From: a virus
Lineage: Duplodnaviria; Heunggongvirae; Uroviricota; Caudoviricetes
Length of the DNA: 64,000 bases
Reading direction: 5' to 3' (one strand)
IMG/VR virus record: IMGVR_UViG_3300042006_000024
Positions 1 through 64,000 of this stretch are shown one piece after another (within the stretch, counting starts at the first letter, position 1; each line of letters begins with the position of its first letter). The notes beneath the pieces were generated by a model, which saw only the letters and a program-made list of their open reading frames with translations, ran no database searches and was not told the origin of the DNA. A program made the translations under genes and the position numbers.

Positions 1-528
1 CATACGGTATGAGTGGATGCAATGCTTGAACATGTCGACTTCACTTAGGTTCTTCAGCAGTTCCCATTCAAGAGCCAACTTTGTGTGTTTGCGATAACGA
101 CTCTCGGTGCGCAGCTTCAACAGGGCAGCAAACGCGATCATCCGCATCTTTGGCGAGAGATAGTGCATGTTCAGTCCAATGACAATCTCCATCCCGTCTT
201 TCGCTTTGTACGAGCTTATAGGGAACATCATTGGGTAACGGTCCCAGATAGGCAGAGTCGCCTTGTGCTTGGCATCGTATTCAAAGAAGTACATACGACC
301 AGGTGTCAGCTTCTTAGCCCACAAACTGCGATCTCGAAACATCGCGCCTGTACCGAGCTTGTTGTAAGACTTACCAACATAGTTACGGAACCAGTCAAGC
401 GATGCGGCGATGTTGCGCTTCATTGAATTCGGGTTATTACGGTAAAACGCTTTCTCAAGGTTTTTTAGGATCTCAAGGTCCGTGCCTGTCGAGTTCTTGA
501 CTGGTTCGTCTTTTGGTTGCGCGGCCAT
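1..528 (-). CDS. hypothetical late protein, partial (3' end lies beyond the left window edge)
   Basis: Open minus-strand frame from the ATG at 526-528 runs to position 1 with no stop (MAAQPKDEPVKNSTG...). Absent from the ORF track because it is truncated. An exact TATAAATA sits upstream on the same strand. Confidence 0.5.
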   Translation of the reverse strand, partial: MAAQPKDEPVKNSTGTDLEILKNLEKAFYRNNPNSMKRNIAASLDWFRNYVGKSYNKLGTGAMFRDRSLWAKKLTPGRMYFFEYDAKHKATLPIWDRYPMMFPISSYKAKDGMEIVIGLNMHYLSPKMRMIAFAALLKLRTESRYRKHTKLALEWELLKNLSEVDMFKHCIHSYRM

Positions 529-573
529 AAATTATGGAGTCCTAGCTAAATAACAGATGTGTATATTCTCTAG

Positions 574-581
574 TATTTATA
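574..581 (-). promoter_or_regulatory. T4-type late promoter TATAAATA (minus strand)
   Basis: Plus-strand tatttata is an exact TATAAATA on the minus strand, about 45 nt upstream of the ATG at 528. Confidence 0.45.
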
Positions 582-596
582 GGACAAAACCACGTT

Positions 597-1565
597 ATGG
601 CTTCTTTCAAAGAACATACAGCGAACATCTTGCAAAATGGCCTGGCGCGTACTAACCGATTCCAGGTACTCATTCCTACACCTATGATGCGCAATGATGC
701 TATTGGTGATGAATCGAGTGATGAGTTCGTAGGGCCTAAACCACCTGTCTCCAAACTCAAAGCGTTGTTTGGTGAAGCAGTCAAAGTGATTCGTATCTTC
801 ACTGGTGGTGGTTCTGCTGAATACACCCGTGGTCTTGATTTGATGTGTTCACAGACTGAACTTCCTGGCAAGACGATCAACACGTCCGAGACCAAGTATA
901 ACGGTGACGTACACAAGATTGGTCAGTCATTGATGTACGGCAACCAGCAGTTCACCTTTCATGTGTCACAGGACATGTATGAAAAGACCATCATCGATCA
1001 GTGGATGAATATGGTCGTTGATCCTGAAACGCATGAAGTTAGTTATCTGACCGACTATGCGGTAACGATCAACGTGTTCCAGCTTGATCAGAACGACAAG
1101 ATTGTCCATGCAATCGCGCTGATTGACGCATTCCCAGTCATGATGAACCCACTGACATTGTCGAACAGTGAGCATAACAACGTGCACGAATTGATGGTTC
1201 AGTTTGCCTATCGTCGTTGGATTAACCTTGATCTCTCAGCAGACCCTGAGAACAGCATGGACAGTCTACTTGATACACCACTAGGTCCGTACCTTGCGCC
1301 GATCTTGTCGAACCCTGTGGTACAGCGTGGTCTTGAATATGTGAAGAATACAACCGGCCTCGATCTGCAAGGCGAAGCATTGAACATATATAAGCAGGTA
1401 GACGACATCGTCAAAAATACAACTGGTGAATCGATTAACAAATCTGTTGGTCTGATGAACTCAATCAAAGCCTCACTTGATGTCAACGATAAAATCACCC
1501 AAGCCGATGCAGGCAAGTTGTTTGATTTCGTTGAAGGTGCAGTGCAGAAATTTAAACCAAACTAG
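597..1565 (+). CDS. hypothetical protein (322 aa)
   Basis: Long ORF with an ATG start. Wins over the antisense ORFs it overlaps by length and gene packing. Confidence 0.6.
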   Translation: MASFKEHTANILQNGLARTNRFQVLIPTPMMRNDAIGDESSDEFVGPKPPVSKLKALFGEAVKVIRIFTGGGSAEYTRGLDLMCSQTELPGKTINTSETKYNGDVHKIGQSLMYGNQQFTFHVSQDMYEKTIIDQWMNMVVDPETHEVSYLTDYAVTINVFQLDQNDKIVHAIALIDAFPVMMNPLTLSNSEHNNVHELMVQFAYRRWINLDLSADPENSMDSLLDTPLGPYLAPILSNPVVQRGLEYVKNTTGLDLQGEALNIYKQVDDIVKNTTGESINKSVGLMNSIKASLDVNDKITQADAGKLFDFVEGAVQKFKPN

Positions 1566-1578
1566 GTGAAGACACACT

Positions 1579-2292
1579 ATGGCACTTCCTAAGATCCAAC
1601 ACACGCTGTACTCTCACACTTTGGTAGGCTTGGGTAAGCAAATCAAGTTTCGCCCATTCACTAACCAAGAGCAAAAGACCTTGCTGTTGGCTAAAGACGC
1701 CAAGGGTACCGCTGATGAGAAAGAGGCAGTGGTCAATGCTATTGAGCAGATTGTAGGTAACTGCACCCTGGGTAAGATTGATGGTTCGTCTCTGTCGACA
1801 TTCGACATTGAAGACTTGTTCCTGCGCATTCGTGCCAAGTCTGTGGGTGAAGTGATCAACGTTCAATACCGCTATGACTTCCGTGATGCTGAAGACCGTC
1901 CACAAAGTCGATTCATCAAGGCTGCGATTAACGTTGACGACATCAAAGTTAAGGTCGATCCTGAGCATACCAAAGTCATTATGGTCAGCGACAAGATCGG
2001 TATGACCATGCGTTACCCGACCTTCAAGATGCTCAAAGACATCGCCAGCGAAGATGACTTGCCACTTGAATGCATCGACACCATTTTCGATGAAAGTGAA
2101 ATTCATGACCGTAACTCGGTCACGCGTGAAGAGCTTGTAGCGTTCTATGACGACATCGATACCGCAGGTCTGCTGAAGATCAAAAAGTTCTTTGACACAA
2201 TGCCTTCTCTCCAACACACCATCGAACTTGATGTCGGTGACGGTAAGACAGAAACCGTGACATTCAAAGGGCTCAACGATTTTTTTATCTAA
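1579..2292 (+). CDS. hypothetical protein (237 aa)
   Basis: ORF starts 14 nt after the upstream stop, same strand. Confidence 0.6.
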   Translation: MALPKIQHTLYSHTLVGLGKQIKFRPFTNQEQKTLLLAKDAKGTADEKEAVVNAIEQIVGNCTLGKIDGSSLSTFDIEDLFLRIRAKSVGEVINVQYRYDFRDAEDRPQSRFIKAAINVDDIKVKVDPEHTKVIMVSDKIGMTMRYPTFKMLKDIASEDDLPLECIDTIFDESEIHDRNSVTREELVAFYDDIDTAGLLKIKKFFDTMPSLQHTIELDVGDGKTETVTFKGLNDFFI

Positions 2293-2294
2293 CG

Positions 2295-2474
2295 ATGACG
2301 CATGAAAGTTTGGAGTCGTATTACACAAATAACTTTCATGTACTATTCCATCGAGATATTGGTTTCGAAAACCACTTCAGGTTGTCCGATCTCGACGGGA
2401 TGTTACCTTGGGAACGCGAGATTTACATGATGCTCATGAATCAAAAAATGGAACAGTACAAAAACGCCAAATAA
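2295..2474 (+). CDS. small hypothetical ORF (59 aa)
   Basis: ATG 3 nt after the upstream stop. Falls below the ORF-track size cutoff. Weak. Confidence 0.2.
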   Translation: MTHESLESYYTNNFHVLFHRDIGFENHFRLSDLDGMLPWEREIYMMLMNQKMEQYKNAK

Positions 2475-2534
2475 CCCGTCGTCCGTAGGTCTAGTAAATA
2501 GTTCTATACACGCCATAAACAGGAACCGTTTATC

Positions 2535-4484
2535 ATGTCGTTTAAAGATATTCTACTAGACCTGCGCTCGATGCGGCGCAGTAACGCACTACGCAATGAA
2601 ACTGATCCTACCAAAGTGGCAAACATCCTTGAGGATCTCATCAAGGAGTCCATTCACCTGCAACATGGTGGTGACAAAGGTTTTCAACGCAAGTCAATGG
2701 CCGAACTGAAACAGATTCGTCGTGACCTTGTGGCCGGGCAAATCAACGCAGGTGACAAGACGGGTAAAATGACCGTCGTTTACAGCAGCGTGATTGATGC
2801 CCTGAGCAAAGCCGAGCAAGAAGGCTCTAAAGGGATGCAGGTCTATGAGAAGACCGCTGAGTCCCTACGTAAGTCGATCCCATCGTCGGACACCCTGATC
2901 TCTGCCCTGATGACTGCGAACCCTCTGATGGGCTATGGCGTCAAGATGGTTCGGGATATGTCGCGCTCATCTGCTGAAGCAAGTCGGCGCGCAAAGCTTG
3001 AGGCCGCTAAGAAGATTGCATTGCTTCGCGATCAAAAAGCGTTCTTGGATGAACAGTTCAAAGCTGCTGAACAGGCTGAGCAACTGGCTGAAGAGACTGC
3101 TAAGTCAACCGAAGACGGTCAGAAGAAAAAGGACAAAGCTGACAAGAAACGCAAAGGTAGTAACCAGTACACCATTCAAAGAGAAATTCTTGAAAGTATC
3201 GACCGTGAAATTAAGATGCTGGTTGATATCTGGAGCGATGAACCTGTCAGTCGCATTGAAGAGGCTATCAAAGAACTTTCAATGCAACAGTCTGAGGAAG
3301 CCGAGAAAACCCGTATTGCCAACGAGGAAGCTGCTGAGAAGTCGCGCCGTGATGGTAAACTGGATAACATGGGTGACACTGATACCACGACCGCACCTAC
3401 ACCGATTCCCGATCAGCTCGACACACACGGCGTGCGTGATCCTGAGCATACAAATGGTGGTGGGTTGCTGTCGTCGATCATGGGTAGTATCGGTAAGATG
3501 TTCCTTACTGGTATAGGTGGTCTATTCGCCGCAGGTGGCTTACTTGCTGCTGGTGGTATTCTGGCCACGATGTTGAAACCGATTAAAGGTATCATCAAGT
3601 TCTTTACAAGTATTGGTACAGTCGCACTCAAGCTTGCAGGAAAACTTGCGTTGCCTGTTACTGTGATCATGGCGATCTATGACTTCTTTGATGCATTCTT
3701 TAATGCAAGTGAGTACTTAGGTAAAGCAGACAGCCAGATCAGTATGGGCGAACGCATCTCGCTTGGTATTGCCAATGTCATTGCATCGATTGTAGGAATC
3801 TTCGATGACGTCCTTGAACTGTTTGGTGTCGATCTGATTAACACAGAAGGGCTGACCAAGAAGATACATGAGTTCTTCATGGGCTTCCCTGATATGGTCA
3901 TGAAGATGATCAACGATGCCACAACCTATGTGACTGACATGTATGGTGAAGTTGTTGCATCACTGAAAAGTCAAGTCGAAGATGTTAAATCTGGGCTTGT
4001 TGATGCGTACACTGGAGTGGTCGATAAGATCATGGGTATTTTCGATTCAATCACATCGACCTTTAAAACGGTCATTGAAACAATTGAAAAGAAATTCTCT
4101 GAATGGAAGCAGACGATCAGCAACATTCCAGGTATTGGTCCGTTGTTCTCATCTGATCCGACTGAGCCACTGAAACTTGATCCAGCCGCGATTGATCAGG
4201 CAAGTCAAGATCTCAAAGACATGACTAGCTCAACAAACCTGCTTCGAGTGAATGAGGGTGTTGCTACGATGGTACCGCTGAGTCCACAAGAGCAGCCTAC
4301 AGGGTCGCAAGCTGCATCAGCGAACGTTCAGCGCGCAGAGCGTCAAACCCAAGCGCAAGCAGCATCACCAGTAATGGTTAATGCGCCACAAACAACTGTG
4401 AACAACATTAACCAAGGTGGTGGCCAGAAGTCAACTAACACGTCTAATCAGAACCACAAGTTCCGAAGAATGGCGGACAGGTAA
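2535..4484 (+). CDS. large Lys/Glu-rich coiled-coil protein with central transmembrane block (possible tape-measure or injected protein)
   Basis: 649 aa. Long charged helical stretches, a glycine-rich hydrophobic core (GGLFAAGGLLAAGGILATML) and a Q/N-rich tail. Confidence 0.55.
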   Translation: MSFKDILLDLRSMRRSNALRNETDPTKVANILEDLIKESIHLQHGGDKGFQRKSMAELKQIRRDLVAGQINAGDKTGKMTVVYSSVIDALSKAEQEGSKGMQVYEKTAESLRKSIPSSDTLISALMTANPLMGYGVKMVRDMSRSSAEASRRAKLEAAKKIALLRDQKAFLDEQFKAAEQAEQLAEETAKSTEDGQKKKDKADKKRKGSNQYTIQREILESIDREIKMLVDIWSDEPVSRIEEAIKELSMQQSEEAEKTRIANEEAAEKSRRDGKLDNMGDTDTTTAPTPIPDQLDTHGVRDPEHTNGGGLLSSIMGSIGKMFLTGIGGLFAAGGLLAAGGILATMLKPIKGIIKFFTSIGTVALKLAGKLALPVTVIMAIYDFFDAFFNASEYLGKADSQISMGERISLGIANVIASIVGIFDDVLELFGVDLINTEGLTKKIHEFFMGFPDMVMKMINDATTYVTDMYGEVVASLKSQVEDVKSGLVDAYTGVVDKIMGIFDSITSTFKTVIETIEKKFSEWKQTISNIPGIGPLFSSDPTEPLKLDPAAIDQASQDLKDMTSSTNLLRVNEGVATMVPLSPQEQPTGSQAASANVQRAERQTQAQAASPVMVNAPQTTVNNINQGGGQKSTNTSNQNHKFRRMADR

Positions 4485-4490
4485 GTAAAC

Positions 4491-4518
4491 AAAGCGCGGC
4501 TTAGGTCGCGCTTTTTAT
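4491..4518. terminator. bidirectional intrinsic terminator between convergent genes
   Basis: agcgcg-gcttaggt-cgcgct hairpin followed by TTTTATT. Confidence 0.55.
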
Positions 4519-5100
4519 TGCGTTGTCTTTCAGGAACTGCATGAAGATGTCTTCATGCACATCATAACCAAACAAGTTGATCTGTTTACGTTTAGGTCTG
4601 AAGTTCGACACAACGGTCTTGACTTCGACATCAAAGATGATTTCATCGACGCTACTGAACTTATCATCAAACGCGTTTTGAGTTTGGATGGAATAGATAA
4701 CACCATCAGTGTCACCGATGAGTCCATACAAAGGGCCGTTGAAGGTGTGAATGATTGAACCTAGATTTCGATCACTGAAGCCAAGGTTGACCAAGTGCTG
4801 AAACGCTTGTCGGATGACGTCTTTGTCATTACCAGTTTTGATCTTCAATGCTTTGAACTTGCCGAGACCCAGGAACTTGGCGATGTCCATTTGAAGGCCT
4901 TTAGGCTTTTCCTTAGTATGGACCAGGCTGCCATTTTGACTAAGGTAAATGTAGTGCCGGTCATTTATAGCATGACTGTACACGCCATAACCATCAACAA
5001 TCGTGTGACCTTCTGCGCGCAGTTTCGCACGCACTCGACTCCAGATCTCTGAGCCGTGAGCTTGCATGTCTTTAGTTGTGAAGTAGTCGTTTGTACGCAT
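4501..5100 (-). CDS. hypothetical protein (199 aa)
   Basis: ORF. Its start abuts the stop of the next gene. Confidence 0.55.
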   Translation of the reverse strand: MRTNDYFTTKDMQAHGSEIWSRVRAKLRAEGHTIVDGYGVYSHAINDRHYIYLSQNGSLVHTKEKPKGLQMDIAKFLGLGKFKALKIKTGNDKDVIRQAFQHLVNLGFSDRNLGSIIHTFNGPLYGLIGDTDGVIYSIQTQNAFDDKFSSVDEIIFDVEVKTVVSNFRPKRKQINLFGYDVHEDIFMQFLKDNAIKSAT

Positions 5101-5669
5101 TATGCAACCTTCAAGTCAAGTAGGAAATCACTAAGTTCGAAAAGATCAAACGTTGTGTTGATGTTGAAGCAGCGAACGTTATGTTCTTTGGCGATTCTCC
5201 ATGCAGTGGCGGTACCACCTTCAGGAACGCCTTTACGATCAACCGGCGCCCAGCATATAAGGAACTTCGATGGGTCGTCAAGTGAATGACCAAGCACCTG
5301 AAACACATTACGTGTGTGTAGGGTTCTAGCACCTTTCGAACATGCATTCCAATCGGGGTGCACACTCTTAGCGATCTGAACCGCCTTTTCCCAAATCACC
5401 GCAGGGACTTGTTCAGGGACTGTATAATTCAAACCCTTCTTTCGACCTTCAAAGCCATCCCACGGCAGGTAGATGTCGTAGAACTGTTTCGGACTACGGA
5501 TCAGATATTGCTTTGCACCGTCCTCAAACGCTGTGTCAGCCCCTTCAGCGCCACCCGAACGCAGTGTGTAGTGCGCGTGTGCGAGACGACTGCCAAGGGC
5601 TTTGAGGACTTCACATTGGGTCTTTGGCGTCCCGCGTGAGCCAACGCCTGTGTAGTAGAGGTGTTTCAT
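5100..5669 (-). CDS. DprA/Smf-like (SLOG) Rossmann-fold protein
   Basis: Motif GVGSRGTPKTQ...LRSGGAEGADTAFEDGA matches the DprA pattern G(S/T)R..P......SG.A.G.D.A..GA. Confidence 0.4.
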   Translation of the reverse strand: MKHLYYTGVGSRGTPKTQCEVLKALGSRLAHAHYTLRSGGAEGADTAFEDGAKQYLIRSPKQFYDIYLPWDGFEGRKKGLNYTVPEQVPAVIWEKAVQIAKSVHPDWNACSKGARTLHTRNVFQVLGHSLDDPSKFLICWAPVDRKGVPEGGTATAWRIAKEHNVRCFNINTTFDLFELSDFLLDLKVA

Positions 5670-5674
5670 AATGA

Positions 5675-6133
5675 TTACCGAGTCCTTGGTAGTGAGCTAA
5701 CGTCGATTTTGAAACCTTCGAGTTCGATGCTCTTGACCAGAGTCTGCATCTCAACCTTGAGGCTTTCTTGCAGTTCGCGGATCTCGATAATGCGATCACG
5801 CCATTCGCGCAGGTCACCTTTAGGCTTGATCATAGCTTCATCGAACATGTCACGGGTGATGATTGCAGTGTCATAGTCAATCGAGGCTTCAAGTTCAAGC
5901 GGATCAGAACTTCCAGGTTTAGACGGGTGGTAAACACCTTGACATAAAGCGTCAGCGGTCGACGAGTTCGAACCGCGACCGTAAGTCCACTGATCGGAAT
6001 CATCGTCGAACTTGGGAGTTTTGCGCCAGTAGTAAATGCCGCCGTCACCGTCTTGTGTGATAGCGACACAACCTTCGCGTGGATACTCGGTCAGGAAAGT
6101 CTGAACGAGGTTAAGCAGTTTCTTACGTGCCAT
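5675..6133 (-). CDS. hypothetical protein (152 aa)
   Basis: ORF with an RBS. Sits downstream of the terminator that closes the NAMPT operon. Confidence 0.5.
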   Translation of the reverse strand: MARKKLLNLVQTFLTEYPREGCVAITQDGDGGIYYWRKTPKFDDDSDQWTYGRGSNSSTADALCQGVYHPSKPGSSDPLELEASIDYDTAIITRDMFDEAMIKPKGDLREWRDRIIEIRELQESLKVEMQTLVKSIELEGFKIDVSSLPRTR

Positions 6134-6150
6134 GGTAATATTCCTTGAAT

Positions 6151-6180
6151 CGAAGAAAAGGGGCCTTGCGACCCCTTATT
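6151..6180 (-). terminator. intrinsic terminator after the NAMPT-like gene
   Basis: Minus-strand RNA aagggg-ucgcaagg-cccctt followed by UUUCUU. Confidence 0.55.
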
Positions 6181-6193
6181 CAGTTAGTTGATA

Positions 6194-7888
6194 TTAGTCA
6201 ATCAGGCGTTGACGAATCTCGGACAGACTTGTTTCAGATACAACACCGTTGTGGAACAGAATCTCCATCGCACCCAGGTTGTCGATATCACTCATCGGTT
6301 GTTGGTCGTACAAGACGAACTCATCACCTTCTTTCTCGACTCGCAGAAGACCTTTAGCCGACTTCTTGAGCGCGTCACCAGTCTTCGGATCTTTGAACAG
6401 CTCAATAAATTCACCGTCAATGACAGTAGCTGTGGCTTTAACAGCACTACCAAAAGTATCACGAGTTGAATAGTTGTAAGTGTAACTGCCAATGCCAAGT
6501 ACCACATTGCCACTTGCGAAGCCCTTATCCATCAGACGTTGCAGAATTTCCCACTGACGTTCCAGGGTGATGCTGTCACCGTAGATCAGACCGATGTGAG
6601 TGTCGAGTTGTTTGAAGCCTTTGTCGGAGTAAGTACCACCGAAGGTTTCCCACAGCAGTTCGATAGAACCTTTGACTTCGTGATCTGGTATAACTTCACC
6701 AACTGCTACGCGGCTTGGGTCAACACGATCAAATCGACGATACTGATCACCAATACGAACAACTTGAGCCTTACCGATAGAACTCAGCTTTGCGGTTTCG
6801 AAGTCATACGCTTTGTAGAATGCATCAACACTATCGAACTCATCAGCCAGAACATGTAAACCGCAGATGATTTCGATTGGATTGCCGCTGTCAGGGCGAA
6901 TGACCAAACGACCATCACGCGCCATAATTGCCTCTTTGACGCCCGGAGTAGGCAAGAGCTGAGTCAGCAAACCCCAGTAATCGTAGGTGTCAGCAACATA
7001 GCTGGCAAAGCCTGTAGGCACGATGCGAGTGATGTAGTCGAGCAGGAAGCGAACTTCACCGAGCAACAGGTATTGTTCATCGGTCATGCCAGGCATTTCT
7101 TCGCGCAGTGCACGAACGTGGAACAGGATGTTGCTGGAACTGATGCTGTGTTCAGTAGCAGGTACACTACCACCAATCAGTTCGTTGTCGGAATCGGCGT
7201 GGTAGTAGTCTTCCACGTAGTCGATAGCCGATACCACATCAGTGCCAGTGAACGACAGCAAGTGAGCAGCACCCGAACGCGCAGCATCTTCAGGACCCGA
7301 CATACCGCGAGAAGAGAAGTCGTGACCTTGCCACTGGATCGCTTCTTTCGGCGTACCAGTCAGTTCAGCGAAGTGTTCGAACACGCGGCGATATTCGTAG
7401 GCGATGGTCGCGTTGAGACTGGATTTCCAGTTCGAGTTCGATAGAGTCGGTTCGATGTAGTTGACCAACCAGGCGAAGTCAGGGTGAGTGTTGTTGATCA
7501 TCATTGTTGGAACTTTCATGCTGACGCGACTGCCTTCTGGCAGAGCGCGTACAAGCAGCGGCAGATAGCCCAGATCATGCAGTTGAGCGAAGCCGTCAGC
7601 AGGGATAACGCCAGGGCCCATCATGTTGTTACAACGACGTTGATAGCGCGCAACAGCTTGTTCTTTTGGTAGGTTGAAGAACTGTTCATTGAACGCTTCA
7701 ACCAGGAATTCGGACGCGAAACCTTGACCACCAAACACAACCATCTTCTTGTCGAACAGTGGGCCACCTTTGAACAGGCGGTCACTGCGAGGGGTGAAAT
7801 TTGAAGACAGGAAAGTAGTGAATATGCGCATCATTGCGCGGTGACCAAGTTTATACGCGTCGGTTGCTGACAGAGGTTGCAGTTTCAT
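6194..7888 (-). CDS. nicotinamide phosphoribosyltransferase family protein (NAMPT/NadV-like; Namat-like)
   Basis: 564 aa. N-terminal DAYKLGH motif and typical NAMPT length. Sits 50 nt downstream of the Prs-like gene with its own RBS. Confidence 0.85.
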   Translation of the reverse strand: MKLQPLSATDAYKLGHRAMMRIFTTFLSSNFTPRSDRLFKGGPLFDKKMVVFGGQGFASEFLVEAFNEQFFNLPKEQAVARYQRRCNNMMGPGVIPADGFAQLHDLGYLPLLVRALPEGSRVSMKVPTMMINNTHPDFAWLVNYIEPTLSNSNWKSSLNATIAYEYRRVFEHFAELTGTPKEAIQWQGHDFSSRGMSGPEDAARSGAAHLLSFTGTDVVSAIDYVEDYYHADSDNELIGGSVPATEHSISSSNILFHVRALREEMPGMTDEQYLLLGEVRFLLDYITRIVPTGFASYVADTYDYWGLLTQLLPTPGVKEAIMARDGRLVIRPDSGNPIEIICGLHVLADEFDSVDAFYKAYDFETAKLSSIGKAQVVRIGDQYRRFDRVDPSRVAVGEVIPDHEVKGSIELLWETFGGTYSDKGFKQLDTHIGLIYGDSITLERQWEILQRLMDKGFASGNVVLGIGSYTYNYSTRDTFGSAVKATATVIDGEFIELFKDPKTGDALKKSAKGLLRVEKEGDEFVLYDQQPMSDIDNLGAMEILFHNGVVSETSLSEIRQRLID

Positions 7889-7938
7889 TGTTTCAATTTC
7901 CTTTCATGTGAAATAATAACGAAGTTAGGAATTGCTGC

Positions 7939-8763
7939 TTACCAGGGGAAGTAAACCATGTTGGCAGGCATGTTGTTGATTGCAGCGCCTTTGAAGCTTG
8001 TCGTAGTGTACACACGATCAAATTCATTCGCAACTACATCAGCGCCTTTAGTGAACAAGCCGTGAGTTACAGCAAGTTCAACGCGATTTGCGGCAGTAGT
8101 CAGTTTGGCGAGTTCGATGAAAGTACGGCCACCGTCGCAGATGTCGTCAAGTACGAACAAGTTCAAACCAGTTACATCGGCAGACATTGTCAGGCTTGTA
8201 ATGTGACCAGTAGCCATGTCGCGTTCTTTGTTGCAGACGATAACACCTTTTGCACCGACTGCTTTGGCGAACGCTGCCGACTTCTTGTATGCACCTGCAT
8301 CAGGCGCGACGATGTGGATATTCGACCAGTTGCTGTGCACACGACGGAAGATGTCGATCTGGTCGATAACGACGATGTTTTTGATCAGTGCGGACATTAC
8401 ATCGCTGTGTGGATCAAGTACGACGACTTGTTCGAACCCCAGGTTGTTGATAAGTTCCGCCATTACCGCTGCACTGTGAGCATCACCGCGATTGCAGACA
8501 CGATCCTGGCGCGCATACGGCATGTAAGGGATGCGCGCTTTCAACTTGATGCCGACGTATTCACGACGCAACGCATCCACTGTAAACAGCAACTTCATGA
8601 TGTCGTCATTTGTTGCGAGGTACGCAATAACAGTGGCTTCGGTTACTTCAGGATGACCCCAACCAGAAGGCTTTTCACTGTTGAGGCCAATACCCACTTC
8701 ACCAGCAGGGAATTGTTTGTTCTCAATGTCGTAGGTAACATTACCGATAATATACTTGATCAC
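7939..8763 (-). CDS. ribose-phosphate pyrophosphokinase family protein (Prs-like; candidate ADPR pyrophosphokinase Adps)
   Basis: 274 aa with a GTG start. PYARQDR motif and PRPP-binding loop (LDDICDGGRT). Confidence 0.8.
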   Translation of the reverse strand: MIKYIIGNVTYDIENKQFPAGEVGIGLNSEKPSGWGHPEVTEATVIAYLATNDDIMKLLFTVDALRREYVGIKLKARIPYMPYARQDRVCNRGDAHSAAVMAELINNLGFEQVVVLDPHSDVMSALIKNIVVIDQIDIFRRVHSNWSNIHIVAPDAGAYKKSAAFAKAVGAKGVIVCNKERDMATGHITSLTMSADVTGLNLFVLDDICDGGRTFIELAKLTTAANRVELAVTHGLFTKGADVVANEFDRVYTTTSFKGAAINNMPANMVYFPW

Positions 8764-8800
8764 GGGTTCTACTTCTCAGGGTTATGTTGATAGTGCAGGA

Positions 8801-8829
8801 AGTCTACACTGCCTTAGTCTATACAGCAA
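8801..8829 (-). promoter_or_regulatory. putative sigma70 promoter for the Prs/NAMPT operon
   Basis: Minus strand reads TTGCTG, 17-nt spacer, TAGACT. The -10 is weak. Confidence 0.3.
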
Positions 8830-8852
8830 GTTCTTTTTGAGTAGACAAAGAA

Positions 8853-8880
8853 AAGCCCTCAAACAAAGAGGGCTTTTCGG
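8853..8880. terminator. intrinsic terminator (gccctc/gagggc stem with T-tracts on both strands)
   Basis: aagccctc-aaacaaag-agggcttttc. Separates the SPFH gene from the Prs operon. Confidence 0.55.
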
Positions 8881-8894
8881 GTGACGCTTAGGTG

Positions 8895-9743
8895 TTACTT
8901 GGCGAAGACACGGTTGCTCAGACCGCTGCTACCCATTGCTTCGTATGGTACGAAGATCGCTGCCTTGTTCTCGGCCATCTTCTCCATCACTTCCAGCTGA
9001 CGGTATTGCAGCAGAGTAGGCGTGATGCCCGCGGCGGTGATGTTGTTTTCGTCACGAACAGTCTCAGCACGTTTCATGCGGATGTCGTAGTCTTTGGCAG
9101 CAAGCAGCAGTTCGTTTGCCCGTTCAACCATCTTCACAGCCTGGTTGTTTGCTTCGGTTTCAATCGCCATCTCACGTTCGTTGCGCTTCTGGATCGCGTT
9201 ATCGATTACGTCAGGATAGTCGATGTTCGCCATCGTGATGTTCGACACTTCCAGAGGACTGTTCGCCATCGCTTTGCGCAATTGATCGGTCAGGTCGTTG
9301 CTGATCTTGTCGTAGTTGTTGGCAACTTCGGTCACCTTGTACTTACTCAAGACAGACCGCGATACAGTTTGGACCATGTCCTTACCGTACACACCGTAGA
9401 CCATCGGCAGCGTCACCTGGAATTGCTGGTGCTTGATGTCGTTGAACATCGAGTTGATCACCTTCTCATTACCGTTGATGCGAGTACGGAAGCGCACTTG
9501 CAGGTTCAGGGTCAGGTCGTCGGCCATCTTGACTTGGATCGCCTCGGCCATGGTCTGAGTACTGGTGTCAAGGATCACCATGTCTTCAGTCCACCAGAGC
9601 CAGTACTTGCCAGTCTCTTTGACATCAGTGGAGTAGCCTGCGGCCGACAACACTTTACCTTTTGCTGCTGGCGGAACGGTCACTTTACCACAACCAACCA
9701 TTGCCAGGGCGAGTACTGCACAAACAATCATTTTCTTAAACAT
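8895..9743 (-). CDS. SPFH/band-7 domain lipoprotein
   Basis: Internal start MFKKMIVCAVLALAMVGCG gives a lipobox. Prohibitin-like coiled-coil C-terminus. The longer upstream extension overlaps its neighbour. Confidence 0.7.
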   Translation of the reverse strand: MFKKMIVCAVLALAMVGCGKVTVPPAAKGKVLSAAGYSTDVKETGKYWLWWTEDMVILDTSTQTMAEAIQVKMADDLTLNLQVRFRTRINGNEKVINSMFNDIKHQQFQVTLPMVYGVYGKDMVQTVSRSVLSKYKVTEVANNYDKISNDLTDQLRKAMANSPLEVSNITMANIDYPDVIDNAIQKRNEREMAIETEANNQAVKMVERANELLLAAKDYDIRMKRAETVRDENNITAAGITPTLLQYRQLEVMEKMAENKAAIFVPYEAMGSSGLSNRVFAK

Positions 9744-9744
9744 G

Positions 9745-10062
9745 TTACTTCGTTTCCTTGAGTTTGAGGGAATCTTCGAATTGCTGTTTGATGGAAGCCG
9801 CAGTATTGTGCGTGCTTTCAACTTTGTCAATAGTCAAAACAGGAGTTTCGACATCGAATTTGTTGCGACCAAGATCAGCTTGGCGAGTGCCTACGTCAAA
9901 CGCGCTGAGACCCACTACAGCAGCGAGAACCAGGGTAGCTAGTGCAACATACTTCTTGTGCTGGCGAAAGCTGTGCAGGGTGAGTAACGCAGTCACAGTC
10001 AGCACTACGATTGCCATGTACAGTTGCAGCGGGCTCCAACTCAGGTGAATTTCAACCATCAC
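9745..10062 (-). CDS. membrane protein, possible NfeD-like partner of the SPFH protein
   Basis: 105 aa with two predicted TM helices. Abuts the SPFH gene with a 1-nt gap. Confidence 0.45.
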   Translation of the reverse strand: MMVEIHLSWSPLQLYMAIVVLTVTALLTLHSFRQHKKYVALATLVLAAVVGLSAFDVGTRQADLGRNKFDVETPVLTIDKVESTHNTAASIKQQFEDSLKLKETK

Positions 10063-10331
10063 TTTGCATCCTTCATAGGTAGATCATTGATTGGGTTGCG
10101 ATTGCTCATGAGCAACGATGAATGTTGCAGGTCGATATTGTAGTCACTGGCCATACGCTTGACAATAGCTTTAACAACTTTGCCATTATCGCCGTTAGCT
10201 GGAACCCAGAGTCGCCAGAACGCAGGACCACTGCCAAAGTTCTCAATCACTACAGCTTCAACCAAACCGTTCTTTTGCTCTTGATACCACAGTTGTGGAC
10301 TATTGAGTTTGATCAGTTTCTTGTGTGCCAT
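10059..10331 (-). CDS. hypothetical protein (90 aa)
   Basis: ORF, ATGA-coupled to its neighbour. Confidence 0.45.
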   Translation of the reverse strand: MAHKKLIKLNSPQLWYQEQKNGLVEAVVIENFGSGPAFWRLWVPANGDNGKVVKAIVKRMASDYNIDLQHSSLLMSNRNPINDLPMKDAK

Positions 10332-10333
10332 GA

Positions 10334-10555
10334 TTACTTCGCTACCAGAACTTCAACGTGACTGAACGCGGTGTACGTAGGGCCGCCACCGTTTCGATCT
10401 TCTTTCAGGACGTGGCGGATAGCGGATACTAAGAGTTTGTGACCTTTATCATTGATGATAGTATCACCTTTATCAGGGTGAGTGCATGCGTGGTACGAAA
10501 ACAACTCCTCACCATCACTGACTTTAACAACTTTGATTTTGTAGATCCCGTGCAT
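10334..10555 (-). CDS. hypothetical protein (73 aa)
   Basis: ORF with an AAGGAGA RBS. Confidence 0.45.
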   Translation of the reverse strand: MHGIYKIKVVKVSDGEELFSYHACTHPDKGDTIINDKGHKLLVSAIRHVLKEDRNGGGPTYTAFSHVEVLVAK

Positions 10556-10576
10556 ATCGTCTCCTTTGTTAGTTGA

Positions 10577-10628
10577 GCTTTACTTTGTCGAGATGCGCAC
10601 TCTAACACGTCATTCGACAAAGTAAAGC
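10577..10628. repeat. 15-bp perfect inverted repeat (gctttactttgtcga / tcgacaaagtaaagc) with 22-nt loop
   Basis: Read directly from the sequence, in the gap between the RNA ligase stop and the next gene's RBS. No T-tract follows it. Confidence 0.7.
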
Positions 10629-10640
10629 CTCTATTTCAAA

Positions 10641-11723
10641 TCAATCGCCCTGTTTGATCAAATAACGGTTCGAAATTGCCTTGAACTGCCAGTTGCGAGT
10701 CAACGACTTGAACACCAAGCCCTCGCGAAACTTACCTTTCAAACCACTGTCACCATCGGCCAGAGCCAAGATTTCGGCCATAGTAGGAGGCAACATCATG
10801 CGCACGCTGAACGTAGGGACCATCTGCAAGTCAAGATCATCACAGACATGCCTTGCCTCACCAGGCAACATGTACTGCTGAGCATCGATGTCAAACACGT
10901 TGTAGACGTACAGCTCAACGTCATCCAAGCCTTCGAAGTTTGACTGGATACCAGGTCCAACCATCTCACCTTGAAGTGCAATGTTACGACCAGTCACGGC
11001 ATGATAGGTGCGCAGTTTGTCGTCAAGGTTGTATTTGTTGAAGGTCTTGACAAAGAGGTTTTCCTCATTGCCTTCAAACTTCAGCTCCAGGTTACGCGAG
11101 CAAACGCCAGTGACAACAACATCCTCAGCATTTTTCTTGACATAGCCTGTGAAGCTGCTACCATCAAGCTTGTAGGTAACGTTGAACTCTTCCTGAGAGT
11201 CAACAGCGTCTTGATACTGACGCTTGAGGTTCTGCACCCGTTCCTGATCGGACTTGCGGATGAACTGCGGGAAGTTGCCTTTGGCCAACCCTGCAAGATT
11301 CGCATTGACTGGGCGTTCCCATTTCAGGATGCCCAGGGTTTCAGTCAGGTCAGTTTCTGTGCCTACCAACAGGTCATCGGCCAACTGAACAGCGATAGCA
11401 TCACCGTTAGGCAACTCTTTCACAGGGATCAACAAGCCTTGACTGATCTCACCGCGCAGTTTGATGGTGCGCAGACGCTCACCTTTGACGCCTTCGTAGA
11501 CCTTCGGCTCTTTGTCTTTCGACAGGAACGGTGCGATCTCATGTGGAATCCAGCTGTCAACTTCGAAGTAACAGGCAATATCACCAGTCACATACAAACC
11601 TTTCTGAGCAACTACACGCCAGCCACCGATTGTGGCGATGTCAAGGGCATCAGCGTTTGGGTGTGCAATTACTTCATCCAGCACAACCAAACGCGCTAGT
11701 TTACGTTCACTCATTTCTTTCAA
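10641..11723 (-). CDS. ATP-dependent RNA ligase (Rnl family)
   Basis: Nucleotidyltransferase motif I YKLDGSS, motif IV EGLVFK, motif V KAISNRYLIK. 360 aa. Confidence 0.65.
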   Translation of the reverse strand: MKEMSERKLARLVVLDEVIAHPNADALDIATIGGWRVVAQKGLYVTGDIACYFEVDSWIPHEIAPFLSKDKEPKVYEGVKGERLRTIKLRGEISQGLLIPVKELPNGDAIAVQLADDLLVGTETDLTETLGILKWERPVNANLAGLAKGNFPQFIRKSDQERVQNLKRQYQDAVDSQEEFNVTYKLDGSSFTGYVKKNAEDVVVTGVCSRNLELKFEGNEENLFVKTFNKYNLDDKLRTYHAVTGRNIALQGEMVGPGIQSNFEGLDDVELYVYNVFDIDAQQYMLPGEARHVCDDLDLQMVPTFSVRMMLPPTMAEILALADGDSGLKGKFREGLVFKSLTRNWQFKAISNRYLIKQGD

Positions 11724-12544
11724 TCCTTCAGGTCAGGGTGTTTGTGTTTGTTGTCAAGCATGAGTTCGATTTCACGCGCTTTGTAACTGATTTCTTCTTT
11801 GGAGAAGGTCGACTCACGGTAATCGTGATAGCGCTGCCATGCACGCATCATTTCATACATCGGTGTGTTGTAGTCAATCTCAGATATGCCAACCCCAAGC
11901 GACTTTGCTACAGCCAAGCGAACACCGAGGGCTGATAGATTGACACCTTCGAGATCCTCGCTGTAGAGTTTCGGATCGATCAACGCACCGACAGCACACA
12001 TGCAACCATCAGAGGTGCGATACTGACACGAACCGTGTTCACCGGCTGCTTGCTTGCCTTGCTTGAGCAAGTGGTCAGCAATATAGCCTGAAACTTGTTT
12101 GATATGACGCTTGGTGATTTCACCGGTCATGTCGTACCGTTCGCGAGTTTTCAGGTGCTCATGCATTGTCGATGGAGAGTCTGGACTACCGGCGTCTGCA
12201 CCTTCTTGAATCCAACGCCCGTAATTAATGCGGAATACAGGTTCACCGTCTTCGTACTGCGCGTATGCGGAATCGTGGTAGTTCTGCCAAGCTTTCAACA
12301 ATGCGAGTGTGTCCACATCGAGCTTCATTTTCAGCGACAAGCCAACGGCGGTGATGATCTCTTCGCGCCCCATAGCCTTGCCTTCAAGTTCAGGGCTGTA
12401 GACTTCATCGGGGATCAAACAACCGACGGCACACATGTTACCGTTGATGTTGCTATACTTACATGTACCATTGTTAGTTTCGCTTTTCGCCTTCTGTTTG
12501 ATCAGATGGTCACGGATCTTTTCGGAGATTTGCAGGAGAGTCAT
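11720..12544 (-). CDS. protein with tandem duplication of a Cys-motif domain (family copies 1 and 2)
   Basis: Two ~135-aa repeats, each with HLIKQ, C.YR and MCAVGCLI motifs. Confidence 0.6.
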   Translation of the reverse strand: MTLLQISEKIRDHLIKQKAKSETNNGTCKYSNINGNMCAVGCLIPDEVYSPELEGKAMGREEIITAVGLSLKMKLDVDTLALLKAWQNYHDSAYAQYEDGEPVFRINYGRWIQEGADAGSPDSPSTMHEHLKTRERYDMTGEITKRHIKQVSGYIADHLLKQGKQAAGEHGSCQYRTSDGCMCAVGALIDPKLYSEDLEGVNLSALGVRLAVAKSLGVGISEIDYNTPMYEMMRAWQRYHDYRESTFSKEEISYKAREIELMLDNKHKHPDLKD

Positions 12545-12945
12545 ACGGTCAGTTCCTTGAGAATCATATCGTGGAAGTGGGTAGGGCTGTTTGGCTCATC
12601 GCTCGGCTTATTAACCCAGTCAGTGTAGCGATAGGTTTTAGTCGACAGCACGTCGCAACTTTCATAAAACGAATCGTGATACGACTGCCATGCGCGAAAC
12701 AGTTGAGACGCTGTTTCATCAACCAACACGCCAGACAGTTTGAGCGCATCAGTGATAGACGGGTCGTCTGCCATCTTACCTTCAAGGTCAGGGTCATATG
12801 CATCATCATTGATGAGGCAACCGACTGCACACATCAAGCCTGCCTCACTGCGGTATTTGCAACTACCATGATCGCTTACGCTTTTGCTACGTTGTTTGAT
12901 CAGATGGTCACGGATTGTTTCGGACAACTGTACAAGAGTTTTCAT
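12541..12945 (-). CDS. Cys-motif domain protein (family copy 3)
   Basis: 134 aa. IRDHLIKQ...CKYR...MCAVGCLI...WQSYHD. Confidence 0.6.
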   Translation of the reverse strand: MKTLVQLSETIRDHLIKQRSKSVSDHGSCKYRSEAGLMCAVGCLINDDAYDPDLEGKMADDPSITDALKLSGVLVDETASQLFRAWQSYHDSFYESCDVLSTKTYRYTDWVNKPSDEPNSPTHFHDMILKELTV

Positions 12946-12950
12946 AACGA

Positions 12951-13289
12951 TTACCTCAAAAATGGATGTGGGAGACAGACTTGGATGTAAGCTTCACCTG
13001 GCTCGCCTTCACCTTCAAGACATCTGAAGCAGTTGGTAGGGAAGCCCAGCATTGTAAACAACTCTTGATGTTCCTCTAGAGTAGCCTCGCGGCCAAGTTC
13101 ATCAAGCGTATTCACGCGCAACCTGTTCTCAACGTTAACCTGACTCAGTACGACAGCAACGACACTAAGCTTAGAGTTGATGAACGCCTCTTCAACAGAA
13201 TGCATGAAGCGGTTGACGTTATCATACTGGCGAATCACGCGTTGAACGCGCACGCGCTTAGCCATTTCACTTGCTAACAAACGGTTCAT
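12951..13289 (-). CDS. hypothetical protein (112 aa)
   Basis: ORF, ATGA-coupled upstream. Confidence 0.5.
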   Translation of the reverse strand: MNRLLASEMAKRVRVQRVIRQYDNVNRFMHSVEEAFINSKLSVVAVVLSQVNVENRLRVNTLDELGREATLEEHQELFTMLGFPTNCFRCLEGEGEPGEAYIQVCLPHPFLR

Positions 13290-13453
13290 TTTTGCTCCAG
13301 GAATTGTTGGGACTCACCTTCACCAATACAGATGGCGATTGTCTTACCCAGTTTAACAACTTCAGTGAACACGAGGCTACCAATAACATGGTTGAACGCA
13401 ACTGCATCGGACATCAAAGAGTTGAAACGGTCTTTATCGATTTGAACGATCAT
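13286..13453 (-). CDS. small hypothetical ORF (55 aa), first gene of the operon
   Basis: ATG at 13451-13453. Its stop overlaps the next gene's ATG as ATGA. A promoter lies immediately upstream. Confidence 0.3.
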   Translation of the reverse strand: MIVQIDKDRFNSLMSDAVAFNHVIGSLVFTEVVKLGKTIAICIGEGESQQFLEQK

Positions 13454-13496
13454 GATATAAGGTCTCAGTCACTGTTGGTTACGCTGTCAGGCCCCA

Positions 13497-13525
13497 ATTG
13501 TAGTACACAGAATGCAATGCGTCAA
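13497..13525 (-). promoter_or_regulatory. sigma70-type promoter TTGACG-17-TACAAT
   Basis: Minus strand: -35 at 13520-13525, -10 at 13497-13502, 17-nt spacer. Confidence 0.5.
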
Positions 13526-13532
13526 GCGCTAA

Positions 13533-13775
13533 TCACACTACATCCAATTTATTTTTGTCTTCGAAGTATGCGTCAAGACGCTTGACGAACTTGGTAGCTT
13601 CACTGAACGCTTGACCGTCGTCCATCTTCAGCATGTCAAGCAAACGCTCTTGAGCGGTACGCAGAAGGGCTTTCAGCTCGCGGTTTTCGCGCTGTGTGTG
13701 AGCAAGTACCAAATTCGCGATGCGCGATGCTTTGTTAGGGTCTTCACCAGAGTAATAGAGAATACGTTCACTCAT
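13533..13775 (-). CDS. hypothetical protein (80 aa)
   Basis: ORF in a coupled small-gene operon. Confidence 0.45.
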   Translation of the reverse strand: MSERILYYSGEDPNKASRIANLVLAHTQRENRELKALLRTAQERLLDMLKMDDGQAFSEATKFVKRLDAYFEDKNKLDVV

Positions 13776-13990
13776 GATGTAATTACCTCGGCTTCAGTTT
13801 CGATCCATACGCGAGCACCACAAGCAAGAGGCTTATCGGGTGAATAGACTACGCGACTAGGGCCTTTAATCTCGACCTCATGCGCGTAACGATTTTCCTT
13901 GTACGTCTTCACAGTAAGAGTCGGTTTGTTCTCACCGTTCTTCGCGTTCGACTTGATAACATGTTGGTTCACATGTATGACTGTTTTCAT
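13772..13990 (-). CDS. hypothetical protein (72 aa)
   Basis: ORF with an ATGA overlap. Confidence 0.45.
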   Translation of the reverse strand: MKTVIHVNQHVIKSNAKNGENKPTLTVKTYKENRYAHEVEIKGPSRVVYSPDKPLACGARVWIETEAEVITS

Positions 13991-13991
13991 G

Positions 13992-14300
13992 TCAATACAA
14001 ATCCTCGCTGAACAGTTCGGTCGAACCCTGATTACCAGACTTCAGACGGCGCTTGTTGAGTTGACCACCAGCCAGAGCGATCTTGTAAGCCTCACTGCGA
14101 TCCATGAAGACACCGAACTGGTCGATAAAGCCTTCTTCATACTCACCAAGGCCATCCGATTCGATCAGACGGTCTTCGTTCATACGGTCAAGTTGTGAAT
14201 GCATGACCATATCAAAGTGACGTGCACCTGCAATGATGACCTTGCCATAACGAACAGCCGCACAGACGACGAAACGCCCTTCAATCAGTACAGTGGACAT
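13992..14300 (-). CDS. hypothetical protein (102 aa)
   Basis: ORF. Confidence 0.5.
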   Translation of the reverse strand: MSTVLIEGRFVVCAAVRYGKVIIAGARHFDMVMHSQLDRMNEDRLIESDGLGEYEEGFIDQFGVFMDRSEAYKIALAGGQLNKRRLKSGNQGSTELFSEDLY

Positions 14301-14470
14301 TAGAGGCAGCCTGCATTAGGCTGCTGTTGGTGACGCTTGTGATGATCTTCCATCAAAGCCTCACGGATGGCGTTCTCAAGCATGAACCTGCGATCATCAG
14401 CGCAGTCGGCATTACGGAGTGGGTCAATGTAGCGCTGTGCAATAGCACGAACGCGGCTTTCATCTAACAT
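14300..14470 (-). CDS. small hypothetical ORF (56 aa)
   Basis: ATG at 14468-14470. TAATG overlap with the 102-aa gene. Below the track cutoff. Confidence 0.3.
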   Translation of the reverse strand: MLDESRVRAIAQRYIDPLRNADCADDRRFMLENAIREALMEDHHKRHQQQPNAGCL

Positions 14471-14472
14471 GA

Positions 14473-14727
14473 TTACAGTCCTAATGAGGTTTTGAGAAGT
14501 TGGATTGCCACGAGGTTATCTTGCTCAAGTGCTGAGCCTTTATACCCGTCGTATTCATCGTACATCGTGTGATGTTGGTGGTTCGCTTCGATACACATCA
14601 AAGCATTCGCAAACACCCGAAGGCTCAGAGCGCGGGCTTTGATTTGGTAGTCATACTCGATGTGCGAAACAGTTTTGCGATTTTCGAGGTCAACCAAAGG
14701 CTTTTTGTGTTCGGCGTAAAGTGACAT
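14473..14727 (-). CDS. hypothetical protein (84 aa, internal start MSLYAEHK)
   Basis: The longer 117-aa version would contain the promoter. The ATG at 14725-14727 has an RBS (GAGGGGAT). Confidence 0.45.
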   Translation of the reverse strand: MSLYAEHKKPLVDLENRKTVSHIEYDYQIKARALSLRVFANALMCIEANHQHHTMYDEYDGYKGSALEQDNLVAIQLLKTSLGL

Positions 14728-14757
14728 GATGATCCCCTCTTCACATTTATTCCGTGC

Positions 14758-14786
14758 ATAGTAAAGGGGCCGAAGCCCCTTGTCAA
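14758..14786 (-). promoter_or_regulatory. sigma70 promoter TTGACA-17-TACTAT with a GC hairpin (UUCG loop) in the spacer
   Basis: Minus strand: TTGACA aggggcttcggcccctt TACTAT. Confidence 0.55.
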
Positions 14787-14800
14787 AGGATTTGTTGGAC

Positions 14801-14986
14801 TTAGAAGTCGTCAGCGAGGTCAGCAACAGCAGTCACAAGACCATCGAAGTCTTCATTAGGACCGTAGACGTTGGCGAGTACAAACACAGCATCTTCATCA
14901 ACGCCGTTTTCTTCAGCGAGCGAACGCAGATAGTGGGCACGAGATTTGTAGCCATTATCAGCGTAGACGTTCTGTGCGATGTTCAT
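14801..14986 (-). CDS. hypothetical acidic protein (61 aa)
   Basis: ORF with an AGGAG RBS, directly downstream of the promoter at 15027-15055. Confidence 0.45.
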   Translation of the reverse strand: MNIAQNVYADNGYKSRAHYLRSLAEENGVDEDAVFVLANVYGPNEDFDGLVTAVADLADDF

Positions 14987-15026
14987 GATGTAACTCCTGC
15001 TTCACGTTGTTTGTTTTGATGTGTCC

Positions 15027-15055
15027 ATGGTAAAGGGCCCGAAGGCCCTTGTCAA
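15027..15055 (-). promoter_or_regulatory. sigma70 promoter TTGACA-17-TACCAT with a GC hairpin (UUCG loop) in the spacer
   Basis: Minus strand: TTGACA agggccttcgggccctt TACCAT. Paralogous to the element at 14758-14786. Confidence 0.55.
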
Positions 15056-15071
15056 GCATTTTGTGTGAGGA

Positions 15072-16010
15072 TTATTCTTCGATGTAGCTGAAGCTTTCGC
15101 ACACATGGTTCGGGATCAGTTGACGATGCTGAATCCAGCCTTTGAAGTTACCTGAATGGAAGACACCTTTGCGATCCATGTGAGTGATACCCTCCTGCCA
15201 TTCGGTCAAATGCTCATATGCACTATCACCCAAGCGCGGTTTCTCGATTGGAGTACCCTGGTGCTCGAACGGGCTAGCGTGTACTTTATCGGCCCCTACA
15301 AGACGATCATAGAGCCCTACAGCTTTCTCAAGGCTGTCATCACTCTTACGATACGACACTTGGGCACAACATGACGAACTGATCTTCAGGGCTTCAGCCA
15401 GGGTGTACTCATGAACATCTGTACCGCTACCTTCAAGGAACTCGCTCCAGTAGCCGTCGAAGTAGAACGGAACGTGCCACTCACCAGGTAGCAATAGACG
15501 CGGCGAACTTTCGTTGTATGCAGCAAGCATCACGTTAGCCAGGACTTTGATGGTCGGATCAGCCATCTCGCAATGACGCAACCAGAACCAGTTGTCATAT
15601 GAAGTCGAAGTCACAACCACTTTGATGTTCTGGGCGAACTCAGTACCACGGTTGGCGACTTGCTTGTGATAACCCGCTTCAGCAAAACCTTCACTGAACT
15701 TGGCAGCGCTCAGTGCCATCAGCTTCCACCATTCTTGAGGTGTGTAGCCGTTGATCAGTTCGAAGTGTTCACCAGCGTCCTGCATACCAGTCTGGTTCTT
15801 ACCGAAGTGAACAGGCATTGCAGGGTCGTTCATGACACGATCAAGCACAGCCTTTGTAGGGATAGCGCGTGAACTTGCGGCATTACGCGAGAACTCACGG
15901 TGAGTCATCAGCTCGGCGTGAACGATGCGCGGATAGTCGAGGACGAAGGTCGTAATGCGGACACCATCTTCATTAATGGAGTCAGCAATGATTTCAGCAG
16001 TAACGGTCAT
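15072..16010 (-). CDS. thyX: flavin-dependent thymidylate synthase (ThyX-like)
   Basis: HREFSRNAASSR matches the ThyX RHR-x7-S motif region. 312 aa. In the td position next to the nrd genes. Confidence 0.6.
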   Translation of the reverse strand: MTVTAEIIADSINEDGVRITTFVLDYPRIVHAELMTHREFSRNAASSRAIPTKAVLDRVMNDPAMPVHFGKNQTGMQDAGEHFELINGYTPQEWWKLMALSAAKFSEGFAEAGYHKQVANRGTEFAQNIKVVVTSTSYDNWFWLRHCEMADPTIKVLANVMLAAYNESSPRLLLPGEWHVPFYFDGYWSEFLEGSGTDVHEYTLAEALKISSSCCAQVSYRKSDDSLEKAVGLYDRLVGADKVHASPFEHQGTPIEKPRLGDSAYEHLTEWQEGITHMDRKGVFHSGNFKGWIQHRQLIPNHVCESFSYIEE

Positions 16011-16183
16011 ACAGTTTCCTTAGGATTAGTGTGGGTCAGACATGCGACGTCGAAATTGACAATTCGAATATCGTTTAGGTCATCCACGTATGAGCATGTT
16101 GCCTTGACGCCTACAAGTTTCTCAACAGTCATTTCAGGACTACCACTGTTCAAGAAAACGACGTCACCTTGTTTGATTGTCAT
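16007..16183 (-). CDS. small DUF2158/YodC-like protein (58 aa)
   Basis: MTIKQGDVVFLNSGSPEMTV matches the DUF2158 signature. ATGA overlap with thyX. Confidence 0.4.
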   Translation of the reverse strand: MTIKQGDVVFLNSGSPEMTVEKLVGVKATCSYVDDLNDIRIVNFDVACLTHTNPKETV

Positions 16184-16185
16184 GA

Positions 16186-16572
16186 TTAGTTACCGTTATG
16201 AGCGAATTGGTCGAGGATGTGTGCGTCTTCTTCCTCGAAGACATGCGCAGGGATTTCTGGCAGTTCTGTGGCTTCAAGTGGTGCAGAGTTTGAAACACTT
16301 TCCAGAACTTCAGCATCATCACCGTAGTGTTGTTTGCGTGCGATCATACCTTCAATGCGCCAGATCTTGTCGAGGGCTTCCTCACGCGAGTACTTGCGAC
16401 CCAGTTCATCTTTGAACTCTTCAGGGTTGATCGGTGCACTTTCACCAGTGACGTAATAGCCACCCCTGGTGTAAATGATGCACATCATGAAACGATCACC
16501 ACGAGTGAGGTACTCTTCAGTCAGAACTTGGTTCTCGATCCATTCGTGCGACAACTTTTTAGGATTTGCCAT
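16186..16572 (-). CDS. hypothetical acidic protein (128 aa)
   Basis: ORF. Confidence 0.5.
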   Translation of the reverse strand: MANPKKLSHEWIENQVLTEEYLTRGDRFMMCIIYTRGGYYVTGESAPINPEEFKDELGRKYSREEALDKIWRIEGMIARKQHYGDDAEVLESVSNSAPLEATELPEIPAHVFEEEDAHILDQFAHNGN

Positions 16573-16804
16573 TCAGACGCGCCTCAAGTTGAGTGTAACC
16601 ACCGATGTATTCAGACATACCTTCAGCGGTCAGGAAGATTTGTGGGACAGAACTGATCGATGTACCGACCATTTCTTCAAGTTGTTCTTTCTGGATATCG
16701 TCACCGACTACCTTATAGTCGAATTCGATACCTTTCATCTTGCACAACACTTTTGCCTTTTCGCAAAAGGTGCAGCCAGGACGGCCATAGATCAATGCCT
16801 TCAT
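16559..16804 (-). CDS. glutaredoxin-like protein (NrdC/NrdH-type redoxin)
   Basis: CTFC (CxxC) active site 10 aa from the N-terminus, 81 aa, adjacent to the nrd genes. Confidence 0.7.
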   Translation of the reverse strand: MKALIYGRPGCTFCEKAKVLCKMKGIEFDYKVVGDDIQKEQLEEMVGTSISSVPQIFLTAEGMSEYIGGYTQLEARLNGKS

Positions 16805-16836
16805 ATGTAACTCCAGAGGTGTATAATGTGATTTGT

Positions 16837-17115
16837 TTAGCGAGGGTTTATGATGAATTTGTTAAACACGAGGGCAATCGTGTAGTAAGGTTCAGCACAC
16901 GGGCGGTCTTCGCAGTCATAGTCCATCACGTAACCTAGATTCTCCATGTCGCGAATGAAGCTAACACGATCCCAAGGAACTCGCTTAGAATCGATCCTGA
17001 CGCGCATGTCTGAACTTGCGCGCATGCGTGGGAGTAAGTGATCTTTCAACCACTCTTCGAGCCCCTCACATGCTTGAGTTTCTTGGATCAGGGTGTACAT
17101 CTCGTGTGCGTTCAT
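16837..17115 (-). CDS. hypothetical protein (92 aa)
   Basis: ORF. Confidence 0.45.
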   Translation of the reverse strand: MNAHEMYTLIQETQACEGLEEWLKDHLLPRMRASSDMRVRIDSKRVPWDRVSFIRDMENLGYVMDYDCEDRPCAEPYYTIALVFNKFIINPR

Positions 17116-17306
17116 TGAACCAGACTCACAGTAAATGGCATATGTGTGTACGATGCATATACCAGTGCTGCACCGATACCCATAGGGATTAGAGCTTCAA
17201 AACAGAACCTGCCACTGAATGCATTACCTATGAACAGCAACACAAGGCCACCGATACAAAAGAACGCTCCAGCAAATGTAATGATCAACCATCCAATAAC
17301 AGCCAT
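17112..17306 (-). CDS. small membrane protein (64 aa, 2 TM)
   Basis: Hydrophobic ORF. A TTGATA-16-TGTATAAT promoter-like site lies just upstream at ~17348-17380. Confidence 0.45.
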   Translation of the reverse strand: MAVIGWLIITFAGAFFCIGGLVLLFIGNAFSGRFCFEALIPMGIGAALVYASYTHMPFTVSLVQ

Positions 17307-17367
17307 ACTTCACTCCTAATAATATATAAGCCCAACGCAATAGTGCGTCAGGCTATTATACATGTGA

Positions 17368-18456
17368 TTAGAAGTCAGTATCAAGCTCAGTTTCATCAAC
17401 GTTCATATCAACTTGGCCGGTTTGATACTGAAGGATAGTGTCTTCCTGTGGTGCAGGTTGATCATCATCACCAGTTTCATTCAGGAACTTGCGCATCCAA
17501 GGGATAGGCTCTTTAACCGGAACGGTGAAGTTTGGCTCAACACCATTACGGCGCATGCACTTACCTACATGGTATTGCAAGTAAACGATCAGCTCTTGTT
17601 CAGTCAGACCGACAATCGGGCCTTTGCTGAACAGATACTTGATCCACTCAAGTTCTTGACGATAGACAGCATACAGGATTGCTTCGGCATCAGCCTGACA
17701 TTCAATCGCGATCTTCGCCATATCAGGGTCTTCTTTCGGACTCTGACGCAGGACAAACTGAGTGAAACCACAGTGGAACGCTTCGTCTTGACGGATCAGT
17801 GTAACGATCTCACCAGAACCCTTCATCTTACCACGGTTGGCAAACGAGAAGGTGCAAGCGAAACTTACATGGAAACGAATCTGCTCAAGGGCGTTGACTG
17901 CAACCATGCACAGGTAGAACGCTTTCTTGGTGCGATAGTCGCCGTAGTCGTATTCTTTGATGCACCGCAGGAGTTCGTCATAGTACTTGCTGATGTCGTC
18001 AGAACACTCGGCGATCTCACGGATCTCCTTCATCGTGTCATAGATTTCAGAGGCGTTGGCGTAGACGTTCTCAATGATATGCGTGTAGCTGCTCGAATGG
18101 ATGCCCTCGTAGAAGTTCCATGCGTTGATGAATGCCTCTGCCCATGAGTCAGACACAATCGGCAAGAAACACAGTGCAGGGGCACGGCCTTGAACGCTGT
18201 CGAGGATGATTTGACGCTTCAGGTTCGATGAGAAAACATGCTTCTCAGCTTCGGTGAAGTCGTTGTAGTCAATCTTGTCTTGAGACATGTTGACTTCAGT
18301 TGGTCGCCAGTAGTTGGCCAACTGGTTTTCAGTCAGACGTTTAACCATCGGATACTTGACGACGTCATAGCGCTGAATGTCAACAGTGCCAGCCTCATCG
18401 AAAAACATCTTAGGCTTGTAAGTACCGTTTACATCACGGAAGTATAGAACAGACAT
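17368..18456 (-). CDS. nrdB: ribonucleotide reductase class Ia beta subunit
   Basis: 362 aa with ferritin-like di-iron motifs (EAFHCGF...). Confidence 0.9.
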   Translation of the reverse strand: MSVLYFRDVNGTYKPKMFFDEAGTVDIQRYDVVKYPMVKRLTENQLANYWRPTEVNMSQDKIDYNDFTEAEKHVFSSNLKRQIILDSVQGRAPALCFLPIVSDSWAEAFINAWNFYEGIHSSSYTHIIENVYANASEIYDTMKEIREIAECSDDISKYYDELLRCIKEYDYGDYRTKKAFYLCMVAVNALEQIRFHVSFACTFSFANRGKMKGSGEIVTLIRQDEAFHCGFTQFVLRQSPKEDPDMAKIAIECQADAEAILYAVYRQELEWIKYLFSKGPIVGLTEQELIVYLQYHVGKCMRRNGVEPNFTVPVKEPIPWMRKFLNETGDDDQPAPQEDTILQYQTGQVDMNVDETELDTDF

Positions 18457-18501
18457 TGAAACTCCTAGAAAGGCCGAGTGTTACCTCGGCCATGTTTGAT
18501 G

Positions 18502-20790
18502 TTAGATTACACAGGACGGGCAGGACGCTTCGTCTTCTTGCTCAACTACTTCTGGCACAGCACAATCAAGCGCAAGACTCTTCTCCTCTTCGGTCTTGAT
18601 CATCTTACGGTTGTTGTGGTAGTAGCCAGTTTTCCCGCCGAGTTTATAGATCAATGTCATGTCATTCAGAATCACGGTCGCCGGTACCTTGTTGTCAGGG
18701 TACTTAGTGTTGTCGTAGCGAGTGTTCAGCGAGATAGCCTGATCCATACGCTTCTGCATAATGCAGGAGATTTTGATGTAACCGTGAAGATTAACGTCCC
18801 ACTCAAGTTGGTACTTGTGCTTCAGGCGATCATACTCAGGCACAACAAACTTAGTACCAGACTTAGCAACGATCAGGTTGCGAACAGGCTCTTGACCATT
18901 AGTCATGTTCTGCACACGCGAAGACGTTTCAGACGGCATGTTGCACATCAAGGTCGCGTTACGAATGCCCGATACCTTCATGCGCGCACGCAACGGCTCC
19001 CACGGCATACGCTCAACATGAGGAATAACTTCATCAATGCCTTTCTTGCGCACGTCTTGAGGGAAGATGCCCTGAGCGTATTTGGTGTTTTCAACTTTAC
19101 CGCATGCACCGTACAGTTCAGCAAGTTCAACCGACGCTTGAGTCAGATAGAACGCCATCGCTTCCATGTATTCATCGACAACTTCAAACGCACCTTCATC
19201 GAACTTCAGACCACGTTTAGCCAGGAAGTAAGCGAGGTTGTTTACGCCGATGCCCAGAGGACGATACCAGTCAGTGCTGTTTTTCGCAGCGGGCAGCAAG
19301 TATGGCTGATAGTCAAGCAAGGCGTCAAGTGCGAACACAGCAAGACGGCAAGGAACTTCGAAGTCAGACGGCTTCTTGATTGCACCCCAGTTGATTGCAC
19401 TCAGGTTGCACAGACTGATCAGCGCGTTCATGTCCTCAAGACTCATCAGTTCGATGGTCGGCAGTGTCACTTCAGTGCACAGGTTCGACATGCGAATAGG
19501 TGCGTTCTTAGCAACAAAACTACCCTGTTCGTTCGAGTTGTCGACGAAGTGGAAGTAAACACGCGAGGTCGAAGAACGCTCGGTAGCGATCATGTCACGC
19601 AGTTTGCTACCTTCGATGATACGACGGGTTTTGGTTTCGTCTTTCTCATACAGCTCATACAGACGCGCAAACTCAACTTGGTCATCGCAGAACGCCTTCT
19701 GAAGCAGTGGAACTTCCTCAGGGGAGAACAGGGTGACGGCTTCGCGCTTGAGAATACGTTTCCACAGATAACCGTTCAGGTTGAATGCGTGGTCAGCGTG
19801 ACGAATGCGTGTTTCTTCAGTGCCTTTGTTGTTCTTCAGTACCAGCAGCTTCTCAACATCCAAGTGCCAGATGTTGTGGTAGTAAGTCTCGCTACCCTTA
19901 CGCATGCCGCCCTGACTAGAAGCCCCTACAATCGCTCGTGACGCTTGAGCAAAGCCAATCACGCCAGTAGTCGTCACGTCACCGTTACGAACAGGCTGCC
20001 CCTCAGCACGCAGGTTAAACACGCCAAGACCGATGCCTGCCTTGTTAGTCGCATACTTCAGCACTGCTTGATAGGTCGCACCAATCGAGTCAATCGAATC
20101 GCCCATTTCAATCAGGGTGCAACTTGCGCCTTGTGGGTTCGGTGTACGAATCGATGCAGCGATCGGACTCGGGATACTGATACCCGCTTCAGACAGCTGG
20201 TTGTAGTAGCCTTTGACCATCGTGATGCCGAAGCGATCAACGTACTTGCGCATCAGAACAGCGGCTACCAGGATGTAGGCCACTTGAGGCGTTTCGTGGT
20301 AGACCTTCTGCTTACGATTCTGCACCAAATACTTGTCAAGCCACTCACGCGCACCCGAGATACGGAAGTTAAAGTCGTTGTCATGCTTGACAAACGATTC
20401 AATCTTGGCCCATTGCTCAGGCGTGTACATGTTCAACAGGTCTTTGTGATACCAACCCGACTTGACGTTCTTTTCAACGATCCCGTACAGCGAAGGAACT
20501 TCGAACTGACCATAAACTTCTTTGCGCAGTGCCAGCATAACCAGACGACCAGCAACCAGGTCATAGTTCGGATAATCTGGCGAGATGAGTTCGTGTGCAG
20601 AGTCGATCAGCGAGGTATGCAAGTCAGACGTTTTCATGCCGTCATGAAACTTCAGTCCAGCCTGTGCTTCGATCTCAGAAGGTGAAACGTTGCTTACGCC
20701 GTCACATGCCCATACTAATACCTTGTGAATCTTGTTGATGTCCAACAGTTCGCGTGAACCATTGCGCTTAATGAGGAAAATATCTTTCAT
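18502..20790 (-). CDS. nrdA: ribonucleotide reductase class Ia alpha subunit
   Basis: 762 aa. N-terminal ATP cone and catalytic motifs (NLCTEV, C-terminal CPSC pair). Confidence 0.9.
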   Translation of the reverse strand: MKDIFLIKRNGSRELLDINKIHKVLVWACDGVSNVSPSEIEAQAGLKFHDGMKTSDLHTSLIDSAHELISPDYPNYDLVAGRLVMLALRKEVYGQFEVPSLYGIVEKNVKSGWYHKDLLNMYTPEQWAKIESFVKHDNDFNFRISGAREWLDKYLVQNRKQKVYHETPQVAYILVAAVLMRKYVDRFGITMVKGYYNQLSEAGISIPSPIAASIRTPNPQGASCTLIEMGDSIDSIGATYQAVLKYATNKAGIGLGVFNLRAEGQPVRNGDVTTTGVIGFAQASRAIVGASSQGGMRKGSETYYHNIWHLDVEKLLVLKNNKGTEETRIRHADHAFNLNGYLWKRILKREAVTLFSPEEVPLLQKAFCDDQVEFARLYELYEKDETKTRRIIEGSKLRDMIATERSSTSRVYFHFVDNSNEQGSFVAKNAPIRMSNLCTEVTLPTIELMSLEDMNALISLCNLSAINWGAIKKPSDFEVPCRLAVFALDALLDYQPYLLPAAKNSTDWYRPLGIGVNNLAYFLAKRGLKFDEGAFEVVDEYMEAMAFYLTQASVELAELYGACGKVENTKYAQGIFPQDVRKKGIDEVIPHVERMPWEPLRARMKVSGIRNATLMCNMPSETSSRVQNMTNGQEPVRNLIVAKSGTKFVVPEYDRLKHKYQLEWDVNLHGYIKISCIMQKRMDQAISLNTRYDNTKYPDNKVPATVILNDMTLIYKLGGKTGYYHNNRKMIKTEEEKSLALDCAVPEVVEQEDEASCPSCVI

Positions 20791-20805
20791 GGGTTGAACT
20801 ACACC

Positions 20806-21360
20806 TTAGTTGTTTGGATTGTTAATAAAGTAATCGCACATTGCATAGGCATCCGTGATGTCGGCTAGTGGGCTTTTGTCGGACGCGCAGTTTAACAGCT
20901 TCTCTAAGTCGACGTCTAAGCCTTTGTTTAGAAAGGCATCATACATCGCAGTCTTGTTTGAGTTACCTTTGCCTGTGAACAACTTTTTCACCGCAGTCGG
21001 CGCTGGGGTAATGAAAGCAATGCCTTCTTTCCACATTTTATGTTTCAACAGACCGATGTTCTCAGCGATGTTAAACACACGACCACTAGCGCCCATTGCA
21101 TAACCTTCAAGGCAAGCTTCTTTCACACCATGTCTCTTGAGGATAGTAATCGCCCATGACGCGATGTTGTCATAGCGTTCTTCATCACTGTGGTGCAACG
21201 TTGCTTTAAAGCCGTGAATATTACCGTAGGACTGGTCGTACTTCTTACTGTCAATGTAGAAGTAGAAGGTGCAGTTTTTGAATTCAAGTGGGGTCTTTGT
21301 ATCGTGAATGCAGATTGCTGGACATGACATCGACCAGTCGAGGCCGGCGATCATAGTCAT
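20806..21360 (-). CDS. RuvC-like Holliday-junction resolvase family protein
   Basis: N-terminal IAGLDWS catalytic Asp and C-terminal DITDAYAMCDYF, giving a RuvC/RNase-H-like motif order. Confidence 0.4.
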   Translation of the reverse strand: MTMIAGLDWSMSCPAICIHDTKTPLEFKNCTFYFYIDSKKYDQSYGNIHGFKATLHHSDEERYDNIASWAITILKRHGVKEACLEGYAMGASGRVFNIAENIGLLKHKMWKEGIAFITPAPTAVKKLFTGKGNSNKTAMYDAFLNKGLDVDLEKLLNCASDKSPLADITDAYAMCDYFINNPNN

Positions 21361-21509
21361 TCTTCTTCACCATCGGTGTCGATGGCTGCATCAACAGGGG
21401 ATGCACAGAATGGGCAGCAAGTGATATTTTGGGCATCCTCTTCTTGATAGACAAGGATATATTGAGTGTCGCAGGTTTTGCAAATAACTTCTGATTTGAG
21501 TAGAGACAT
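21357..21509 (-). CDS. zinc-ribbon small protein (50 aa)
   Basis: CKTC...CPFC. Stop overlaps the ATG of the RuvC-like gene as ATGA. Below the track cutoff. Confidence 0.35.
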   Translation of the reverse strand: MSLLKSEVICKTCDTQYILVYQEEDAQNITCCPFCASPVDAAIDTDGEEE

Positions 21510-21588
21510 ATCGGGTGATTCCTAAACGGTTATTGAAAGTGAATGTTGCCTATAACTTTCATTTATAACCGAAGAAACCACCCGATAT
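21508..21588. repeat. long inverted repeat (atatcgggtg / cacccgatat, extendable to ~14 nt) around a 55-nt loop containing TATAAATG
   Basis: Read from the sequence. The proximal arm contains the ATG of the zinc-ribbon ORF. Confidence 0.55.
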
Positions 21589-21594
21589 TCAGGA

Positions 21595-22170
21595 CTAGCT
21601 TTCTTCCACTTCGTCGCTGTCTTCACCACCAAGCACGCGTAACACACGCTCAGCCATGTCCTCAGACGTCACGTAGAAGTCTTCACCCTTCAAGATGCGT
21701 GTCACTTCATCTTCAGTGAAGAAGGGCACGTAGATCGAATATGCGAGCTTCGCATACAGTTCAACAATTGCCTGGGCTTGCTTCAGATTATCGCTGAACT
21801 TCATCCCTGGACTGGTCAGACTGCCATCATGGTACAAGAAGTGTGCGAACGGATGAATCTCAATGTTCTCACACGCGAGCATGATGATAGTACCAGCACT
21901 TGCAACGCCAGCTTCAGCATGAGCAATCACGGTTGCCTGAGTACGAAGGATTGCATGCACAATCACAATCGCCGCTTCCATGTTACCACCACCTGTTGCC
22001 AAGTGAAGATGAATCTCATCACCTGGCGCAGCATGGTCAAGGGTAAAGACAAGATCGCAATAGTCCTTAGTATCACCGATATCATCGTAGAAGTAGAAGT
22101 GATTGGGTGGTGCAACTTGCGGCCCTGTGTATTGCGGCGGAGTATAGCTTGAGGTCATTTGATGATACAT
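21595..22170 (-). CDS. ClpP/S14-like serine peptidase family protein
   Basis: LATGGGNM resembles the ClpP INSPGG loop. AGVASAGTIIM resembles the catalytic Ser region. Confidence 0.45.
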   Translation of the reverse strand: MYHQMTSSYTPPQYTGPQVAPPNHFYFYDDIGDTKDYCDLVFTLDHAAPGDEIHLHLATGGGNMEAAIVIVHAILRTQATVIAHAEAGVASAGTIIMLACENIEIHPFAHFLYHDGSLTSPGMKFSDNLKQAQAIVELYAKLAYSIYVPFFTEDEVTRILKGEDFYVTSEDMAERVLRVLGGEDSDEVEES

Positions 22171-22197
22171 GGTGAGTACCCGCTTTGTGTGATAAGA

Positions 22198-22491
22198 TCA
22201 ACTACTACTTAGTTCCTTTTTCATTCGTTTCCTAACAGTGGCAATGAAGTCATCCATCGAGTTTCTAGCGTCTAAGGTGAAAGAAACTCCGCAAGATCCA
22301 CAATAGAACAGATTGACATCACCCTGGCTCAACCATTGCAGGTGATTCTCGGGATGTTTGCAACTCCTCTTCATCTCATGTATTTGGCTTAGGATCGCTC
22401 GCTGTTTGCTTGCGAGCTTACCAATCTCAGTAGCATCAAAAGTGGCGTAATGCTTATCGTAGTCGAGACCTTCAGTAATCATGCCTTCCAC
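22198..22491 (-). CDS. hypothetical protein (97 aa) with C-terminal CGSCG
   Basis: ORF. Confidence 0.45.
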   Translation of the reverse strand: MEGMITEGLDYDKHYATFDATEIGKLASKQRAILSQIHEMKRSCKHPENHLQWLSQGDVNLFYCGSCGVSFTLDARNSMDDFIATVRKRMKKELSSS

Positions 22492-24074
22492 TTCCCGTTC
22501 TTCAGCGTGACGATGGTACGTTTGCTGTTTGCGTAGGTCACAATGTGGCTATGAGACCACGACGAACCGCCTTGGTTATAACCCATATCCATCTTCGCAC
22601 TCACACCAGCCTGGTAGACGCCATCACGAATGTTCGCAGAGTGTGAATGCCCGATGTTGTAACGTGTACCAAGCTTTTGATATGCGTTAATCGAACCGCG
22701 AGCACCGTTATTGCCGAGATGTCCATGAGCACCACACTCAATCCCATCCTTACCACAAATCATGAAGCTTTCATCAGTACGCAGGAACCGTACCGATCTC
22801 AGCTTAGGATTATGTTTGGTCAGCGCGTACTTGAACACAGAGAACTCTTGATTACCGTCAGCGATTGCGTTGTAGGTAGCAAGTTGACAGTCCAAGAAGA
22901 ACAGCGCGTTTGCTGGATCAGTCTTGTAGTCAGCAGTTTTCAACCAGCGTTGCAGTGCCAGGTCATGGTTCGACTCGACAATCACAGTTTGGCAGTAACT
23001 CCTGTACATCAAATTCAGAACGTCCGACACACGCGCAACGTCTTCAGACACCCAATCCTTGTTCTGGACATACAGAGCGAACTTGACATACGGGTCATTG
23101 ATTGTGTGGTGGTTACGCGCTTGCATGTCGAGGACATCATGCACTAGCTGGAACTTAGGCATCAACGAATCGATCATGCTGCCCTTGTTACCGAAGCTTG
23201 CGGCATACACCTTGGCATCGTACTTCTCAGCGTGAATGTCACCCCAGTTGATCGCTTCTACGCGGTGAGCAACAGAAACGCCCGTAGGGGTATACAGGCG
23301 GTCCAGATCGTAGAATTCGCCAGTCTCAGTGTCTGCGATCAGTTGACGCACGAACCAATCGCCGTCGGCATCGATCTCGACAATCAACGCACCAAAGATA
23401 TGGTGAAAGGATGCTTTCTGTCCAGACTTTTTCTGGATGTAGTTGCGTTGGGTGACAGCACCTGTGGTGTACAGGATGCGTACAGGTTCATCTTTGGCGG
23501 TCGGCAACGATTCGAGTTGAACCTTGGCGTGCGGGATGATCCCTGAACAGTTCTTGGTGTATGAGTGAAAGCCACTCAGCGGGTTGACAGCAGTAGGGAT
23601 AACGTTCAGCTCGCCACACCAGATCAGGTCGTCGGCAAGTTGAATTGGTTCATCGACGATGTATTTCTTGATCTTGCTGTCAAACCATTCACCTTCAGAT
23701 TTTTGCAAGTTCTGAAAGCCATCCACATTGTAACTGAACGTACCTACAATGATCGTTGCGTCAATACTCTTCGCCATTGTCTCAAGCGATGCCAGGAACT
23801 TCGAATGTACGTAGGTCGAGTTCTGTGCAGAGGTCAAGATGAACCGATTACCAGGCAACTTCTTGATCTGGTGATAGTGGTCATGAAGACTACCTGAAGC
23901 AATCGGCTTCTCATGCTTAGCCCACCAGTCACCATAAGTCTCCTTGCTCAGGAAGTTACCTACTGTGGTCTTGGAGATGTCGAGTGCGTGAGCGATTGCG
24001 CGTATGGAAAGGTTATCGTTTTTCAGACGCAGGATTTCAAGCTTTACATCATCGGTCAATATTGCTGAGGTCAT
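22479..24074 (-). CDS. N-terminal HTH plus calcineurin-like metallophosphoesterase domain protein
   Basis: HTH LSIRAIAHALDISKTTVGNFL. Phosphoesterase motifs GDIHAE, ESNHD, GAHGH, GHSH. Confidence 0.5.
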   Translation of the reverse strand: MTSAILTDDVKLEILRLKNDNLSIRAIAHALDISKTTVGNFLSKETYGDWWAKHEKPIASGSLHDHYHQIKKLPGNRFILTSAQNSTYVHSKFLASLETMAKSIDATIIVGTFSYNVDGFQNLQKSEGEWFDSKIKKYIVDEPIQLADDLIWCGELNVIPTAVNPLSGFHSYTKNCSGIIPHAKVQLESLPTAKDEPVRILYTTGAVTQRNYIQKKSGQKASFHHIFGALIVEIDADGDWFVRQLIADTETGEFYDLDRLYTPTGVSVAHRVEAINWGDIHAEKYDAKVYAASFGNKGSMIDSLMPKFQLVHDVLDMQARNHHTINDPYVKFALYVQNKDWVSEDVARVSDVLNLMYRSYCQTVIVESNHDLALQRWLKTADYKTDPANALFFLDCQLATYNAIADGNQEFSVFKYALTKHNPKLRSVRFLRTDESFMICGKDGIECGAHGHLGNNGARGSINAYQKLGTRYNIGHSHSANIRDGVYQAGVSAKMDMGYNQGGSSWSHSHIVTYANSKRTIVTLKNGKWKA

Positions 24075-24122
24075 TTAACACCTTTCTCGCTGTAGTGTAT
24101 TGTTGAATTGTTTAGCGGCTTG

Positions 24123-25181
24123 TTACAGCCGCTTCCATTGCATGAACTTCATTTTCGCAGTCATGCCTTTGTAGGTTGACTGTTTGATCACGCCCATCAG
24201 TTGCGAACGCGTGATACCTTCTTTGACCATGTCGTTGATGTCGACCTTCTTCATAGGACTGAATGGCCAGATAACTAATGACCGACCTTCTTCAATCGCC
24301 TGCTCCATATACCGACACACGTCGCGGTTACGACACTGATTGTCGAAGATCAACACGTCTGCCTTAGATCGCACCAAGTTCGCATCGCAGGTCGCAATGC
24401 AGTTGTCAACAAACAGCGAGTCGAGCGGCCCTTCGACACAATATGTTGTCTTGGCCGGATCCATCTCATATAGACCATAAAGCTTCTCGACATCATCATT
24501 CGCTTTGATGGTGATGTACTTCATCTTCGAATCCTTCAATGCGCGTCCCTGAAGCATCTCAACAACACCATCAGTGTTCACAAACGGAATCAGGATGCGC
24601 GATTCTTTCGCAAGCAAGTTCAACCCCGCTTCCTCGTTCATCATTGAGGCAACTGATTTGAAGTCGTCGGTGTAATACAGACGGCGCATCTCGTGTTCAG
24701 TGAATGCACGACCTTTCAGAAACACCACAGCGGGATGCGTTTCAGGTAGACTCATCACATTGATAGAGACGCGCTGGAACTCATCGAGGTCGATCCCCTC
24801 TGAAGGGCCCTCTACGACGTCCAACAACTCATCGGGCGTCCCACTCAATGTCATTTCAGAAGACGTCTTCGACGCAGTGCTGACGCGCTGGTTGAACGTG
24901 TCAAACAGTGTCTCACGCTTGTACTCCTCGAACTGCGAGCCGTATTGATCGCGCATGAAGTTGTAGAACGACTTCGAGTAACCACAGTTGTGACACCACA
25001 CCAACATGTTCTGCTTTTTCACGTAAAAGAAGAACCGAGTCAACTTGGTGCTCTTCTTTGAGTCACCACATACAGGACATCGACATGCCCAGACGTTAGT
25101 CTTTACCTTTTTAAAGCGTTGCAATCCAACAGAGATGCGATTCATCCATTGAATATCGATATGGACCTTTGAGTGAATCAT
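24123..25181 (-). CDS. DNA primase (gp61-like; zinc ribbon plus TOPRIM)
   Basis: CRCPVCGD...WCHNCG zinc ribbon. TOPRIM CVEGPLDSLF. I place the start at MIHSK (AAGGA RBS). The ORF track extends it to 25310. Confidence 0.6.
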   Translation of the reverse strand: MIHSKVHIDIQWMNRISVGLQRFKKVKTNVWACRCPVCGDSKKSTKLTRFFFYVKKQNMLVWCHNCGYSKSFYNFMRDQYGSQFEEYKRETLFDTFNQRVSTASKTSSEMTLSGTPDELLDVVEGPSEGIDLDEFQRVSINVMSLPETHPAVVFLKGRAFTEHEMRRLYYTDDFKSVASMMNEEAGLNLLAKESRILIPFVNTDGVVEMLQGRALKDSKMKYITIKANDDVEKLYGLYEMDPAKTTYCVEGPLDSLFVDNCIATCDANLVRSKADVLIFDNQCRNRDVCRYMEQAIEEGRSLVIWPFSPMKKVDINDMVKEGITRSQLMGVIKQSTYKGMTAKMKFMQWKRL

Positions 25182-25283
25182 ATCCTTACCATGTTTTGAA
25201 ATTGATAAATAGTATATAACACTAACAACACACTCTCCTACTGCTAACTGTAAAGAGAACAACGAGATAGAAGGAACAACCTG

Positions 25284-25739
25284 ATGGCCCAACCAATGGA
25301 ACTCTGGCAAGTCGTAACCGTGCTTTTCGGTATTTGCGTAGCCATTACAGGCCCCGCTATTTGGTTTTTCAAAACCAATACCGCCAGGCTCGAAAAAGAA
25401 AACGATAAAATCGTTAACAAGCTTGAATCGTCAAACACGAACGCGTTCAAAGACATCAAGAATGATCTGAAGGAGTTTCGAACTCACTTTGACAGCAAGA
25501 TCAGTGAGGTCTATGTTGCGGTCGATTCGAAAAACCGTGAGCTTAAGGACTTTGTGTCAAAAGAACTCGATTACGTCAAGAACCATGTCCTGTCTGTTGA
25601 GGAAAAGGTACATGCAGCACGGGAACATAGTCATGGGATTGAAAAGGATCTTCTGAAGCTCCAATTGGCAATCGGCAAAGACTACATCACCCGTGATGAC
25701 CTGTACGAATTCCTTCGTACCCGTAGCGTTACAACTTAA
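25284..25739 (+). CDS. membrane-anchored coiled-coil protein (151 aa)
   Basis: Single N-terminal TM helix then heptad-rich helices. Lone plus-strand gene in a minus-strand block. Confidence 0.5.
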   Translation: MAQPMELWQVVTVLFGICVAITGPAIWFFKTNTARLEKENDKIVNKLESSNTNAFKDIKNDLKEFRTHFDSKISEVYVAVDSKNRELKDFVSKELDYVKNHVLSVEEKVHAAREHSHGIEKDLLKLQLAIGKDYITRDDLYEFLRTRSVTT

Positions 25740-27094
25740 AGCGCATCGAGGTCTTTGATAAACAGCGCGTCTGTGCTGGTTTTCTCAAGGGTCTCGATAT
25801 CTGCCTTCACACCTTTCGCTGCTTGCTCTGCCTCAGCAACTTTCTCCATTGTGAGAGAACTGATTTGCATAGCAAGTAAGCGATCCATGTACTTCAAGTC
25901 AACCACTGCACTGAACTCGGCTTCAAGCTCCGAACGTTTCTTCTTGTGCGGGTCTTTCATCTTCGAGTTCCAGTAGGTGATGAACTTGACCTTGTTTTCG
26001 TTCCACTTCAAATCCTCGGCCATCGCCTCAAGCAACTTCTGCTTGCGAATCACATAGATCCCTTTCCTGAACTCAATGAACGCCAACAGGGCTGCATAGA
26101 CGTTGTCAAAGCGTTGCAAGTTCGCCCCGATGTTCCAGAGCGTGACGTTCTCACCGAAGCGATGCACCAACTTGAAGATTGATTTCAGTTCGACGATTTC
26201 CTTGCGCGCAACTTCACGCGGGACAGTGATGATAAACTCAAATCCATCCTCAGTCGAGTTATTGTCGAAGTCTTTGACCTTACCATCATCCATCAACTTG
26301 ATCAGGATTTCCTTGAACTTGTCGACGTCATAGGTGATAGGCAAGTGCGTGACCTTCAGGGTCGTTGTATTGATCTTCTCAATCCGACCGTGAAACTCCC
26401 ATTGCGTATCAGATGCACCCTTGACAACTTCACCACCCCATGCACCGAAGTACGGCGTCATTGCCGCATCAATCGTGCGCTGTTGTACTGCAACACCCTG
26501 AAGCAATTTCTTCATCAGGTCAGCAACTTTCTTCGGATCGCGGGACAAGATCTTCGATGCGTGGCCAGTACCAACACCCTGAGCACCGTTGACCAACCAG
26601 AAAGGAATGATCGGGAAGTAGTTCAGCGGCTCCATCTCCTTACCTTCTTCAAGGCGCGATTCAAGCAACAGGTCGTCATCACGGTGCAGATACTTGCGCA
26701 TGTATGGGCTTGGCTTTGTATAGATGTAACGCACGGCAGACGCTTCAGAACTCATGATCGAACCGAACTGTCCGATAGGCGTGAACAAGTTGACGTTGTT
26801 GCTGCCAGGGAAGTCTTGCGCAAGCTTAACTATCGTCTCACACAATGAGTTCTCACCGTGCTGATACGCTGTCACCTTCGCCCCATGTGAACCAAGTTGC
26901 GCAACCTTGATCTCAGATGTCCCGTGCGTGAACATTCCATAGACAGCTTTCCGTTGCGAGTCTTTGAACCCATCCACAATAGATGGGATACTGCGCACGT
27001 TGTCGGCGTTGGAAAAGATCTTCAGGTCATTGTTGATGAAGTCCTTGAGTCGGTATTTCGAGTGATCTGGGTTATGCTGTATGAATAATGACAT
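25736..27094 (-). CDS. DNA topoisomerase II medium subunit (gp52-like, GyrA-type)
   Basis: GyrA-like N-terminal motifs. Start placed at MSLFIQ with a GGAGG RBS, one nt after the upstream stop. Confidence 0.85.
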   Translation of the reverse strand: MSLFIQHNPDHSKYRLKDFINNDLKIFSNADNVRSIPSIVDGFKDSQRKAVYGMFTHGTSEIKVAQLGSHGAKVTAYQHGENSLCETIVKLAQDFPGSNNVNLFTPIGQFGSIMSSEASAVRYIYTKPSPYMRKYLHRDDDLLLESRLEEGKEMEPLNYFPIIPFWLVNGAQGVGTGHASKILSRDPKKVADLMKKLLQGVAVQQRTIDAAMTPYFGAWGGEVVKGASDTQWEFHGRIEKINTTTLKVTHLPITYDVDKFKEILIKLMDDGKVKDFDNNSTEDGFEFIITVPREVARKEIVELKSIFKLVHRFGENVTLWNIGANLQRFDNVYAALLAFIEFRKGIYVIRKQKLLEAMAEDLKWNENKVKFITYWNSKMKDPHKKKRSELEAEFSAVVDLKYMDRLLAMQISSLTMEKVAEAEQAAKGVKADIETLEKTSTDALFIKDLDAL

Positions 27095-27095
27095 A

Positions 27096-28961
27096 TTAGG
27101 CCTCCGTGAGCCACAGTTTACGCTGGTCGGCCTTTGACTTATCGAATGCGGTATCGAGTGCATCAACATCAGTCTGATCTTCAATCGTGATCTGCACCAG
27201 ATACTTCGACTCATCGTTCAGGAAGCGTTTGAAGTCTTTGGTATCATAACCACCGAGTCCTTTATAGAACTTGTGCTTATGATTTGGATTGTTTACTGCC
27301 CAGGCACTATACGCATTGACATTGAAGAACTCAAATGTTTGCTTGCCTGCTGTAGCGATGATTAACGGCGTGTTCATTCGATAGATCGCACCGAGCTTAA
27401 ACAACTCAGGCCAGAACTGGTGGATCATGTTGAAGAACAAACCTGCAATGTGGCTACCGTCAGCATCGGCGTCGGTCAGTTGAACAATCCTGTTGAAGCG
27501 CAAGTCGGCCAACGATTCAACCTTCTGTCCGATCTTCAGACCGATGATTGCCATGATGTTCTGGAACTCTTCGGATGCAGCAAGCTTCTTGACTTCAACC
27601 TCACGCACGTTGAGCAACTTACCACGCATCGGGAACGCACCATGAATATCAGGGTTGCGTGCAGACATGATCGTGTTCTTCGCCGAGTCACCCTCAGTGA
27701 AGTAGATCGCGCACTTGCTCCGATCTTTACTCGCGGCATCATCGAACTTGGCAATGCGCTTGAGGAAGTTCGTGCTTTGTGTAGTCTTGTTCAGGTTGCG
27801 CAGTTCAGCCATATCAGCCCGATGCTTCTCACCTTCAACCCAATCCAGAACCTTCTGCACGACAGCCGACTCAAGAACCTTCTTGATGAACTTGTCGGAT
27901 GGTACATAGGATGCGCCGTAGTTGCGCACTTCGGTACTCATGAACTCTTTGGTCTGCGAGGTGAACATCGGCGCGTTGATCGAACACTTCACAAACAGGA
28001 ACATTTGCTGCTTGATGATATTCGGCTTGACGTCGACCTTGTGTTTCTTCTTGATGAAGTCACGGATCTTGGTAGCGATCTGCAACGACACGTAATCGAT
28101 ATGCGTCCCGCCGTTATAGGTATCAAGCCCATTCACGAAAGAGATTTGCTTGAAGCCAGATTCAGGCGCGGCAGCAACAGCAACCTCGAACTTCTCTTGG
28201 CTGTCGATGATGTGTGCAGGGTTGAATAGGTCAACGTAATCACTGAACGATTTGATCTTGATCAGCTTGTCATTGAAGTGCACTCTGATACCAGGGTTGC
28301 AACCAGCAATGTCATACGTGCGACGTTCGATCTTGCGTATGTTTACATCGTCAAGCTCGCACTGCAAACGCCCGTAGTCAGGCGTAAACGTGATCGTCGT
28401 CCCCTTGTCAGTGCTTGGGGTGATCAACGCTGTATCGCGCTTAGAGAGATTGTCACGAAACACTTGAATGAAACGATTCTTACCGTCGCATGTGTCAACC
28501 TTGAACTCTTTCGAGAACACGCTGGTCAACTTGCTACCAAGACCGTTCAGACCACCTGTTATACGCACTTCATCGCTGAAGTTCGACCCTGTACGAAACT
28601 CGCTGAAGATCATTTCAGGGATGTACATGCCGTACTCAGGGTGTTTCGAGACAGGGATACCACCGTCATCGCGAATCGAGATTTCACCAGTCATCGGGTA
28701 CAGATTGACCCAGATGTTTTTGATGTTCCCTGTGCGTATATGTTCATCGGCCGCGTTGGTTGCGATCTCATCGAACATCTTCAACAAGCCCGGATTCCAG
28801 GTCAAAGTCTCTTCGACCATCGAACCGCTTTCTTCCCCTTCACCCAGGACCCATGTGAGTGCTTCAGAGTTTGTGACGCTACCTAGATACATCCCAGGGC
28901 GTGCAAGGACGTGTTCGACCTCGCTCAATCGCTTATATTGTGAAACGTCTACTTCAGACAT
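27096..28961 (-). CDS. DNA topoisomerase II large subunit (gp39/gp60 fusion-like, GyrB-type ATPase plus TOPRIM)
   Basis: 621 aa. GHKL ATPase motifs (GLNGLGSKL), TOPRIM EGDSA. Confidence 0.85.
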   Translation of the reverse strand: MSEVDVSQYKRLSEVEHVLARPGMYLGSVTNSEALTWVLGEGEESGSMVEETLTWNPGLLKMFDEIATNAADEHIRTGNIKNIWVNLYPMTGEISIRDDGGIPVSKHPEYGMYIPEMIFSEFRTGSNFSDEVRITGGLNGLGSKLTSVFSKEFKVDTCDGKNRFIQVFRDNLSKRDTALITPSTDKGTTITFTPDYGRLQCELDDVNIRKIERRTYDIAGCNPGIRVHFNDKLIKIKSFSDYVDLFNPAHIIDSQEKFEVAVAAAPESGFKQISFVNGLDTYNGGTHIDYVSLQIATKIRDFIKKKHKVDVKPNIIKQQMFLFVKCSINAPMFTSQTKEFMSTEVRNYGASYVPSDKFIKKVLESAVVQKVLDWVEGEKHRADMAELRNLNKTTQSTNFLKRIAKFDDAASKDRSKCAIYFTEGDSAKNTIMSARNPDIHGAFPMRGKLLNVREVEVKKLAASEEFQNIMAIIGLKIGQKVESLADLRFNRIVQLTDADADGSHIAGLFFNMIHQFWPELFKLGAIYRMNTPLIIATAGKQTFEFFNVNAYSAWAVNNPNHKHKFYKGLGGYDTKDFKRFLNDESKYLVQITIEDQTDVDALDTAFDKSKADQRKLWLTEA

Positions 28962-28997
28962 AGTACAACCTTGTTATTGATCAGTTAAATGATGTGG

Positions 28998-29204
28998 TTA
29001 CTTATCAAGCAACTGAAAGCGCTTGCGATTGCGACGATTACCAAACGGGTGGAAGTTCTGAGTCACACTACCTACAGGGCAAGTGTTGCTGAACTTCGTA
29101 CCTAAGTCTTCTTTGCGCCATACACCAGAGTCAGGCATCACACTCGACCAGACAGCGCCAGTCTTAGGTTTCACAACGTATACACGAGCCATAATAGACC
29201 TCAA
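28998..29204 (-). CDS. small hypothetical protein
   Basis: ORF only. Confidence 0.3.
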   Translation of the reverse strand: MRSIMARVYVVKPKTGAVWSSVMPDSGVWRKEDLGTKFSNTCPVGSVTQNFHPFGNRRNRKRFQLLDK

Positions 29205-29215
29205 GAATTTATGAA

Positions 29216-29584
29216 TTAACGACCGAAGACGTAGCCTGGTACATAGAAGAACAGACCGTCCGCGACGTAGACTTTCACGACTGACTTGTTACCAGTGTTT
29301 GCGCCAATCACAAGATTGAGTTTATCGCCTACGTTGATGATGCCGCAACGTTTAGTGCCGAACATATGTTTCATGACTGCGGGCGTCTTGTGCGCGAGTG
29401 TCAGTTCTTCTAGGGTACGGCAGCCGGCCCCTTCATCGACAGCAGTAACGCTTTCTGTTTTGATTTCATGGACAATGAGCCCACCGTCTGCACCTCTGGT
29501 AATAGATGTGTCGGCGTTTGCAGACATCGCGGCCAGTAACAGTGCAGCGCTCAATACAGTTTTCATGTTCATTTGATTTCTCAC
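29216..29584 (-). CDS. secreted protein with cleavable signal peptide (122 aa)
   Basis: MNMKTVLSAALLLAAMSANA signal. Has its own promoter and is followed by a terminator. Confidence 0.5.
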   Translation of the reverse strand: MRNQMNMKTVLSAALLLAAMSANADTSITRGADGGLIVHEIKTESVTAVDEGAGCRTLEELTLAHKTPAVMKHMFGTKRCGIINVGDKLNLVIGANTGNKSVVKVYVADGLFFYVPGYVFGR

Positions 29585-29619
29585 ATATGGTTAATTAAAG
29601 TTAGACTTGCTCACGTATG

Positions 29620-29649
29620 AGTATACATCGGAGTTTGGCACTTTGTAAA
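29620..29649 (-). promoter_or_regulatory. sigma70 promoter TTTACA-18-TATACT
   Basis: Minus strand. Lies between the terminator and the ATG at 29584. Confidence 0.45.
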
Positions 29650-29650
29650 G

Positions 29651-29685
29651 TAAAAAGGCCGCCTTAGCGGCAGCCCTTTATTACA
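29651..29685 (-). terminator. intrinsic terminator after the vWA gene
   Basis: Minus-strand RNA GGCUGCC-gcuaa-GGCGGCC (one G-U pair) then UUUUU. Confidence 0.5.
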
Positions 29686-29697
29686 GCGAGGTAAGAC

Positions 29698-31770
29698 TTA
29701 GATCTTGATGAACTTGCGCACTTTTTCGATTGTCATGTCAGCCTTTTGACCTTCAATTTCAACCTGAGTGGTAATAACTTCATCATCACCGTACCACTTA
29801 CGACCCAGTACCAGAGTGTAGACCGCGTTCGCCAGGACAGTTTCCAGCTTGCGCTTTTCAGCAGTCATGATCCCCTTCAGGTTTTCCAGAGTTGCCTGGT
29901 CGACACCAGTGTATGAAACGAGGTTCTTGTTGATCAGCGTGTCGCCCAGGTTCAGCTTCTTGCCACCTTCAACCTTAGTGCGAACTGCTGGGATCGCTGG
30001 CAGAGACGACAAGCCTTTGATCTTGTACAGAACCTGAATCGACTCATATTCATCAGTCGCTTCAGTCGAAGTAGTGCCTACAGGCGAGAAGCCGTAATCA
30101 CGAACACCGATCGAAGACAACCACTTAGCACCTTCTTCGCCGTACTTGTTGATCATGCCTTCGATCTTACCAGTACTGCCACCCTGTTCATTGATCAGGT
30201 GAGACAGAACTTTCAGGCTTGCCTTAGCAGTCGTAACAGCTTCAACAGTCTTGACGAAGTCGGACAGCTTCACGTTCTCAACCATAGCGCGGTTGATTAC
30301 AGGGATGCGCGACAGGTCAAATACCCAGTAGCACTTGCCTTCAGTCTCTTCAATCACTTCATGAGCGAAGTGTTCCAGAGTCGGAGCGATTGCAGCAGGG
30401 AACAGAACTGGCAGTTTCTCCATGTTGCGAATGCCATCTTTGATGATGGTATAGTTGCGAGTGATGAAACTCGGTACCATCTTCGGCAGACCGTGTTCGT
30501 TTTCTGGCAGTTCAACCTGACCAGACAGAGTGGTTTGAACGCTGACGTTTGGACGCTCAGCGTTGAAGACCAATCCTTTCATCGACACACGAGACATCGG
30601 TGATTGAACAAAACGTGGCAGCAGCGCTTCAGTGGTGCTCGAACGACCAACTTTGTTGTAGCTCCAGTACGGCGAGTCGGTGACGATGAAGCTGTCAGCC
30701 CCTGCAAGCGTGTTCAGCAAGTCGATAGTAGTAGGCGCATTCTTGTTAGGGACTGCATTCAGGTCCTTGCCATTTACATAGCGCAGGGATGCGTCAAGTA
30801 CTGCTTTGCCGACCCATTCTTCGAACTGCGACAGTTCCTGTTTGGTGAACGCGTTCTGGTATTTCTCGACCAGTGCAACATCACCCGAAGCCTGCAAGCA
30901 TTTCCAGACCAGTTCACTGTCACCAGTCTTGGCAGCGTAGTACATGATCATGAACAGACGGTCGTCGCTCAGTTGCTTCGACAGCACGTCGCTTGGAACT
31001 ACCGAGTAAACCCGTGTTACGTCTTCAGGGATCTGTGCAACACCTTCAACAGTCGGAACGATTTTGATCTGACCGTTCTGTTCGAAGATTGCGTGCTTGG
31101 CGCGCTTGTTGATGTTGACTGCGATGTTGTTGACGCGAGACACACCACGTACAGCGTTCTCGACAGCTTCCTCGTAGTTGATCACGCCTTCAGCGAAGAT
31201 GTGCACACCGTTTGCAGCATCAGCCATTGCAGACAGCAGTTCACGGTCAGCGTAGTAGCCGTATTCGATGAACGTTACTGCTTTGAACACGTCAGGCAGG
31301 TTGCCAGCTTGAACGATCAGGTCACCGCGATTCGACTGGTTGTCGTAACCGTCAGTCAGCATGATGTAGCTGTTGACCTTAGTTGGGTCAAGATTCAGTT
31401 CCATAGCCTTCTTCATCGGGTCCATGAAACCAGTAGCACCGATTGGCTTGATGTAACGGTCGATTGCAGCATGCATTGACGCAATGGTCGACACATCGGA
31501 AACCAGGACGTTCTCGAACACAACACCACATTGACCGCGGCTGCTGAAGTAGATTACCGAGAAAGTGTCATCAGGCTGTGCGACCATGCTGATGATGTTC
31601 TTGAGGTGAGTACGGATCTTTGGAAGATCGTTGTACATCGAGTAGGACACGTCAACGACGTAGACGTGGTTGCAAGCTGCTTTGGTGGTTACAGTTTTGA
31701 CGCCACCGAGTTCAATTACTTCAAAGCCTTCATAGGATTCGGACATTTTGCTACTCTCATTAAAAGTCAT
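29698..31770 (-). CDS. von Willebrand factor A domain protein (690 aa)
   Basis: MIDAS DVSYS...T...MLTDGYDN near the N-terminus. Long C-terminal region of unknown function. Confidence 0.55.
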   Translation of the reverse strand: MTFNESSKMSESYEGFEVIELGGVKTVTTKAACNHVYVVDVSYSMYNDLPKIRTHLKNIISMVAQPDDTFSVIYFSSRGQCGVVFENVLVSDVSTIASMHAAIDRYIKPIGATGFMDPMKKAMELNLDPTKVNSYIMLTDGYDNQSNRGDLIVQAGNLPDVFKAVTFIEYGYYADRELLSAMADAANGVHIFAEGVINYEEAVENAVRGVSRVNNIAVNINKRAKHAIFEQNGQIKIVPTVEGVAQIPEDVTRVYSVVPSDVLSKQLSDDRLFMIMYYAAKTGDSELVWKCLQASGDVALVEKYQNAFTKQELSQFEEWVGKAVLDASLRYVNGKDLNAVPNKNAPTTIDLLNTLAGADSFIVTDSPYWSYNKVGRSSTTEALLPRFVQSPMSRVSMKGLVFNAERPNVSVQTTLSGQVELPENEHGLPKMVPSFITRNYTIIKDGIRNMEKLPVLFPAAIAPTLEHFAHEVIEETEGKCYWVFDLSRIPVINRAMVENVKLSDFVKTVEAVTTAKASLKVLSHLINEQGGSTGKIEGMINKYGEEGAKWLSSIGVRDYGFSPVGTTSTEATDEYESIQVLYKIKGLSSLPAIPAVRTKVEGGKKLNLGDTLINKNLVSYTGVDQATLENLKGIMTAEKRKLETVLANAVYTLVLGRKWYGDDEVITTQVEIEGQKADMTIEKVRKFIKI

Positions 31771-31776
31771 TAAGGA

Positions 31777-32028
31777 TTAGTTTGCTATTGCAGCTAACAC
31801 AGGCTGAACCAAGTTTCGATCATGGTCTTCAAACCAGCCTGTGAGTTGTATCTCTGATTGCACTATGACACAGAACGGATTGTCATCAGTTGTTCGGTAG
31901 ATAATAGGATCACCACGATATCCGAAGTGCCCTCTATAACCATCATACTGCGACGTCTTTGCCATCCATCTATTTAGACCACTGCCACTACAGCGCTCAG
32001 ATACCGCTGTGTACATAGTGCGTGCCAT
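31777..32028 (-). CDS. hypothetical protein (83 aa)
   Basis: ORF. Confidence 0.4.
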   Translation of the reverse strand: MARTMYTAVSERCSGSGLNRWMAKTSQYDGYRGHFGYRGDPIIYRTTDDNPFCVIVQSEIQLTGWFEDHDRNLVQPVLAAIAN

Positions 32029-32639
32029 TACAGCGAGTCGAGCAGCGCGTTAACATCAACTGCTTTGGTAACATAGCTGATCTTGTGCGTCTGCACGATG
32101 ATGCGATTGCCTGTTACTTGCAACTTGACTTTCCGTACCTTGCGGAACTCGATCATTTGTTCTGGCGTAGCAACAAACCGATGTGAACCGTTAGGAGCGA
32201 CCCATGTGAAGGCAAGTGCCTTGTTGTGCCACACAACAGCAGTGCGGAACGATACTTGATTGTTCGGGGTGCGTGCAAGTGGATCTTTCATGCGGAAGTA
32301 CACCGAACTATCGCTGTAGACCATGTTGTAACCACGAGCGTTCATGTAACCACGCAGGCTAGCAATCTGATCTTCTGTGGTGTCTTCAACCTCATGACCG
32401 TCATTGAACTCGGTGCCAGCACGCTTGCCAAGCAGGTAGCGAGTGTTACGGGTTTGAATGATGTTACCTTCACTGAGCGAACCATCGAGAACAGCCGAAG
32501 TGCGAATGGCCTCACCATCACAGAAACGACCAGCCTCGTCGCCATAGATCGCACCACGAAGAATGGTGGAGTCACCACTTCGCAGAGGTGACCACTCTTT
32601 CAGGATTGCGTCAAACTGTTGTTTCATTTGTTGCTCCAC
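32028..32639 (-). CDS. hypothetical protein (203 aa)
   Basis: ORF. TAATG-coupled. Confidence 0.5.
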   Translation of the reverse strand: MEQQMKQQFDAILKEWSPLRSGDSTILRGAIYGDEAGRFCDGEAIRTSAVLDGSLSEGNIIQTRNTRYLLGKRAGTEFNDGHEVEDTTEDQIASLRGYMNARGYNMVYSDSSVYFRMKDPLARTPNNQVSFRTAVVWHNKALAFTWVAPNGSHRFVATPEQMIEFRKVRKVKLQVTGNRIIVQTHKISYVTKAVDVNALLDSL

Positions 32640-32679
32640 ATTAAGTTGAACTGCTTATTTGAAGATGCCAGATGTTATT

Positions 32680-32907
32680 TCAGGAATTATCAGTTGTAAA
32701 GCACTTTTGACGCTTATAAGAACCCTTACCTTTCTTAGGGCTCTCAGTCTTACTACGGAACAAAGGTGATGTAACAAGTGCACCAACTGCACTGTGTTTG
32801 ATATCACCTCGTTGATGATCGTGACTCATGATTACCTCTAATCGATGAACATTGTAAACAGTGAAAGAAGTTCCACTATCAACATCAGCGGTTCCCACTT
32901 CTTCCAC
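32680..32907 (-). CDS. small hypothetical protein
   Basis: ORF only. Overlaps the next ORF call. Confidence 0.25.
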   Translation of the reverse strand: MEEVGTADVDSGTSFTVYNVHRLEVIMSHDHQRGDIKHSAVGALVTSPLFRSKTESPKKGKGSYKRQKCFTTDNS

Positions 32908-32987
32908 TTAGGAAAGAACTTGTGGATCACAAAACTGGTAATACCCAGCGCTACAATGATGATCGCAATTGCGATGATTGTGTTCAT
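32838..32987 (-). CDS. small single-pass membrane protein (49 aa, start MNTIIAI)
   Basis: Internal ATG overlaps the upstream stop as TAATG. Hydrophobic. Confidence 0.3.
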   Translation of the reverse strand: MNTIIAIAIIIVALGITSFVIHKFFPKWKKWEPLMLIVELLSLFTMFID

Positions 32988-33214
32988 TACTTCACCATAT
33001 TCTTTGCGTATTTCGCAATAAAGAGCGTGAAGTGTATTGGTAGCGTGAGCCACCAGAGCAATACACATACGACGACAAAGCACGCCATTTCAGAGTTGTC
33101 CGTCCGAAGTTTTCGCCGCGCTTCATCAGAAAAACAGTGGTTGGCAGTAAAAATACCAAACGCTAATGCAATCACACCAATAATAAAATAACCAATCACA
33201 TACGCCCAAACCAT
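32987..33214 (-). CDS. small two-TM membrane protein (75 aa)
   Basis: Hydrophobic ORF. Confidence 0.45.
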   Translation of the reverse strand: MVWAYVIGYFIIGVIALAFGIFTANHCFSDEARRKLRTDNSEMACFVVVCVLLWWLTLPIHFTLFIAKYAKNMVK

Positions 33215-33238
33215 GACATCGCTTCCTTCTTGATATAA

Positions 33239-33673
33239 TTAAACAGCTTCATCATCGGATTCACGAAAAAAGGTTGGGTAGACTCGTTTCAGCACGGCCT
33301 TACTTACCCCCTCTATTTTCTTACCTTGAAGAACGCTGATCAGTAGGTCAACATCACCGACACTCACGTTTTCCAGAACAAGCTTCAAGTTGCGATCATA
33401 CACGGCCTTGTTGTCCTTGTATTGCAGCGCTGCATTCAACTTAGGCAGTGCATTCAACAGGGTCATGAAGCCAACTGTGTGAGGGCGATTAGAGGGCTTG
33501 TACTCAGGGATCGGATAAGGTTGTTCACCGTTGTAGGCGATGTCAACTAACCAACGAACGTCCTTGCGGTCGTATTGTGCAAGTAAGCGAGCCTTTTCGT
33601 CAACCGTTCCATTAAGGTCGGCAACAAGTTTAAAGATCTCGTGTACTGGTAATAGCTTGTTGATCTGTCTCAT
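33239..33673 (-). CDS. hypothetical protein (144 aa)
   Basis: ORF. Confidence 0.5.
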   Translation of the reverse strand: MRQINKLLPVHEIFKLVADLNGTVDEKARLLAQYDRKDVRWLVDIAYNGEQPYPIPEYKPSNRPHTVGFMTLLNALPKLNAALQYKDNKAVYDRNLKLVLENVSVGDVDLLISVLQGKKIEGVSKAVLKRVYPTFFRESDDEAV

Positions 33674-33790
33674 GAAAAATCTTCCAATTTCGTGTACTGC
33701 CTAGGTCCATGACTACCACGCTGCCATGCTTGCTTTTCTTTGGTAGAGCGCTTGTATGGTTCAACACAGCGCAGGTCATCAGTAGTACGT

Positions 33791-34312
33791 TCACGCGATT
33801 TGCGGTTGGAGTTCATTTGCAACAATTTCCTGGATAGATAGAAGTTCAACGTTGAGCAACTTGCAAGTGTTTACTTGCTTAGGGAGTTGACCAGCTGGTG
33901 TACGATAATACACCTCATTATATATGATTCGCTTGACTGGTGCTTCTGGTGTTGTCAGAGCGAGCATATGTTTCAGGCAATTGTTACATGGGCAGTGCGT
34001 TGAGTAAAACGTTACCTCGTTGTACTTCACCGTCGAACGTGCCATCTCAATGATGGTGTTCATCTCACCATGAATCTCATGCTCTTCAGACCATGCAGAG
34101 TGTTCAGGGCCACGCTCTTTGTGCACGTCACAGCAGTTAGGAGCGCCCGATGGCGTCCCGTTGACCCCTGTAGCGATGATGCGACCACGTTCATTGACTG
34201 CAAGTACACCGACTTGCATCGACACGCACTTAGACAACAGTGCGAGGTCAAGTGCCATGTTCATGAAGACCTGATGCTTATTCATTATATTGGTTTGTTC
34301 CAACTGATCCAT
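33791..34312 (-). CDS. dCMP deaminase
   Basis: Zinc-binding HGEMN...CPCNNC cytidine/deoxycytidylate deaminase motifs. Confidence 0.8.
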   Translation of the reverse strand: MDQLEQTNIMNKHQVFMNMALDLALLSKCVSMQVGVLAVNERGRIIATGVNGTPSGAPNCCDVHKERGPEHSAWSEEHEIHGEMNTIIEMARSTVKYNEVTFYSTHCPCNNCLKHMLALTTPEAPVKRIIYNEVYYRTPAGQLPKQVNTCKLLNVELLSIQEIVANELQPQIA

Positions 34313-34530
34313 GCGATTGTTTGTTTAGCGATGCTGTCCGCGTATTTCTTATCGAGATACGCAAGGGCTGCTGCGTCTGAATCGGTCCAAATGATCTCAC
34401 CTTGGCGTTCCTTCCATGTAGTACCAGCCCAGCCTAAGCTATTCTCATGCCTATAGTGGCGCCACCAGAACAACCACTTGTACTGTGGATAATACAGGCC
34501 GTCCCTTGTCATTTTCACGCGCTGTTTCAT
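34285..34530 (-). CDS. small WYYP-motif protein, paralogue 1 of 3
   Basis: KMTRDGLYYPQYKWLFWWRHY. Confidence 0.5.
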   Translation of the reverse strand: MKQRVKMTRDGLYYPQYKWLFWWRHYRHENSLGWAGTTWKERQGEIIWTDSDAAALAYLDKKYADSIAKQTIAWISWNKPI

Positions 34531-34766
34531 GATTGCACATACTCGATGATTTTGGCGTTCTTGGATTTTTTGATGTTACGGATATCCTCTTCGTGTACGT
34601 CGTGCAGGAACGACATTGCAGCATCTTGCGTTGAATACCTGACGACGGCGCATTCATCAAAAATCCAGCCCTGCTTGTCATAATGACACCAGAAGAACAT
34701 ACACCTGTACTGTGGGTAGTACCAACCATCTTGTGCTAGACGAACGCGTTTCTTTGTCGGTTTCAT
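34527..34766 (-). CDS. small WYYP-motif protein, paralogue 2 of 3
   Basis: RVRLAQDGWYYPQYRCMFFWCHY. Confidence 0.5.
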   Translation of the reverse strand: MKPTKKRVRLAQDGWYYPQYRCMFFWCHYDKQGWIFDECAVVRYSTQDAAMSFLHDVHEEDIRNIKKSKNAKIIEYVQS

Positions 34767-34978
34767 TCTTCAGGTTTCCATGTGAACACTTCGATGGCCT
34801 GGGCTTTGTGGATCTGATGCAACTCCCTGGCGTGCTGTTTATCTAGGAAATTGCGTGCGTTGTCAAGCGTACGGAAGCATTTGTCTATGCCGTACGGTAC
34901 CCAGAAGAACAGCATCTTGCGTTCAGGGTAGTAAAATCCATCAGCATATCGCTTGATACGCTTTTGTTTTGGTTGCAT
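34763..34978 (-). CDS. small WYYP-motif protein, paralogue 3 of 3
   Basis: RIKRYADGFYYPERKMLFFWVPY. Confidence 0.5.
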   Translation of the reverse strand: MQPKQKRIKRYADGFYYPERKMLFFWVPYGIDKCFRTLDNARNFLDKQHARELHQIHKAQAIEVFTWKPEE

Positions 34979-35025
34979 CTCACATCACTCCAGGGTTGGC
35001 CTAAAAGCATCACGAATCGTTGGAT

Positions 35026-35092
35026 ACGAATTATACAGTGGATTGCATGCCTGTATAATAGTATTTTTAAATCAATTGAATCTGAATAATAG
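35026..35092. repeat. repeat unit R1: ATTATACAG-N11-CTGTATAAT palindrome plus TTTTTAAAT..TGAAT tail
   Basis: Read directly. Gives TGTATAAT extended -10-like hexamers on both strands. Confidence 0.6.
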
Positions 35093-35123
35093 TTAAATTC
35101 TTTCAGGTCTGGATCGTTCAGGA

Positions 35124-35190
35124 ACGAATTATACAGTCAAAATTTGATCTGTATAATAGTATTTTTAAATTGAATAAGATTGAATGATAG
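35124..35190. repeat. repeat unit R2 (second copy of R1)
   Basis: Same arms and spacer length, 98 bp downstream of R1. Confidence 0.6.
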
Positions 35191-35271
35191 ATAAAACCAT
35201 TTACTGGGTTTGACTCGTGCTGAATCGATCAATAAATAATCTGAATAGAACTCATAACAGATAATAGTCAT

Positions 35272-35721
35272 ATGGCTAGGAATTATAAGCAAGGGGTTTT
35301 CAAGCCCAAGAATCCTTCGAAGTACATTGGTGATCCTACTAAGGTTGTGTTCCGATCCGGTTGGGAAAATAAGCTGATGCGCAAACTCGATGAAAGTTCA
35401 ACCATCATTGGCTGGAATTCCGAGGACGTGGTAATTCCATATATCAGTCCTGTAGATGGTCGCGCTCATCGCTACTTTGTAGACTTCCTCGTTGTGGCTA
35501 AAGGTCCTACAGGTGAGAAGATTATCACCCTGATTGAAGTCAAACCTTATGCCCAAACATTACAACCAACAATGACTGCAAAGAAGACCAAAGAGCGCTT
35601 CATGACTGAGATTGCGACCTATGCAGTCAATCAGGCTAAGTGGGCCGCTGCTGAGGCATATTGCGTCAAACGTGGTTGGAAATTCACAGTACTCACAGAA
35701 AACGATATCAACTTCGTTTAA
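35272..35721 (+). CDS. T4 gp4-like head completion family protein (tentative)
   Basis: N-terminal FKPKNPSKYIGD...FRSGWE recalls the T4 gp4/gp50/gp65 family from memory. Sits just before the baseplate hub genes, as in T4. Confidence 0.35.
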   Translation: MARNYKQGVFKPKNPSKYIGDPTKVVFRSGWENKLMRKLDESSTIIGWNSEDVVIPYISPVDGRAHRYFVDFLVVAKGPTGEKIITLIEVKPYAQTLQPTMTAKKTKERFMTEIATYAVNQAKWAAAEAYCVKRGWKFTVLTENDINFV

Positions 35722-35734
35722 AGAGGTGTAACAG

Positions 35735-36775
35735 ATGGCCGGCGATATTATTGATTCGATCAGCAACACTTATGGCAGCGTGAAAGCGTCAGCCAAAGAG
35801 ATGTATGACGATTTCATGCACCCTAAAGGTGCGACTTCATATGCAGCACCACCAGAAAAGAAAATTACTCGGATCAAAAGACTTGAGGATAAACTTGCCT
35901 CAGGGAAACGTCAATACAAATTTCTGAAGTTCCCGTTGGACGTCGATACCGAAGCAACACAGAACATCATGCTGATCAACATCAACGCGATCAGTGGTTC
36001 CCAGTATGCAGGTAAGCAGTACAAGGTTATTGAGGGTGATGAGGCACGCATGGAGCAGAAAGGCTCTAACAGTCTTGCTCGGCACTTCTCAGGCAATACC
36101 GTACGCATCGACACTGCGATTGCACTACACATGCCACCATCGATTCAGACATCGTATCAGTCTACATGGAACGCGTCTGATTTAGGGGTTGCAGGGGCTG
36201 TGATGGATGCCTGGGGTGGTTCTGGTGACATGTCTTCGTTTGAAGCATGGAAGAATGCATGGAACACATCGAAAGAAGCGCTACCTGAAATCCTGAAAAT
36301 GACTGGGATTAAGGTTGCTGATGCAGTGCTACCTGGTAAGATCGCTGATGCATATACATGGGCCAATCAGATGGTTGAGAACCCGTATGTTGAAGTGCTG
36401 TTTAAAGGTGTGTCGAACCGTACCTTCAACTTCACGTTCAAGTTCATCCCGCGTAGTCCAGCAGAGCAGATTGCAATCAAAGAGATTGTTGACACCCTGA
36501 AGTTCCACAGAGCACCAGAAAAGAAGTTGAACATGTCTAACCTCTACTGGAGCTACCCTTCGACGTTCGACATCCAGTTCCTCAAGAAGGATGGTCAAGA
36601 AAACGAATGGTTGTTCAAGATCTCCACATGTGCATTGACCGACTTCAACGTACAACAAGGTTCAGATAGCCACTATGCATCGTTTGCCGACGGTAGCCCG
36701 TTCTCCACAACGATCAGCTTGAGCTTTACCGAACTTGAAGTGCTTGATAAAAACCGTATTTTGCAGGGCTTCTAA
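35735..36775 (+). CDS. baseplate/tail structural protein (346 aa)
   Basis: First gene of the baseplate operon. Confidence 0.45.
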   Translation: MAGDIIDSISNTYGSVKASAKEMYDDFMHPKGATSYAAPPEKKITRIKRLEDKLASGKRQYKFLKFPLDVDTEATQNIMLININAISGSQYAGKQYKVIEGDEARMEQKGSNSLARHFSGNTVRIDTAIALHMPPSIQTSYQSTWNASDLGVAGAVMDAWGGSGDMSSFEAWKNAWNTSKEALPEILKMTGIKVADAVLPGKIADAYTWANQMVENPYVEVLFKGVSNRTFNFTFKFIPRSPAEQIAIKEIVDTLKFHRAPEKKLNMSNLYWSYPSTFDIQFLKKDGQENEWLFKISTCALTDFNVQQGSDSHYASFADGSPFSTTISLSFTELEVLDKNRILQGF

Positions 36776-36777
36776 TC

Positions 36778-37266
36778 ATGAGTTACTTCACAGCTTTTCC
36801 GTTAGTGCGCTATGACAACTCGTTGCAGGTCAACTTGACTCGGCGTGTTGGTGTGTCGCAAACAATGAAGAATGATCCTGCTTATTACTATGAGCATAAC
36901 ATCGGTGATGGTGATACTCCAGAGAACCTGGCTGATCGCTTTTACGACGATGTCAACCTTGCATGGGTCATACTTCAGTTCAATGACATCGTCAACATCT
37001 TCGAAGAGTGGCCTAAACCTCAGTGGGAGTTCGATTCATACGTCAATGCGACCTATGAAGATCCGTATGCAATTCACCACTATGTGGACTACGACGGTAA
37101 AGAAATTGACTTCAGCACTGCAAAGCCGTGGGAGCGAATCCCGATCACTAACTATGAACACGAAACCGAGTTGAATGACGCTAAGCGCAAGATCAAGCTG
37201 GTACTGCCTGAGTTGGTCAACACAATCGTTAACCGTCATAAAGAAATAATCCAAGAAGGTGTGTAA
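36778..37266 (+). CDS. baseplate-associated hypothetical protein (162 aa)
   Basis: ORF 2 nt after the upstream stop. Confidence 0.45.
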   Translation: MSYFTAFPLVRYDNSLQVNLTRRVGVSQTMKNDPAYYYEHNIGDGDTPENLADRFYDDVNLAWVILQFNDIVNIFEEWPKPQWEFDSYVNATYEDPYAIHHYVDYDGKEIDFSTAKPWERIPITNYEHETELNDAKRKIKLVLPELVNTIVNRHKEIIQEGV

Positions 37267-37269
37267 CTA

Positions 37270-38502
37270 ATGGCTCAGTACTCACGTAGCGGCCAATTCG
37301 AACTGGTCAAGGCAACAATCTTGACCAACACGTCGAACCCTGTTGAACTCGACCTTGCAACTGCATTCACTGATGCGGTCATCTATGAGACGATCTTTGA
37401 CTACACAATGTCAGGGAACATCTCGTTTGTTGACACAAACAACCTAGTGCAGAAGTACGGCCTTGGTCGCGGTGAGACTGTGACCTTGCAGTGGTACACT
37501 ACAGGGATTGAAAATTCACCAATCACGGTAACTGGTCAAGTGTATGACTTGCAGGGACCGATGCCTTTAGGTGATCAAGCATCTGGTTTCACTCTGCACT
37601 TTGCATCACCTGAGTTCATCGCATCGATCCAGCAGAAGCTCTTTACGGGCCATAACGAGGCGTGCTCCGACATCGTTGAGCGTATCCTCAAGAAGATCAG
37701 CAGACAAGCGCCAGCGAAGCCTAAGGGGCTCACAGTGACACGCACGCGCAACATTGAACACATTGTCTTCAGTGGTCATACGCCTGATCGTGGTATCGAC
37801 ATGTGCTGTAAACGTGCAATCTCGACAACTGGCATGAATGGTTATTTGTTCTATGAGGACAACTCAGAGTTTCGATTTGTACCGATTGAGGAACTCTATG
37901 CTCAGGATCCTGTCATAGAGTATGTCTATCGTAGTGCGCCAACCTACAACGATGTCGAGAACGCCCACGAAGAGAGCTTCAACACCTTTCAGGAATTCGA
38001 GATCGAAGAGTCAAACAAGTTCATTGATGACCTGCATGATGGTCAGTATGGTTCAGCACACGGTTTCTTGTCGATCATGGATAAGAGCATGACCGTACAC
38101 AACTACAATGCCAAGGCTAAGTTCGACAGCAGCAAGTCGCTTGGTAAAGCTGCCGTATCACTGGATCAGAACTTCAACAGCGAGAACAGTGACCGTGTAA
38201 CCCTGCATTATCGCAACACTAAACAGGATAATGAAGGTAGCATTGTCGATAACAAGCTGAAGCTCCTCAAGTCAAATTCATTCTCGGCGAACATCGGTAT
38301 CTTTGGTAACTCATCGTTGAAAGTTGGTACTACGATGAAGACCTCGATCCCGTCGAACTCGAAAGAATCAATGACACCAAATGCAACAGACAACATCTCA
38401 GGTAAGTTCCTGATTGCCGAGATTAAACATATCCTACAACCTAAATCGTACAATCAACGAGTGAAGTTGCTGAAAGACTCGTTTGAAGAGGTGACATCTT
38501 GA
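37270..38502 (+). CDS. putative baseplate hub protein (gp27-like by position)
   Basis: 410 aa, immediately upstream of the gp5-like gene and overlapping it by 4 nt. Confidence 0.35.
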   Translation: MAQYSRSGQFELVKATILTNTSNPVELDLATAFTDAVIYETIFDYTMSGNISFVDTNNLVQKYGLGRGETVTLQWYTTGIENSPITVTGQVYDLQGPMPLGDQASGFTLHFASPEFIASIQQKLFTGHNEACSDIVERILKKISRQAPAKPKGLTVTRTRNIEHIVFSGHTPDRGIDMCCKRAISTTGMNGYLFYEDNSEFRFVPIEELYAQDPVIEYVYRSAPTYNDVENAHEESFNTFQEFEIEESNKFIDDLHDGQYGSAHGFLSIMDKSMTVHNYNAKAKFDSSKSLGKAAVSLDQNFNSENSDRVTLHYRNTKQDNEGSIVDNKLKLLKSNSFSANIGIFGNSSLKVGTTMKTSIPSNSKESMTPNATDNISGKFLIAEIKHILQPKSYNQRVKLLKDSFEEVTS

Positions 38503-40031
38503 TTGACACAAATAACTTCACACCTTGGTTTGGTGTCATTGAGAACGTTGACGACCCGTTGAAGAATGGTCGTTACCAAGTCAGGGTGTTTGGCTACAAC
38601 TCGGCCAACCCTGGCATGCTCCCTACAGACAACTTGCGCTGGTTCTCTAGCGCAGTGTCAAACAGTGCTGGCTCTCAAAGCGTTGGTCATAGTCCTACTG
38701 GTTACAAAGTCGATTCATTCGTATTCGGTTACTACATCGACCCTGATCATCAAGAAGGTGTCATTCTTGCGGCTATTGCTTCAATGCCAGGCGGTCTGAA
38801 TGATGTCAGTGAGATTGCAACGGGTGAAGGTGGCACGTATCTTGATGAGTTGACCAACAACGCGGTCAAGGGTATTCCAGATGCTCGTGGTGAGACTTGG
38901 GATGAACCAACCTCACGTTATGCAGTCGTCTATCCAAAGAATCAGGTGTATCAGTCTGAGTCGGGCCATGTCATTGAATACGATGATACGCCAGGTGCTG
39001 AGCGCGTCATGATCTTTCACCGTTCAGGCTCATTCGATGAGTTTCACCCTGACGGCAAGCGTGTGTCGAAGGCTGTCAACGATTCGTTTGATATTCACTT
39101 GGGTGGTCATAACATCTTCGTCAGTGGTAGTCTGAACCTTGTTGCATCGGGTGACTATCGTGTCAGTGTCGGTGGTGAGATGTATGTCAAGGCAACCAAA
39201 GTGACATTTGATACACCTGAAGTCGATATCTACGGCATCAGCAGTGCAAATGATCACATGAGCGGTAATGTCAGCGGTGGCTTCCACATTCACCCTGAGA
39301 CCAATCAGCAAGAAACATTGTCGCCGCTTGGCTACTCGCTTGAGTTCACACCGACACCTAAAAACAACTTCTCGTTTCAGTATGAAGAAACACCTTACAC
39401 GCCCGAGATTGTTGATATGGCGGTGTCTAACGGTTTCATCACGCCTGAAGAAGGTGAACGTGTTATGACCGAAGAGCCGATCATTGAAAGTATCGCAGAC
39501 GAACCACCACCGGCTGAAGTCAAACCGGTGATTGCTGAGTGTGGTTTGGCGATTACTAACGGTAAAGTGGATTATTCAGTCAAGTTGTCACCAAACTTTA
39601 CGCTCCGTCAGTTGTCTTTAGGTGCTGTAGTCTCACAATATGCGATCAAAGATCAGAACGGCCTGACTTCAGAGCAGATCATCTGTAACCTGAAGAACCT
39701 CGCTGAGAACGTTCTAGAGCCCTTGAAGGCGAAGTATCCAAACATGATCGTCACCTCTGGCTTCAGAACTGGTAGCGGCAAGAGTCAACACTTGAAAGGT
39801 GAGGCCGCCGATATTCAATTCAAGAATGCATCAAAGGGATTCTACTTCGAAGTTGCGAAGTGGGCTAAAGACAATCTACCGTATGACCAGTTTCTCCTTG
39901 AGTACAAATCGACAGGGACCAGAATGCCCTGGCTACACTTTTCACTCACACGCGGTCGCAGCCAACGTGGCCAAATCATGACGTTCTTTAATCACTCAAA
40001 GTACGCAAACGGATTAGTACAAGTAGCTTAA
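38499..40031 (+). CDS. baseplate central spike (gp5-like N-terminal OB domain) with C-terminal M15-family zinc peptidase domain
   Basis: WFGVIENVDDPLKNGRYQVRVFG matches the gp5 OB N-terminus. C-terminal SGFRTGSGKSQHLKGEAADIQF is an M15 H..G.A.D zinc site. Confidence 0.65.
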   Translation: MIDTNNFTPWFGVIENVDDPLKNGRYQVRVFGYNSANPGMLPTDNLRWFSSAVSNSAGSQSVGHSPTGYKVDSFVFGYYIDPDHQEGVILAAIASMPGGLNDVSEIATGEGGTYLDELTNNAVKGIPDARGETWDEPTSRYAVVYPKNQVYQSESGHVIEYDDTPGAERVMIFHRSGSFDEFHPDGKRVSKAVNDSFDIHLGGHNIFVSGSLNLVASGDYRVSVGGEMYVKATKVTFDTPEVDIYGISSANDHMSGNVSGGFHIHPETNQQETLSPLGYSLEFTPTPKNNFSFQYEETPYTPEIVDMAVSNGFITPEEGERVMTEEPIIESIADEPPPAEVKPVIAECGLAITNGKVDYSVKLSPNFTLRQLSLGAVVSQYAIKDQNGLTSEQIICNLKNLAENVLEPLKAKYPNMIVTSGFRTGSGKSQHLKGEAADIQFKNASKGFYFEVAKWAKDNLPYDQFLLEYKSTGTRMPWLHFSLTRGRSQRGQIMTFFNHSKYANGLVQVA

Positions 40032-40058
40032 ACTCACAATAATTAAAGGGAAACCAGC

Positions 40059-40502
40059 ATGTCAAGTACTATAACACTCGAACGCGCTTACACAGACTCA
40101 GCGACTATCGGCAAGATGTACATGCCTAGTGGCATCGTATTCGATACGATTGAACTACCATGGGAGAGCAATGAACCAGAAGTCTCTTGCATCCCTGAAG
40201 GTAGCTACACCCTCAACAAACGCTCAAGTGGCATCGTCAATCGCACGTCACGTGGTAAATACACCGCAGGTTGGGAAGTGACAAACGTTGAAGGTCGAAC
40301 CTACATCATGATCCATATCGGTAACACTGTATCGAACTTTCAGGGCTGTATTGGTATCGGTGAAGGTTTAGGTGTTATTGACGGTAACTGGGCAATCCTG
40401 CAAAGCTCAGTGTCATTTGATAAATTCATGCGCGAGATGGAAACATCTGAAGATTGGAAGTTGACGATTCGCGTCCGCACACAACGAGGGTTTAACCAAT
40501 GA
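40059..40502 (+). CDS. DUF5675/YkuD-like (L,D-transpeptidase-fold) protein
   Basis: IPEGSYTL...HIGN...GCIGI resembles the YkuD HxG...GC motif. Confidence 0.4.
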   Translation: MSSTITLERAYTDSATIGKMYMPSGIVFDTIELPWESNEPEVSCIPEGSYTLNKRSSGIVNRTSRGKYTAGWEVTNVEGRTYIMIHIGNTVSNFQGCIGIGEGLGVIDGNWAILQSSVSFDKFMREMETSEDWKLTIRVRTQRGFNQ

Positions 40503-40870
40503 GACGTGACATTGACCTGTCATTCAAGAAGCATCCTTTGACAGGAGACCTTGCGACCAAAACAGGCAGTTCTGCTATTCGTCAATCACTGATCAATATT
40601 GTCCGCACCAACTTCTATGATCGCGGCTTTAACGTTGAGATGGGTACGAACCTTGATGCTTCGATGTTTGAGAATATCGGCCTGACCACAGCGCGACAGA
40701 TTCATGACAACATCGAGAACGCGATCCGTAACTTTGAACCACAGGTCGAGTTGATTGATATTGAGGTTCGGGATACTGGTGGTAATGAAGTTTCGGTGAA
40801 GATCTATTACACCGAACTCAACAACCCTACTACACAAGCCTTGATCGTGGACTTGAGTCGCATTCGGTAA
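40499..40870 (+). CDS. baseplate wedge protein gp25/GPW family
   Basis: DLSFKKHPLTGDL...IRQSLINIVRT...EPQV is a typical GPW/gp25 signature. 123 aa. Confidence 0.75.
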   Translation: MRRDIDLSFKKHPLTGDLATKTGSSAIRQSLINIVRTNFYDRGFNVEMGTNLDASMFENIGLTTARQIHDNIENAIRNFEPQVELIDIEVRDTGGNEVSVKIYYTELNNPTTQALIVDLSRIR

Positions 40871-40913
40871 TCGGGTGGAGTGACCTAATAAATAGCTGTA
40901 CGACAACTATTGA

Positions 40914-42659
40914 TTGGGTCATGCTCTCATGTCTTCACTTATTACATCATACGATCCACAGGAACTCAAAGCTTCCTTAATTGAGTACATGCAGGCGAAA
41001 CCTGATTTTGCCGACTTCAACTATGAAGGTTCGACGATCAATACGATCATTGACCTTCTGGTGCGCAATACTCACTACATCGCCTATATGGCAAACATGG
41101 TCAGCTCTGAATCGTTTCTTGATTCGGCACAGTTGCGGGCCAACGTTGTCAGTCATGCTCAGAAACTCTCCTATACACCTAAGTCGCGCACTGCAAGTAC
41201 AGTGGTCGTTGACCTTGAAGTCCTGCCGTCAGCACAACCAACTGAGTTCAGCCTCGTAGCCGAGAAAGGTTCCGTGTTCCTCAACACAATTGGTAACGTG
41301 ACCTATTCGTTTACCAATACAAGCGAGATCACCCTACTCAAGACAATTGAGAACAAGTTCATTGCGAGTAATGTTGAACTGAAGCAAGGTCAGTTGCGCT
41401 CTCAGCGTTACCTGTATAACTCCAGTACAAAGACTATCGGCATCATGAATGCTGACATCGATACAGCGACTGTGCGCGTGTTTGTGACTGATCCGGTGAC
41501 AGGCGAGATCACTGAGTATCTGAAGGTCGAAAACATCGTAGACGTCGGCACAGACAGCGCTGTGTTCTATCTGTTCGAGAACACACTGGGTAAATACGAC
41601 ATTCAGTTTGGTCGCAACGTTCTAGGTGCTGAACCGATAAACAACTCGGTCGTTCGAATTGAATACGTGGCTGTTGAAGCCGAACACGCAAACGGTCTGA
41701 AAACCCTGATTGCAGGTACACCGATTCAAGGTTACTCGAACATCAAGGTCACTGTGGTTACCGAGGCTTACGGTGGTGCTGAGAAGAGCGACATTGACTT
41801 CATCAAGTTCCTTGCACCAAAGATCTGGGAAACTCAGAACCGTGCAGTACGTGACAAAGACTATGTGGCGATCATGTTGCGTGAATTCACCTTCATCAAG
41901 TCTGCAATCGCCTGGGGTGGTGAAAAGAACGTTCCGCCGTACTATGGTCGAGTGTTCCTATGTGCAATCCCACAAGACGGCTTTGTTATCGCCGATACAG
42001 TGAAACAGACCATCGAGAGACGTATTACCGAGTTCTCCGTTGCTTCGATTACGCCTGAAGTGGTTGACGCGTCATACATCGGTCTTCAGTTGGATATCGG
42101 TATTCTGTATAACGCCAATCAGACGACCGATACGTTTGCTCAGACTGTTGCTGCGGTGAAGACTGCTGCGAACACATACAATCAGAACAACCTGCGTCTG
42201 TTTGACTTCTGGTACAACGATAGCGAGTTGTCCCGTCAAATCACCAAAGCAGCGCCGTCGATCTACTCGATTGAAACGCACAAGAAGGCCTTTTTTGACA
42301 CGCCAATCAACCGCAATGTGATGAAGCACTACATTGCCGAGTTCCTGAATGAAGTTGAACCTGGCTCTCTGGTTGTGTCGGATGTTGTATTTGACATCAA
42401 TGCGACAAGTCAAAAGGTGCTTGATGATGGTGCAGGCAAGATCATCAAACAGATTATCAAAGACGGTATAACTACCAATGAGACAATCGGTAGCATCAAT
42501 TACACCACGGGCTATGTCGAGTTCAATGCACTGTTGCTTGACCCTGGCACGCTGCGCATGACGGTCACTCCTGTAGCAAGCAACTTCTACACTGATCGGA
42601 ACTATGTGGTGTACATTGACACTATCAATGTTGATTTGCTAACAACCAGAAAGGTTTAA
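40914..42659 (+). CDS. baseplate J-like protein (gp6-like)
   Basis: 581 aa, directly after the gp25-like gene. Confidence 0.5.
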   Translation: MGHALMSSLITSYDPQELKASLIEYMQAKPDFADFNYEGSTINTIIDLLVRNTHYIAYMANMVSSESFLDSAQLRANVVSHAQKLSYTPKSRTASTVVVDLEVLPSAQPTEFSLVAEKGSVFLNTIGNVTYSFTNTSEITLLKTIENKFIASNVELKQGQLRSQRYLYNSSTKTIGIMNADIDTATVRVFVTDPVTGEITEYLKVENIVDVGTDSAVFYLFENTLGKYDIQFGRNVLGAEPINNSVVRIEYVAVEAEHANGLKTLIAGTPIQGYSNIKVTVVTEAYGGAEKSDIDFIKFLAPKIWETQNRAVRDKDYVAIMLREFTFIKSAIAWGGEKNVPPYYGRVFLCAIPQDGFVIADTVKQTIERRITEFSVASITPEVVDASYIGLQLDIGILYNANQTTDTFAQTVAAVKTAANTYNQNNLRLFDFWYNDSELSRQITKAAPSIYSIETHKKAFFDTPINRNVMKHYIAEFLNEVEPGSLVVSDVVFDINATSQKVLDDGAGKIIKQIIKDGITTNETIGSINYTTGYVEFNALLLDPGTLRMTVTPVASNFYTDRNYVVYIDTINVDLLTTRKV

Positions 42660-42660
42660 T

Positions 42661-44313
42661 ATGGCCGCTAAAGCGATCCAACATTCGATTCCGGGCCAAC
42701 TGTCCTCGCACATCAACGAAGAGTACCCGCTCTTCGTTGAGTTCCTGAGTGGGTACTATGAATGGCTTGAGGGTACAGACAGCCCCTATTATCAACTGCG
42801 CAACCACTTGTCAGCACTCGACCTGAAAGAATCGCTTGACGGGTATGCTACGCACCTGAAAAACGAATACTTGTCGACCATCCCTGAGAAGGTGTTGGCC
42901 GACAAAGAAATCCTGATCAAGCATTCGAAACAGTTCTTTCAGTCGCTCGGTAGTGAAAAGTCGTTTCAGTTCCTGTTCAAGATCCTCTATAACGAGGACA
43001 TCGAACTGTACTACCCGAAAAACGACATCCTGCGTGCGTCTAACGCAACATGGATCGATAACGAAAACCTGATGTACGTGTCGAACAGCGGCAACGTAAA
43101 CAACTTCCTGTACCGTCGTATTACGCAGACGCGTGAGCCGTTCCCAGGGGTGTTTGAGTACGCCACAGCAACAGTTAACCGCATCATCAACCGCTATGCC
43201 AACAAGTTCAACTTTGCCGAGTTGTACCTGAACGACATTGTTGGTACATTCGATTTGAATTACCCTGTTGTTGTTGACAATATCACTGAATGGATTTTGC
43301 CGATTGCTGATGGTGTCGAGGTCATTTCACCTGGTCTGAACTACACGGTCGACAACAACTTGACTTATGCGGGTGATTCGACATTCGACATCACTGTTCA
43401 GGCAACTGGGCCTGGTAGCGTTGATACCCGTTATACCACGATCATGACTGCAAGTGATTTGACCGTCAAAGTGGGTGGCGTTGAGATTACTGGCTACACA
43501 TACGACGGCAAGATGCTTGCGCACGCCAGTATCTTGCAGGGCTCTACAGTGACGATCAGTTTCCCTGTGTATGCAGGTTTCTTGTCGATTGACCGTGTAG
43601 GTGCACTTGGTCAGATTGTTGATGTGAATTTGATTGATACGCCGTTCGGTATTGTTACGCCGCAGCTCTACACATCTGCCGATGGTGGTTCAGGTGGTTC
43701 GATTCGCATCATCCCTGCACTGACCAAACGCATCGAAGGTTACTTCCTTGACAATGAAAGCTTCCTGTCGACCAACAAAGTGTTGCAGGATTCTGAATAC
43801 TATCAGGACTATTCGTATGTGATCAAAGCAGGTATCGGCGTTGATCGCTACCGCGATGTGGTGATGAATGTTCTCCACCCTGCTGGTCTGAAGATGTATG
43901 GTGAAGTGAACATCATCGAGTTCATCAAGTTGATCATTCGCGATGCCAACTTTACGGTCACGGTGAATTTCATGGGTGAGATTTCGTTCCAGTCGTCTGT
44001 TTTCCTATACAACCGAGTCGGCTTCGTTCAGGACTTCATGTATGCGGAAACAGAAGGGACGTACAAAACAAATGACTTCAAAGACATTGTCATTGCTGAT
44101 GTGTTCGAGGGTGTTAAGCCGCTCAACCGTCACTTTACAAACGTTACTGTCCTGACACCAGGTGGCTATGTTTACGCAGGCTATTTCGATGCGGGTTATA
44201 ACACTGATCTTGTGACTGATGATCCGTCATACATTGATGAGACTTACATTGAAGACGGTTACGAATACATCGAGCTTGACGGTGCTACAGCGTTCGGCCA
44301 TTACACTAGTTAA
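42661..44313 (+). CDS. baseplate wedge / tail-fibre connector protein (550 aa)
   Basis: ORF with a 1-nt gap after the gp6-like gene, before the fibres. Confidence 0.35.
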   Translation: MAAKAIQHSIPGQLSSHINEEYPLFVEFLSGYYEWLEGTDSPYYQLRNHLSALDLKESLDGYATHLKNEYLSTIPEKVLADKEILIKHSKQFFQSLGSEKSFQFLFKILYNEDIELYYPKNDILRASNATWIDNENLMYVSNSGNVNNFLYRRITQTREPFPGVFEYATATVNRIINRYANKFNFAELYLNDIVGTFDLNYPVVVDNITEWILPIADGVEVISPGLNYTVDNNLTYAGDSTFDITVQATGPGSVDTRYTTIMTASDLTVKVGGVEITGYTYDGKMLAHASILQGSTVTISFPVYAGFLSIDRVGALGQIVDVNLIDTPFGIVTPQLYTSADGGSGGSIRIIPALTKRIEGYFLDNESFLSTNKVLQDSEYYQDYSYVIKAGIGVDRYRDVVMNVLHPAGLKMYGEVNIIEFIKLIIRDANFTVTVNFMGEISFQSSVFLYNRVGFVQDFMYAETEGTYKTNDFKDIVIADVFEGVKPLNRHFTNVTVLTPGGYVYAGYFDAGYNTDLVTDDPSYIDETYIEDGYEYIELDGATAFGHYTS

Positions 44314-44340
44314 ATAAGACTAAACGAATTCGAGGTTACT

Positions 44341-46212
44341 ATGCTAGCAGACAAAACAAACGTAGTTAAGCGGTCGAGCAAAGGCACGCCCTTAACCTAT
44401 GTTGAAATGGATCGCAACTTCTCCGAACTTGTGAATGCGATTGACGACGTTGATGCACTCACAACTGATGTCAATACACTCACAACTACCGTTGATGAGT
44501 TTGTGACTGATGTCGGTGATCCTGATGTAGGGTCAACCCTCGTTGGGCATAAACGCACTGATATAGCTGACACTATTTCAAACGTCAATATGATGTTGTC
44601 GAGTCTTATAGTCAACATCTGGGAGTATGCCAACTATATTACAAGCAAGCCTACATCATCGCCTTCTACATGGGACTGGACACCTGCAACCGCAGCAGCT
44701 TCAGCGTTTGTGAAGTCTAAGGGTGGCGGTTGGATTCGTTATCCTGCTGGTAGCTATCCTCATACCAAGATGGTTAAACAACACGGCGTGAGTTGGATGG
44801 GTGACGGTTCAAGCGTAACTTACATCACCACACTGGCATCGACGTCCGCTGTGCCTTATGGCCTCATTGAAGTTGAAGCAGGTGCTGTATCGTCGTCTCA
44901 CATGGTTGGCATGCACATCATGGGTAGCGCAGTTGCAGGCTTTGCTCAAGCAACTGTCAACGCAACTCAGTGGGGCATGTACGCCAAAGCTCAATGGGAT
45001 GCAACGTACCAGCATGGTGGTCTGTGGTATTCTGAGTTCCGTGATGTTCGATTCTCTAACTTCAACTACGGAGTGTGGACTCGTGGTGGTTATACGATCA
45101 ACAACTACAAACGCCCAATTCAATTCGTGACGTTCGACAAAGTATTCATCCAAGTACCTACAGGTGGTGAAGCTCTTCGTATGACAGGGCAGCACGGTCA
45201 GATTGAATTCCGTGGTGGTTCTGCTGAAGGTCGCGACGGTGTTGTTGCCGCCCTCTGCATCAATATCGGTATGGACCCTGATCCAGCGACTATGGCTGAT
45301 AACGCTGCCACTGGTCAAGGTGAAAACACATCAGATGCTCCTGGCACTGGCAGTGCTGTGCAAGCTCCGTACAACGTCAACTTCGGTAACGGTTTCTCTA
45401 TCCAGAAGTCCCGTAAAGGTATTGCTGCTAAGAACTGCCGTCAAATCTCGGTTCAAGGTGCTTGGGTCGAAGACATTGCAGAGTTGATTGACTTGTCTAC
45501 TAACGCTCACTTGACGTTTGAGTCAAACCACTTGGCTAACGCGGCTGACGGCTCTGTTGGTGGTACAGCGGGTACAGGTTATCTGTTCAAGATGGCCACT
45601 AGCTCGGCATTGGAGTTCAAATCGACTTCTGATGTTATTGGTACAGTTGATAACTACCTTGAGCCGACTACTAACTTGAATAACCTTCGCAGTCTGAAAA
45701 TAGAAGGTCTTGCTTTTGGTGATACTTATCAGAAGTTTGTGGCTGCGGGTTACAAGACTATGGTTCTCACAGGTTCGGCCATCGACATTGGCGCTCACAA
45801 GTTTGTGGTTATCAACCCGGCGCCTGGTGACCCTAGTTTGAAGTTGGATATCCTGAAAGCTACTATTGCTCCAGGTGAGCGTGTAACTATTCGTGCACTG
45901 ACTGGGCCTATCACAGTGGTCAACACTGGCAACATCTCGTTGAACGGTGAACCTGCAATCTGTCTACCACTGTCAGGCGCGATGGTCCTTGAACGACTCT
46001 ATCAAGTCATTGGCAACGTTGAGTGGGTATTGATATCAGTAACCGAACAACGCGCTACTGCCGCCCCTACAGACGGCTTCTACTACCCACAGGCACACAG
46101 AGTCTGGCGTCGCGATGCAGCAGCTTCTGGACCAATGGGTTGGATTTGCACAACAGCTGGACTGGCAGGTACAACTGCTGTGTTTAAAGCGATGCCTAAC
46201 CTGGCAGCGTAA
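44341..46212 (+). CDS. tail fibre / tailspike protein 1
   Basis: 623 aa. N-terminal anchor shared with fibre 2. Gly/Ser/Thr-rich beta-rich body (YPAGSY). Confidence 0.6.
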   Translation: MLADKTNVVKRSSKGTPLTYVEMDRNFSELVNAIDDVDALTTDVNTLTTTVDEFVTDVGDPDVGSTLVGHKRTDIADTISNVNMMLSSLIVNIWEYANYITSKPTSSPSTWDWTPATAAASAFVKSKGGGWIRYPAGSYPHTKMVKQHGVSWMGDGSSVTYITTLASTSAVPYGLIEVEAGAVSSSHMVGMHIMGSAVAGFAQATVNATQWGMYAKAQWDATYQHGGLWYSEFRDVRFSNFNYGVWTRGGYTINNYKRPIQFVTFDKVFIQVPTGGEALRMTGQHGQIEFRGGSAEGRDGVVAALCINIGMDPDPATMADNAATGQGENTSDAPGTGSAVQAPYNVNFGNGFSIQKSRKGIAAKNCRQISVQGAWVEDIAELIDLSTNAHLTFESNHLANAADGSVGGTAGTGYLFKMATSSALEFKSTSDVIGTVDNYLEPTTNLNNLRSLKIEGLAFGDTYQKFVAAGYKTMVLTGSAIDIGAHKFVVINPAPGDPSLKLDILKATIAPGERVTIRALTGPITVVNTGNISLNGEPAICLPLSGAMVLERLYQVIGNVEWVLISVTEQRATAAPTDGFYYPQAHRVWRRDAAASGPMGWICTTAGLAGTTAVFKAMPNLAA

Positions 46213-46220
46213 CAACACCG

Positions 46221-46250
46221 AAGCCTGCTTAGTTGCAGGCTTTGTCTTTT
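46221..46250 (+). terminator. intrinsic terminator after fibre 1 (probably leaky)
   Basis: aagcctgc-ttagtt-gcaggctt then TGTCTTTT. Confidence 0.45.
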
Positions 46251-46287
46251 GTGGTAGTAAATAGTACATAATAAATTCGAGGTTACT

Positions 46288-48534
46288 ATGCTGTCAGATA
46301 AAGCGAACATACTCCTAAGGGCGATTAAGGGTTCTGAACTTACCCACGTCGAAATGGACACGAACCTGGACGAGATCAAAAAGGTCATTGATGATGTGCA
46401 TGCGCTGAATGACGCCGTTGAGGCCGATTCTCCGTTGAAAGCGCCATTGGCGAGTCCTGCGTTCACAGGGCTGCCCACTGCCCCTACGCCATCGGTTGAA
46501 GATAATTCTGATCTCCTGGCTACGACTGCCCACGTTCATAGCGCAGTCGACGTTCTAGGGGCTGACATTCTGAGCCGCTTGAAGTTGCGCCCTGAAACGT
46601 TCGGCGCAGTGGGTGATGGTGTAGCTGACGATACCGCCGCATGGAACTTGCTGCTAGATGCAATGTTGCTGACCAAGCGAAAAGGTGAATGTGTTCCAGG
46701 TGCACAGTACAAGATCACTTCAGTCCTAACGCGCACGCTGGTTGATACCGATGTGTTTGACCTCGATATGAATGGCGCGACGTTCATTCAGGGTGGCAAC
46801 AATAGCGTCCTTGTACTGACTAACAGCGTTAATGGTACTGTCACATCAGTAACCGAGAATGTCCAAATATCGTACAACTTGGGCAACGGCGCGACCAATA
46901 CCTATGTGATGAAAGTTACATCAGTTGGTCACGGCTTCACGACTCCTGGTCAGATTGGTAAGATCTTCAGTGACGATATCGTTCCTGACTTCGATGGCTC
47001 TAATCAATACTGCGGTGAGTTCTTCACTGTTAGTGCAATTGAAAGCGCCGATATCTTCTACACCTTTGGCGTCTTCGATGAAACATATCTGACCAACGTC
47101 AAAGTTTGTCGGCCGTCGGGTGCTAAAGTCAACATCGACAACTTCGCAGGTAAATCAACTTGGGCTGATTCGGTCACTGCGAGCTTCTGCACTATCTCGG
47201 GTTTGATTAATCCGGTCTTCGGTGGTACTGTTCGAGCGAATGACATAAACGCACCGTTCTTGAACTTTACAAGTACATACCGTGCCAAGCTGAGCAAGAT
47301 CATTGGTCGCAATATCAAGAACCGCCCTGACTTGGGTGCTTATGGTTATTTGATTAACGACAGCGCAGCCTACTACAGTGACATTTCAGGCATCGATTGC
47401 ATCTTTGCACGTCATGATTACACCACAAGTTCCCCATCAGCAGTCGCGGGCGATGACAAACCGTTCCTTCGTGGTCGTACAATTGGTTCAGTCGTTCGAG
47501 ACAGCGTAGGTAACTCGTTTGATACCCACAGTCCATGCCTGCGTATCACCTTTGAAAACTGCAAGCCAGTTGACTCACATCGTGGTTACGACTACGGTGG
47601 TGCTGGTATTCAGATTCGCGGTAACGATTGCCAAATCATCAACTGCGACGTATCACATTCGAAGATTGGTGTTGCTCAAAGCAGTGCAAGTAAAACGGGT
47701 CCAGCCAAACTGCTGATCGATGGGTTAAAGTATCGTGGCCCGAACGGTCATACACCAGTCGTGATTAACGGTATCACTGCATTCGAAACCATCGTTACTT
47801 TCCGTGGTGACATTGAAAGTCAAGCAAGCTCGATTTTCGAAGTGACTAACGCTACTCTGATCGTCAATGGCACGCGTGTGACAATGCGTCCAACTGATAA
47901 CGGTGCAGCAATGGTCAACTTGAACACTGGTGGCAATCTTGAATGGCAGGGTGGTTCACTCAACATCACCAATGGCAACAGCCACAAGATCGTTGCACAC
48001 CTTGATACTGCAACCACAGCGAAAGTTGATGGTCTGTCAGTTCGCGGTGTTACTGGTCGTCTGTCGTACCTTGCTACTTCAGCATCACAATACGCAATTG
48101 AATCACGCTTCACTAACATCCAACTTGATGCTGCATTGCCAGGCAACCCGTTCTTAGGTTATGAAGCTACATTACCTAAAGTCAGTGCTGAGTTCTGCAT
48201 AGGCTACAACTTGCGTCCATTGGCGTATCGTGTGTTCACGTACGGTACTACGGGCAACCAGGCAATTGATTTGCAGTTTGCAGGCAATCAGTCGATATTC
48301 CTTCGAGTTGAAGCGACAGCAACTGGTGTTGTAATTAACTCATTGACTCAGGGTGCGTTCGCTGGTCAGCGTTTGATTATCAACAACCGCAACTCATCGA
48401 CGTTCTCGCTGAACGTGGCAAACAACTCAGGTGGGTTATTGACAATGGCTGCAAGTGCTACACTGACAGCTGGTCGAGGTATTACGTTAGTGTGGGATGG
48501 TAGCACATGGCGTTCTGCTGATAACCACGCATAA
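46288..48534 (+). CDS. tail fibre / tailspike protein 2 with pectate-lyase-superfamily beta-helix
   Basis: FGAVGDGVADDTAAWN motif typical of right-handed beta-helix depolymerases. 748 aa. Confidence 0.65.
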   Translation: MLSDKANILLRAIKGSELTHVEMDTNLDEIKKVIDDVHALNDAVEADSPLKAPLASPAFTGLPTAPTPSVEDNSDLLATTAHVHSAVDVLGADILSRLKLRPETFGAVGDGVADDTAAWNLLLDAMLLTKRKGECVPGAQYKITSVLTRTLVDTDVFDLDMNGATFIQGGNNSVLVLTNSVNGTVTSVTENVQISYNLGNGATNTYVMKVTSVGHGFTTPGQIGKIFSDDIVPDFDGSNQYCGEFFTVSAIESADIFYTFGVFDETYLTNVKVCRPSGAKVNIDNFAGKSTWADSVTASFCTISGLINPVFGGTVRANDINAPFLNFTSTYRAKLSKIIGRNIKNRPDLGAYGYLINDSAAYYSDISGIDCIFARHDYTTSSPSAVAGDDKPFLRGRTIGSVVRDSVGNSFDTHSPCLRITFENCKPVDSHRGYDYGGAGIQIRGNDCQIINCDVSHSKIGVAQSSASKTGPAKLLIDGLKYRGPNGHTPVVINGITAFETIVTFRGDIESQASSIFEVTNATLIVNGTRVTMRPTDNGAAMVNLNTGGNLEWQGGSLNITNGNSHKIVAHLDTATTAKVDGLSVRGVTGRLSYLATSASQYAIESRFTNIQLDAALPGNPFLGYEATLPKVSAEFCIGYNLRPLAYRVFTYGTTGNQAIDLQFAGNQSIFLRVEATATGVVINSLTQGAFAGQRLIINNRNSSTFSLNVANNSGGLLTMAASATLTAGRGITLVWDGSTWRSADNHA

Positions 48535-48546
48535 TCGCAAGCCAAT

Positions 48547-48576
48547 AAAAAGCCCAGTTAATTCTGGGCTTTTTGC
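48547..48576. terminator. bidirectional intrinsic terminator
   Basis: agcccag-ttaatt-ctgggct flanked by a T-run on both strands. Sits between convergent genes. Confidence 0.6.
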
Positions 48577-48579
48577 TTA

Positions 48580-49089
48580 TTACGAAACAGTAATGACAGT
48601 GGTGTCAGTAACTGCGTTGTTGCTCACAGAACGTACTGTGATAGTGGCAGTACCAGAAGTCACACCGGTAACCAGACCAGTTGCAGACACAGTGGCGACA
48701 GCAGGCGCTGACGATGTGTAGGTCACAGCTTTGTTCCATGCTGAGACTGGCGCGACAGTCGACGTCAGTTGCTGAGTGCCCGCTACGGCGATAGTAGCAG
48801 TCGCTGGCAGCATGTCGATGCTAGTCACAGGCAGATAGGTCGTAGGAGAATCGAAGAACGATGTGATGTTCGCAAAGTTCAAGTTCACTGCGGTGCCCTG
48901 GAAGTCCAACTGGAGTTGAGTGCTTGTCAGAGTAACAGTGGTTGCTTTCAAGAACGCTTTGATGCGATCACGAATCCTCTTCTGCGAAGACAGTAGGACA
49001 TTGGCCCCAGACACTTTCCAACCTTTATCGGTTAGAACCACCGTCTTGTTATTGAGTCGTGGTTTGACAGCCCATTGTGGATATTTCAT
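48580..49089 (-). CDS. Ig-like (Big_2-type) domain protein, possible capsid or tail decoration protein
   Basis: C-terminal ATVSATGLVTGVTSGTATITVRS Ig-like repeat. I prefer the ATG at 49089 with a GGAG RBS. The ORF track starts at GTG 49122. Confidence 0.55.
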   Translation of the reverse strand: MKYPQWAVKPRLNNKTVVLTDKGWKVSGANVLLSSQKRIRDRIKAFLKATTVTLTSTQLQLDFQGTAVNLNFANITSFFDSPTTYLPVTSIDMLPATATIAVAGTQQLTSTVAPVSAWNKAVTYTSSAPAVATVSATGLVTGVTSGTATITVRSVSNNAVTDTTVITVS

Positions 49090-49122
49090 GTTGCGGTGCT
49101 CCATCTTATAAGATTGTAACAC

Positions 49123-49130
49123 TATTTATA
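49123..49130 (-). promoter_or_regulatory. T4-type late promoter TATAAATA
   Basis: Exact octamer on the minus strand, about 30 nt upstream of the Ig-like gene start. Confidence 0.5.
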
Positions 49131-49153
49131 AGACAGAGCTTTGTGAAGGTAGG

Positions 49154-49459
49154 TTATTTAGCGTTATTACTGATCAGCAACATACGCTCATCATCACAGT
49201 ACAAGTAGGAATCCCACAACAGAATACCTTCACCCGTCTGAGTCATGCGACCCAGGACATTACGATCATCGAGACGCTTGATCACTCCGATATGCGCGTT
49301 GATGACAATCGTATGGTTGCCAGCGAGTTTCCTGATCAGCCAGTGGCGAAAGTTTGCAAGCATTGTTGCACTGCTGAACGGCAGAATATCACCAGAGCCA
49401 GCAGGTGGTGCTTCGCGCAAGTCGAGGTAATCGGGTTCTGTTTGAGACCATGAAGTCAT
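49154..49459 (-). CDS. hypothetical protein (101 aa)
   Basis: ORF. Confidence 0.45.
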   Translation of the reverse strand: MTSWSQTEPDYLDLREAPPAGSGDILPFSSATMLANFRHWLIRKLAGNHTIVINAHIGVIKRLDDRNVLGRMTQTGEGILLWDSYLYCDDERMLLISNNAK

Positions 49460-49482
49460 TGCATATTTCCTTAGTTTGAGTA

Positions 49483-49773
49483 TTACGCGGCAGAGCTAAC
49501 GTCTTGGGCATACGGAGCCAGGAAGCGTTCGTCGATAGCTTCGTGTTGGTGATGGGACTTGTACTTGCGACCGATGATGGCGACATCATAGTCATTGACC
49601 TGGGTATCGTAGTTGAATGTCGCACGAATAACACCGACCAGACCGTACAGCGATTCGTCTGCTGCCAAAACATTCGTCTCACCGATGAAAGAGACGCCTT
49701 CTGGGTATGTGATTCGGACGAAGTCATTTGCTTTGAATTTGGGAGTGTTCATATGGTGCAATTCCTTTCTCAT
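49483..49773 (-). CDS. hypothetical protein (96 aa)
   Basis: ORF. Confidence 0.45.
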   Translation of the reverse strand: MRKELHHMNTPKFKANDFVRITYPEGVSFIGETNVLAADESLYGLVGVIRATFNYDTQVNDYDVAIIGRKYKSHHQHEAIDERFLAPYAQDVSSAA

Positions 49774-49835
49774 GATAAAAAGTCTAACTCACGAGCGCAT
49801 TCTAGCAAGTGAGTTAGCACAGTACAAGCCTTTAG

Positions 49836-50117
49836 TTACAGCGGTTCTTTCAGGGTACAGTGGCCCTTGGTGTTCAACAGCTGGACAGCATACCCACCCG
49901 AGGTTTTTACACCTACAGGTTGATAGAAATTGATTTTGTACTCAGCCTCGATAGGGGCATGTACCTTGATCACAAAGCACGTTAACCCACCGTTTTGGGC
50001 TACGGCTCTTTCTATCGTGTCTTCGCCTATATCTTCGGCCAGTCTAGCCAAAGCACTGGCTGGGGTATCGGCAACGGCCCAGTTGTAGACGCATGATGCG
50101 TAGTAATGGAACTTCAT
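49836..50117 (-). CDS. hypothetical protein (93 aa)
   Basis: ORF downstream of the promoter at 50161-50189. Confidence 0.45.
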   Translation of the reverse strand: MKFHYYASCVYNWAVADTPASALARLAEDIGEDTIERAVAQNGGLTCFVIKVHAPIEAEYKINFYQPVGVKTSGGYAVQLLNTKGHCTLKEPL

Positions 50118-50160
50118 GATGAGTGCTCCGAGTGATGACGATGGTGTAGCTCATGAGTCG

Positions 50161-50189
50161 ATTATGGCTCAATCACTACACCTTGTCAA
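50161..50189 (-). promoter_or_regulatory. sigma70 promoter TTGACA-17-CATAAT with conserved CGACTCATGAG leader
   Basis: Minus strand: -35 at 50184-50189, -10 at 50161-50166. Confidence 0.5.
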
Positions 50190-50193
50190 CACC

Positions 50194-50814
50194 TCAGACG
50201 TGACTCACCTCAAAGTTTTCATACACCACCCAACCACCTTCAGACTCAGGACCCTCGTTGTCGATGACATAAGCGCCTGCTTTGAAGTAGAACGGGAACT
50301 CGGTCCACGCCGCATCGACAGTCACTGCATACACCAAGCCGTTAAGCTTGATCTGCAAGACATCGTCAGTGCCCATTGCCAAGCTATAGCTGAACGACTC
50401 GCCAAGCTTGCAGGGTACTGTGAGGACTTTGACGGCGGTGCCGCTAGGCTTCAGTCGCAAGTCAACCCGCGCAACGCCATTCCACCATGTAACCATCAGG
50501 AATGGGTTAGGTGCTTTGTGCGCGTGAATTTGACCGATGATGACTTTACCTGAACTCGGCGCAAGCTCGACACGAACCGTGCCTTGCATGGTGTGAACAG
50601 CTTCCCCTGCTACCCAGTTATAAGACTCGGCACTGTCAGGAAGCGTTTCACGACTTTCAGTGCGTGGACTAGAGCTAGAACCAGATGTGTCACCTAGTAC
50701 TGAGCACCAATAGTTGGTGTGGCCTTTAGGATCGGTCCACACCAGATTGGCTGGAGGTTTCTCAGGGTACAGATAGACCTGACCGTGTGCAGTGATATTG
50801 CCAAAGCTGAACAT
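50194..50814 (-). CDS. polysaccharide lyase family 7 (alginate-lyase-like) protein
   Basis: PL7 signature blocks RTESRE, QIH and YFKAGAY in the right order. 206 aa. Confidence 0.55.
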   Translation of the reverse strand: MFSFGNITAHGQVYLYPEKPPANLVWTDPKGHTNYWCSVLGDTSGSSSSPRTESRETLPDSAESYNWVAGEAVHTMQGTVRVELAPSSGKVIIGQIHAHKAPNPFLMVTWWNGVARVDLRLKPSGTAVKVLTVPCKLGESFSYSLAMGTDDVLQIKLNGLVYAVTVDAAWTEFPFYFKAGAYVIDNEGPESEGGWVVYENFEVSHV

Positions 50815-50867
50815 CTGATAAAACTCCTACGTTAATGGATACCGCAGGATTATTTATCAGATCGTAC

Positions 50868-51269
50868 TTACTCAGCATTCTCGAACAGTGCAGCAGGTGA
50901 CAGGCCGTAGTTTATGGCAATACGTTGCATGTTCTCCAATACCTGTTCGATCAGCTGGTTACTGTCATGTGCGTTCTGAAGTGTTTGAATCAGATTTTGG
51001 TGCGCGTTTGGTGCGTAGCCTTCTTTGACAATTTCGAGCCATCCCATTCCTTCTGACGGATCGAAGATAGCCAAGTACTCATCGTCTGCAATCAAACAAC
51101 CTGCGGCACACATAGTCCCACCAGTGCCACGATATGCGCAAGTGCCGGTGGTGATACCACTATCCTCTTCTTTCATCGAACGCTTACCTTGCTTGACCAG
51201 ATGACGTGCAACCTGATCGAACACTTGTTGCGCTGTTGCATCTTTCAATGTAGCCAGTGTGATAGTCAT
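50868..51269 (-). CDS. Cys-motif domain protein (family copy 4)
   Basis: VARHLVKQGK...CAYR...MCAAGCLIADDEY...LQNAHD. Confidence 0.6.
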   Translation of the reverse strand: MTITLATLKDATAQQVFDQVARHLVKQGKRSMKEEDSGITTGTCAYRGTGGTMCAAGCLIADDEYLAIFDPSEGMGWLEIVKEGYAPNAHQNLIQTLQNAHDSNQLIEQVLENMQRIAINYGLSPAALFENAE

Positions 51270-51295
51270 ACTTTTCTTCCTTCGAAATGGGTTGG

Positions 51296-51769
51296 TTAGA
51301 CGACAGCGCCGAAGCGGTCGAAGTGTTCAAGCGCGAGATCGAGGTACATCATCCACGCTGCACGAATGGTGAGTTTCTTGTAGCGGTAATCACAGAAGCC
51401 TTCTTTTTCATGTGGCTGCCAGGTGCTGAAATCAACAGTGCCTTCATGGTAAACGAGAACTGATGCCGCACGCTTTTCAAAGCGTGCGTTCACTTCTACA
51501 AGTGGAAAACCAGCGGGTACAGGCGTGTGGGTCCAGATGTTAACCTCAGTCTTAGGTGCAGTGCGACTATCCCAAATGATTGGATCATCAGCGTTAACAA
51601 CACCGTCACGGATGAGGATATATTCAACATCGTATTGACTGCGATCTTTCAGCTCTTGCATTGCGAAGTCAATCGCTTTCTGAACACCACCCAACCATTT
51701 ACAAAACACGAATGTCTGCTTAGGGTTGCGTGTGGCTATTGCAAAGGTATAACCGATAGGCTTGCTCAT
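51296..51769 (-). CDS. hypothetical protein (157 aa)
   Basis: ORF. Confidence 0.5.
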   Translation of the reverse strand: MSKPIGYTFAIATRNPKQTFVFCKWLGGVQKAIDFAMQELKDRSQYDVEYILIRDGVVNADDPIIWDSRTAPKTEVNIWTHTPVPAGFPLVEVNARFEKRAASVLVYHEGTVDFSTWQPHEKEGFCDYRYKKLTIRAAWMMYLDLALEHFDRFGAVV

Positions 51770-51963
51770 GCTTGTTCCTTAGGAATGGTGTGACCGATTT
51801 TCAAACGTGAGCCCAGCCAGTAATGCTTTTCCATGCGCTGAAGATCATTGATGCTGATGGTCGACATTTCTTTCCAATGCTTGAGTGCATACGCCTCAAG
51901 CTCGTTTTCAGGAAAGAGGGTGATGATACCATCACCCGTCATTTCAGCTCGCATTGAAAGCAT
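51766..51963 (-). CDS. hypothetical protein (65 aa)
   Basis: ORF with an ATGA overlap. Confidence 0.4.
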   Translation of the reverse strand: MLSMRAEMTGDGIITLFPENELEAYALKHWKEMSTISINDLQRMEKHYWLGSRLKIGHTIPKEQA

Positions 51964-52330
51964 CCAGGTTGAGTTCGTAGGTAGTGCCTACTTCTTTCAT
52001 CTTCACAAGGACGCTTTCAATGAGACCAGACCGATCGTGTGCGCGTTGCAGAGCGATGATCAAGTTTTGGTGGTGCTCAGGAACAGTCTGATTGGATACT
52101 AATCGATCCCAAGTACCGCCACCGTTTCCAGCGCCATTGTCGAATTGTGGCAGATATTCATCATCAGCGATGAGGCAACCTGCCGCACACATCAAGCCAT
52201 TGACACCACGGTAGAGGCACATTTGTGAACCAGGATTGACCGAACGCTTACCTTGTTTGATCATATGCGTGACAACCTGGTCAAACACTTGTTGAGCGGT
52301 TGCATCTTTCAGGGTGGCCAAAGTAATCAT
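51944..52330 (-). CDS. Cys-motif domain protein (family copy 5)
   Basis: N-terminal 18 aa almost identical to copy 4. CLYR...MCAAGCLIADDEY. Confidence 0.6.
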   Translation of the reverse strand: MITLATLKDATAQQVFDQVVTHMIKQGKRSVNPGSQMCLYRGVNGLMCAAGCLIADDEYLPQFDNGAGNGGGTWDRLVSNQTVPEHHQNLIIALQRAHDRSGLIESVLVKMKEVGTTYELNLDAFNAS

Positions 52331-52737
52331 TTCGAAAGCTCTTCCAGGTTGAATTGAAGTTTGTGTTTCTTGGCGAAGTGTTTGAGACGACGAGGGTAGT
52401 CAATTGCACCCACTTCATCAATGTCCCAGCGGTCTACGTTCATGTCATGCATCTTCTGGAGCATGTCGATGAAGTACGCATGCTTACTCGGGACTTGCTC
52501 AGGGAACGCCTCAGAGCAAGACAACCAGCTGCCGCGTTTGTCGAACTTGATGTCGTACTCTTCATCGGTCATGAGACAGCCTGCCGCACACATCAGACCA
52601 TTACCTGGACGGTACTGACACATACCTGCGTCGTTCGTGGCGCGGACTTTCTGTTTGATCAAGTGACGAGCCACCTGATCGAAGATCTGCTGTTCGGTTG
52701 CGTCTTTCAAATTTGCGAGTGTGATTTGCATGATCAT
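52327..52737 (-). CDS. Cys-motif domain protein (family copy 6)
   Basis: VARHLIKQK...CQYR...MCAAGCLMTDEEY...LQKMHD. Confidence 0.6.
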   Translation of the reverse strand: MIMQITLANLKDATEQQIFDQVARHLIKQKVRATNDAGMCQYRPGNGLMCAAGCLMTDEEYDIKFDKRGSWLSCSEAFPEQVPSKHAYFIDMLQKMHDMNVDRWDIDEVGAIDYPRRLKHFAKKHKLQFNLEELSK

Positions 52738-52961
52738 TATCCCAGGAAGGCGTGAGTGTCGGTTGGCGAAGGAGCTTTCGGCATTGGCATCCAGTGACTG
52801 TAGCGGGTCTTGAAGAACTCGTCCTTCTTGACAATCAGGAAAGTAGGAACACCGATCCAGATTTGTTCAGCGATACTGAACATGAAGACGATATCACCGT
52901 CAGCCTTGGTAGGCATACACTTTGCGGTTTCGAAATAGTACTGCTGTTGATGGCAAATCAT
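52737..52961 (-). CDS. hypothetical protein (74 aa)
   Basis: ORF. Confidence 0.4.
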   Translation of the reverse strand: MICHQQQYYFETAKCMPTKADGDIVFMFSIAEQIWIGVPTFLIVKKDEFFKTRYSHWMPMPKAPSPTDTHAFLG

Positions 52962-53049
52962 GATAAAGGGCTTCTCACTTGCTAGGCTAATGTAAAAGAA
53001 TGTAGACGTTATACGCTAAAACAGGGGTTAATGCAAAGGATTCTTTACG

Positions 53050-53256
53050 TTAGCTGGCACGCACTTTCACGCAAAGGTAGGTCTTGTCGACCTCGTAGTA
53101 GCGACGATCAGACGGCACCCGAGCATTGATGCCTGCCTGGTTGCATTCGTCCATTGTAGCGAAGCCTGGTACGCTAGTGGTTGAGATTGCTACACCAGGC
53201 ACACTGCCGTTGCTAGTGAAAATTGCTGTGGTAAGAATCAGTGTGTACAAGTCCAT
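53050..53256 (-). CDS. small secreted protein (68 aa)
   Basis: N-terminal hydrophobic signal-like segment. Confidence 0.4.
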   Translation of the reverse strand: MDLYTLILTTAIFTSNGSVPGVAISTTSVPGFATMDECNQAGINARVPSDRRYYEVDKTYLCVKVRAS

Positions 53257-53447
53257 CAGGTTTGTTCCTCATCGGTAATGATTTCGAGTGTCACGCGAAC
53301 CTTCGTGCCCAGTGGTAGACCCAGGTACTTCGCATCGACAGCCACATGAGCATTGAATTTGTCGTGTGGTATAGCGTCAGACTTTGGTACATAAACCCTG
53401 CAGGCCCCGTAGGGCCCCACGATTGCAATAGCAGTACCAATTAGCAT
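53256..53447 (-). CDS. hypothetical protein (63 aa)
   Basis: ORF. Confidence 0.4.
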   Translation of the reverse strand: MLIGTAIAIVGPYGACRVYVPKSDAIPHDKFNAHVAVDAKYLGLPLGTKVRVTLEIITDEEQT

Positions 53448-53448
53448 G

Positions 53449-53763
53449 TTATCCCCTTGACCGCAGTATCGCTGTCACATAGTTACGAAATTCGCACGAC
53501 ATACCTGCAGGCCAATGCGTGAATTTACCGTCAGCTTTGATCTTCAGCAATTCGCCAGTCTGCGCCCACTGCACGATAACATCATCGTGATGAAGAACGT
53601 TAGTGGCGACCATAGCGCGAAATGCAGTCAGGATAAGGTCGCTGCCGATGACGATCTCAGTATCCTTGTCTACAGCTTCATTGATAATCTTGTCGACGTA
53701 GTGCTGCACCAATGCATCGGGCAGTGTGTAGCCGTTCAGGTTGTCGTAAATGATGGTGAGCAT
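53449..53763 (-). CDS. hypothetical protein (104 aa)
   Basis: ORF. Confidence 0.45.
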   Translation of the reverse strand: MLTIIYDNLNGYTLPDALVQHYVDKIINEAVDKDTEIVIGSDLILTAFRAMVATNVLHHDDVIVQWAQTGELLKIKADGKFTHWPAGMSCEFRNYVTAILRSRG

Positions 53764-53772
53764 GTTATCCCC

Positions 53773-54588
53773 TTACAGCACTGTCACGCGCTGAACGATT
53801 GTTTGTGCTTGACCCTTGTATTCGTCGTGAGACTTCACAGTGGCTTTGATTTTCAATTCGTCGCCCTCTTCAGGGCTGAATGCCCCACTGAAGACGACCA
53901 AGCATGCGTTGGTAGCTTTGTCGATCATCGTAGTCACGTAGCACACCTCAGGGCCGCCGTAACCGAAACCTTCACGCACGAAATGCCGCGAACCAACAAC
54001 AGTGACATCGAATGTGAGACGTTGTTTAGGTTGACCGACGATTGCAGTCTTGTCTGGTTTTGGCAGAGCGAGGTGTGGTACAAGACGAAGAATGGCAACA
54101 GCAGTCTTGTGGATCACTGAGTCAGCTTCGAACTCGTTGACTTTATCCATCAACCAAGTCAGATAACCGCGTGGTGCTTCCTCGAACCTCTTACCAGCGA
54201 ATGGGCCGAAAGTGAAGATACCGCTAGCGATTTTCTCATCGCGTTCTTTGTTCCATGCTTCACGTTGAGCATCCCACTCGGCCTGACGCTGTTCTTCTTT
54301 GATACGACGTTCATTCATCTGTTCAGCAGTGGCGCGCTTGATTTCACGCATCTCGCTGACCAGCTGTTCACGAGTCGTAGACAGTTTGACGCCCATCTGC
54401 TCAGAGTACGCTTGAGCTTTGGCAATCGCTTCGTCAGGGTCTTGCGACAGGTTGAAGTGGTGAAACGAACGAACGCTACGCTCAACACCTTCGCGACCGT
54501 AGTGAACGTGTTCGTAGGTTTCACGCAGGGTGAACAGTGCGCCGGTTTCGCCTATACCGATATACAGAGAAGGGATGAAATTCGACAT
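53773..54588 (-). CDS. hypothetical protein (271 aa) with central charged coiled coil
   Basis: ORF downstream of the promoter at 54630-54658. Confidence 0.5.
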   Translation of the reverse strand: MSNFIPSLYIGIGETGALFTLRETYEHVHYGREGVERSVRSFHHFNLSQDPDEAIAKAQAYSEQMGVKLSTTREQLVSEMREIKRATAEQMNERRIKEEQRQAEWDAQREAWNKERDEKIASGIFTFGPFAGKRFEEAPRGYLTWLMDKVNEFEADSVIHKTAVAILRLVPHLALPKPDKTAIVGQPKQRLTFDVTVVGSRHFVREGFGYGGPEVCYVTTMIDKATNACLVVFSGAFSPEEGDELKIKATVKSHDEYKGQAQTIVQRVTVL

Positions 54589-54629
54589 GACTGATGCTCC
54601 GAATAATGTATTTGTTAACTCATGAGTCG

Positions 54630-54658
54630 ATTATGGTGCAGTCGACTCACACTGTCAA
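54630..54658 (-). promoter_or_regulatory. sigma70 promoter TTGACA-17-CATAAT with conserved CGACTCATGAG leader
   Basis: Minus strand: -35 at 54653-54658, -10 at 54630-54635. Paralogous to the promoter at 50161-50189. Confidence 0.5.
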
Positions 54659-54661
54659 CCA

Positions 54662-55012
54662 TTATTTTGGTTCAGCGCTAATGATGTCCATGACTGCACA
54701 GAAATCGAACTGAACATGGTCACCATCTTTGAGATTGTGTGACTGGGTGAACAGCAGGTCATTGTTCACTACGCCGATGATCGATGTATCTGTAACGTCG
54801 TTGACCAGAACCCAGAAGCGTTCAGCAGAAGCGTCACACACCTCATAATCAAGAACAGCACCGATCTTGACATTGTCGCCCCGTTTAATGGTCGCCAATT
54901 CTTCTTGCGATGGTGCATAGAACGTATCGGGATGATTTGAATGTATCTCTTGAGCGTTCAAGAGAATGTCGGTAATTTGAATTGGTGGTCGCATGATATA
55001 GTTTACCTTCAC
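54662..55012 (-). CDS. hypothetical protein (116 aa)
   Basis: ORF. Confidence 0.45.
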   Translation of the reverse strand: MKVNYIMRPPIQITDILLNAQEIHSNHPDTFYAPSQEELATIKRGDNVKIGAVLDYEVCDASAERFWVLVNDVTDTSIIGVVNNDLLFTQSHNLKDGDHVQFDFCAVMDIISAEPK

Positions 55013-55015
55013 GTT

Positions 55016-55252
55016 TTATTTTGAAAGAGCGTGTTGAACAAGATCTGTGATGTCAATACCTGCATCATCGCAGACCCTGTAAGGGCGGTTTCTGATCCCG
55101 CAGACGCTCATCATATGCGTTCCCTTGCTGTTGTACACATCGACAACAACGACACCTGTAGGGTCTACCGCTGCTTTCTGCTCAGCGTCTGCAATTGCAG
55201 CGCGCAGCTTGGTCAGTGTCGAGGGGTGCATGAGTGAGGTCTGAGTGATCAT
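55016..55252 (-). CDS. hypothetical protein (78 aa)
   Basis: ORF. Confidence 0.4.
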   Translation of the reverse strand: MITQTSLMHPSTLTKLRAAIADAEQKAAVDPTGVVVVDVYNSKGTHMMSVCGIRNRPYRVCDDAGIDITDLVQHALSK

Positions 55253-55258
55253 GTTGGT

Positions 55259-55642
55259 TTACTCTTCGTCGGTTTCGGTCGCTTCAGTAGCACCCGATGC
55301 ACGAATGGTAACGAAGCGTTGCACCTCTGTCAAGTAATTTACCGCTTTACCGACAGACCAGGCGTGCACGATGCAATCGGTCTTGGTCACATGATCTTCA
55401 GTGACGACATGACGAACGTCAGTGTCAGTCCAATCGATGCTGATAACGCGTTTGCGATTGCCCAGCTTGATCATACCGAACGGCGTTTGCACCTTCCACC
55501 ACGGCAGCGTATCGATGAGACTTGGCGAATACTCGTTGTCAATCGATTCGACTGCGATAACGTCGATGTTTGCGAGAAGGAACATTGCGCGGACTTGCGC
55601 TTCGGTGGTGATTGTCAGTACTGCTACACGGACATTGCACAT
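55259..55642 (-). CDS. hypothetical protein (127 aa)
   Basis: ORF. Confidence 0.45.
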   Translation of the reverse strand: MCNVRVAVLTITTEAQVRAMFLLANIDVIAVESIDNEYSPSLIDTLPWWKVQTPFGMIKLGNRKRVISIDWTDTDVRHVVTEDHVTKTDCIVHAWSVGKAVNYLTEVQRFVTIRASGATEATETDEE

Positions 55643-55724
55643 GATTTGATACCTCTATGATTTAATTGATACTTCATTGGTGTTGCATTTGCAGCATGTG
55701 ACCTTTTCGGCCACATGTCAACCT

Positions 55725-56114
55725 TTACCGTGCTTGATACAGGAGACGGCCATTGGCACGGTAACCTGCAATCTTTTGAATTTTGTTGTCGCTGTAGTAG
55801 ACCGTGACGTTACCGTGTAGGCCGTCTTTGTTGCTGACGTAGAAGTCAACGATGGCCGCTCCGTTGTCAGTCAAGGTCACGCCGCGTTTGAACTCAGTGA
55901 GATCGTATGGGCTGTCAAGATCAGTATCATCCCAACTGTCGTCAGCACACTTGGTAACGAGGGCGATGTTGATGTTACGTTCAACATTTTCGTCGTCGAT
56001 GTTGAAGCGTGCACCAGGTTCGAGGATCAAGCGACCAGCAGCTAAACCAGTTTCAGTGCTGGCGGCCTGCTTGATGAGTGCGATATCTTCGCGAGATGGA
56101 ATCCAGAACGGCAT
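55725..56114 (-). CDS. hypothetical protein (129 aa)
   Basis: ORF. Confidence 0.45.
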   Translation of the reverse strand: MPFWIPSREDIALIKQAASTETGLAAGRLILEPGARFNIDDENVERNINIALVTKCADDSWDDTDLDSPYDLTEFKRGVTLTDNGAAIVDFYVSNKDGLHGNVTVYYSDNKIQKIAGYRANGRLLYQAR

Positions 56115-56198
56115 GTGATGTGCTCCTGCGCATGTTATTAGTTATTACCTCACATGCGCAGTATACGACGGATCCAATCGTATTGTAAACAACAAATT

Positions 56199-56405
56199 TT
56201 AGATACTTTTTACCACGCGTTCTTTGACGCCATGACGTGAGTTGTTTTGCGCAAGCCCTGCACCGATCATGAGGACACCTTCGCCATCACCAAAGATGAA
56301 TCGAATCTCCTCGGCGTAGGAATTGATGCTGTAGTCGCTCCAGCCAGCATTGCGTTGAATGTTGGCTACCTTGATCAGGTCGACTTCAAACTCTTCTTTG
56401 GTCAT
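56199..56405 (-). CDS. hypothetical protein (68 aa, internal start MTKEEF)
   Basis: The longer form overlaps its upstream neighbour. The internal ATG abuts that neighbour's stop. Confidence 0.35.
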   Translation of the reverse strand: MTKEEFEVDLIKVANIQRNAGWSDYSINSYAEEIRFIFGDGEGVLMIGAGLAQNNSRHGVKERVVKSI

Positions 56406-56406
56406 A

Positions 56407-56628
56407 TCAGTTCTCTTGGTCTGCTGTGATGAAACCACGTTCAACTGCACGGCGACGGGCTTCAGCCATTTGCGGGTATTTGGTGACATGACTACCAGAG
56501 CAGTATTCACCATGAGGACCGTAGCGACTGATCAACGTCCAGTGCTTGCCAGGGTGAAAGTACAAGTCTTCACCGTTGAATTCACCCAGGCTGATGCACA
56601 CATCGCAATCATGTTCATGAATAGCCAT
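56407..56628 (-). CDS. small Cys/His-rich putative zinc-binding protein
   Basis: HEHDCDVC...C motif. Confidence 0.4.
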   Translation of the reverse strand: MAIHEHDCDVCISLGEFNGEDLYFHPGKHWTLISRYGPHGEYCSGSHVTKYPQMAEARRRAVERGFITADQEN

Positions 56629-56867
56629 TATCGTCTCCCTACCACACCTTCGTAAAACGAATTGCCGTCTTTGTTAGCCCAGTATTCGATCTTCTCTGCA
56701 CACTCAAGGCAGTACCAAGCTTTCATCACAGTGTTGAAGTGATGCGCGCTGTTCGGCTTCTGGCATTGGGTGACATTGCAGTTCTGACCTTCAAGGCCTT
56801 TACCTGGCAACGGTGCCTTTGGTTCGTAGACTTCACCCCAGGTTTTACCTTGCGATTTGAACGCCAT
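56628..56867 (-). CDS. small Cys4 zinc-ribbon-like protein
   Basis: CNVTQC...CLEC. Confidence 0.4.
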   Translation of the reverse strand: MAFKSQGKTWGEVYEPKAPLPGKGLEGQNCNVTQCQKPNSAHHFNTVMKAWYCLECAEKIEYWANKDGNSFYEGVVGRR

Positions 56868-56869
56868 GA

Positions 56870-57157
56870 TTAAAGTCCCTTACGCTTGAGATCGAATACC
56901 CACCAGCAATACAGCTGGGAAGTGTATGCAAACTTTTTGAGGTAGTTCATGTTGCCGAACGTATCTGGGTAGACGTCGCCCAGAGCACCAATCAAGGTGT
57001 AATTGTCAGGGCTGATTGTATCCAGCATCTCGGCAATATCAGCCTCAAAGTTAGGGTAACCCATCGAATACATCGCGTTGCACATGTATGGGTTGGAGGC
57101 ATCATAGACACCTTTTACCAATGCGCGTTCAATAGCTTCAGACAGCTTCACATTCAT
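56870..57157 (-). CDS. hypothetical protein (95 aa)
   Basis: ORF with a GGAGA RBS. A promoter lies upstream. Confidence 0.45.
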   Translation of the reverse strand: MNVKLSEAIERALVKGVYDASNPYMCNAMYSMGYPNFEADIAEMLDTISPDNYTLIGALGDVYPDTFGNMNYLKKFAYTSQLYCWWVFDLKRKGL

Positions 57158-57184
57158 TCTCCAGTATGTTTGTCTTCAGATTCC

Positions 57185-57214
57185 ATTGTATGGCGTGGGG
57201 TTGATGCTTTGCAA
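57185..57214 (-). promoter_or_regulatory. sigma70 promoter TTGCAA-18-TACAAT
   Basis: Minus strand. Sits in the 83-nt gap before the ATG at 57157. Confidence 0.4.
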
Positions 57215-57240
57215 GCTTTTTCGCGCCCACGCTAACGACT

Positions 57241-57519
57241 TCAATCCAGAAGAGAGTTGGTTTGAACGCGAGTGGTCTTGCCTTCAGACACCGCACGATT
57301 GACTGTAGTACCGCCACCTTCAACGAAGTAGACATAGTGTGGATGAACGCTACCAGGAACGGCGATGATGACGCGAGAAACACCACGACCATCAGGCAAC
57401 GTGCCTACCTTGATCGGGGAGTTCAGGTTGTAGCTGTTGGCGATTGCGGCTTCGTTATGGGTTGGGCCACAGCCAACCAGTGCCAACGACAGTACAGCGA
57501 GTGCGATAAGCTTTTTCAT
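57241..57519 (-). CDS. lipoprotein (92 aa)
   Basis: MKKLIALAVLSLALVGCG signal plus lipobox. Confidence 0.55.
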   Translation of the reverse strand: MKKLIALAVLSLALVGCGPTHNEAAIANSYNLNSPIKVGTLPDGRGVSRVIIAVPGSVHPHYVYFVEGGGTTVNRAVSEGKTTRVQTNSLLD

Positions 57520-57710
57520 TCGGATGTTCCTTTAGTAATGTCTGGTGTCCGATGTTCAGTTGATGCTAGAACGGCGCGCAATTCATCATGCGCCGCCGCC
57601 GACTGAATTTGGATTGTTCGTATTGTCACTGGGTCAGTGATATTTCTCGGATATACCCGTGTAAGCCTTTCAGCAAGTTCACGAGGTATGCAGATATTTT
57701 CAGAACTCAT
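57516..57710 (-). CDS. hypothetical protein (64 aa, internal start)
   Basis: The 111-aa track ORF overlaps the next gene by 150 nt. This internal ATG gives a 10-nt overlap. Confidence 0.3.
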   Translation of the reverse strand: MSSENICIPRELAERLTRVYPRNITDPVTIRTIQIQSAAAHDELRAVLASTEHRTPDITKGTSE

Positions 57711-58362
57711 TGCTAACCTTCTTATGGTCTTCAGGATATGCGAGCAACTTGACCAGACGTTCTTCGGTTGTGATACGACGGTCGACAGTGTAACGACTGG
57801 CATTGTTTTGCATGTCGATGTAGAGTTCAACCAGGATGCGAGGCAATTCAACGATACCCATCGCGTCTTTGGCTTTCCTCTTTGCGGCTTCCATATGTTT
57901 GTGATAGGTGAGGTATGAATCCATCAAAGCCTTAGCCATGTCAACTGCAAGTACATCACGATGGAACAACATCATGGCGAAGTTGCCGATGTCGACTGGA
58001 TCACCTTTACTGATGTTTTCGATCAGCATTTGGATAAGCGATTCCACAGTACACTCATCCGGCTTATCCCAGCCACCACGACCCCGCTCACGCATCTGAG
58101 CCATCTTGTTCTTCATGGCTTGAGCGAACGTATCAACCGCAACATCATCAGCGTGACGGTCCCTGTAGGCGACTTCTTTCTCACGCCATTCGAGGATTTC
58201 ACTGTGGCTGAAGTGCATGCCATTGATGAGTACATAGTTCTTCGCAGGTTCTTTTACAGCAGGTTGCATTACATCATCGGTCAAGCACTTTGGATAACCG
58301 CAGTGGAGGTTATGCATTTGGCAGCCACCCAATGCGCTCATGTTCTTACAAGTCTTTGCCAC
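57700..58362 (-). CDS. hypothetical protein with N-terminal Cys cluster (220 aa, GTG start)
   Basis: CKNMSALGGCQMHNLHCGYPKC. GGAG RBS 8 nt before the GTG. Helical C-terminus. Confidence 0.45.
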   Translation of the reverse strand: MAKTCKNMSALGGCQMHNLHCGYPKCLTDDVMQPAVKEPAKNYVLINGMHFSHSEILEWREKEVAYRDRHADDVAVDTFAQAMKNKMAQMRERGRGGWDKPDECTVESLIQMLIENISKGDPVDIGNFAMMLFHRDVLAVDMAKALMDSYLTYHKHMEAAKRKAKDAMGIVELPRILVELYIDMQNNASRYTVDRRITTEERLVKLLAYPEDHKKVSNEF

Positions 58363-58364
58363 AG

Positions 58365-58565
58365 TTATTGCTCCACGAATTCGACACGCTTGCCATCAAC
58401 CCAGGCAGCGACAGGTTTACATTTGATGATCGTGCCCTGAATGGTAGTTTCACCTGCCTTGGCACAATCGGATTTGACGTCAGCAAGTGGCGTATAGCGG
58501 CCCGCAGAAAAGCTGATACCACCTACGAAGAACATTACAAGGATGAATGCAGCGAAGCCGTCCAT
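58365..58565 (-). CDS. small membrane protein (66 aa)
   Basis: N-terminal TM helix. Confidence 0.4.
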   Translation of the reverse strand: MDGFAAFILVMFFVGGISFSAGRYTPLADVKSDCAKAGETTIQGTIIKCKPVAAWVDGKRVEFVEQ

Positions 58566-58789
58566 TATTCGGCTTCCTTGATTTCTTCAAGATCTTTGAA
58601 TGGGTGGGTGAAGAACGGATAGCCACCATCCACATCGAGTGTCAAGCTGATGTGATGTACACAGGTAATTCGAGTATCGTCACTGGCGCAACCGTAGTCG
58701 TGCATGCGGCACTTTTGCACGACTGTGCCCTTGGTGGCCTTTGGTTCAGTCGTGCTGTCAGTCAGCAAACGATATTGTTTGACGTTCAT
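58565..58789 (-). CDS. hypothetical protein (74 aa)
   Basis: ORF. Confidence 0.4.
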   Translation of the reverse strand: MNVKQYRLLTDSTTEPKATKGTVVQKCRMHDYGCASDDTRITCVHHISLTLDVDGGYPFFTHPFKDLEEIKEAE

Positions 58790-59094
58790 TTGAGTTCCTT
58801 AACAGCTTTGCGCAGCTGGTTCAGCAAACGCATATTGATGGTGAGGGCGTTGTCTTCGGTTTTACCAGTACTTGGATGAACGTAGGTTTCTTTGTATGGT
58901 CGACCAAGTTCAGCTTCAGACCGATCTACCTCGGCAGCGATCATTGTAGCGACTGTTACAATCGATTGCAAGCGCTTCAATTCTTTCTTGGCGCACGCAC
59001 CACACTGGTAAATTTCATCGTAGTACTGTTGACCACAACGTGCTCCTTCGCCGTGACCCATCGTGGTGAGACTGTTGCAATACTTACTCATGAT
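58786..59094 (-). CDS. small Cys-rich protein (102 aa, internal start MSKYC)
   Basis: C..C...C..C pairs. The longer form overlaps upstream. Confidence 0.35.
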   Translation of the reverse strand: MMSKYCNSLTTMGHGEGARCGQQYYDEIYQCGACAKKELKRLQSIVTVATMIAAEVDRSEAELGRPYKETYVHPSTGKTEDNALTINMRLLNQLRKAVKELK

Positions 59095-59341
59095 TTTTGA
59101 TCTCCGACAGCTTAGCAGTGATTTCGGATTTGTAACCGTTAGGGACGATGAACCAAAGCTTCTTGAGCATTTCAACCAATAATGCTTGGTTGTTGGTCAG
59201 CGTGGCGATAGTTGCTCGCATTTGTTTACGCTCAGCTTCGATCTTTGGTGCCCAATCGCAAGCTTCGCAAATGTGGGTGTCTTCGCCTAGATCATAACAC
59301 ATTGCAGTCGCACCACAAGTGTCACAAACGGCAAACATGGT
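59084..59341 (-). CDS. zinc-ribbon protein (85 aa, start MFAVCDTC)
   Basis: CDTC...CEAC. The internal start avoids overlap with the lipoprotein gene. Confidence 0.35.
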   Translation of the reverse strand, partial: TMFAVCDTCGATAMCYDLGEDTHICEACDWAPKIEAERKQMRATIATLTNNQALLVEMLKKLWFIVPNGYKSEITAKLSEIKNHE

Positions 59342-59345
59342 TGTC

Positions 59346-59579
59346 CTATTCATGAGGCACATCCAGGTTTTCAAGAGGGTTAGTGAAAGGTTCTTCTCGG
59401 ATACCTTCACCGAGTGAACAGTAGATTGCATCGATCTCACCGTACGCACGATAGACCTTCAGGTACTTGTAACCGCGAAAGCCGCAAAACTCATAGGCTT
59501 CGTCGATGCGTTGTTCTTCAGTGATTGCGCAACCAGTCAGAACTGACGCAATAGCGCACAACAGGAATAAACGTTTCAT
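59346..59579 (-). CDS. lipoprotein (77 aa)
   Basis: MKRLFLLCAIASVLTGCA signal plus lipobox. Confidence 0.5.
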   Translation of the reverse strand: MKRLFLLCAIASVLTGCAITEEQRIDEAYEFCGFRGYKYLKVYRAYGEIDAIYCSLGEGIREEPFTNPLENLDVPHE

Positions 59580-59737
59580 GGTTTCATCTTCCGTGCTACG
59601 CGTTGAGCCTTACGCTTTTGTTTGCGTTTGGCTCGATAGCCGCTTGGGAGTTTGTAATCGGTGATGTGTCTGCAACGGCCGTATGACTTAGCCCACACCT
59701 TTTGTTCAGCTTGGAAATTACCGAAGCTCCAGAACAT
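59576..59737 (-). CDS. small highly basic ORF (53 aa)
   Basis: ATGA-coupled to the lipoprotein gene. Lys/Arg-rich C-terminus. Confidence 0.25.
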   Translation of the reverse strand: MFWSFGNFQAEQKVWAKSYGRCRHITDYKLPSGYRAKRKQKRKAQRVARKMKP

Positions 59738-59976
59738 TACCACACCGCCTTGTAGGTCACTTCAAACATTGAGTTGGCGTGAGCGATGTATTCGATGCAG
59801 CTTTGGTCGTTGAAGTCAATCTGCTGATACACGCTGTTCCAAACGCAATTAGGGAACATCTTTTGCGCGTTGAGGAAGATGGCACCACCGTCATGCAGTG
59901 TGCCTTTGATCCAAGAGCCTTTGAAACCTGCTGCCTCAAACGTCTTTTCGAGGACTTGATGAGCTTGAGAGACCAT
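59737..59976 (-). CDS. hypothetical protein (79 aa)
   Basis: ORF. A possible TTGTGG-17-TAGAAT promoter lies upstream. Confidence 0.45.
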   Translation of the reverse strand: MVSQAHQVLEKTFEAAGFKGSWIKGTLHDGGAIFLNAQKMFPNCVWNSVYQQIDFNDQSCIEYIAHANSMFEVTYKAVW

Positions 59977-60206
59977 CTTGATTCTCCTTTCATGATAAGT
60001 TGTTGCTTCACTATGAGAACGATTCTACAGATGATCACTCAATGCCACAAGCATTATTTTAAGGAAAATTACCTTTTCGCACGTCACCCGCTGTGACAGT
60101 CTCGGGCCATGCACGTTTGTCAGGCTGACGCTGTACCGTGCTGTACGGGTTCTCTAGCAGTTGTAGGCTGTCCAAGATAGTCAGCGCTTCCTGAGTCGTC
60201 GCCAAG

Positions 60207-60695
60207 TCAACAAGCTTGTTCAGTTGCGCTTGGCTGATTCGATACCCTCGCATCACGTCCCTCCAACCATTCACGGTCAATAAAACCATCGACAACGAAG
60301 CCACCCAGTTCGACCTCACCTTCAACAGGAAAGGTTTCACCGCGGAGACCATAGAACAACTTGCCTTCAATGCCTTTGACAGGATCGTTGACGAAGTAAC
60401 CATCCTCGGTGACTTCAATGATGATCTGGTGCATGCCACCCTGAATGTTCAGAGATGGAACGCTAACCAGATACGCACCAGAGGAGATCAGCGTAGGTAG
60501 GGATAGACTGTCGAACGACGTACAAGGGATTTGCAGTTCATTCAGCAGTTGCCCCATCGAAGTCGCACCTGCGCGATACTTCTCATGGAACTGGTCAATC
60601 AAACCTTGTACAGGTTCATCAACCAACATTGCCAGGCATGTAGCAACGCAACTCACAGTACATGGTTGCGTCTGATGTTTGATTAACGGTTTCAT
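60207..60695 (-). CDS. putative papain-like cysteine peptidase (C39-like)
   Basis: QPCTVSCVATCLAML resembles the C39 Cys motif. MHQIIIEV resembles the His motif. Start placed at MKPLIK. Confidence 0.35.
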   Translation of the reverse strand: MKPLIKHQTQPCTVSCVATCLAMLVDEPVQGLIDQFHEKYRAGATSMGQLLNELQIPCTSFDSLSLPTLISSGAYLVSVPSLNIQGGMHQIIIEVTEDGYFVNDPVKGIEGKLFYGLRGETFPVEGEVELGGFVVDGFIDREWLEGRDARVSNQPSATEQAC

Positions 60696-60997
60696 TTCAA
60701 TCCTTTCTCCACCTTTGCAATCCACTTGTTGCATTTGTTGTTGACAATGGCATAGATCTCTTCAACCGTAATGCCAGGCTTTTGTGCGTTCATCATGTCG
60801 ACTGCGGTGATGATCAAGTCAACAGCCTCACCTACAACGCCGTCAGGACCAGGTTCACGGTCTTTGTAACCAAGATCGATGGCGACTTCAGTTGCAAGTT
60901 CACCTGTCTCTTCGGTTACAGCATGCATGATCTGGTTCTTGTCGTAGGTGCAATACTTCTGCGACACGCTCAGGATATAACCAATAGGGCAGCTCAT
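60692..60997 (-). CDS. MazG-like nucleotide pyrophosphohydrolase
   Basis: EETGELATEVA...GEAVDLIITAVDMM matches the EExGE(L/V) metal-binding helix pair. Confidence 0.5.
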   Translation of the reverse strand: MSCPIGYILSVSQKYCTYDKNQIMHAVTEETGELATEVAIDLGYKDREPGPDGVVGEAVDLIITAVDMMNAQKPGITVEEIYAIVNNKCNKWIAKVEKGLK

Positions 60998-61305
60998 TAC
61001 TTCACGCGCCCCACACCACCCCATTCGGAGTTAGAGAACACGATAACCTTGCCTTTAGGATTGACAGCGTAGAAAGTTTCGGTGTCCCAATCGACATTAC
61101 CTTCATCCCATTTGTTTTTATGGAACTCACCGGTAAGTTGACTTTCGTGGCGATACACAGCTTTGAAGTCAACACCCATCACCTTTGACAGTGTTAGGCA
61201 TGAATTGGCATCGCGCTTGTATAGGCCGGCAATGTATTCGGCTTTGAACTCCCAGACATAACGGTAGTCGCGTTTTACATCATCCAACGTGTTGACAGCG
61301 GTCAT
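60997..61305 (-). CDS. hypothetical protein (102 aa, internal start MTAVN)
   Basis: ATGA overlap with the upstream gene. Confidence 0.4.
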   Translation of the reverse strand: MTAVNTLDDVKRDYRYVWEFKAEYIAGLYKRDANSCLTLSKVMGVDFKAVYRHESQLTGEFHKNKWDEGNVDWDTETFYAVNPKGKVIVFSNSEWGGVGRVK

Positions 61306-61589
61306 ACTTCTTCTCCTTCGAGTTGTTCGGCTTGCTTTGCGCGCACTTGCGCACATTTGAGCCAGCCGTACCATTTATTGTCGAACATCATCCAGGTTGT
61401 CTGGTCAGTGCCACAAGTGAAGTTGTAGCAATCACCGGCCCAGAACACACCGTTCGGAACTTTGTTGGTGCTTTCGAACAGCGCACGTTCGGCTTCAATG
61501 TTAACTGTCTTGAGGTCACTGAGAATGACAACAGGCTGACAGTGCCAGATACCGTCAATGCAGACTTCAGCTTCATACGTTTTCAACAT
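61302..61589 (-). CDS. hypothetical protein (95 aa)
   Basis: ORF. Confidence 0.45.
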   Translation of the reverse strand: MLKTYEAEVCIDGIWHCQPVVILSDLKTVNIEAERALFESTNKVPNGVFWAGDCYNFTCGTDQTTWMMFDNKWYGWLKCAQVRAKQAEQLEGEEV

Positions 61590-61604
61590 TTCGGTTTCCT
61601 TTGA

Positions 61605-61907
61605 TTAACAGTTGCCTGAGGTGCGCAGATGTTCAAGCGCTTTGTCGTAGTGGCCATGTGAAGCGACCAGCGCTTTCTTGCACGCCATCAAACCTTCACC
61701 GGTGTGCCCATGTAAGTCCCTGACCATTTTAGCGGTGATCTCAACAGGCGGTCTGTTCAGCTCTTTCATCATGCGTTCAAGCTCGTTCCATCGCTTGTTC
61801 ATTTCATTGCGACCGGGGCATTTGTAATCTGCTACCTGGTTGAGAACAACACCCATTGCACTGATTGATTCATGCATCTTGTTGATAATCGCGATGATGC
61901 CGCTCAT
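61605..61907 (-). CDS. small protein with C-terminal EF-Ts N-terminal (EF-Tu-binding, UBA-like) domain
   Basis: [42 protein letters not shown] matches the EF-Ts N-terminus ITAxLVKELRExTGAGMMDCKKAL. Confidence 0.55.
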
Positions 61908-62458
61908 TACATTGCCGCCCGTGCAGCATTGACAGCCGCATCAACGCGCTTCTGAATTGCATCAGTGGTCAGTCGATCAATGCGCTGCTTGATAGCATAT
62001 TCAACCCGAGCGTCAAGCTTGTCCTCGTATTCTTTAGCAACAGCTTCAACCTTGTCGCTGAGCATTTGGTAGAACTTGTCACTCAACGCATTTTCAGCCG
62101 CCCGAGCAAGTGCCTCGACGAGTTTGGTACCAGGCTGCAACTTTGTGACAGAGTTCCACAAACCGCTATCGGCGAAGTACTTTTCAACGATTGCTTTGAC
62201 ATTAGTTGCCTGCTTGACTTCTTGAGTCAGAGTGCGCAGATGATCCTGGACGTGTTGGGTCAATGCAGTCTTGACGTAGGTGTTAGTAACCTCAGTCAGA
62301 GCCGCGTTGACAAGCTCTACACGGGCTTCTGTGCCTTCAGGGAACAGTGCGTTCAAGACTGGCGTGTTGAGCTTCAGCACGCACTTTGCAGCTTGTTCTT
62401 GGTTCATGATATAAGCCTTCTTCAAATGGATTGTTGTAAAGAGATGCACATCATACAT
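61907..62458 (-). CDS. hypothetical alpha-helical protein (183 aa; alternative start MNQEQ at 62407)
   Basis: ORF immediately downstream of rtcB. Confidence 0.5.
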
Positions 62459-62475
62459 CCCTTTACTCGATTGTA

Positions 62476-63696
62476 CTAGCCCTTAACGCAAATCACTTGG
62501 CGCAGGGTATGAACGATATCAACCAATGCAGACTGCGCAGCCATTACCGCTTCAATGTCTTTGTAGGCTGCCGGCGTTTCGTCGATGACCTCTTTGTCCT
62601 TACGGCACTCGATACCTTTGGTCGCTTCGATGTGATCTTCAACCGTGAACTGTTTCTTGGCTTGGGTGCGACTCATGACACGACCAGCACCGTGCGAACA
62701 CGAGCAGAACGAATCGGCGTTGCCCTTACCACGAACAATGAAGCTCTTCGCACCCATGCTACCTGGGATGATACCCAGTTGACCGACTTGCGCACTGACC
62801 GCGCCTTTACGCGTTACCAGAACATCAGAGCCGAAGTGAAACTCTTTCGACACGTAGTTATGGTGAGCATTGACCGCGCTCTTCTGCAAGCTGAATGCGG
62901 TCAAATGCTTGCGCAACACACCGAGGGTCAGCTCCATCATTTGCAGACGGTTCATCATGGCGTAATCCTGAGCCCACGACACCGCTTCACAGTAGTCGTC
63001 AAACAGTTCAGAACCTTCAACCAGATACGCCAGATCTTTGTCAGGCAAGTGAATGTACTGGCGTGCAATCTCTTCTTTTGCTTTGTCGATGAAGTATGTA
63101 CCGATCTTGTTACCAGCACCACGACTACCAGAGTGCAACATCACCCACACATGGTCACGCTCATCAAGGCACAGTTCGATGAAGTGATTACCACCGCCGA
63201 GTGTGCCCATTTGTTTCAACGGGTTGTTTTGGTTGATCAGCGGATGCTTTTCGAGGATCTTGTCGTAGCGATCAGCAAGAGTGCTATAACGCGTGATTGC
63301 AGAGTTCGGCGCGACCATCCAGCTACCATTCTTGGAACGACCTGGTGTCGACACGAAACCATGAGGTACAGCGCGTTCGATGTCACTGCGAATCAACGCC
63401 AAGCTGTCTGGAAGGTCGATTGCTCGCAAAGAGGTTTCTTGAGCGATCATACCGCAACCGATGTCAACACCTACAGCAGCAGGGATGATTGCACCTTTAG
63501 TTGCGATGACACTCCCTACAGTTGCACCCATACCCCAATGCACATCAGGCATTACTGCGAGATGCTTATGGATGAACGGCATCTGTGCGACGTTGCGCAG
63601 TTGTTCTTTGGCTTGCTCTTCGACAAGCACACCACGAGTCCATGCTTTGATCGGCTTACCGTAGCTTTCGATCATTTCATAACTTTGAACGGTCAC
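62476..63696 (-). CDS. rtcB: RtcB RNA ligase (3'-phosphate/5'-OH)
   Basis: HWGMGATVGSV and VGVDIGCGM metal-binding motifs. 406 aa. Confidence 0.85.
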   Translation of the reverse strand: MTVQSYEMIESYGKPIKAWTRGVLVEEQAKEQLRNVAQMPFIHKHLAVMPDVHWGMGATVGSVIATKGAIIPAAVGVDIGCGMIAQETSLRAIDLPDSLALIRSDIERAVPHGFVSTPGRSKNGSWMVAPNSAITRYSTLADRYDKILEKHPLINQNNPLKQMGTLGGGNHFIELCLDERDHVWVMLHSGSRGAGNKIGTYFIDKAKEEIARQYIHLPDKDLAYLVEGSELFDDYCEAVSWAQDYAMMNRLQMMELTLGVLRKHLTAFSLQKSAVNAHHNYVSKEFHFGSDVLVTRKGAVSAQVGQLGIIPGSMGAKSFIVRGKGNADSFCSCSHGAGRVMSRTQAKKQFTVEDHIEATKGIECRKDKEVIDETPAAYKDIEAVMAAQSALVDIVHTLRQVICVKG

Positions 63697-63754
63697 TGTG
63701 TAATTCCTTCTTCAGATTCGTTTGGAGATGCCATGATAGCATCTCCATTCAGTG

Positions 63755-64000
63755 TTATACAACTTCTACGCGAGTGCAGAATTTGCCGTGGTGATCTTTG
63801 ATCGCCTGGATGAATACGTTAGGTTCTTTGATGGCCGGTGCGACGAAGCGTGGTTCGACGTACTTCCAGGTCATTACAAGCAATCCGAAGGCAATCAGGC
63901 CCCACACCACAGAGGCTGCGGTTAATGCCTCACCTGGTGGTGTGCCGTTCAAGAAGAAAATCGAGAACGGCACCCAAATTGCACAACCAATTACACAAGC
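63755..64000 (-). CDS. membrane protein, N-terminus uncertain (frame stays open to the window edge)
   Basis: The track's start at 63973 is a GTG. The same frame is open upstream to position 64000. Hydrophobic segments present. Confidence 0.35.
   Translation of the reverse strand, partial: ACVIGCAIWVPFSIFFLNGTPPGEALTAASVVWGLIAFGLLVMTWKYVEPRFVAPAIKEPNVFIQAIKDHHGKFCTRVEVV

What the first reader, a model, noticed from the sequence alone, without database searches (positions are those of the whole stretch)
44314..46340. Two tandem receptor-binding proteins with a shared N-terminal anchor and a shared upstream cassette
Both fibre genes are preceded by AATTCGAGGTTACTATGCT, that is the RBS plus the first codons. 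Both begin ML(A/S)DK(T/A)N(V/I)..R..KG..LT(Y/H)VEMD.N..E....IDDV.AL. After about 45 aa they diverge completely. Fibre 2 carries the pectate-lyase-superfamily FGAVGDGVADDTAAW beta-helix signature. Fibre 1 has a different Gly/Thr/Ser-rich body. This looks like a cassette system for swapping or stacking depolymerase modules on one baseplate attachment site, and it implies two different glycan receptors or a branched fibre. TAAATA sequences 22-25 nt upstream of each ATG are partial late-promoter matches.
Basis: seen in the sequence. Interest (0 to 1): 0.55.

Follow-up and report, generated by a model that had tools for sequence, protein, structure and literature searches.

The report
Two swappable phage tailspike genes
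A T4-like phage carries two neighbouring tailspike (sugar-degrading receptor-binding) genes that share a 40-residue N-terminal docking module and an identical ribosome-binding leader, and related phages show the enzyme bodies being swapped exactly at that module's edge: a clear but ordinary example of modular host-range evolution.

Summary
The 19-nt string AATTCGAGGTTACTATGCT occurs exactly twice, at 44327 and 46274 (0 expected). Each copy lies in front of an intact gene: 44341-46212 (623 aa) and 46288-48534 (748 aa). Their first 40 residues are 55% identical (E 3e-10) and nothing else aligns.

Both proteins are right-handed beta-helix tailspikes. Fibre 2 is 37-46% identical to Klebsiella phage capsule depolymerases, including the characterised K5 depolymerase of phage K5-4.

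Each gene is its own late transcription unit. TAAATA sits at -30 to -25, followed by an unstructured leader, and each gene ends in its own terminator hairpin.

Five related backbones (four metagenomic lineages and Pseudomonas phage pf16) show the cassette behaviour directly. One keeps body 2 and replaces body 1. One keeps body 1 and replaces body 2. One carries the two body types on the opposite anchors. The breakpoints fall at codon 37-40 (motif IDDV) and at the next promoter or the stop codon.

The two anchors are old, slot-specific paralogues. The anchor occurs at the N-terminus of about 160 protein clusters and has no Pfam family. Docking to the baseplate is inferred, not shown.

Verdict: a new member of a known kind (modular anchor-type tailspikes), of modest interest.

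The parts
42661..44313 (+). Baseplate wedge gene (gp7-like, 550 aa) immediately upstream. It is the presumed docking partner of the anchors.
   Evidence: Pfam Baseplate_wedge, E 4e-12. PDB sequence match to T4 gp7, E 6e-4. 65% identical to pf16 gp212. The docking role is inferred from gene order only.
44311..44316 (+). TAAATA late-promoter-like element of tailspike 1. It overlaps the wedge gene's stop codon.
   Evidence: It sits at the same -30 to -25 position as in gene 2. Ten of the 14 TAAATA copies in the window lie in sense orientation upstream of genes.
44327..44345 (+). Conserved leader, Shine-Dalgarno sequence (GAGG), ATG and second codon of tailspike 1.
   Evidence: Exact 19-nt repeat. 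The leader is unstructured as RNA.
44341..44460 (+). N1 anchor module (residues 1-40) of tailspike 1.
   Evidence: 55% identical to N2. 98-100% identical in L002 and L003 and 75% in L015 slot 1. Homology with L002 ends at 44459.
44461..46212 (+). Exchangeable body of tailspike 1: a neck (about residues 57-128) followed by a right-handed beta-helix.
   Evidence: AF2 pLDDT 81. Foldseek matches AlgE4 epimerase, alginate epimerase/lyase, HK620 and Sf6 tailspikes, and viral pectate-lyase-superfamily proteins. Metagenomic homologues carry many different N-termini.
46219..46253 (+). Intrinsic terminator of tailspike 1. It travels with body 1.
   Evidence: Hairpin of 10 pairs plus a T-run. dG -18.7 kcal/mol, z -3.35. 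L002 has a different hairpin here.
46258..46263 (+). TAAATA late-promoter-like element of tailspike 2.
   Evidence: Homology with L002 resumes exactly here.
46274..46292 (+). Conserved leader, Shine-Dalgarno sequence, ATG and second codon of tailspike 2.
   Evidence: The 30 nt upstream of the ATG are 100% identical in all four slot-2 genes compared.
46288..46407 (+). N2 anchor module (residues 1-40) of tailspike 2.
   Evidence: Homology with L003 ends at about 46397.
46420..46575 (+). Tail-fibre repeat linker (APLASPAFTGxPTAPT...ATTAHV) of tailspike 2.
   Evidence: About 49% identical over 9% of the query to E. coli and Salmonella tail fibre proteins that carry PF03406. PHROG tail-fibre families match residues 34-92.
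46576..48534 (+). Exchangeable depolymerase body of tailspike 2: a beta-helix plus a C-terminal beta-sandwich.
   Evidence: Pfam Phage_depo_C at residues 665-742, E 7e-12. 46% identical to the Klebsiella phage P11 tailspike and 36.6% to the K5-4 ORF38 K5 depolymerase. AF2 pLDDT 81.6 and Foldseek matches to LKA1 gp49, K1 lyase and AP22 gp54.
48547..48577 (.). Shared bidirectional terminator between tailspike 2 and the convergent Ig-like gene.
   Evidence: Hairpin dG -18.7 kcal/mol, z -4.5. Homology with L003 resumes at 48538, just after the stop codon.

Best explanation
This locus is the receptor-binding module of a pf16-like (distantly T4-like) myovirus. It consists of two monocistronic, late-expressed tailspike genes placed directly after the baseplate wedge genes (gp25-like, gp6-like, gp7-like).

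Each gene is built in the same order:
- a TAAATA late promoter;
- a conserved, unstructured leader of about 18-24 nt with a GAGG Shine-Dalgarno sequence;
- a 40-residue N-terminal anchor (N1 or N2);
- an exchangeable right-handed beta-helix polysaccharide-depolymerase body;
- a terminator.

The anchors most likely dock the trimeric spikes onto the baseplate periphery (inferred). N1 and N2 are old paralogues that stay tied to their gene position, so they probably recognise two non-equivalent sites. The virion would then carry two different depolymerases at once and address two surface glycans.

Host range evolves by recombination that replaces everything downstream of the conserved ...N(V/A)IDDV motif. 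The conserved anchor and leader serve as the 5' homology. The next promoter cassette (slot 1) or the sequence after the stop codon (slot 2) serves as the 3' homology.

Shown here: gene structure, the shared module, the folds, homology to characterised depolymerases, and the swap events with their breakpoints. Inferred: physical docking, simultaneous display, enzyme activity, substrates and the host.
For: Shared module and exact leader.

Baseplate context: gp53-like, gp5-like, gp25-like, gp6-like and gp7-like genes lie upstream.

Folds: both AF2 models are beta-helices with pLDDT about 81. They match tailspikes and depolymerases.

Fibre 2 homology: it matches the experimentally characterised K5 depolymerase K5-4 ORF38 at E 2e-97 (PMC5496888) and Pfam Phage_depo_C.

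Swaps among relatives:
- L002 (87-88% nt identity) has a different 584-aa body on an identical N1 and keeps fibre 2 at 93% identity.
- L003, L004 and L005 (97% nt identity) keep fibre 1 at 95% and carry a different 784-aa body on N2.
- L015 has a fibre-2-type body (48% identity, full length) on N1 and a fibre-1-type body (84%) on N2.

Breakpoints, seen base by base, lie at 44459 and 46258 for slot 1 and at about 46397 and 48538 for slot 2.

Anchors: N1 and N2 are slot-specific orthologous groups. Between the window's N1 and N2, 14 of the 22 conserved residues use different codons.

Anchor distribution: the anchor profile hits 163 clusters in a library clustered at 50% identity. Nearly all hits lie at residues 1-40, on very different bodies.

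Promoters and terminators.

Published background: pf16 gp213 carries the same anchor and was identified as the tail fibre. pf16 also has a T4-type late sigma factor and TATAAATA promoters (PMC5587285).
Against: No experiment or structure shows that the 40-aa module binds the baseplate. AF2 gives it low confidence (pLDDT 26-50) in both models.

The docking partner is not identified. The wedge protein is only the neighbouring gene.

TAAATA matches just 6 of 8 positions of the T4 consensus, and the motif is not enriched in the window overall (14 found, 15 expected). Only its placement is non-random. The late sigma factor was not looked for in this window.

Depolymerase activity and substrates are inferred from 37-46% identity (fibre 2) or from fold alone (fibre 1).
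Confidence: 0.78

Rival explanations
1. Anchor-branch architecture, as in phage G7C or KP32. Only tailspike 1 binds the baseplate, and tailspike 2 hangs on tailspike 1.
For: This is common in phages with two RBPs (PMC6872550). pf16 itself has one anchor-type protein plus three spikes with a second kind of N-terminus, which probably branch.
Against: The N-terminus of fibre 2 is homologous to that of fibre 1, not a distinct docking peptide. No T4gp10-like or other branching domain was detected in fibre 1. In L002 everything after residue 40 of fibre 1 is replaced while fibre 2 is retained. In L015 the bodies sit on the opposite anchors. Any docking site would therefore have to lie inside the 40-aa anchor itself.
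Confidence: 0.12
2. Both anchors compete for the same baseplate site. Particles would then carry a mixture of the two spikes, or a population would hold particles with either one, rather than two dedicated positions.
For: The anchors share 22 of 40 residues, including the KG..LT..EMD.N and IDDV motifs. The identical leader would give matched expression. Relatives such as L009, L013, L039 and pf16 have a single anchor-bearing gene, which fits a single kind of site.
Against: N1 and N2 have stayed distinct and position-specific in four lineages. N1 copies are 75-100% identical to each other and N2 copies 65-100%. N1 against N2 is 52-57% in all but one pairing (65% for L003 slot 2 against L015 slot 1). 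Synonymous divergence between them is saturated and there is no homogenisation. This is what differentiated binding sites would produce.
Confidence: 0.2
3. The resemblance is a recent tandem duplication or gene-conversion remnant with no functional meaning, and one copy is decaying.
For: An exact 19-nt identity next to diverged sequence could be a short conversion tract.
Against: Both ORFs are intact, and each has close full-length homologues in other phages. The coding part of the anchors is only 58% identical at the nucleotide level, with 14 synonymous codon differences among the 22 conserved residues. That indicates an old duplication under purifying selection. The two-gene arrangement is conserved in four lineages.
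Confidence: 0.02

Closest known systems
Pseudomonas putida phage pf16 (Chakrabartyvirus) tail-fibre locus gp212-gp216
   Same: It has the same baseplate gene order. The wedge protein is 65% identical. gp213 begins with the same anchor (MTADKTKVVQRGIKGSKLTHPELDGNFQELVNVIDDV, 62% identical to N1). Each spike gene has its own ATAAATA-type promoter and terminator (PMC5587285).
   Different: pf16 has only one anchor-bearing protein, followed by three spikes that share a second, unrelated N-terminal module (MSI..VN.I.D..G.N.I.V.DL..K). The exact 19-nt leader is absent and the bodies are different.
Dual-RBP podoviruses K1-5 and SP6 (adapter type)
   Same: Two different depolymerase tailspikes are displayed together. 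Each is held by a short conserved N-terminal peptide, and the bodies are exchanged horizontally (PMC6872550).
   Different: Those phages use a dedicated small adapter protein with T4gp10-like domains, and two unrelated docking peptides of 7 and 11 residues. Here the two 40-residue anchors are paralogues, no adapter gene or gp10-like domain was detected, and the virion is a contractile-tailed T4-like phage.
Anchor-branched RBP systems (G7C gp66/gp63.1, KP32, KP34, Klebsiella phages K5-2 and K5-4)
   Same: They have tandem RBP genes, beta-helix depolymerase bodies and a conserved N-terminus with a variable body. The fibre 2 body is homologous to the second RBP (K5 depolymerase) of K5-4.
   Different: In those systems RBP2 docks on a branching domain of RBP1 through a peptide unrelated to the RBP1 anchor. 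Here both N-termini are homologous and no branching domain is found.
Multi-tailspike myoviruses (Ackermannviridae CBA120 TSP1-4, phi92, Klebsiella jumbo phages)
   Same: They are contractile-tailed phages that carry several beta-helix depolymerases to widen host range. Both bodies here match them structurally.
   Different: Those phages assemble spikes through large XD/gp10-like N-terminal domains into branched complexes. Here the only shared element is a 40-residue module.

Membership tests
Phage tailspike / pectate-lyase-superfamily beta-helix depolymerase | Right-handed parallel beta-helix body | tested here: met
   AF2 models of both proteins have pLDDT about 81, with the body mostly above 90. 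Foldseek probability is 1.00 against HK620, Sf6, LKA1 gp49, the K1 lyase, AP22 gp54 and AlgE4.
Phage tailspike / pectate-lyase-superfamily beta-helix depolymerase | Sequence homology to an experimentally characterised depolymerase | tested here: met
   Fibre 2 is 36.6% identical over 81% of its length to the K5-4 ORF38 K5 depolymerase, E 2e-97. It also matches Pfam Phage_depo_C above the cut-off. Fibre 1 has only fold-level similarity and no characterised sequence homologue.
Phage tailspike / pectate-lyase-superfamily beta-helix depolymerase | Homotrimer with glycan-cleaving activity | not testable with these tools
   This needs expression, a spot or halo assay on host polysaccharide, and SEC-MALS or a multimer structure.
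Anchor-branched RBP system (G7C / KP32 type) | T4gp10-like branching domain in the first RBP | tested here: not met
   Fibre 1 has no Pfam family at E <= 0.01. Its PHROG hits cover only the neck (residues 57-128) and the C-terminus. The sensitivity of these searches for a short gp10 fragment is limited.
Anchor-branched RBP system (G7C / KP32 type) | Second RBP carries a docking peptide unrelated to the first RBP's anchor | tested here: not met
   The two N-termini are homologous: 55% identity over 40 residues, E 3e-10.
Adapter-type dual RBP (K1-5 / SP6) | Separate small adapter protein offering two docking sites | tested here: inconclusive
   There is no small gene between the wedge gene and the spikes. 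The neighbour is a 550-aa gp7-like wedge protein with no detectable gp10-like domain. No structure model was made of it.
T4-type late transcription unit | TATAAATA-like -10 element a short distance upstream of late genes | tested here: met
   The TAAATA core (6 of 8 consensus positions) lies at -30 to -25 of both genes. Ten of the 14 copies in the window lie in sense orientation upstream of genes, mostly structural ones. Two of those are full TATAAATA.
T4-type late transcription unit | gp55-type late sigma factor encoded by the phage | not tested
   It is reported for pf16 (gp98, PMC5587285). It was not searched for in this window.
Horizontally exchanged RBP cassette | Near-identical backbones with unrelated bodies, and breakpoints at a module boundary | tested here: met
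   blastn breakpoints lie at 44459 and 46258 (against L002) and at 46397 and 48538 (against L003). L015 has the reciprocal arrangement of bodies.

The most novel reading that the evidence does not exclude
The two paralogous 40-residue anchors would define two non-equivalent docking sites directly on a simplified T4-like baseplate that lacks gp8-gp12 and any gp10-type adapter. This would be a minimal 'two-socket' design, distinct from the adapter and anchor-branch schemes described so far.

In addition, the perfectly conserved promoter-leader unit (100% identical across lineages whose anchor coding sequence has drifted to 70-82% identity) would be selected as a portable expression and recombination boundary. 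It would let any beta-helix body be plugged into either socket.

The anchor is an undescribed module present at the N-terminus of about 160 protein clusters, so it would be a broadly usable handle for engineering host range.
Probability: 0.3. Interest if true: 0.5.

Novelty: new member of a known kind. Interest (0 to 1): 0.3.

Why it matters
The locus gives a clean natural experiment on how tailspike specificity is exchanged. Closely related backbones swap each of two depolymerase bodies independently, and even move them between anchors. The junctions are resolved to a few bases, at a conserved IDDV motif and at a promoter cassette.

It also flags a short N-terminal docking module that has no Pfam family or aligned PHROG region and is widespread in uncultured phages. 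Such a module could be used for plug-and-play engineering of receptor-binding proteins in pf16-like phages.

It does not reveal a new principle. Modular anchors and depolymerase swapping are well documented in Klebsiella, E. coli and Acinetobacter phages.

Tried and rejected
- Nucleotide search of 42000-49200 against GenBank phages found only a 331-nt match to pf16, so no sequenced close relative is available.
- PDB sequence searches gave nothing useful for either spike. Fold search was needed instead.
- Pfam on the isolated N-terminal regions gave only sub-threshold noise, and PHROG hits do not cover residues 1-40. The anchor therefore has no named family.
- A third copy of the anchor elsewhere in the window: none found.
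- An RNA structure in the conserved leader: none. The z-scores are +1.0 and +1.2, so the leader is unstructured.
- Sigma-70 promoter scan: not above the shuffle expectation.
- Overall enrichment of TAAATA: absent, with 14 found against 15 expected. Only its position upstream of genes is informative.
- The metagenome scan with the wedge protein added only one new informative locus, L039.
- The pseudogene or recent-duplication reading was rejected on codon evidence.
- Host identity could not be settled. There are no tRNAs. GC is 48%, against 51% for the pf16 locus. The alginate lyase gene and the alginate-epimerase-like fold of fibre 1 only hint at an alginate-producing host such as Pseudomonas.


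Full report
**1. Checking the observation**

The 19-nt string AATTCGAGGTTACTATGCT occurs at 44327-44345 and 46274-46292 and nowhere else in the window, even allowing three mismatches. Shuffles give 0 matches. Each copy spans the Shine-Dalgarno sequence (GAGG), the ATG and the second codon of an intact ORF: 44341-46212 (623 aa, 'fibre 1') and 46288-48534 (748 aa, 'fibre 2').

BLASTP aligns only residues 1-40, at 55% identity, 73% positives and E 3e-10. Every other segment has E above 2. A tblastn search with the first 60 residues finds just these two copies in the window.

TAAATA lies at 44311-44316 and 46258-46263, at the same -30 to -25 position in both genes. FGAVGDGVADDTAAW starts at residue 105 of fibre 2.

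The stated coordinates cut off most of gene 2. The real unit runs from 44311 to about 48577.

**2. Genomic context**

The window is part of a phage genome. Upstream lie the following genes:

- a gp53-like gene;
- a gp5-like spike with an OB domain and a Peptidase_M15 domain;
- a DUF5675 gene;
- gp25-like and gp6-like genes;
- a 550-aa gp7-like 'Baseplate_wedge' gene that ends 27 nt before fibre 1.

The only sequenced relative is Pseudomonas putida phage pf16 (Chakrabartyvirus), whose wedge protein is 65% identical. Its published analysis describes it as a peripheral T4-like phage with a late sigma factor and TATAAATA late promoters. That analysis identifies gp213 as the tail fibre and proposes gp214-216 as putative depolymerases (PMC5587285).

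**3. The two proteins**

Neither protein has a solved sequence relative.

*Fibre 2.* It matches Pfam Phage_depo_C at residues 665-742. It is 46% identical over 83% of its length to tailspikes of Klebsiella phages P11, P6315 and P1011. It is 36.6% identical (E 2e-97) to ORF38 of phage K5-4, which the record annotates as 'K5 depolymerase' and which was characterised experimentally (PMC5496888). Residues 45-95 are a tail-fibre repeat linker shared with many enterobacterial tail fibres. Its AF2 model (pLDDT 81.6) is a beta-helix plus a beta-sandwich. The best matches are LKA1 gp49, the K1 capsule lyase, AP22 gp54 and phiK64-1 S2-4.

*Fibre 1.* It has no Pfam family. Its AF2 model (pLDDT 81.1, body mostly above 90) is also a right-handed beta-helix. 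It matches the AlgE4 mannuronan epimerase, an alginate epimerase/lyase and the HK620 and Sf6 tailspikes. Among viral models it matches 'pectate lyase superfamily' proteins, with a top E of 3e-19.

The G+T+S content is the same in both proteins, 26.6% and 26.9%. Both are depolymerase-type tailspikes.

**4. Transcription units**

TAAATA is not enriched in the window as a whole (14 found, 15 expected). However, 10 of the 14 copies lie in sense orientation 6-51 nt upstream of called gene starts. Most of these genes are structural, including the gp6-like gene, both spikes, the Ig-like gene and the alginate lyase. Two copies are full TATAAATA.

Fibre 1 is followed by a 10-bp hairpin and a T-run at 46219-46253 (dG -18.7, z -3.35). 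Fibre 2 is followed by a hairpin at 48547-48577 (dG -18.7, z -4.5), shared with the convergent gene. The leaders themselves are unstructured.

Each spike is thus a self-contained unit of late promoter, leader, ORF and terminator, as are the spike genes of pf16.

**5. Related loci show the cassette behaviour directly**

Metagenomic contigs with the same backbone were recovered.

| Locus | Similarity to window | Slot 1 (N1 anchor) | Slot 2 (N2 anchor) |
|---|---|---|---|
| L002 | 87-88% nt | unrelated 584-aa Beta_helix body; N1 differs from the window's at one residue | fibre 2 kept, 93% aa |
| L003, L004, L005 | 97% nt | fibre 1 kept, 95% aa | unrelated 784-aa body |
| L015 | N1 75% and N2 65% identical to the window's over 40 aa | fibre-2-type body, 48% identity, full length | fibre-1-type body, 84% identity |

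L015 also carries a third spike with another kind of N-terminus.

The blastn and base-by-base comparisons place the junctions as follows:

- Slot 1: at 44459 (after ...IDDVDAL, codon 40) and at 46258 (the TAAATA of the next gene).
- Slot 2: at about 46397 (after ...VIDDV, codon 37) and at 48538 (just past the stop codon).

The body of fibre 1 also occurs in metagenomes behind many other N-termini. P0077 joins the linker of fibre 2 to the L002-type body.

Numbers of anchor-bearing genes vary among relatives. L009, L013 and L039 each show one anchor-bearing gene next to the wedge gene. pf16 has one, plus three spikes with a second N-module.

**6. The anchors**

Across the four two-spike lineages the anchors fall into two position-specific groups:

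- N1 copies are 75-100% identical to each other.
- N2 copies are 65-100% identical to each other.
- N1 against N2 is 52-57% in all but one pairing; L003 slot 2 against L015 slot 1 reaches 65%.

Within the window, the 40 codons split into 8 identical, 14 synonymous-different and 18 non-synonymous. This indicates an old duplication under purifying selection with no homogenisation.

By contrast, the 30 nt from TAAATA to the ATG are 100% identical among all slot-2 genes and 80% identical between slots. The exact 19-mer is therefore a conserved regulatory leader, not a trace of recent duplication.

A profile of the two anchors finds 163 clusters (E <= 1e-3) in a library of 1.84 billion representatives. 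Nearly all hits lie at residues 1-40 of proteins with very different bodies: beta-helices, fibres with C-terminal chaperone-like ends, and others. A few hits are spurious internal repeats. The module has no Pfam family or aligned PHROG region.

**7. Mechanism**

The best-supported reading has three parts:

- The 40-residue modules dock two different trimeric depolymerase spikes onto the baseplate. This follows from their position next to the wedge genes, their strict N-terminal location and their independence from the body.
- The virion then addresses two glycans.
- Specificity is renewed by recombination at the anchor/body boundary.

The distinct, slot-tied anchors favour two non-equivalent sites over competition for one site.

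A branched arrangement (fibre 2 hanging on fibre 1) is unlikely. No branching domain is detected. The N-termini are homologous. Everything beyond residue 40 of fibre 1 can be replaced while fibre 2 is retained.

Docking, co-display, activity, substrates and host are inferences. AF2 is not confident about the anchors (pLDDT 26-50).

**8. Comparison with known systems and novelty**

Conserved N-terminal anchors, docking peptides and horizontal exchange of depolymerase bodies are well described for Klebsiella and coliphage RBPs (PMC6872550).

- The closest relative is the pf16 locus.
- The closest functional analogy is the K1-5/SP6 dual-spike design, but that design uses a dedicated gp10-like adapter and unrelated peptides.
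- The G7C/KP32 anchor-branch scheme fails two defining features here.

This is therefore a new member of a known kind. Its particular features are paralogous twin anchors and a sharply conserved promoter-leader cassette in an uncultured pf16-like myovirus. Interest is modest, at 0.3.

Noticed in passing
window 50194-50814 (-): A 206-aa PL7-type alginate lyase gene (Pfam Alginate_lyase2, E 5e-33) has its own TAAATA element 42 nt upstream. It is conserved in L002, L003 and L004. Together with the alginate-epimerase-like fold of fibre 1, it hints at an alginate-producing host.
   Followed up: partly
window 50868-51269 (-) and 51944-52330 (-): Two small paralogous genes (132 and 127 aa, 54% identical, E 8e-45) both begin ITLATLKDATAQQVFDQV. 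They have no Pfam family and are separated by two other small genes.
   Followed up: partly
L001 (pf16) 12673-18507: pf16 gp214, gp215 and gp216 share a second kind of N-terminal module (MSI..VN.I.D..G.N.I.V.DL..K...). They also share a near-identical upstream string, TTTCTTTGACTATCATAAATAGA. This is a second anchor/promoter cassette family in the same phage group.
   Followed up: partly
L015 4983-6671: A third spike gene (562 aa) follows the two anchor-bearing genes. Its N-terminus (MSYDTLATAVNALSIANDEL) is of a third type. The same type heads metagenomic homologues of the fibre 1 body (P0003, P0016, P0020).
   Followed up: no
window 35272-35721 (+): A TnsA-like endonuclease N-terminal domain protein (149 aa, E 6e-20; weak Phage_endo_I match) sits directly upstream of the baseplate module, with a TAAATA element at -39. 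It is conserved in L003.
   Followed up: no
window 38499-40031 (+): The gp5-like central spike combines the Gp5 OB domain with a Peptidase_M15 domain at residues 387-456, rather than a lysozyme domain.
   Followed up: no
window 547-579: Two TAAATA elements face in opposite directions 22 nt apart (547 on +, 574 on -; the latter is a full TATAAATA). They lie between the divergent genes 1-528 (-) and 597-1565 (+) and look like a divergent late promoter pair.
   Followed up: no
window 48580-49122 (-): An Ig-like (Big_2) protein gene converges on fibre 2 and shares its terminator. It has TATAAATA and TAAATA elements upstream. PHROG hits suggest a structural or decoration protein.
   Followed up: no
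P0077 (metagenomic protein, 580 aa, contig of 1806 bp): This recombinant joins the tail-fibre-repeat linker of fibre 2 (SPLASPAFTGLPTAPTPSVEDSSDLLATTAHVHSAVDVLGA) to a body of the L002 slot-1 type. It shows a second recombination boundary downstream of the linker.
   Followed up: no

Follow-up and report, generated by a model that had tools for sequence, protein, structure and literature searches.

A free-standing PL7 lyase in a pf16-like phage, a candidate soluble alginate lyase carried in several Pseudomonas phage contexts

In enzymes of polysaccharide lyase family 7 (PL7), a histidine serves as general base and a tyrosine as general acid, with a glutamine neutralising the C-5 carboxylate and a conserved arginine binding it (PMC9345997). 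The mechanistic reference of the family is A1-II' of Sphingomonas sp. A1 (PDB 2CWS/2ZAA), which belongs to a bacterial alginate-assimilation system, and a second solved alginate lyase is the chromosomal PA1167 of P. aeruginosa (PDB 1VAV), a signal-less chain of 222 residues. Biochemical knowledge of phage alginate lyases goes back to the 1970s, yet in a 2017 review the corresponding genes are still given as 'not determined' (PMC5380687). Those of Pseudomonas phage PT-6 (37 kDa) and of an A. vinelandii phage (30-35 kDa), both from phages of alginate producers and both smaller than is usual for tailspikes, are among the entries marked 'ND' (PMC5380687). The same review recognises soluble phage depolymerases freed at lysis as a category, and includes tailspike depolymerases of the P. 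putida phages AF (gp19) and phi15 (gp17), i.e. trimeric virion spikes of ~78 kDa that are annotated as pectin lyases (PMC5380687). The closest named phage protein to the one described here is gp116 of phiK7A1 (QNR53904.1), a phage of plant-associated Pseudomonas; it is uncharacterised, as are the 33 PL7 genes reported among viral CAZymes in a soil-virome preprint. In the literature on a characterised phage PL7 of this clade, and on phiK7A1, Arace01 and Ep020, no functional study was found.

The gene that we analyzed lies in a 64,000-nucleotide stretch of Caudoviricetes DNA, hereafter the window. A megablast search with positions 49000-53000 against phage records gave no match, meaning that there is no close sequenced relative at the DNA level, and protein searches were therefore used. 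The window's NrdA (18502-20790) is 82% identical to that of the P. putida phage pf16, and its baseplate wedge protein is 65% identical to the pf16 counterpart. By these identities the window is assigned to a relative of pf16, which belongs to the genus Chakrabartyvirus at the periphery of the T4-like phages. The structural block (35272-48534, plus strand) contains the head closure, tube cap and wedge proteins, a gp5-like hub lysozyme, a gp6-like wedge and two spikes, compared with four fibre/spike genes in pf16. pf16 itself lacks a PL7 gene, and only five phage records match the window's PL7 protein at all.

The PL7 gene itself is an ATG-initiated reading frame on the minus strand (50194-50814), with a product of 206 aa (22.5 kDa) that forms a single beta-jelly-roll domain. 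The gene is preceded by a ribosome binding site read directly from the sequence (AGGAG, 50824-50828, minus strand), 9 nt 5' of the ATG, which is kept in four of five related PL7 loci; in the fifth, L006, AGAGGA is found instead. The earlier note had recognised three PL7 signature blocks in this reading frame, and they are present in the expected order: RTESRE (residues 51-56; 50647-50664), QIH (residues 95-97; 50524-50532) and YFKAGAY (residues 176-182; 50269-50289), all on the minus strand. A match to a PL7 profile had been proposed there as a test, and Pfam PF08787 (Alginate_lyase2) scored 115.1 bits, with a gathering score of 29.7 (E=5.3e-33, match over positions 37-225 of the 225 in the profile). 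Among PDB sequences the top match was PA1167 (1vav, E=7e-25), A1-II' (2cws) matched at E=5e-20, and the glucuronan lyase 7nde from Trichoderma matched at E=2.8e-8. Compared with three related phage copies, the gene has a dN/dS of 0.07-0.27. These values together with the profile and PA1167 matches place the occurrence of the three blocks far above chance, and the dN/dS combined with invariant catalytic residues indicates, as far as sequence comparison can tell, a functional gene under purifying selection.

An AlphaFold2 model built from an alignment of 54 homologous sequences, with identity down to 33%, reached a mean pLDDT of 95.2 and a pTM of 0.91, and is all-beta over residues 6-205, i.e. 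the beta-jelly-roll (beta-sandwich) of PL7. When it was compared with the PDB by Foldseek, ranks 1-41 were all occupied by PL7 structures, the best being again 1vav (TM 0.87, E=5e-18). The active site could be mapped by counting residues in the PDB alignment and from the PDB title 'H191N/Y284F' of A1-II'. Residue R51, with a role in carboxylate binding, corresponds to R146 of A1-II', Q95 to Q189, H97 to H191 and Y182 to Y284. The RXEXR motif, the counterpart of R146-R150 in A1-II', has R51 and R55 invariant among the 54 homologues, with E53 conserved in at least 90% of them; Q95 and H97 of the Q(I/V)H motif are invariant in the same set, as are Y176, K178, G180 and Y182 of YFKXGXY. The proposal made from the sequence, of a PL7 lyase that is free-standing and belongs to the accessory region of a phage having two tailspike-like genes, is thus backed by profile, fold and conserved catalytic residues.

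PA1167 and the phage protein share the single beta-jelly-roll, the RxExR, QIH and YFKAGxY motifs, short cleft loops and a Pseudomonas background, whereas identity over the structural alignment is only 29% and the phage chain has ~15 residues fewer, its loops behind the QIH strand being shorter. A1-II' is 26-28% identical, and its cleft loop 'LPSSGKI' is nearly the same as 'APSSGKV' of the phage protein; its broad M/G specificity, however, is not to be assumed for the latter. The one deviation from the conserved family motifs is found in the third block, for which the family consensus is YFKXGXYXQ (PMC9345997). The terminal glutamine, present in PA1167 (YLQ) and A1-II' and followed by Asp in characterised PL7 enzymes (Y-x-Q-D), is here Ile184 (codon 50263-50265), as in at least 90% of the 54 homologues; the block reads YFKAGAYVI, continuing as YVID, throughout the phage and prophage clade. 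This glutamine is a conserved non-catalytic position and not a family-defining one, and since CAZy families are defined by sequence similarity, the change to Ile is a clade-specific variant and not an exclusion from PL7. Substrate specificity may nevertheless differ from that of the characterised enzymes, given Ile184.

Among other resources, NCBIfam gave no match, and PHROGs gave only a weak one (E=1.3e-3), to a family of unknown function; the phage PL7 clade is thus not captured by PHROGs v4. A fold search of BFVD retrieved PL7 proteins of giant viruses only and no phage entry. As an annotation, PL7 is correct but routine, its family, fold and mechanism being known and a homologue, that of phiK7A1, already bearing the PL7 label in GenBank.

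According to the earlier note, the gene stands behind a sigma70 promoter in an early-type setting, and on the promoter the sequence does not bear this out. The only strong sigma70-like site nearby (TTGACA-17-CATAAT, 11/12; 50161-50189, minus strand) begins 5 nt 3' of the PL7 stop codon, serves the next gene (49836-50117) and marks the 3' boundary of the PL7 unit. The same site, at 50189-50161 in reading direction, is identical in the related locus L002 and absent in L006, where the downstream gene differs. No sigma70 promoter was found within 3.8 kb upstream of PL7, the nearest comparable site on that side being an intergenic TTGACA-17-CATAAT at 54630-54658 (minus strand), roughly ten genes away. 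Overall, promoter-like counts were not above shuffle expectation. The two sites, which are both intergenic and share hexamers and spacing, resemble the early-promoter consensus of pf16, TTGACACC...CATAAAAT, and probably delimit early transcription units of the accessory block.

What does precede PL7, in its 53-nt upstream spacer, is ATAAATAAT (50849-50857, minus strand), a motif of the T4 late-promoter type with an ATAAATA core that ends 36 nt 5' of the ATG; it makes the early-type setting doubtful for this gene. The T4 late promoter, TATAAATA, has ATAAATA as its core. According to the pf16 paper, TATAAATA is found ahead of three structural genes, among them that of the major capsid protein, and the phage has a late sigma factor of the gp55 type (PMC5587285). 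The window contains six ATAAATA sites against a shuffle mean of 4.25, a raw count not above chance, for which reason only their placement and conservation are informative. All six, namely 574-580(-), 25205-25211(+), 35232-35238(+), 40888-40894(+), 49123-49129(-) and 50851-50857(-), fall in non-coding DNA, which makes up roughly 6% of the window, and each has a co-oriented start codon 18-72 nt downstream. The genes that follow them encode, in the same order, a gp2-like DNA end protector, an unknown protein of 151 aa, head closure, a gp6-like wedge, a Big_2/Ig-like protein and PL7. The end protector, the head closure protein, the wedge and the Ig-like protein are late or structural, and the head-closure gene is the first of the structural block. 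Taken together, the six sites look like the T4-type late-promoter set of a pf16-like phage, with NATAAATA as the site pattern of the presumed regulon. The 'phage specific promoters' annotated in pf16 were also considered as a motif source for the region upstream of PL7, and were left unused as they yielded no convincing consensus.

In five pf16-like loci with PL7 proteins 86-98% identical, ATAAATAA is retained at a distance of 36-37 nt from the ATG, whereas the stretch directly 5' of the motif is unrelated in each, the upstream genes being different. The conserved unit would therefore appear to be promoter, ribosome binding site and PL7 gene. Late expression of PL7 is suggested in this way by a motif of 7-9 nt. 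The gene is also the last in a block of co-oriented small genes and could be transcribed by read-through from more distant early promoters upstream, and in most other phage lineages the position of PL7 among replication genes suggests early or middle expression there.

The two spike genes (44341-46212 and 46288-48534, plus strand) encode products of 623 and 748 aa, whose conserved N-terminal anchor module of 30-40 aa is shared with the corresponding spikes of relatives. A C-terminal Phage_depo_C domain marks the 748-aa product alone as depolymerase-like, and a PDB sequence search with both spikes gave no match. Compared with the spikes in the same position in close relatives (L002 12919-15273, L006 9129-11306, L010 and L012), the 748-aa spike has only the first 30-40 residues in common, up to 90% identical, and the bodies that follow in the relatives are of other types, e.g. 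Phage_tail_beta and Pect-lyase_RHGA_epim. For the 623-aa spike, conservation is 97% in L002 and in L010 and 84% in L011, whereas L006 and L012 have a different spike in its place. In two pf16-like relatives both spikes are thus exchanged, and PL7 is still 86-98% identical. Such a pattern would be expected of spikes that recognise strain-specific surface glycans and of a PL7 enzyme whose target polymer is shared among the hosts.

Right after the spikes, on the opposite strand, lies a gene for a Big_2 Ig-like protein (48580-49122, minus strand; phrog_215, 'structural protein with Ig domain'). It has a perfect TATAAATA 18 nt before its probable ATG (49104), and its product could be a decoration protein of the Hoc type.

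By searching a large protein database, we found 131 homologues of the phage PL7, the full-length ones being of 202-249 aa and all free-standing. Many came from contigs of phage size, either 90-107 kb or about 160 kb long, and the sequences cluster largely by phage lineage. At least seven distinct Pseudomonas phage or prophage contexts could be distinguished, most of them replication modules, with PL7 proteins of 202-228 aa. Besides the pf16-like accessory block of the window, these include phages of the phiK7A1 type, in which a gene annotated 'polysaccharide lyase family 7 protein' (73% identical) lies between primase/helicase and exonuclease genes. In phiK7A1 itself, gp116 is 72.7% identical over its full length and likewise free-standing, but the phage has a genome of 98 kb and is not T4-like, and the gene lies on the replication strand with no ATAAATA in front. 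In other contexts PL7 is found behind a SNF2 helicase gene and followed by a terminator, between DNA ligase and phosphoesterase genes, adjoining a DNA methylase gene, as the last gene after three tailspike genes (L008), and next to DUF4224 and integrase genes in Pseudomonas prophages (L009 and L030). This number of contexts, mostly in replication modules, argues that PL7 is independent of virion assembly.

The L008 locus (186-6624 of an ENA ERZ2272606 contig) was the only context found that ties PL7 to the adsorption apparatus. Two of its three tailspikes have Phage_tail_beta matches, and PL7 follows 26 nt behind the last spike and is succeeded by a GC-rich hairpin. In the L009 and L030 prophages, PL7 has a moron-like position. 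A bacterial origin was considered for the roughly 60%-identical Pseudomonas homologues and rejected for the copy of Pseudomonas sp. LPH60 (L009 10001-11978, GCA_030718165.1), as this gene is part of a prophage, directly upstream of the DUF4224 and integrase genes. At least some of the Pseudomonas genome matches in the PL7 clade are accordingly prophage-borne, L009 and L030 being the two that were checked.

With regard to attachment, the absence of a fusion to a fibre anchor, claimed previously, is borne out by the predicted fold: the jelly-roll fills residues 6-205 and leaves no residues to spare for a fibre or virion anchor. The N-terminus, MFSFGNITAHGQVYLYPEKPP..., has neither a basic n-region nor a hydrophobic core, the 9-residue Kyte-Doolittle mean peaking at 0.93, and residues 6-15 already form confidently predicted strands of the jelly-roll, so that there is no Sec or Tat signal. 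A tailspike depolymerase is characterised by an N-terminal anchor or adaptor and a trimeric beta-helix body, neither of which is found in a 206-aa single jelly-roll, whereas a soluble depolymerase is a free-standing catalytic protein that lacks both an anchor and a secretion signal, as is the case here. AF gp19 and phi15 gp17, by comparison, have the same general purpose of passing Pseudomonas exopolysaccharide, but are virion spikes and not, as here, a 22.5-kDa jelly-roll with no anchor. The PT-6 and A. vinelandii phage lyases are likewise small, but their masses exceed 22.5 kDa and any link to the present clade is speculative.

The best explanation of these data, and one that we consider moderately probable, is that the gene encodes a soluble alginate lyase that is made late and freed at lysis. 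The enzyme would be transcribed, probably, from its own late-type promoter, and would build up in the cytoplasm, where the lack of an export signal should keep it until lysis releases it together with the progeny. As a PL7 enzyme it is predicted to act on alginate-type polyuronate by beta-elimination, with Q95 and R51 binding and neutralising the C-5 carboxylate, H97 taking the C-5 proton and Y182 protonating the leaving glycosidic oxygen. The likeliest substrate would be the M and MG alginate of a Pseudomonas host, to which the kinship with pf16, the closest solved relative being a P. aeruginosa alginate lyase, and the 60%-identical homologues in Pseudomonas prophages all point. Diffusing freely, the enzyme may thin the alginate that surrounds nearby cells and released virions, which would open the way for the strain-specific tailspikes to their receptors.

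Sequence alone does not separate a soluble from a virion-associated enzyme, and the evidence leans towards the former. A late promoter would fit a virion component equally well, as the same type of motif stands before structural genes, and PL7 lies 1.6 kb from the tailspike cluster; in L008, moreover, it is the terminal gene behind three spikes, with only 26 nt between and the hairpin next. It might thus be held non-covalently on the baseplate, a tailspike or the capsid and act at adsorption, a reading that we regard as rather unlikely. The whole chain is catalytic jelly-roll with no N-terminal anchor or extra domain, the gene is on the strand opposite to the structural operon, most lineages carry it in replication modules or by a prophage integrase, far from structural genes, and it stays unchanged while the spikes are swapped. 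The position among replication or early-middle genes in many lineages, the missing signal peptide and the equally signal-less chain of PA1167 could also be taken to indicate an enzyme that works inside the cell, either using polyuronate as carbon or meddling with alginate synthesis. This auxiliary metabolic or host-takeover role appears very unlikely to us, since no genes for oligo-alginate uptake or DEH metabolism were found beside PL7 in any locus examined. Furthermore, the inner membrane is where alginate is polymerised and the periplasm where it matures, and no polymer substrate is known in the cytoplasm.

The nature of the substrate is a separate matter. PL7 includes glucuronan lyases, such as the 7nde match, and the replacement of the terminal glutamine by Ile in this clade would also suit an enzyme directed at another uronic-acid polymer of the host, e.g. 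glucuronan, a capsule or an O-antigen. We consider this improbable, as the closest solved relatives, PA1167 and A1-II' (E=1e-20 to 1e-25), are alginate lyases, and as conservation of the gene in phages that differ in their spikes and hosts (P. putida-type and P. syringae) speaks for a strain-invariant substrate; among Pseudomonas exopolysaccharides, alginate is the conserved uronic-acid polymer. The same glutamine-to-Ile change is the sole point in favor of a catalytically dead fold serving only as an alginate-binding module, which is scarcely credible in view of the strongly purifying selection and of catalytic and carboxylate-binding residues that are all invariant.

With its sequence conserved across lineages and the tailspikes swapped, PL7 becomes a candidate for handling the strain-invariant alginate apart from the strain-specific receptors, and alginate is the common protective matrix of Pseudomonas, both plant-associated and clinical. 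More tentatively, and with considerable doubt on our part, the clade could represent the so far unsequenced kind of small diffusible alginate lyase, carried as an accessory cassette by unrelated Pseudomonas phages and tuned through Ile184 to O-acetylated, G-block-free bacterial alginate, a substrate that most characterised marine PL7 enzymes handle poorly. The lineages sharing the lyase cassette include T4-like phages, 100-kb lytic phages and temperate prophages. If this were true, the lyase would amount to a phage 'public good' for matrix degradation, distinct from the receptor-binding spikes, and to a ready-made scaffold for anti-biofilm enzymes. As a single-domain protein of 22.5 kDa, it lends itself to expression and might serve as an anti-biofilm reagent. 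The main additions made here to the annotation are the corrected reading of promoter and timing, and the view of the free-standing lyase as a widespread Pseudomonas phage cassette independent of the spikes.

Lastly, three paralogues of 128-136 aa are found close to PL7, at 50868-51269(-), 51944-52330(-) and 52327-52737(-). All belong to phrog_17693, of unknown function, and share an N-terminal '(I)TLA(T/N)LKDAT(A/E)QQ(V/I)FDQV' as well as a cysteine motif, 'LMCAAGCL'. Two or three copies occur in the relatives, and two in pf16 (L005 14720-15361).
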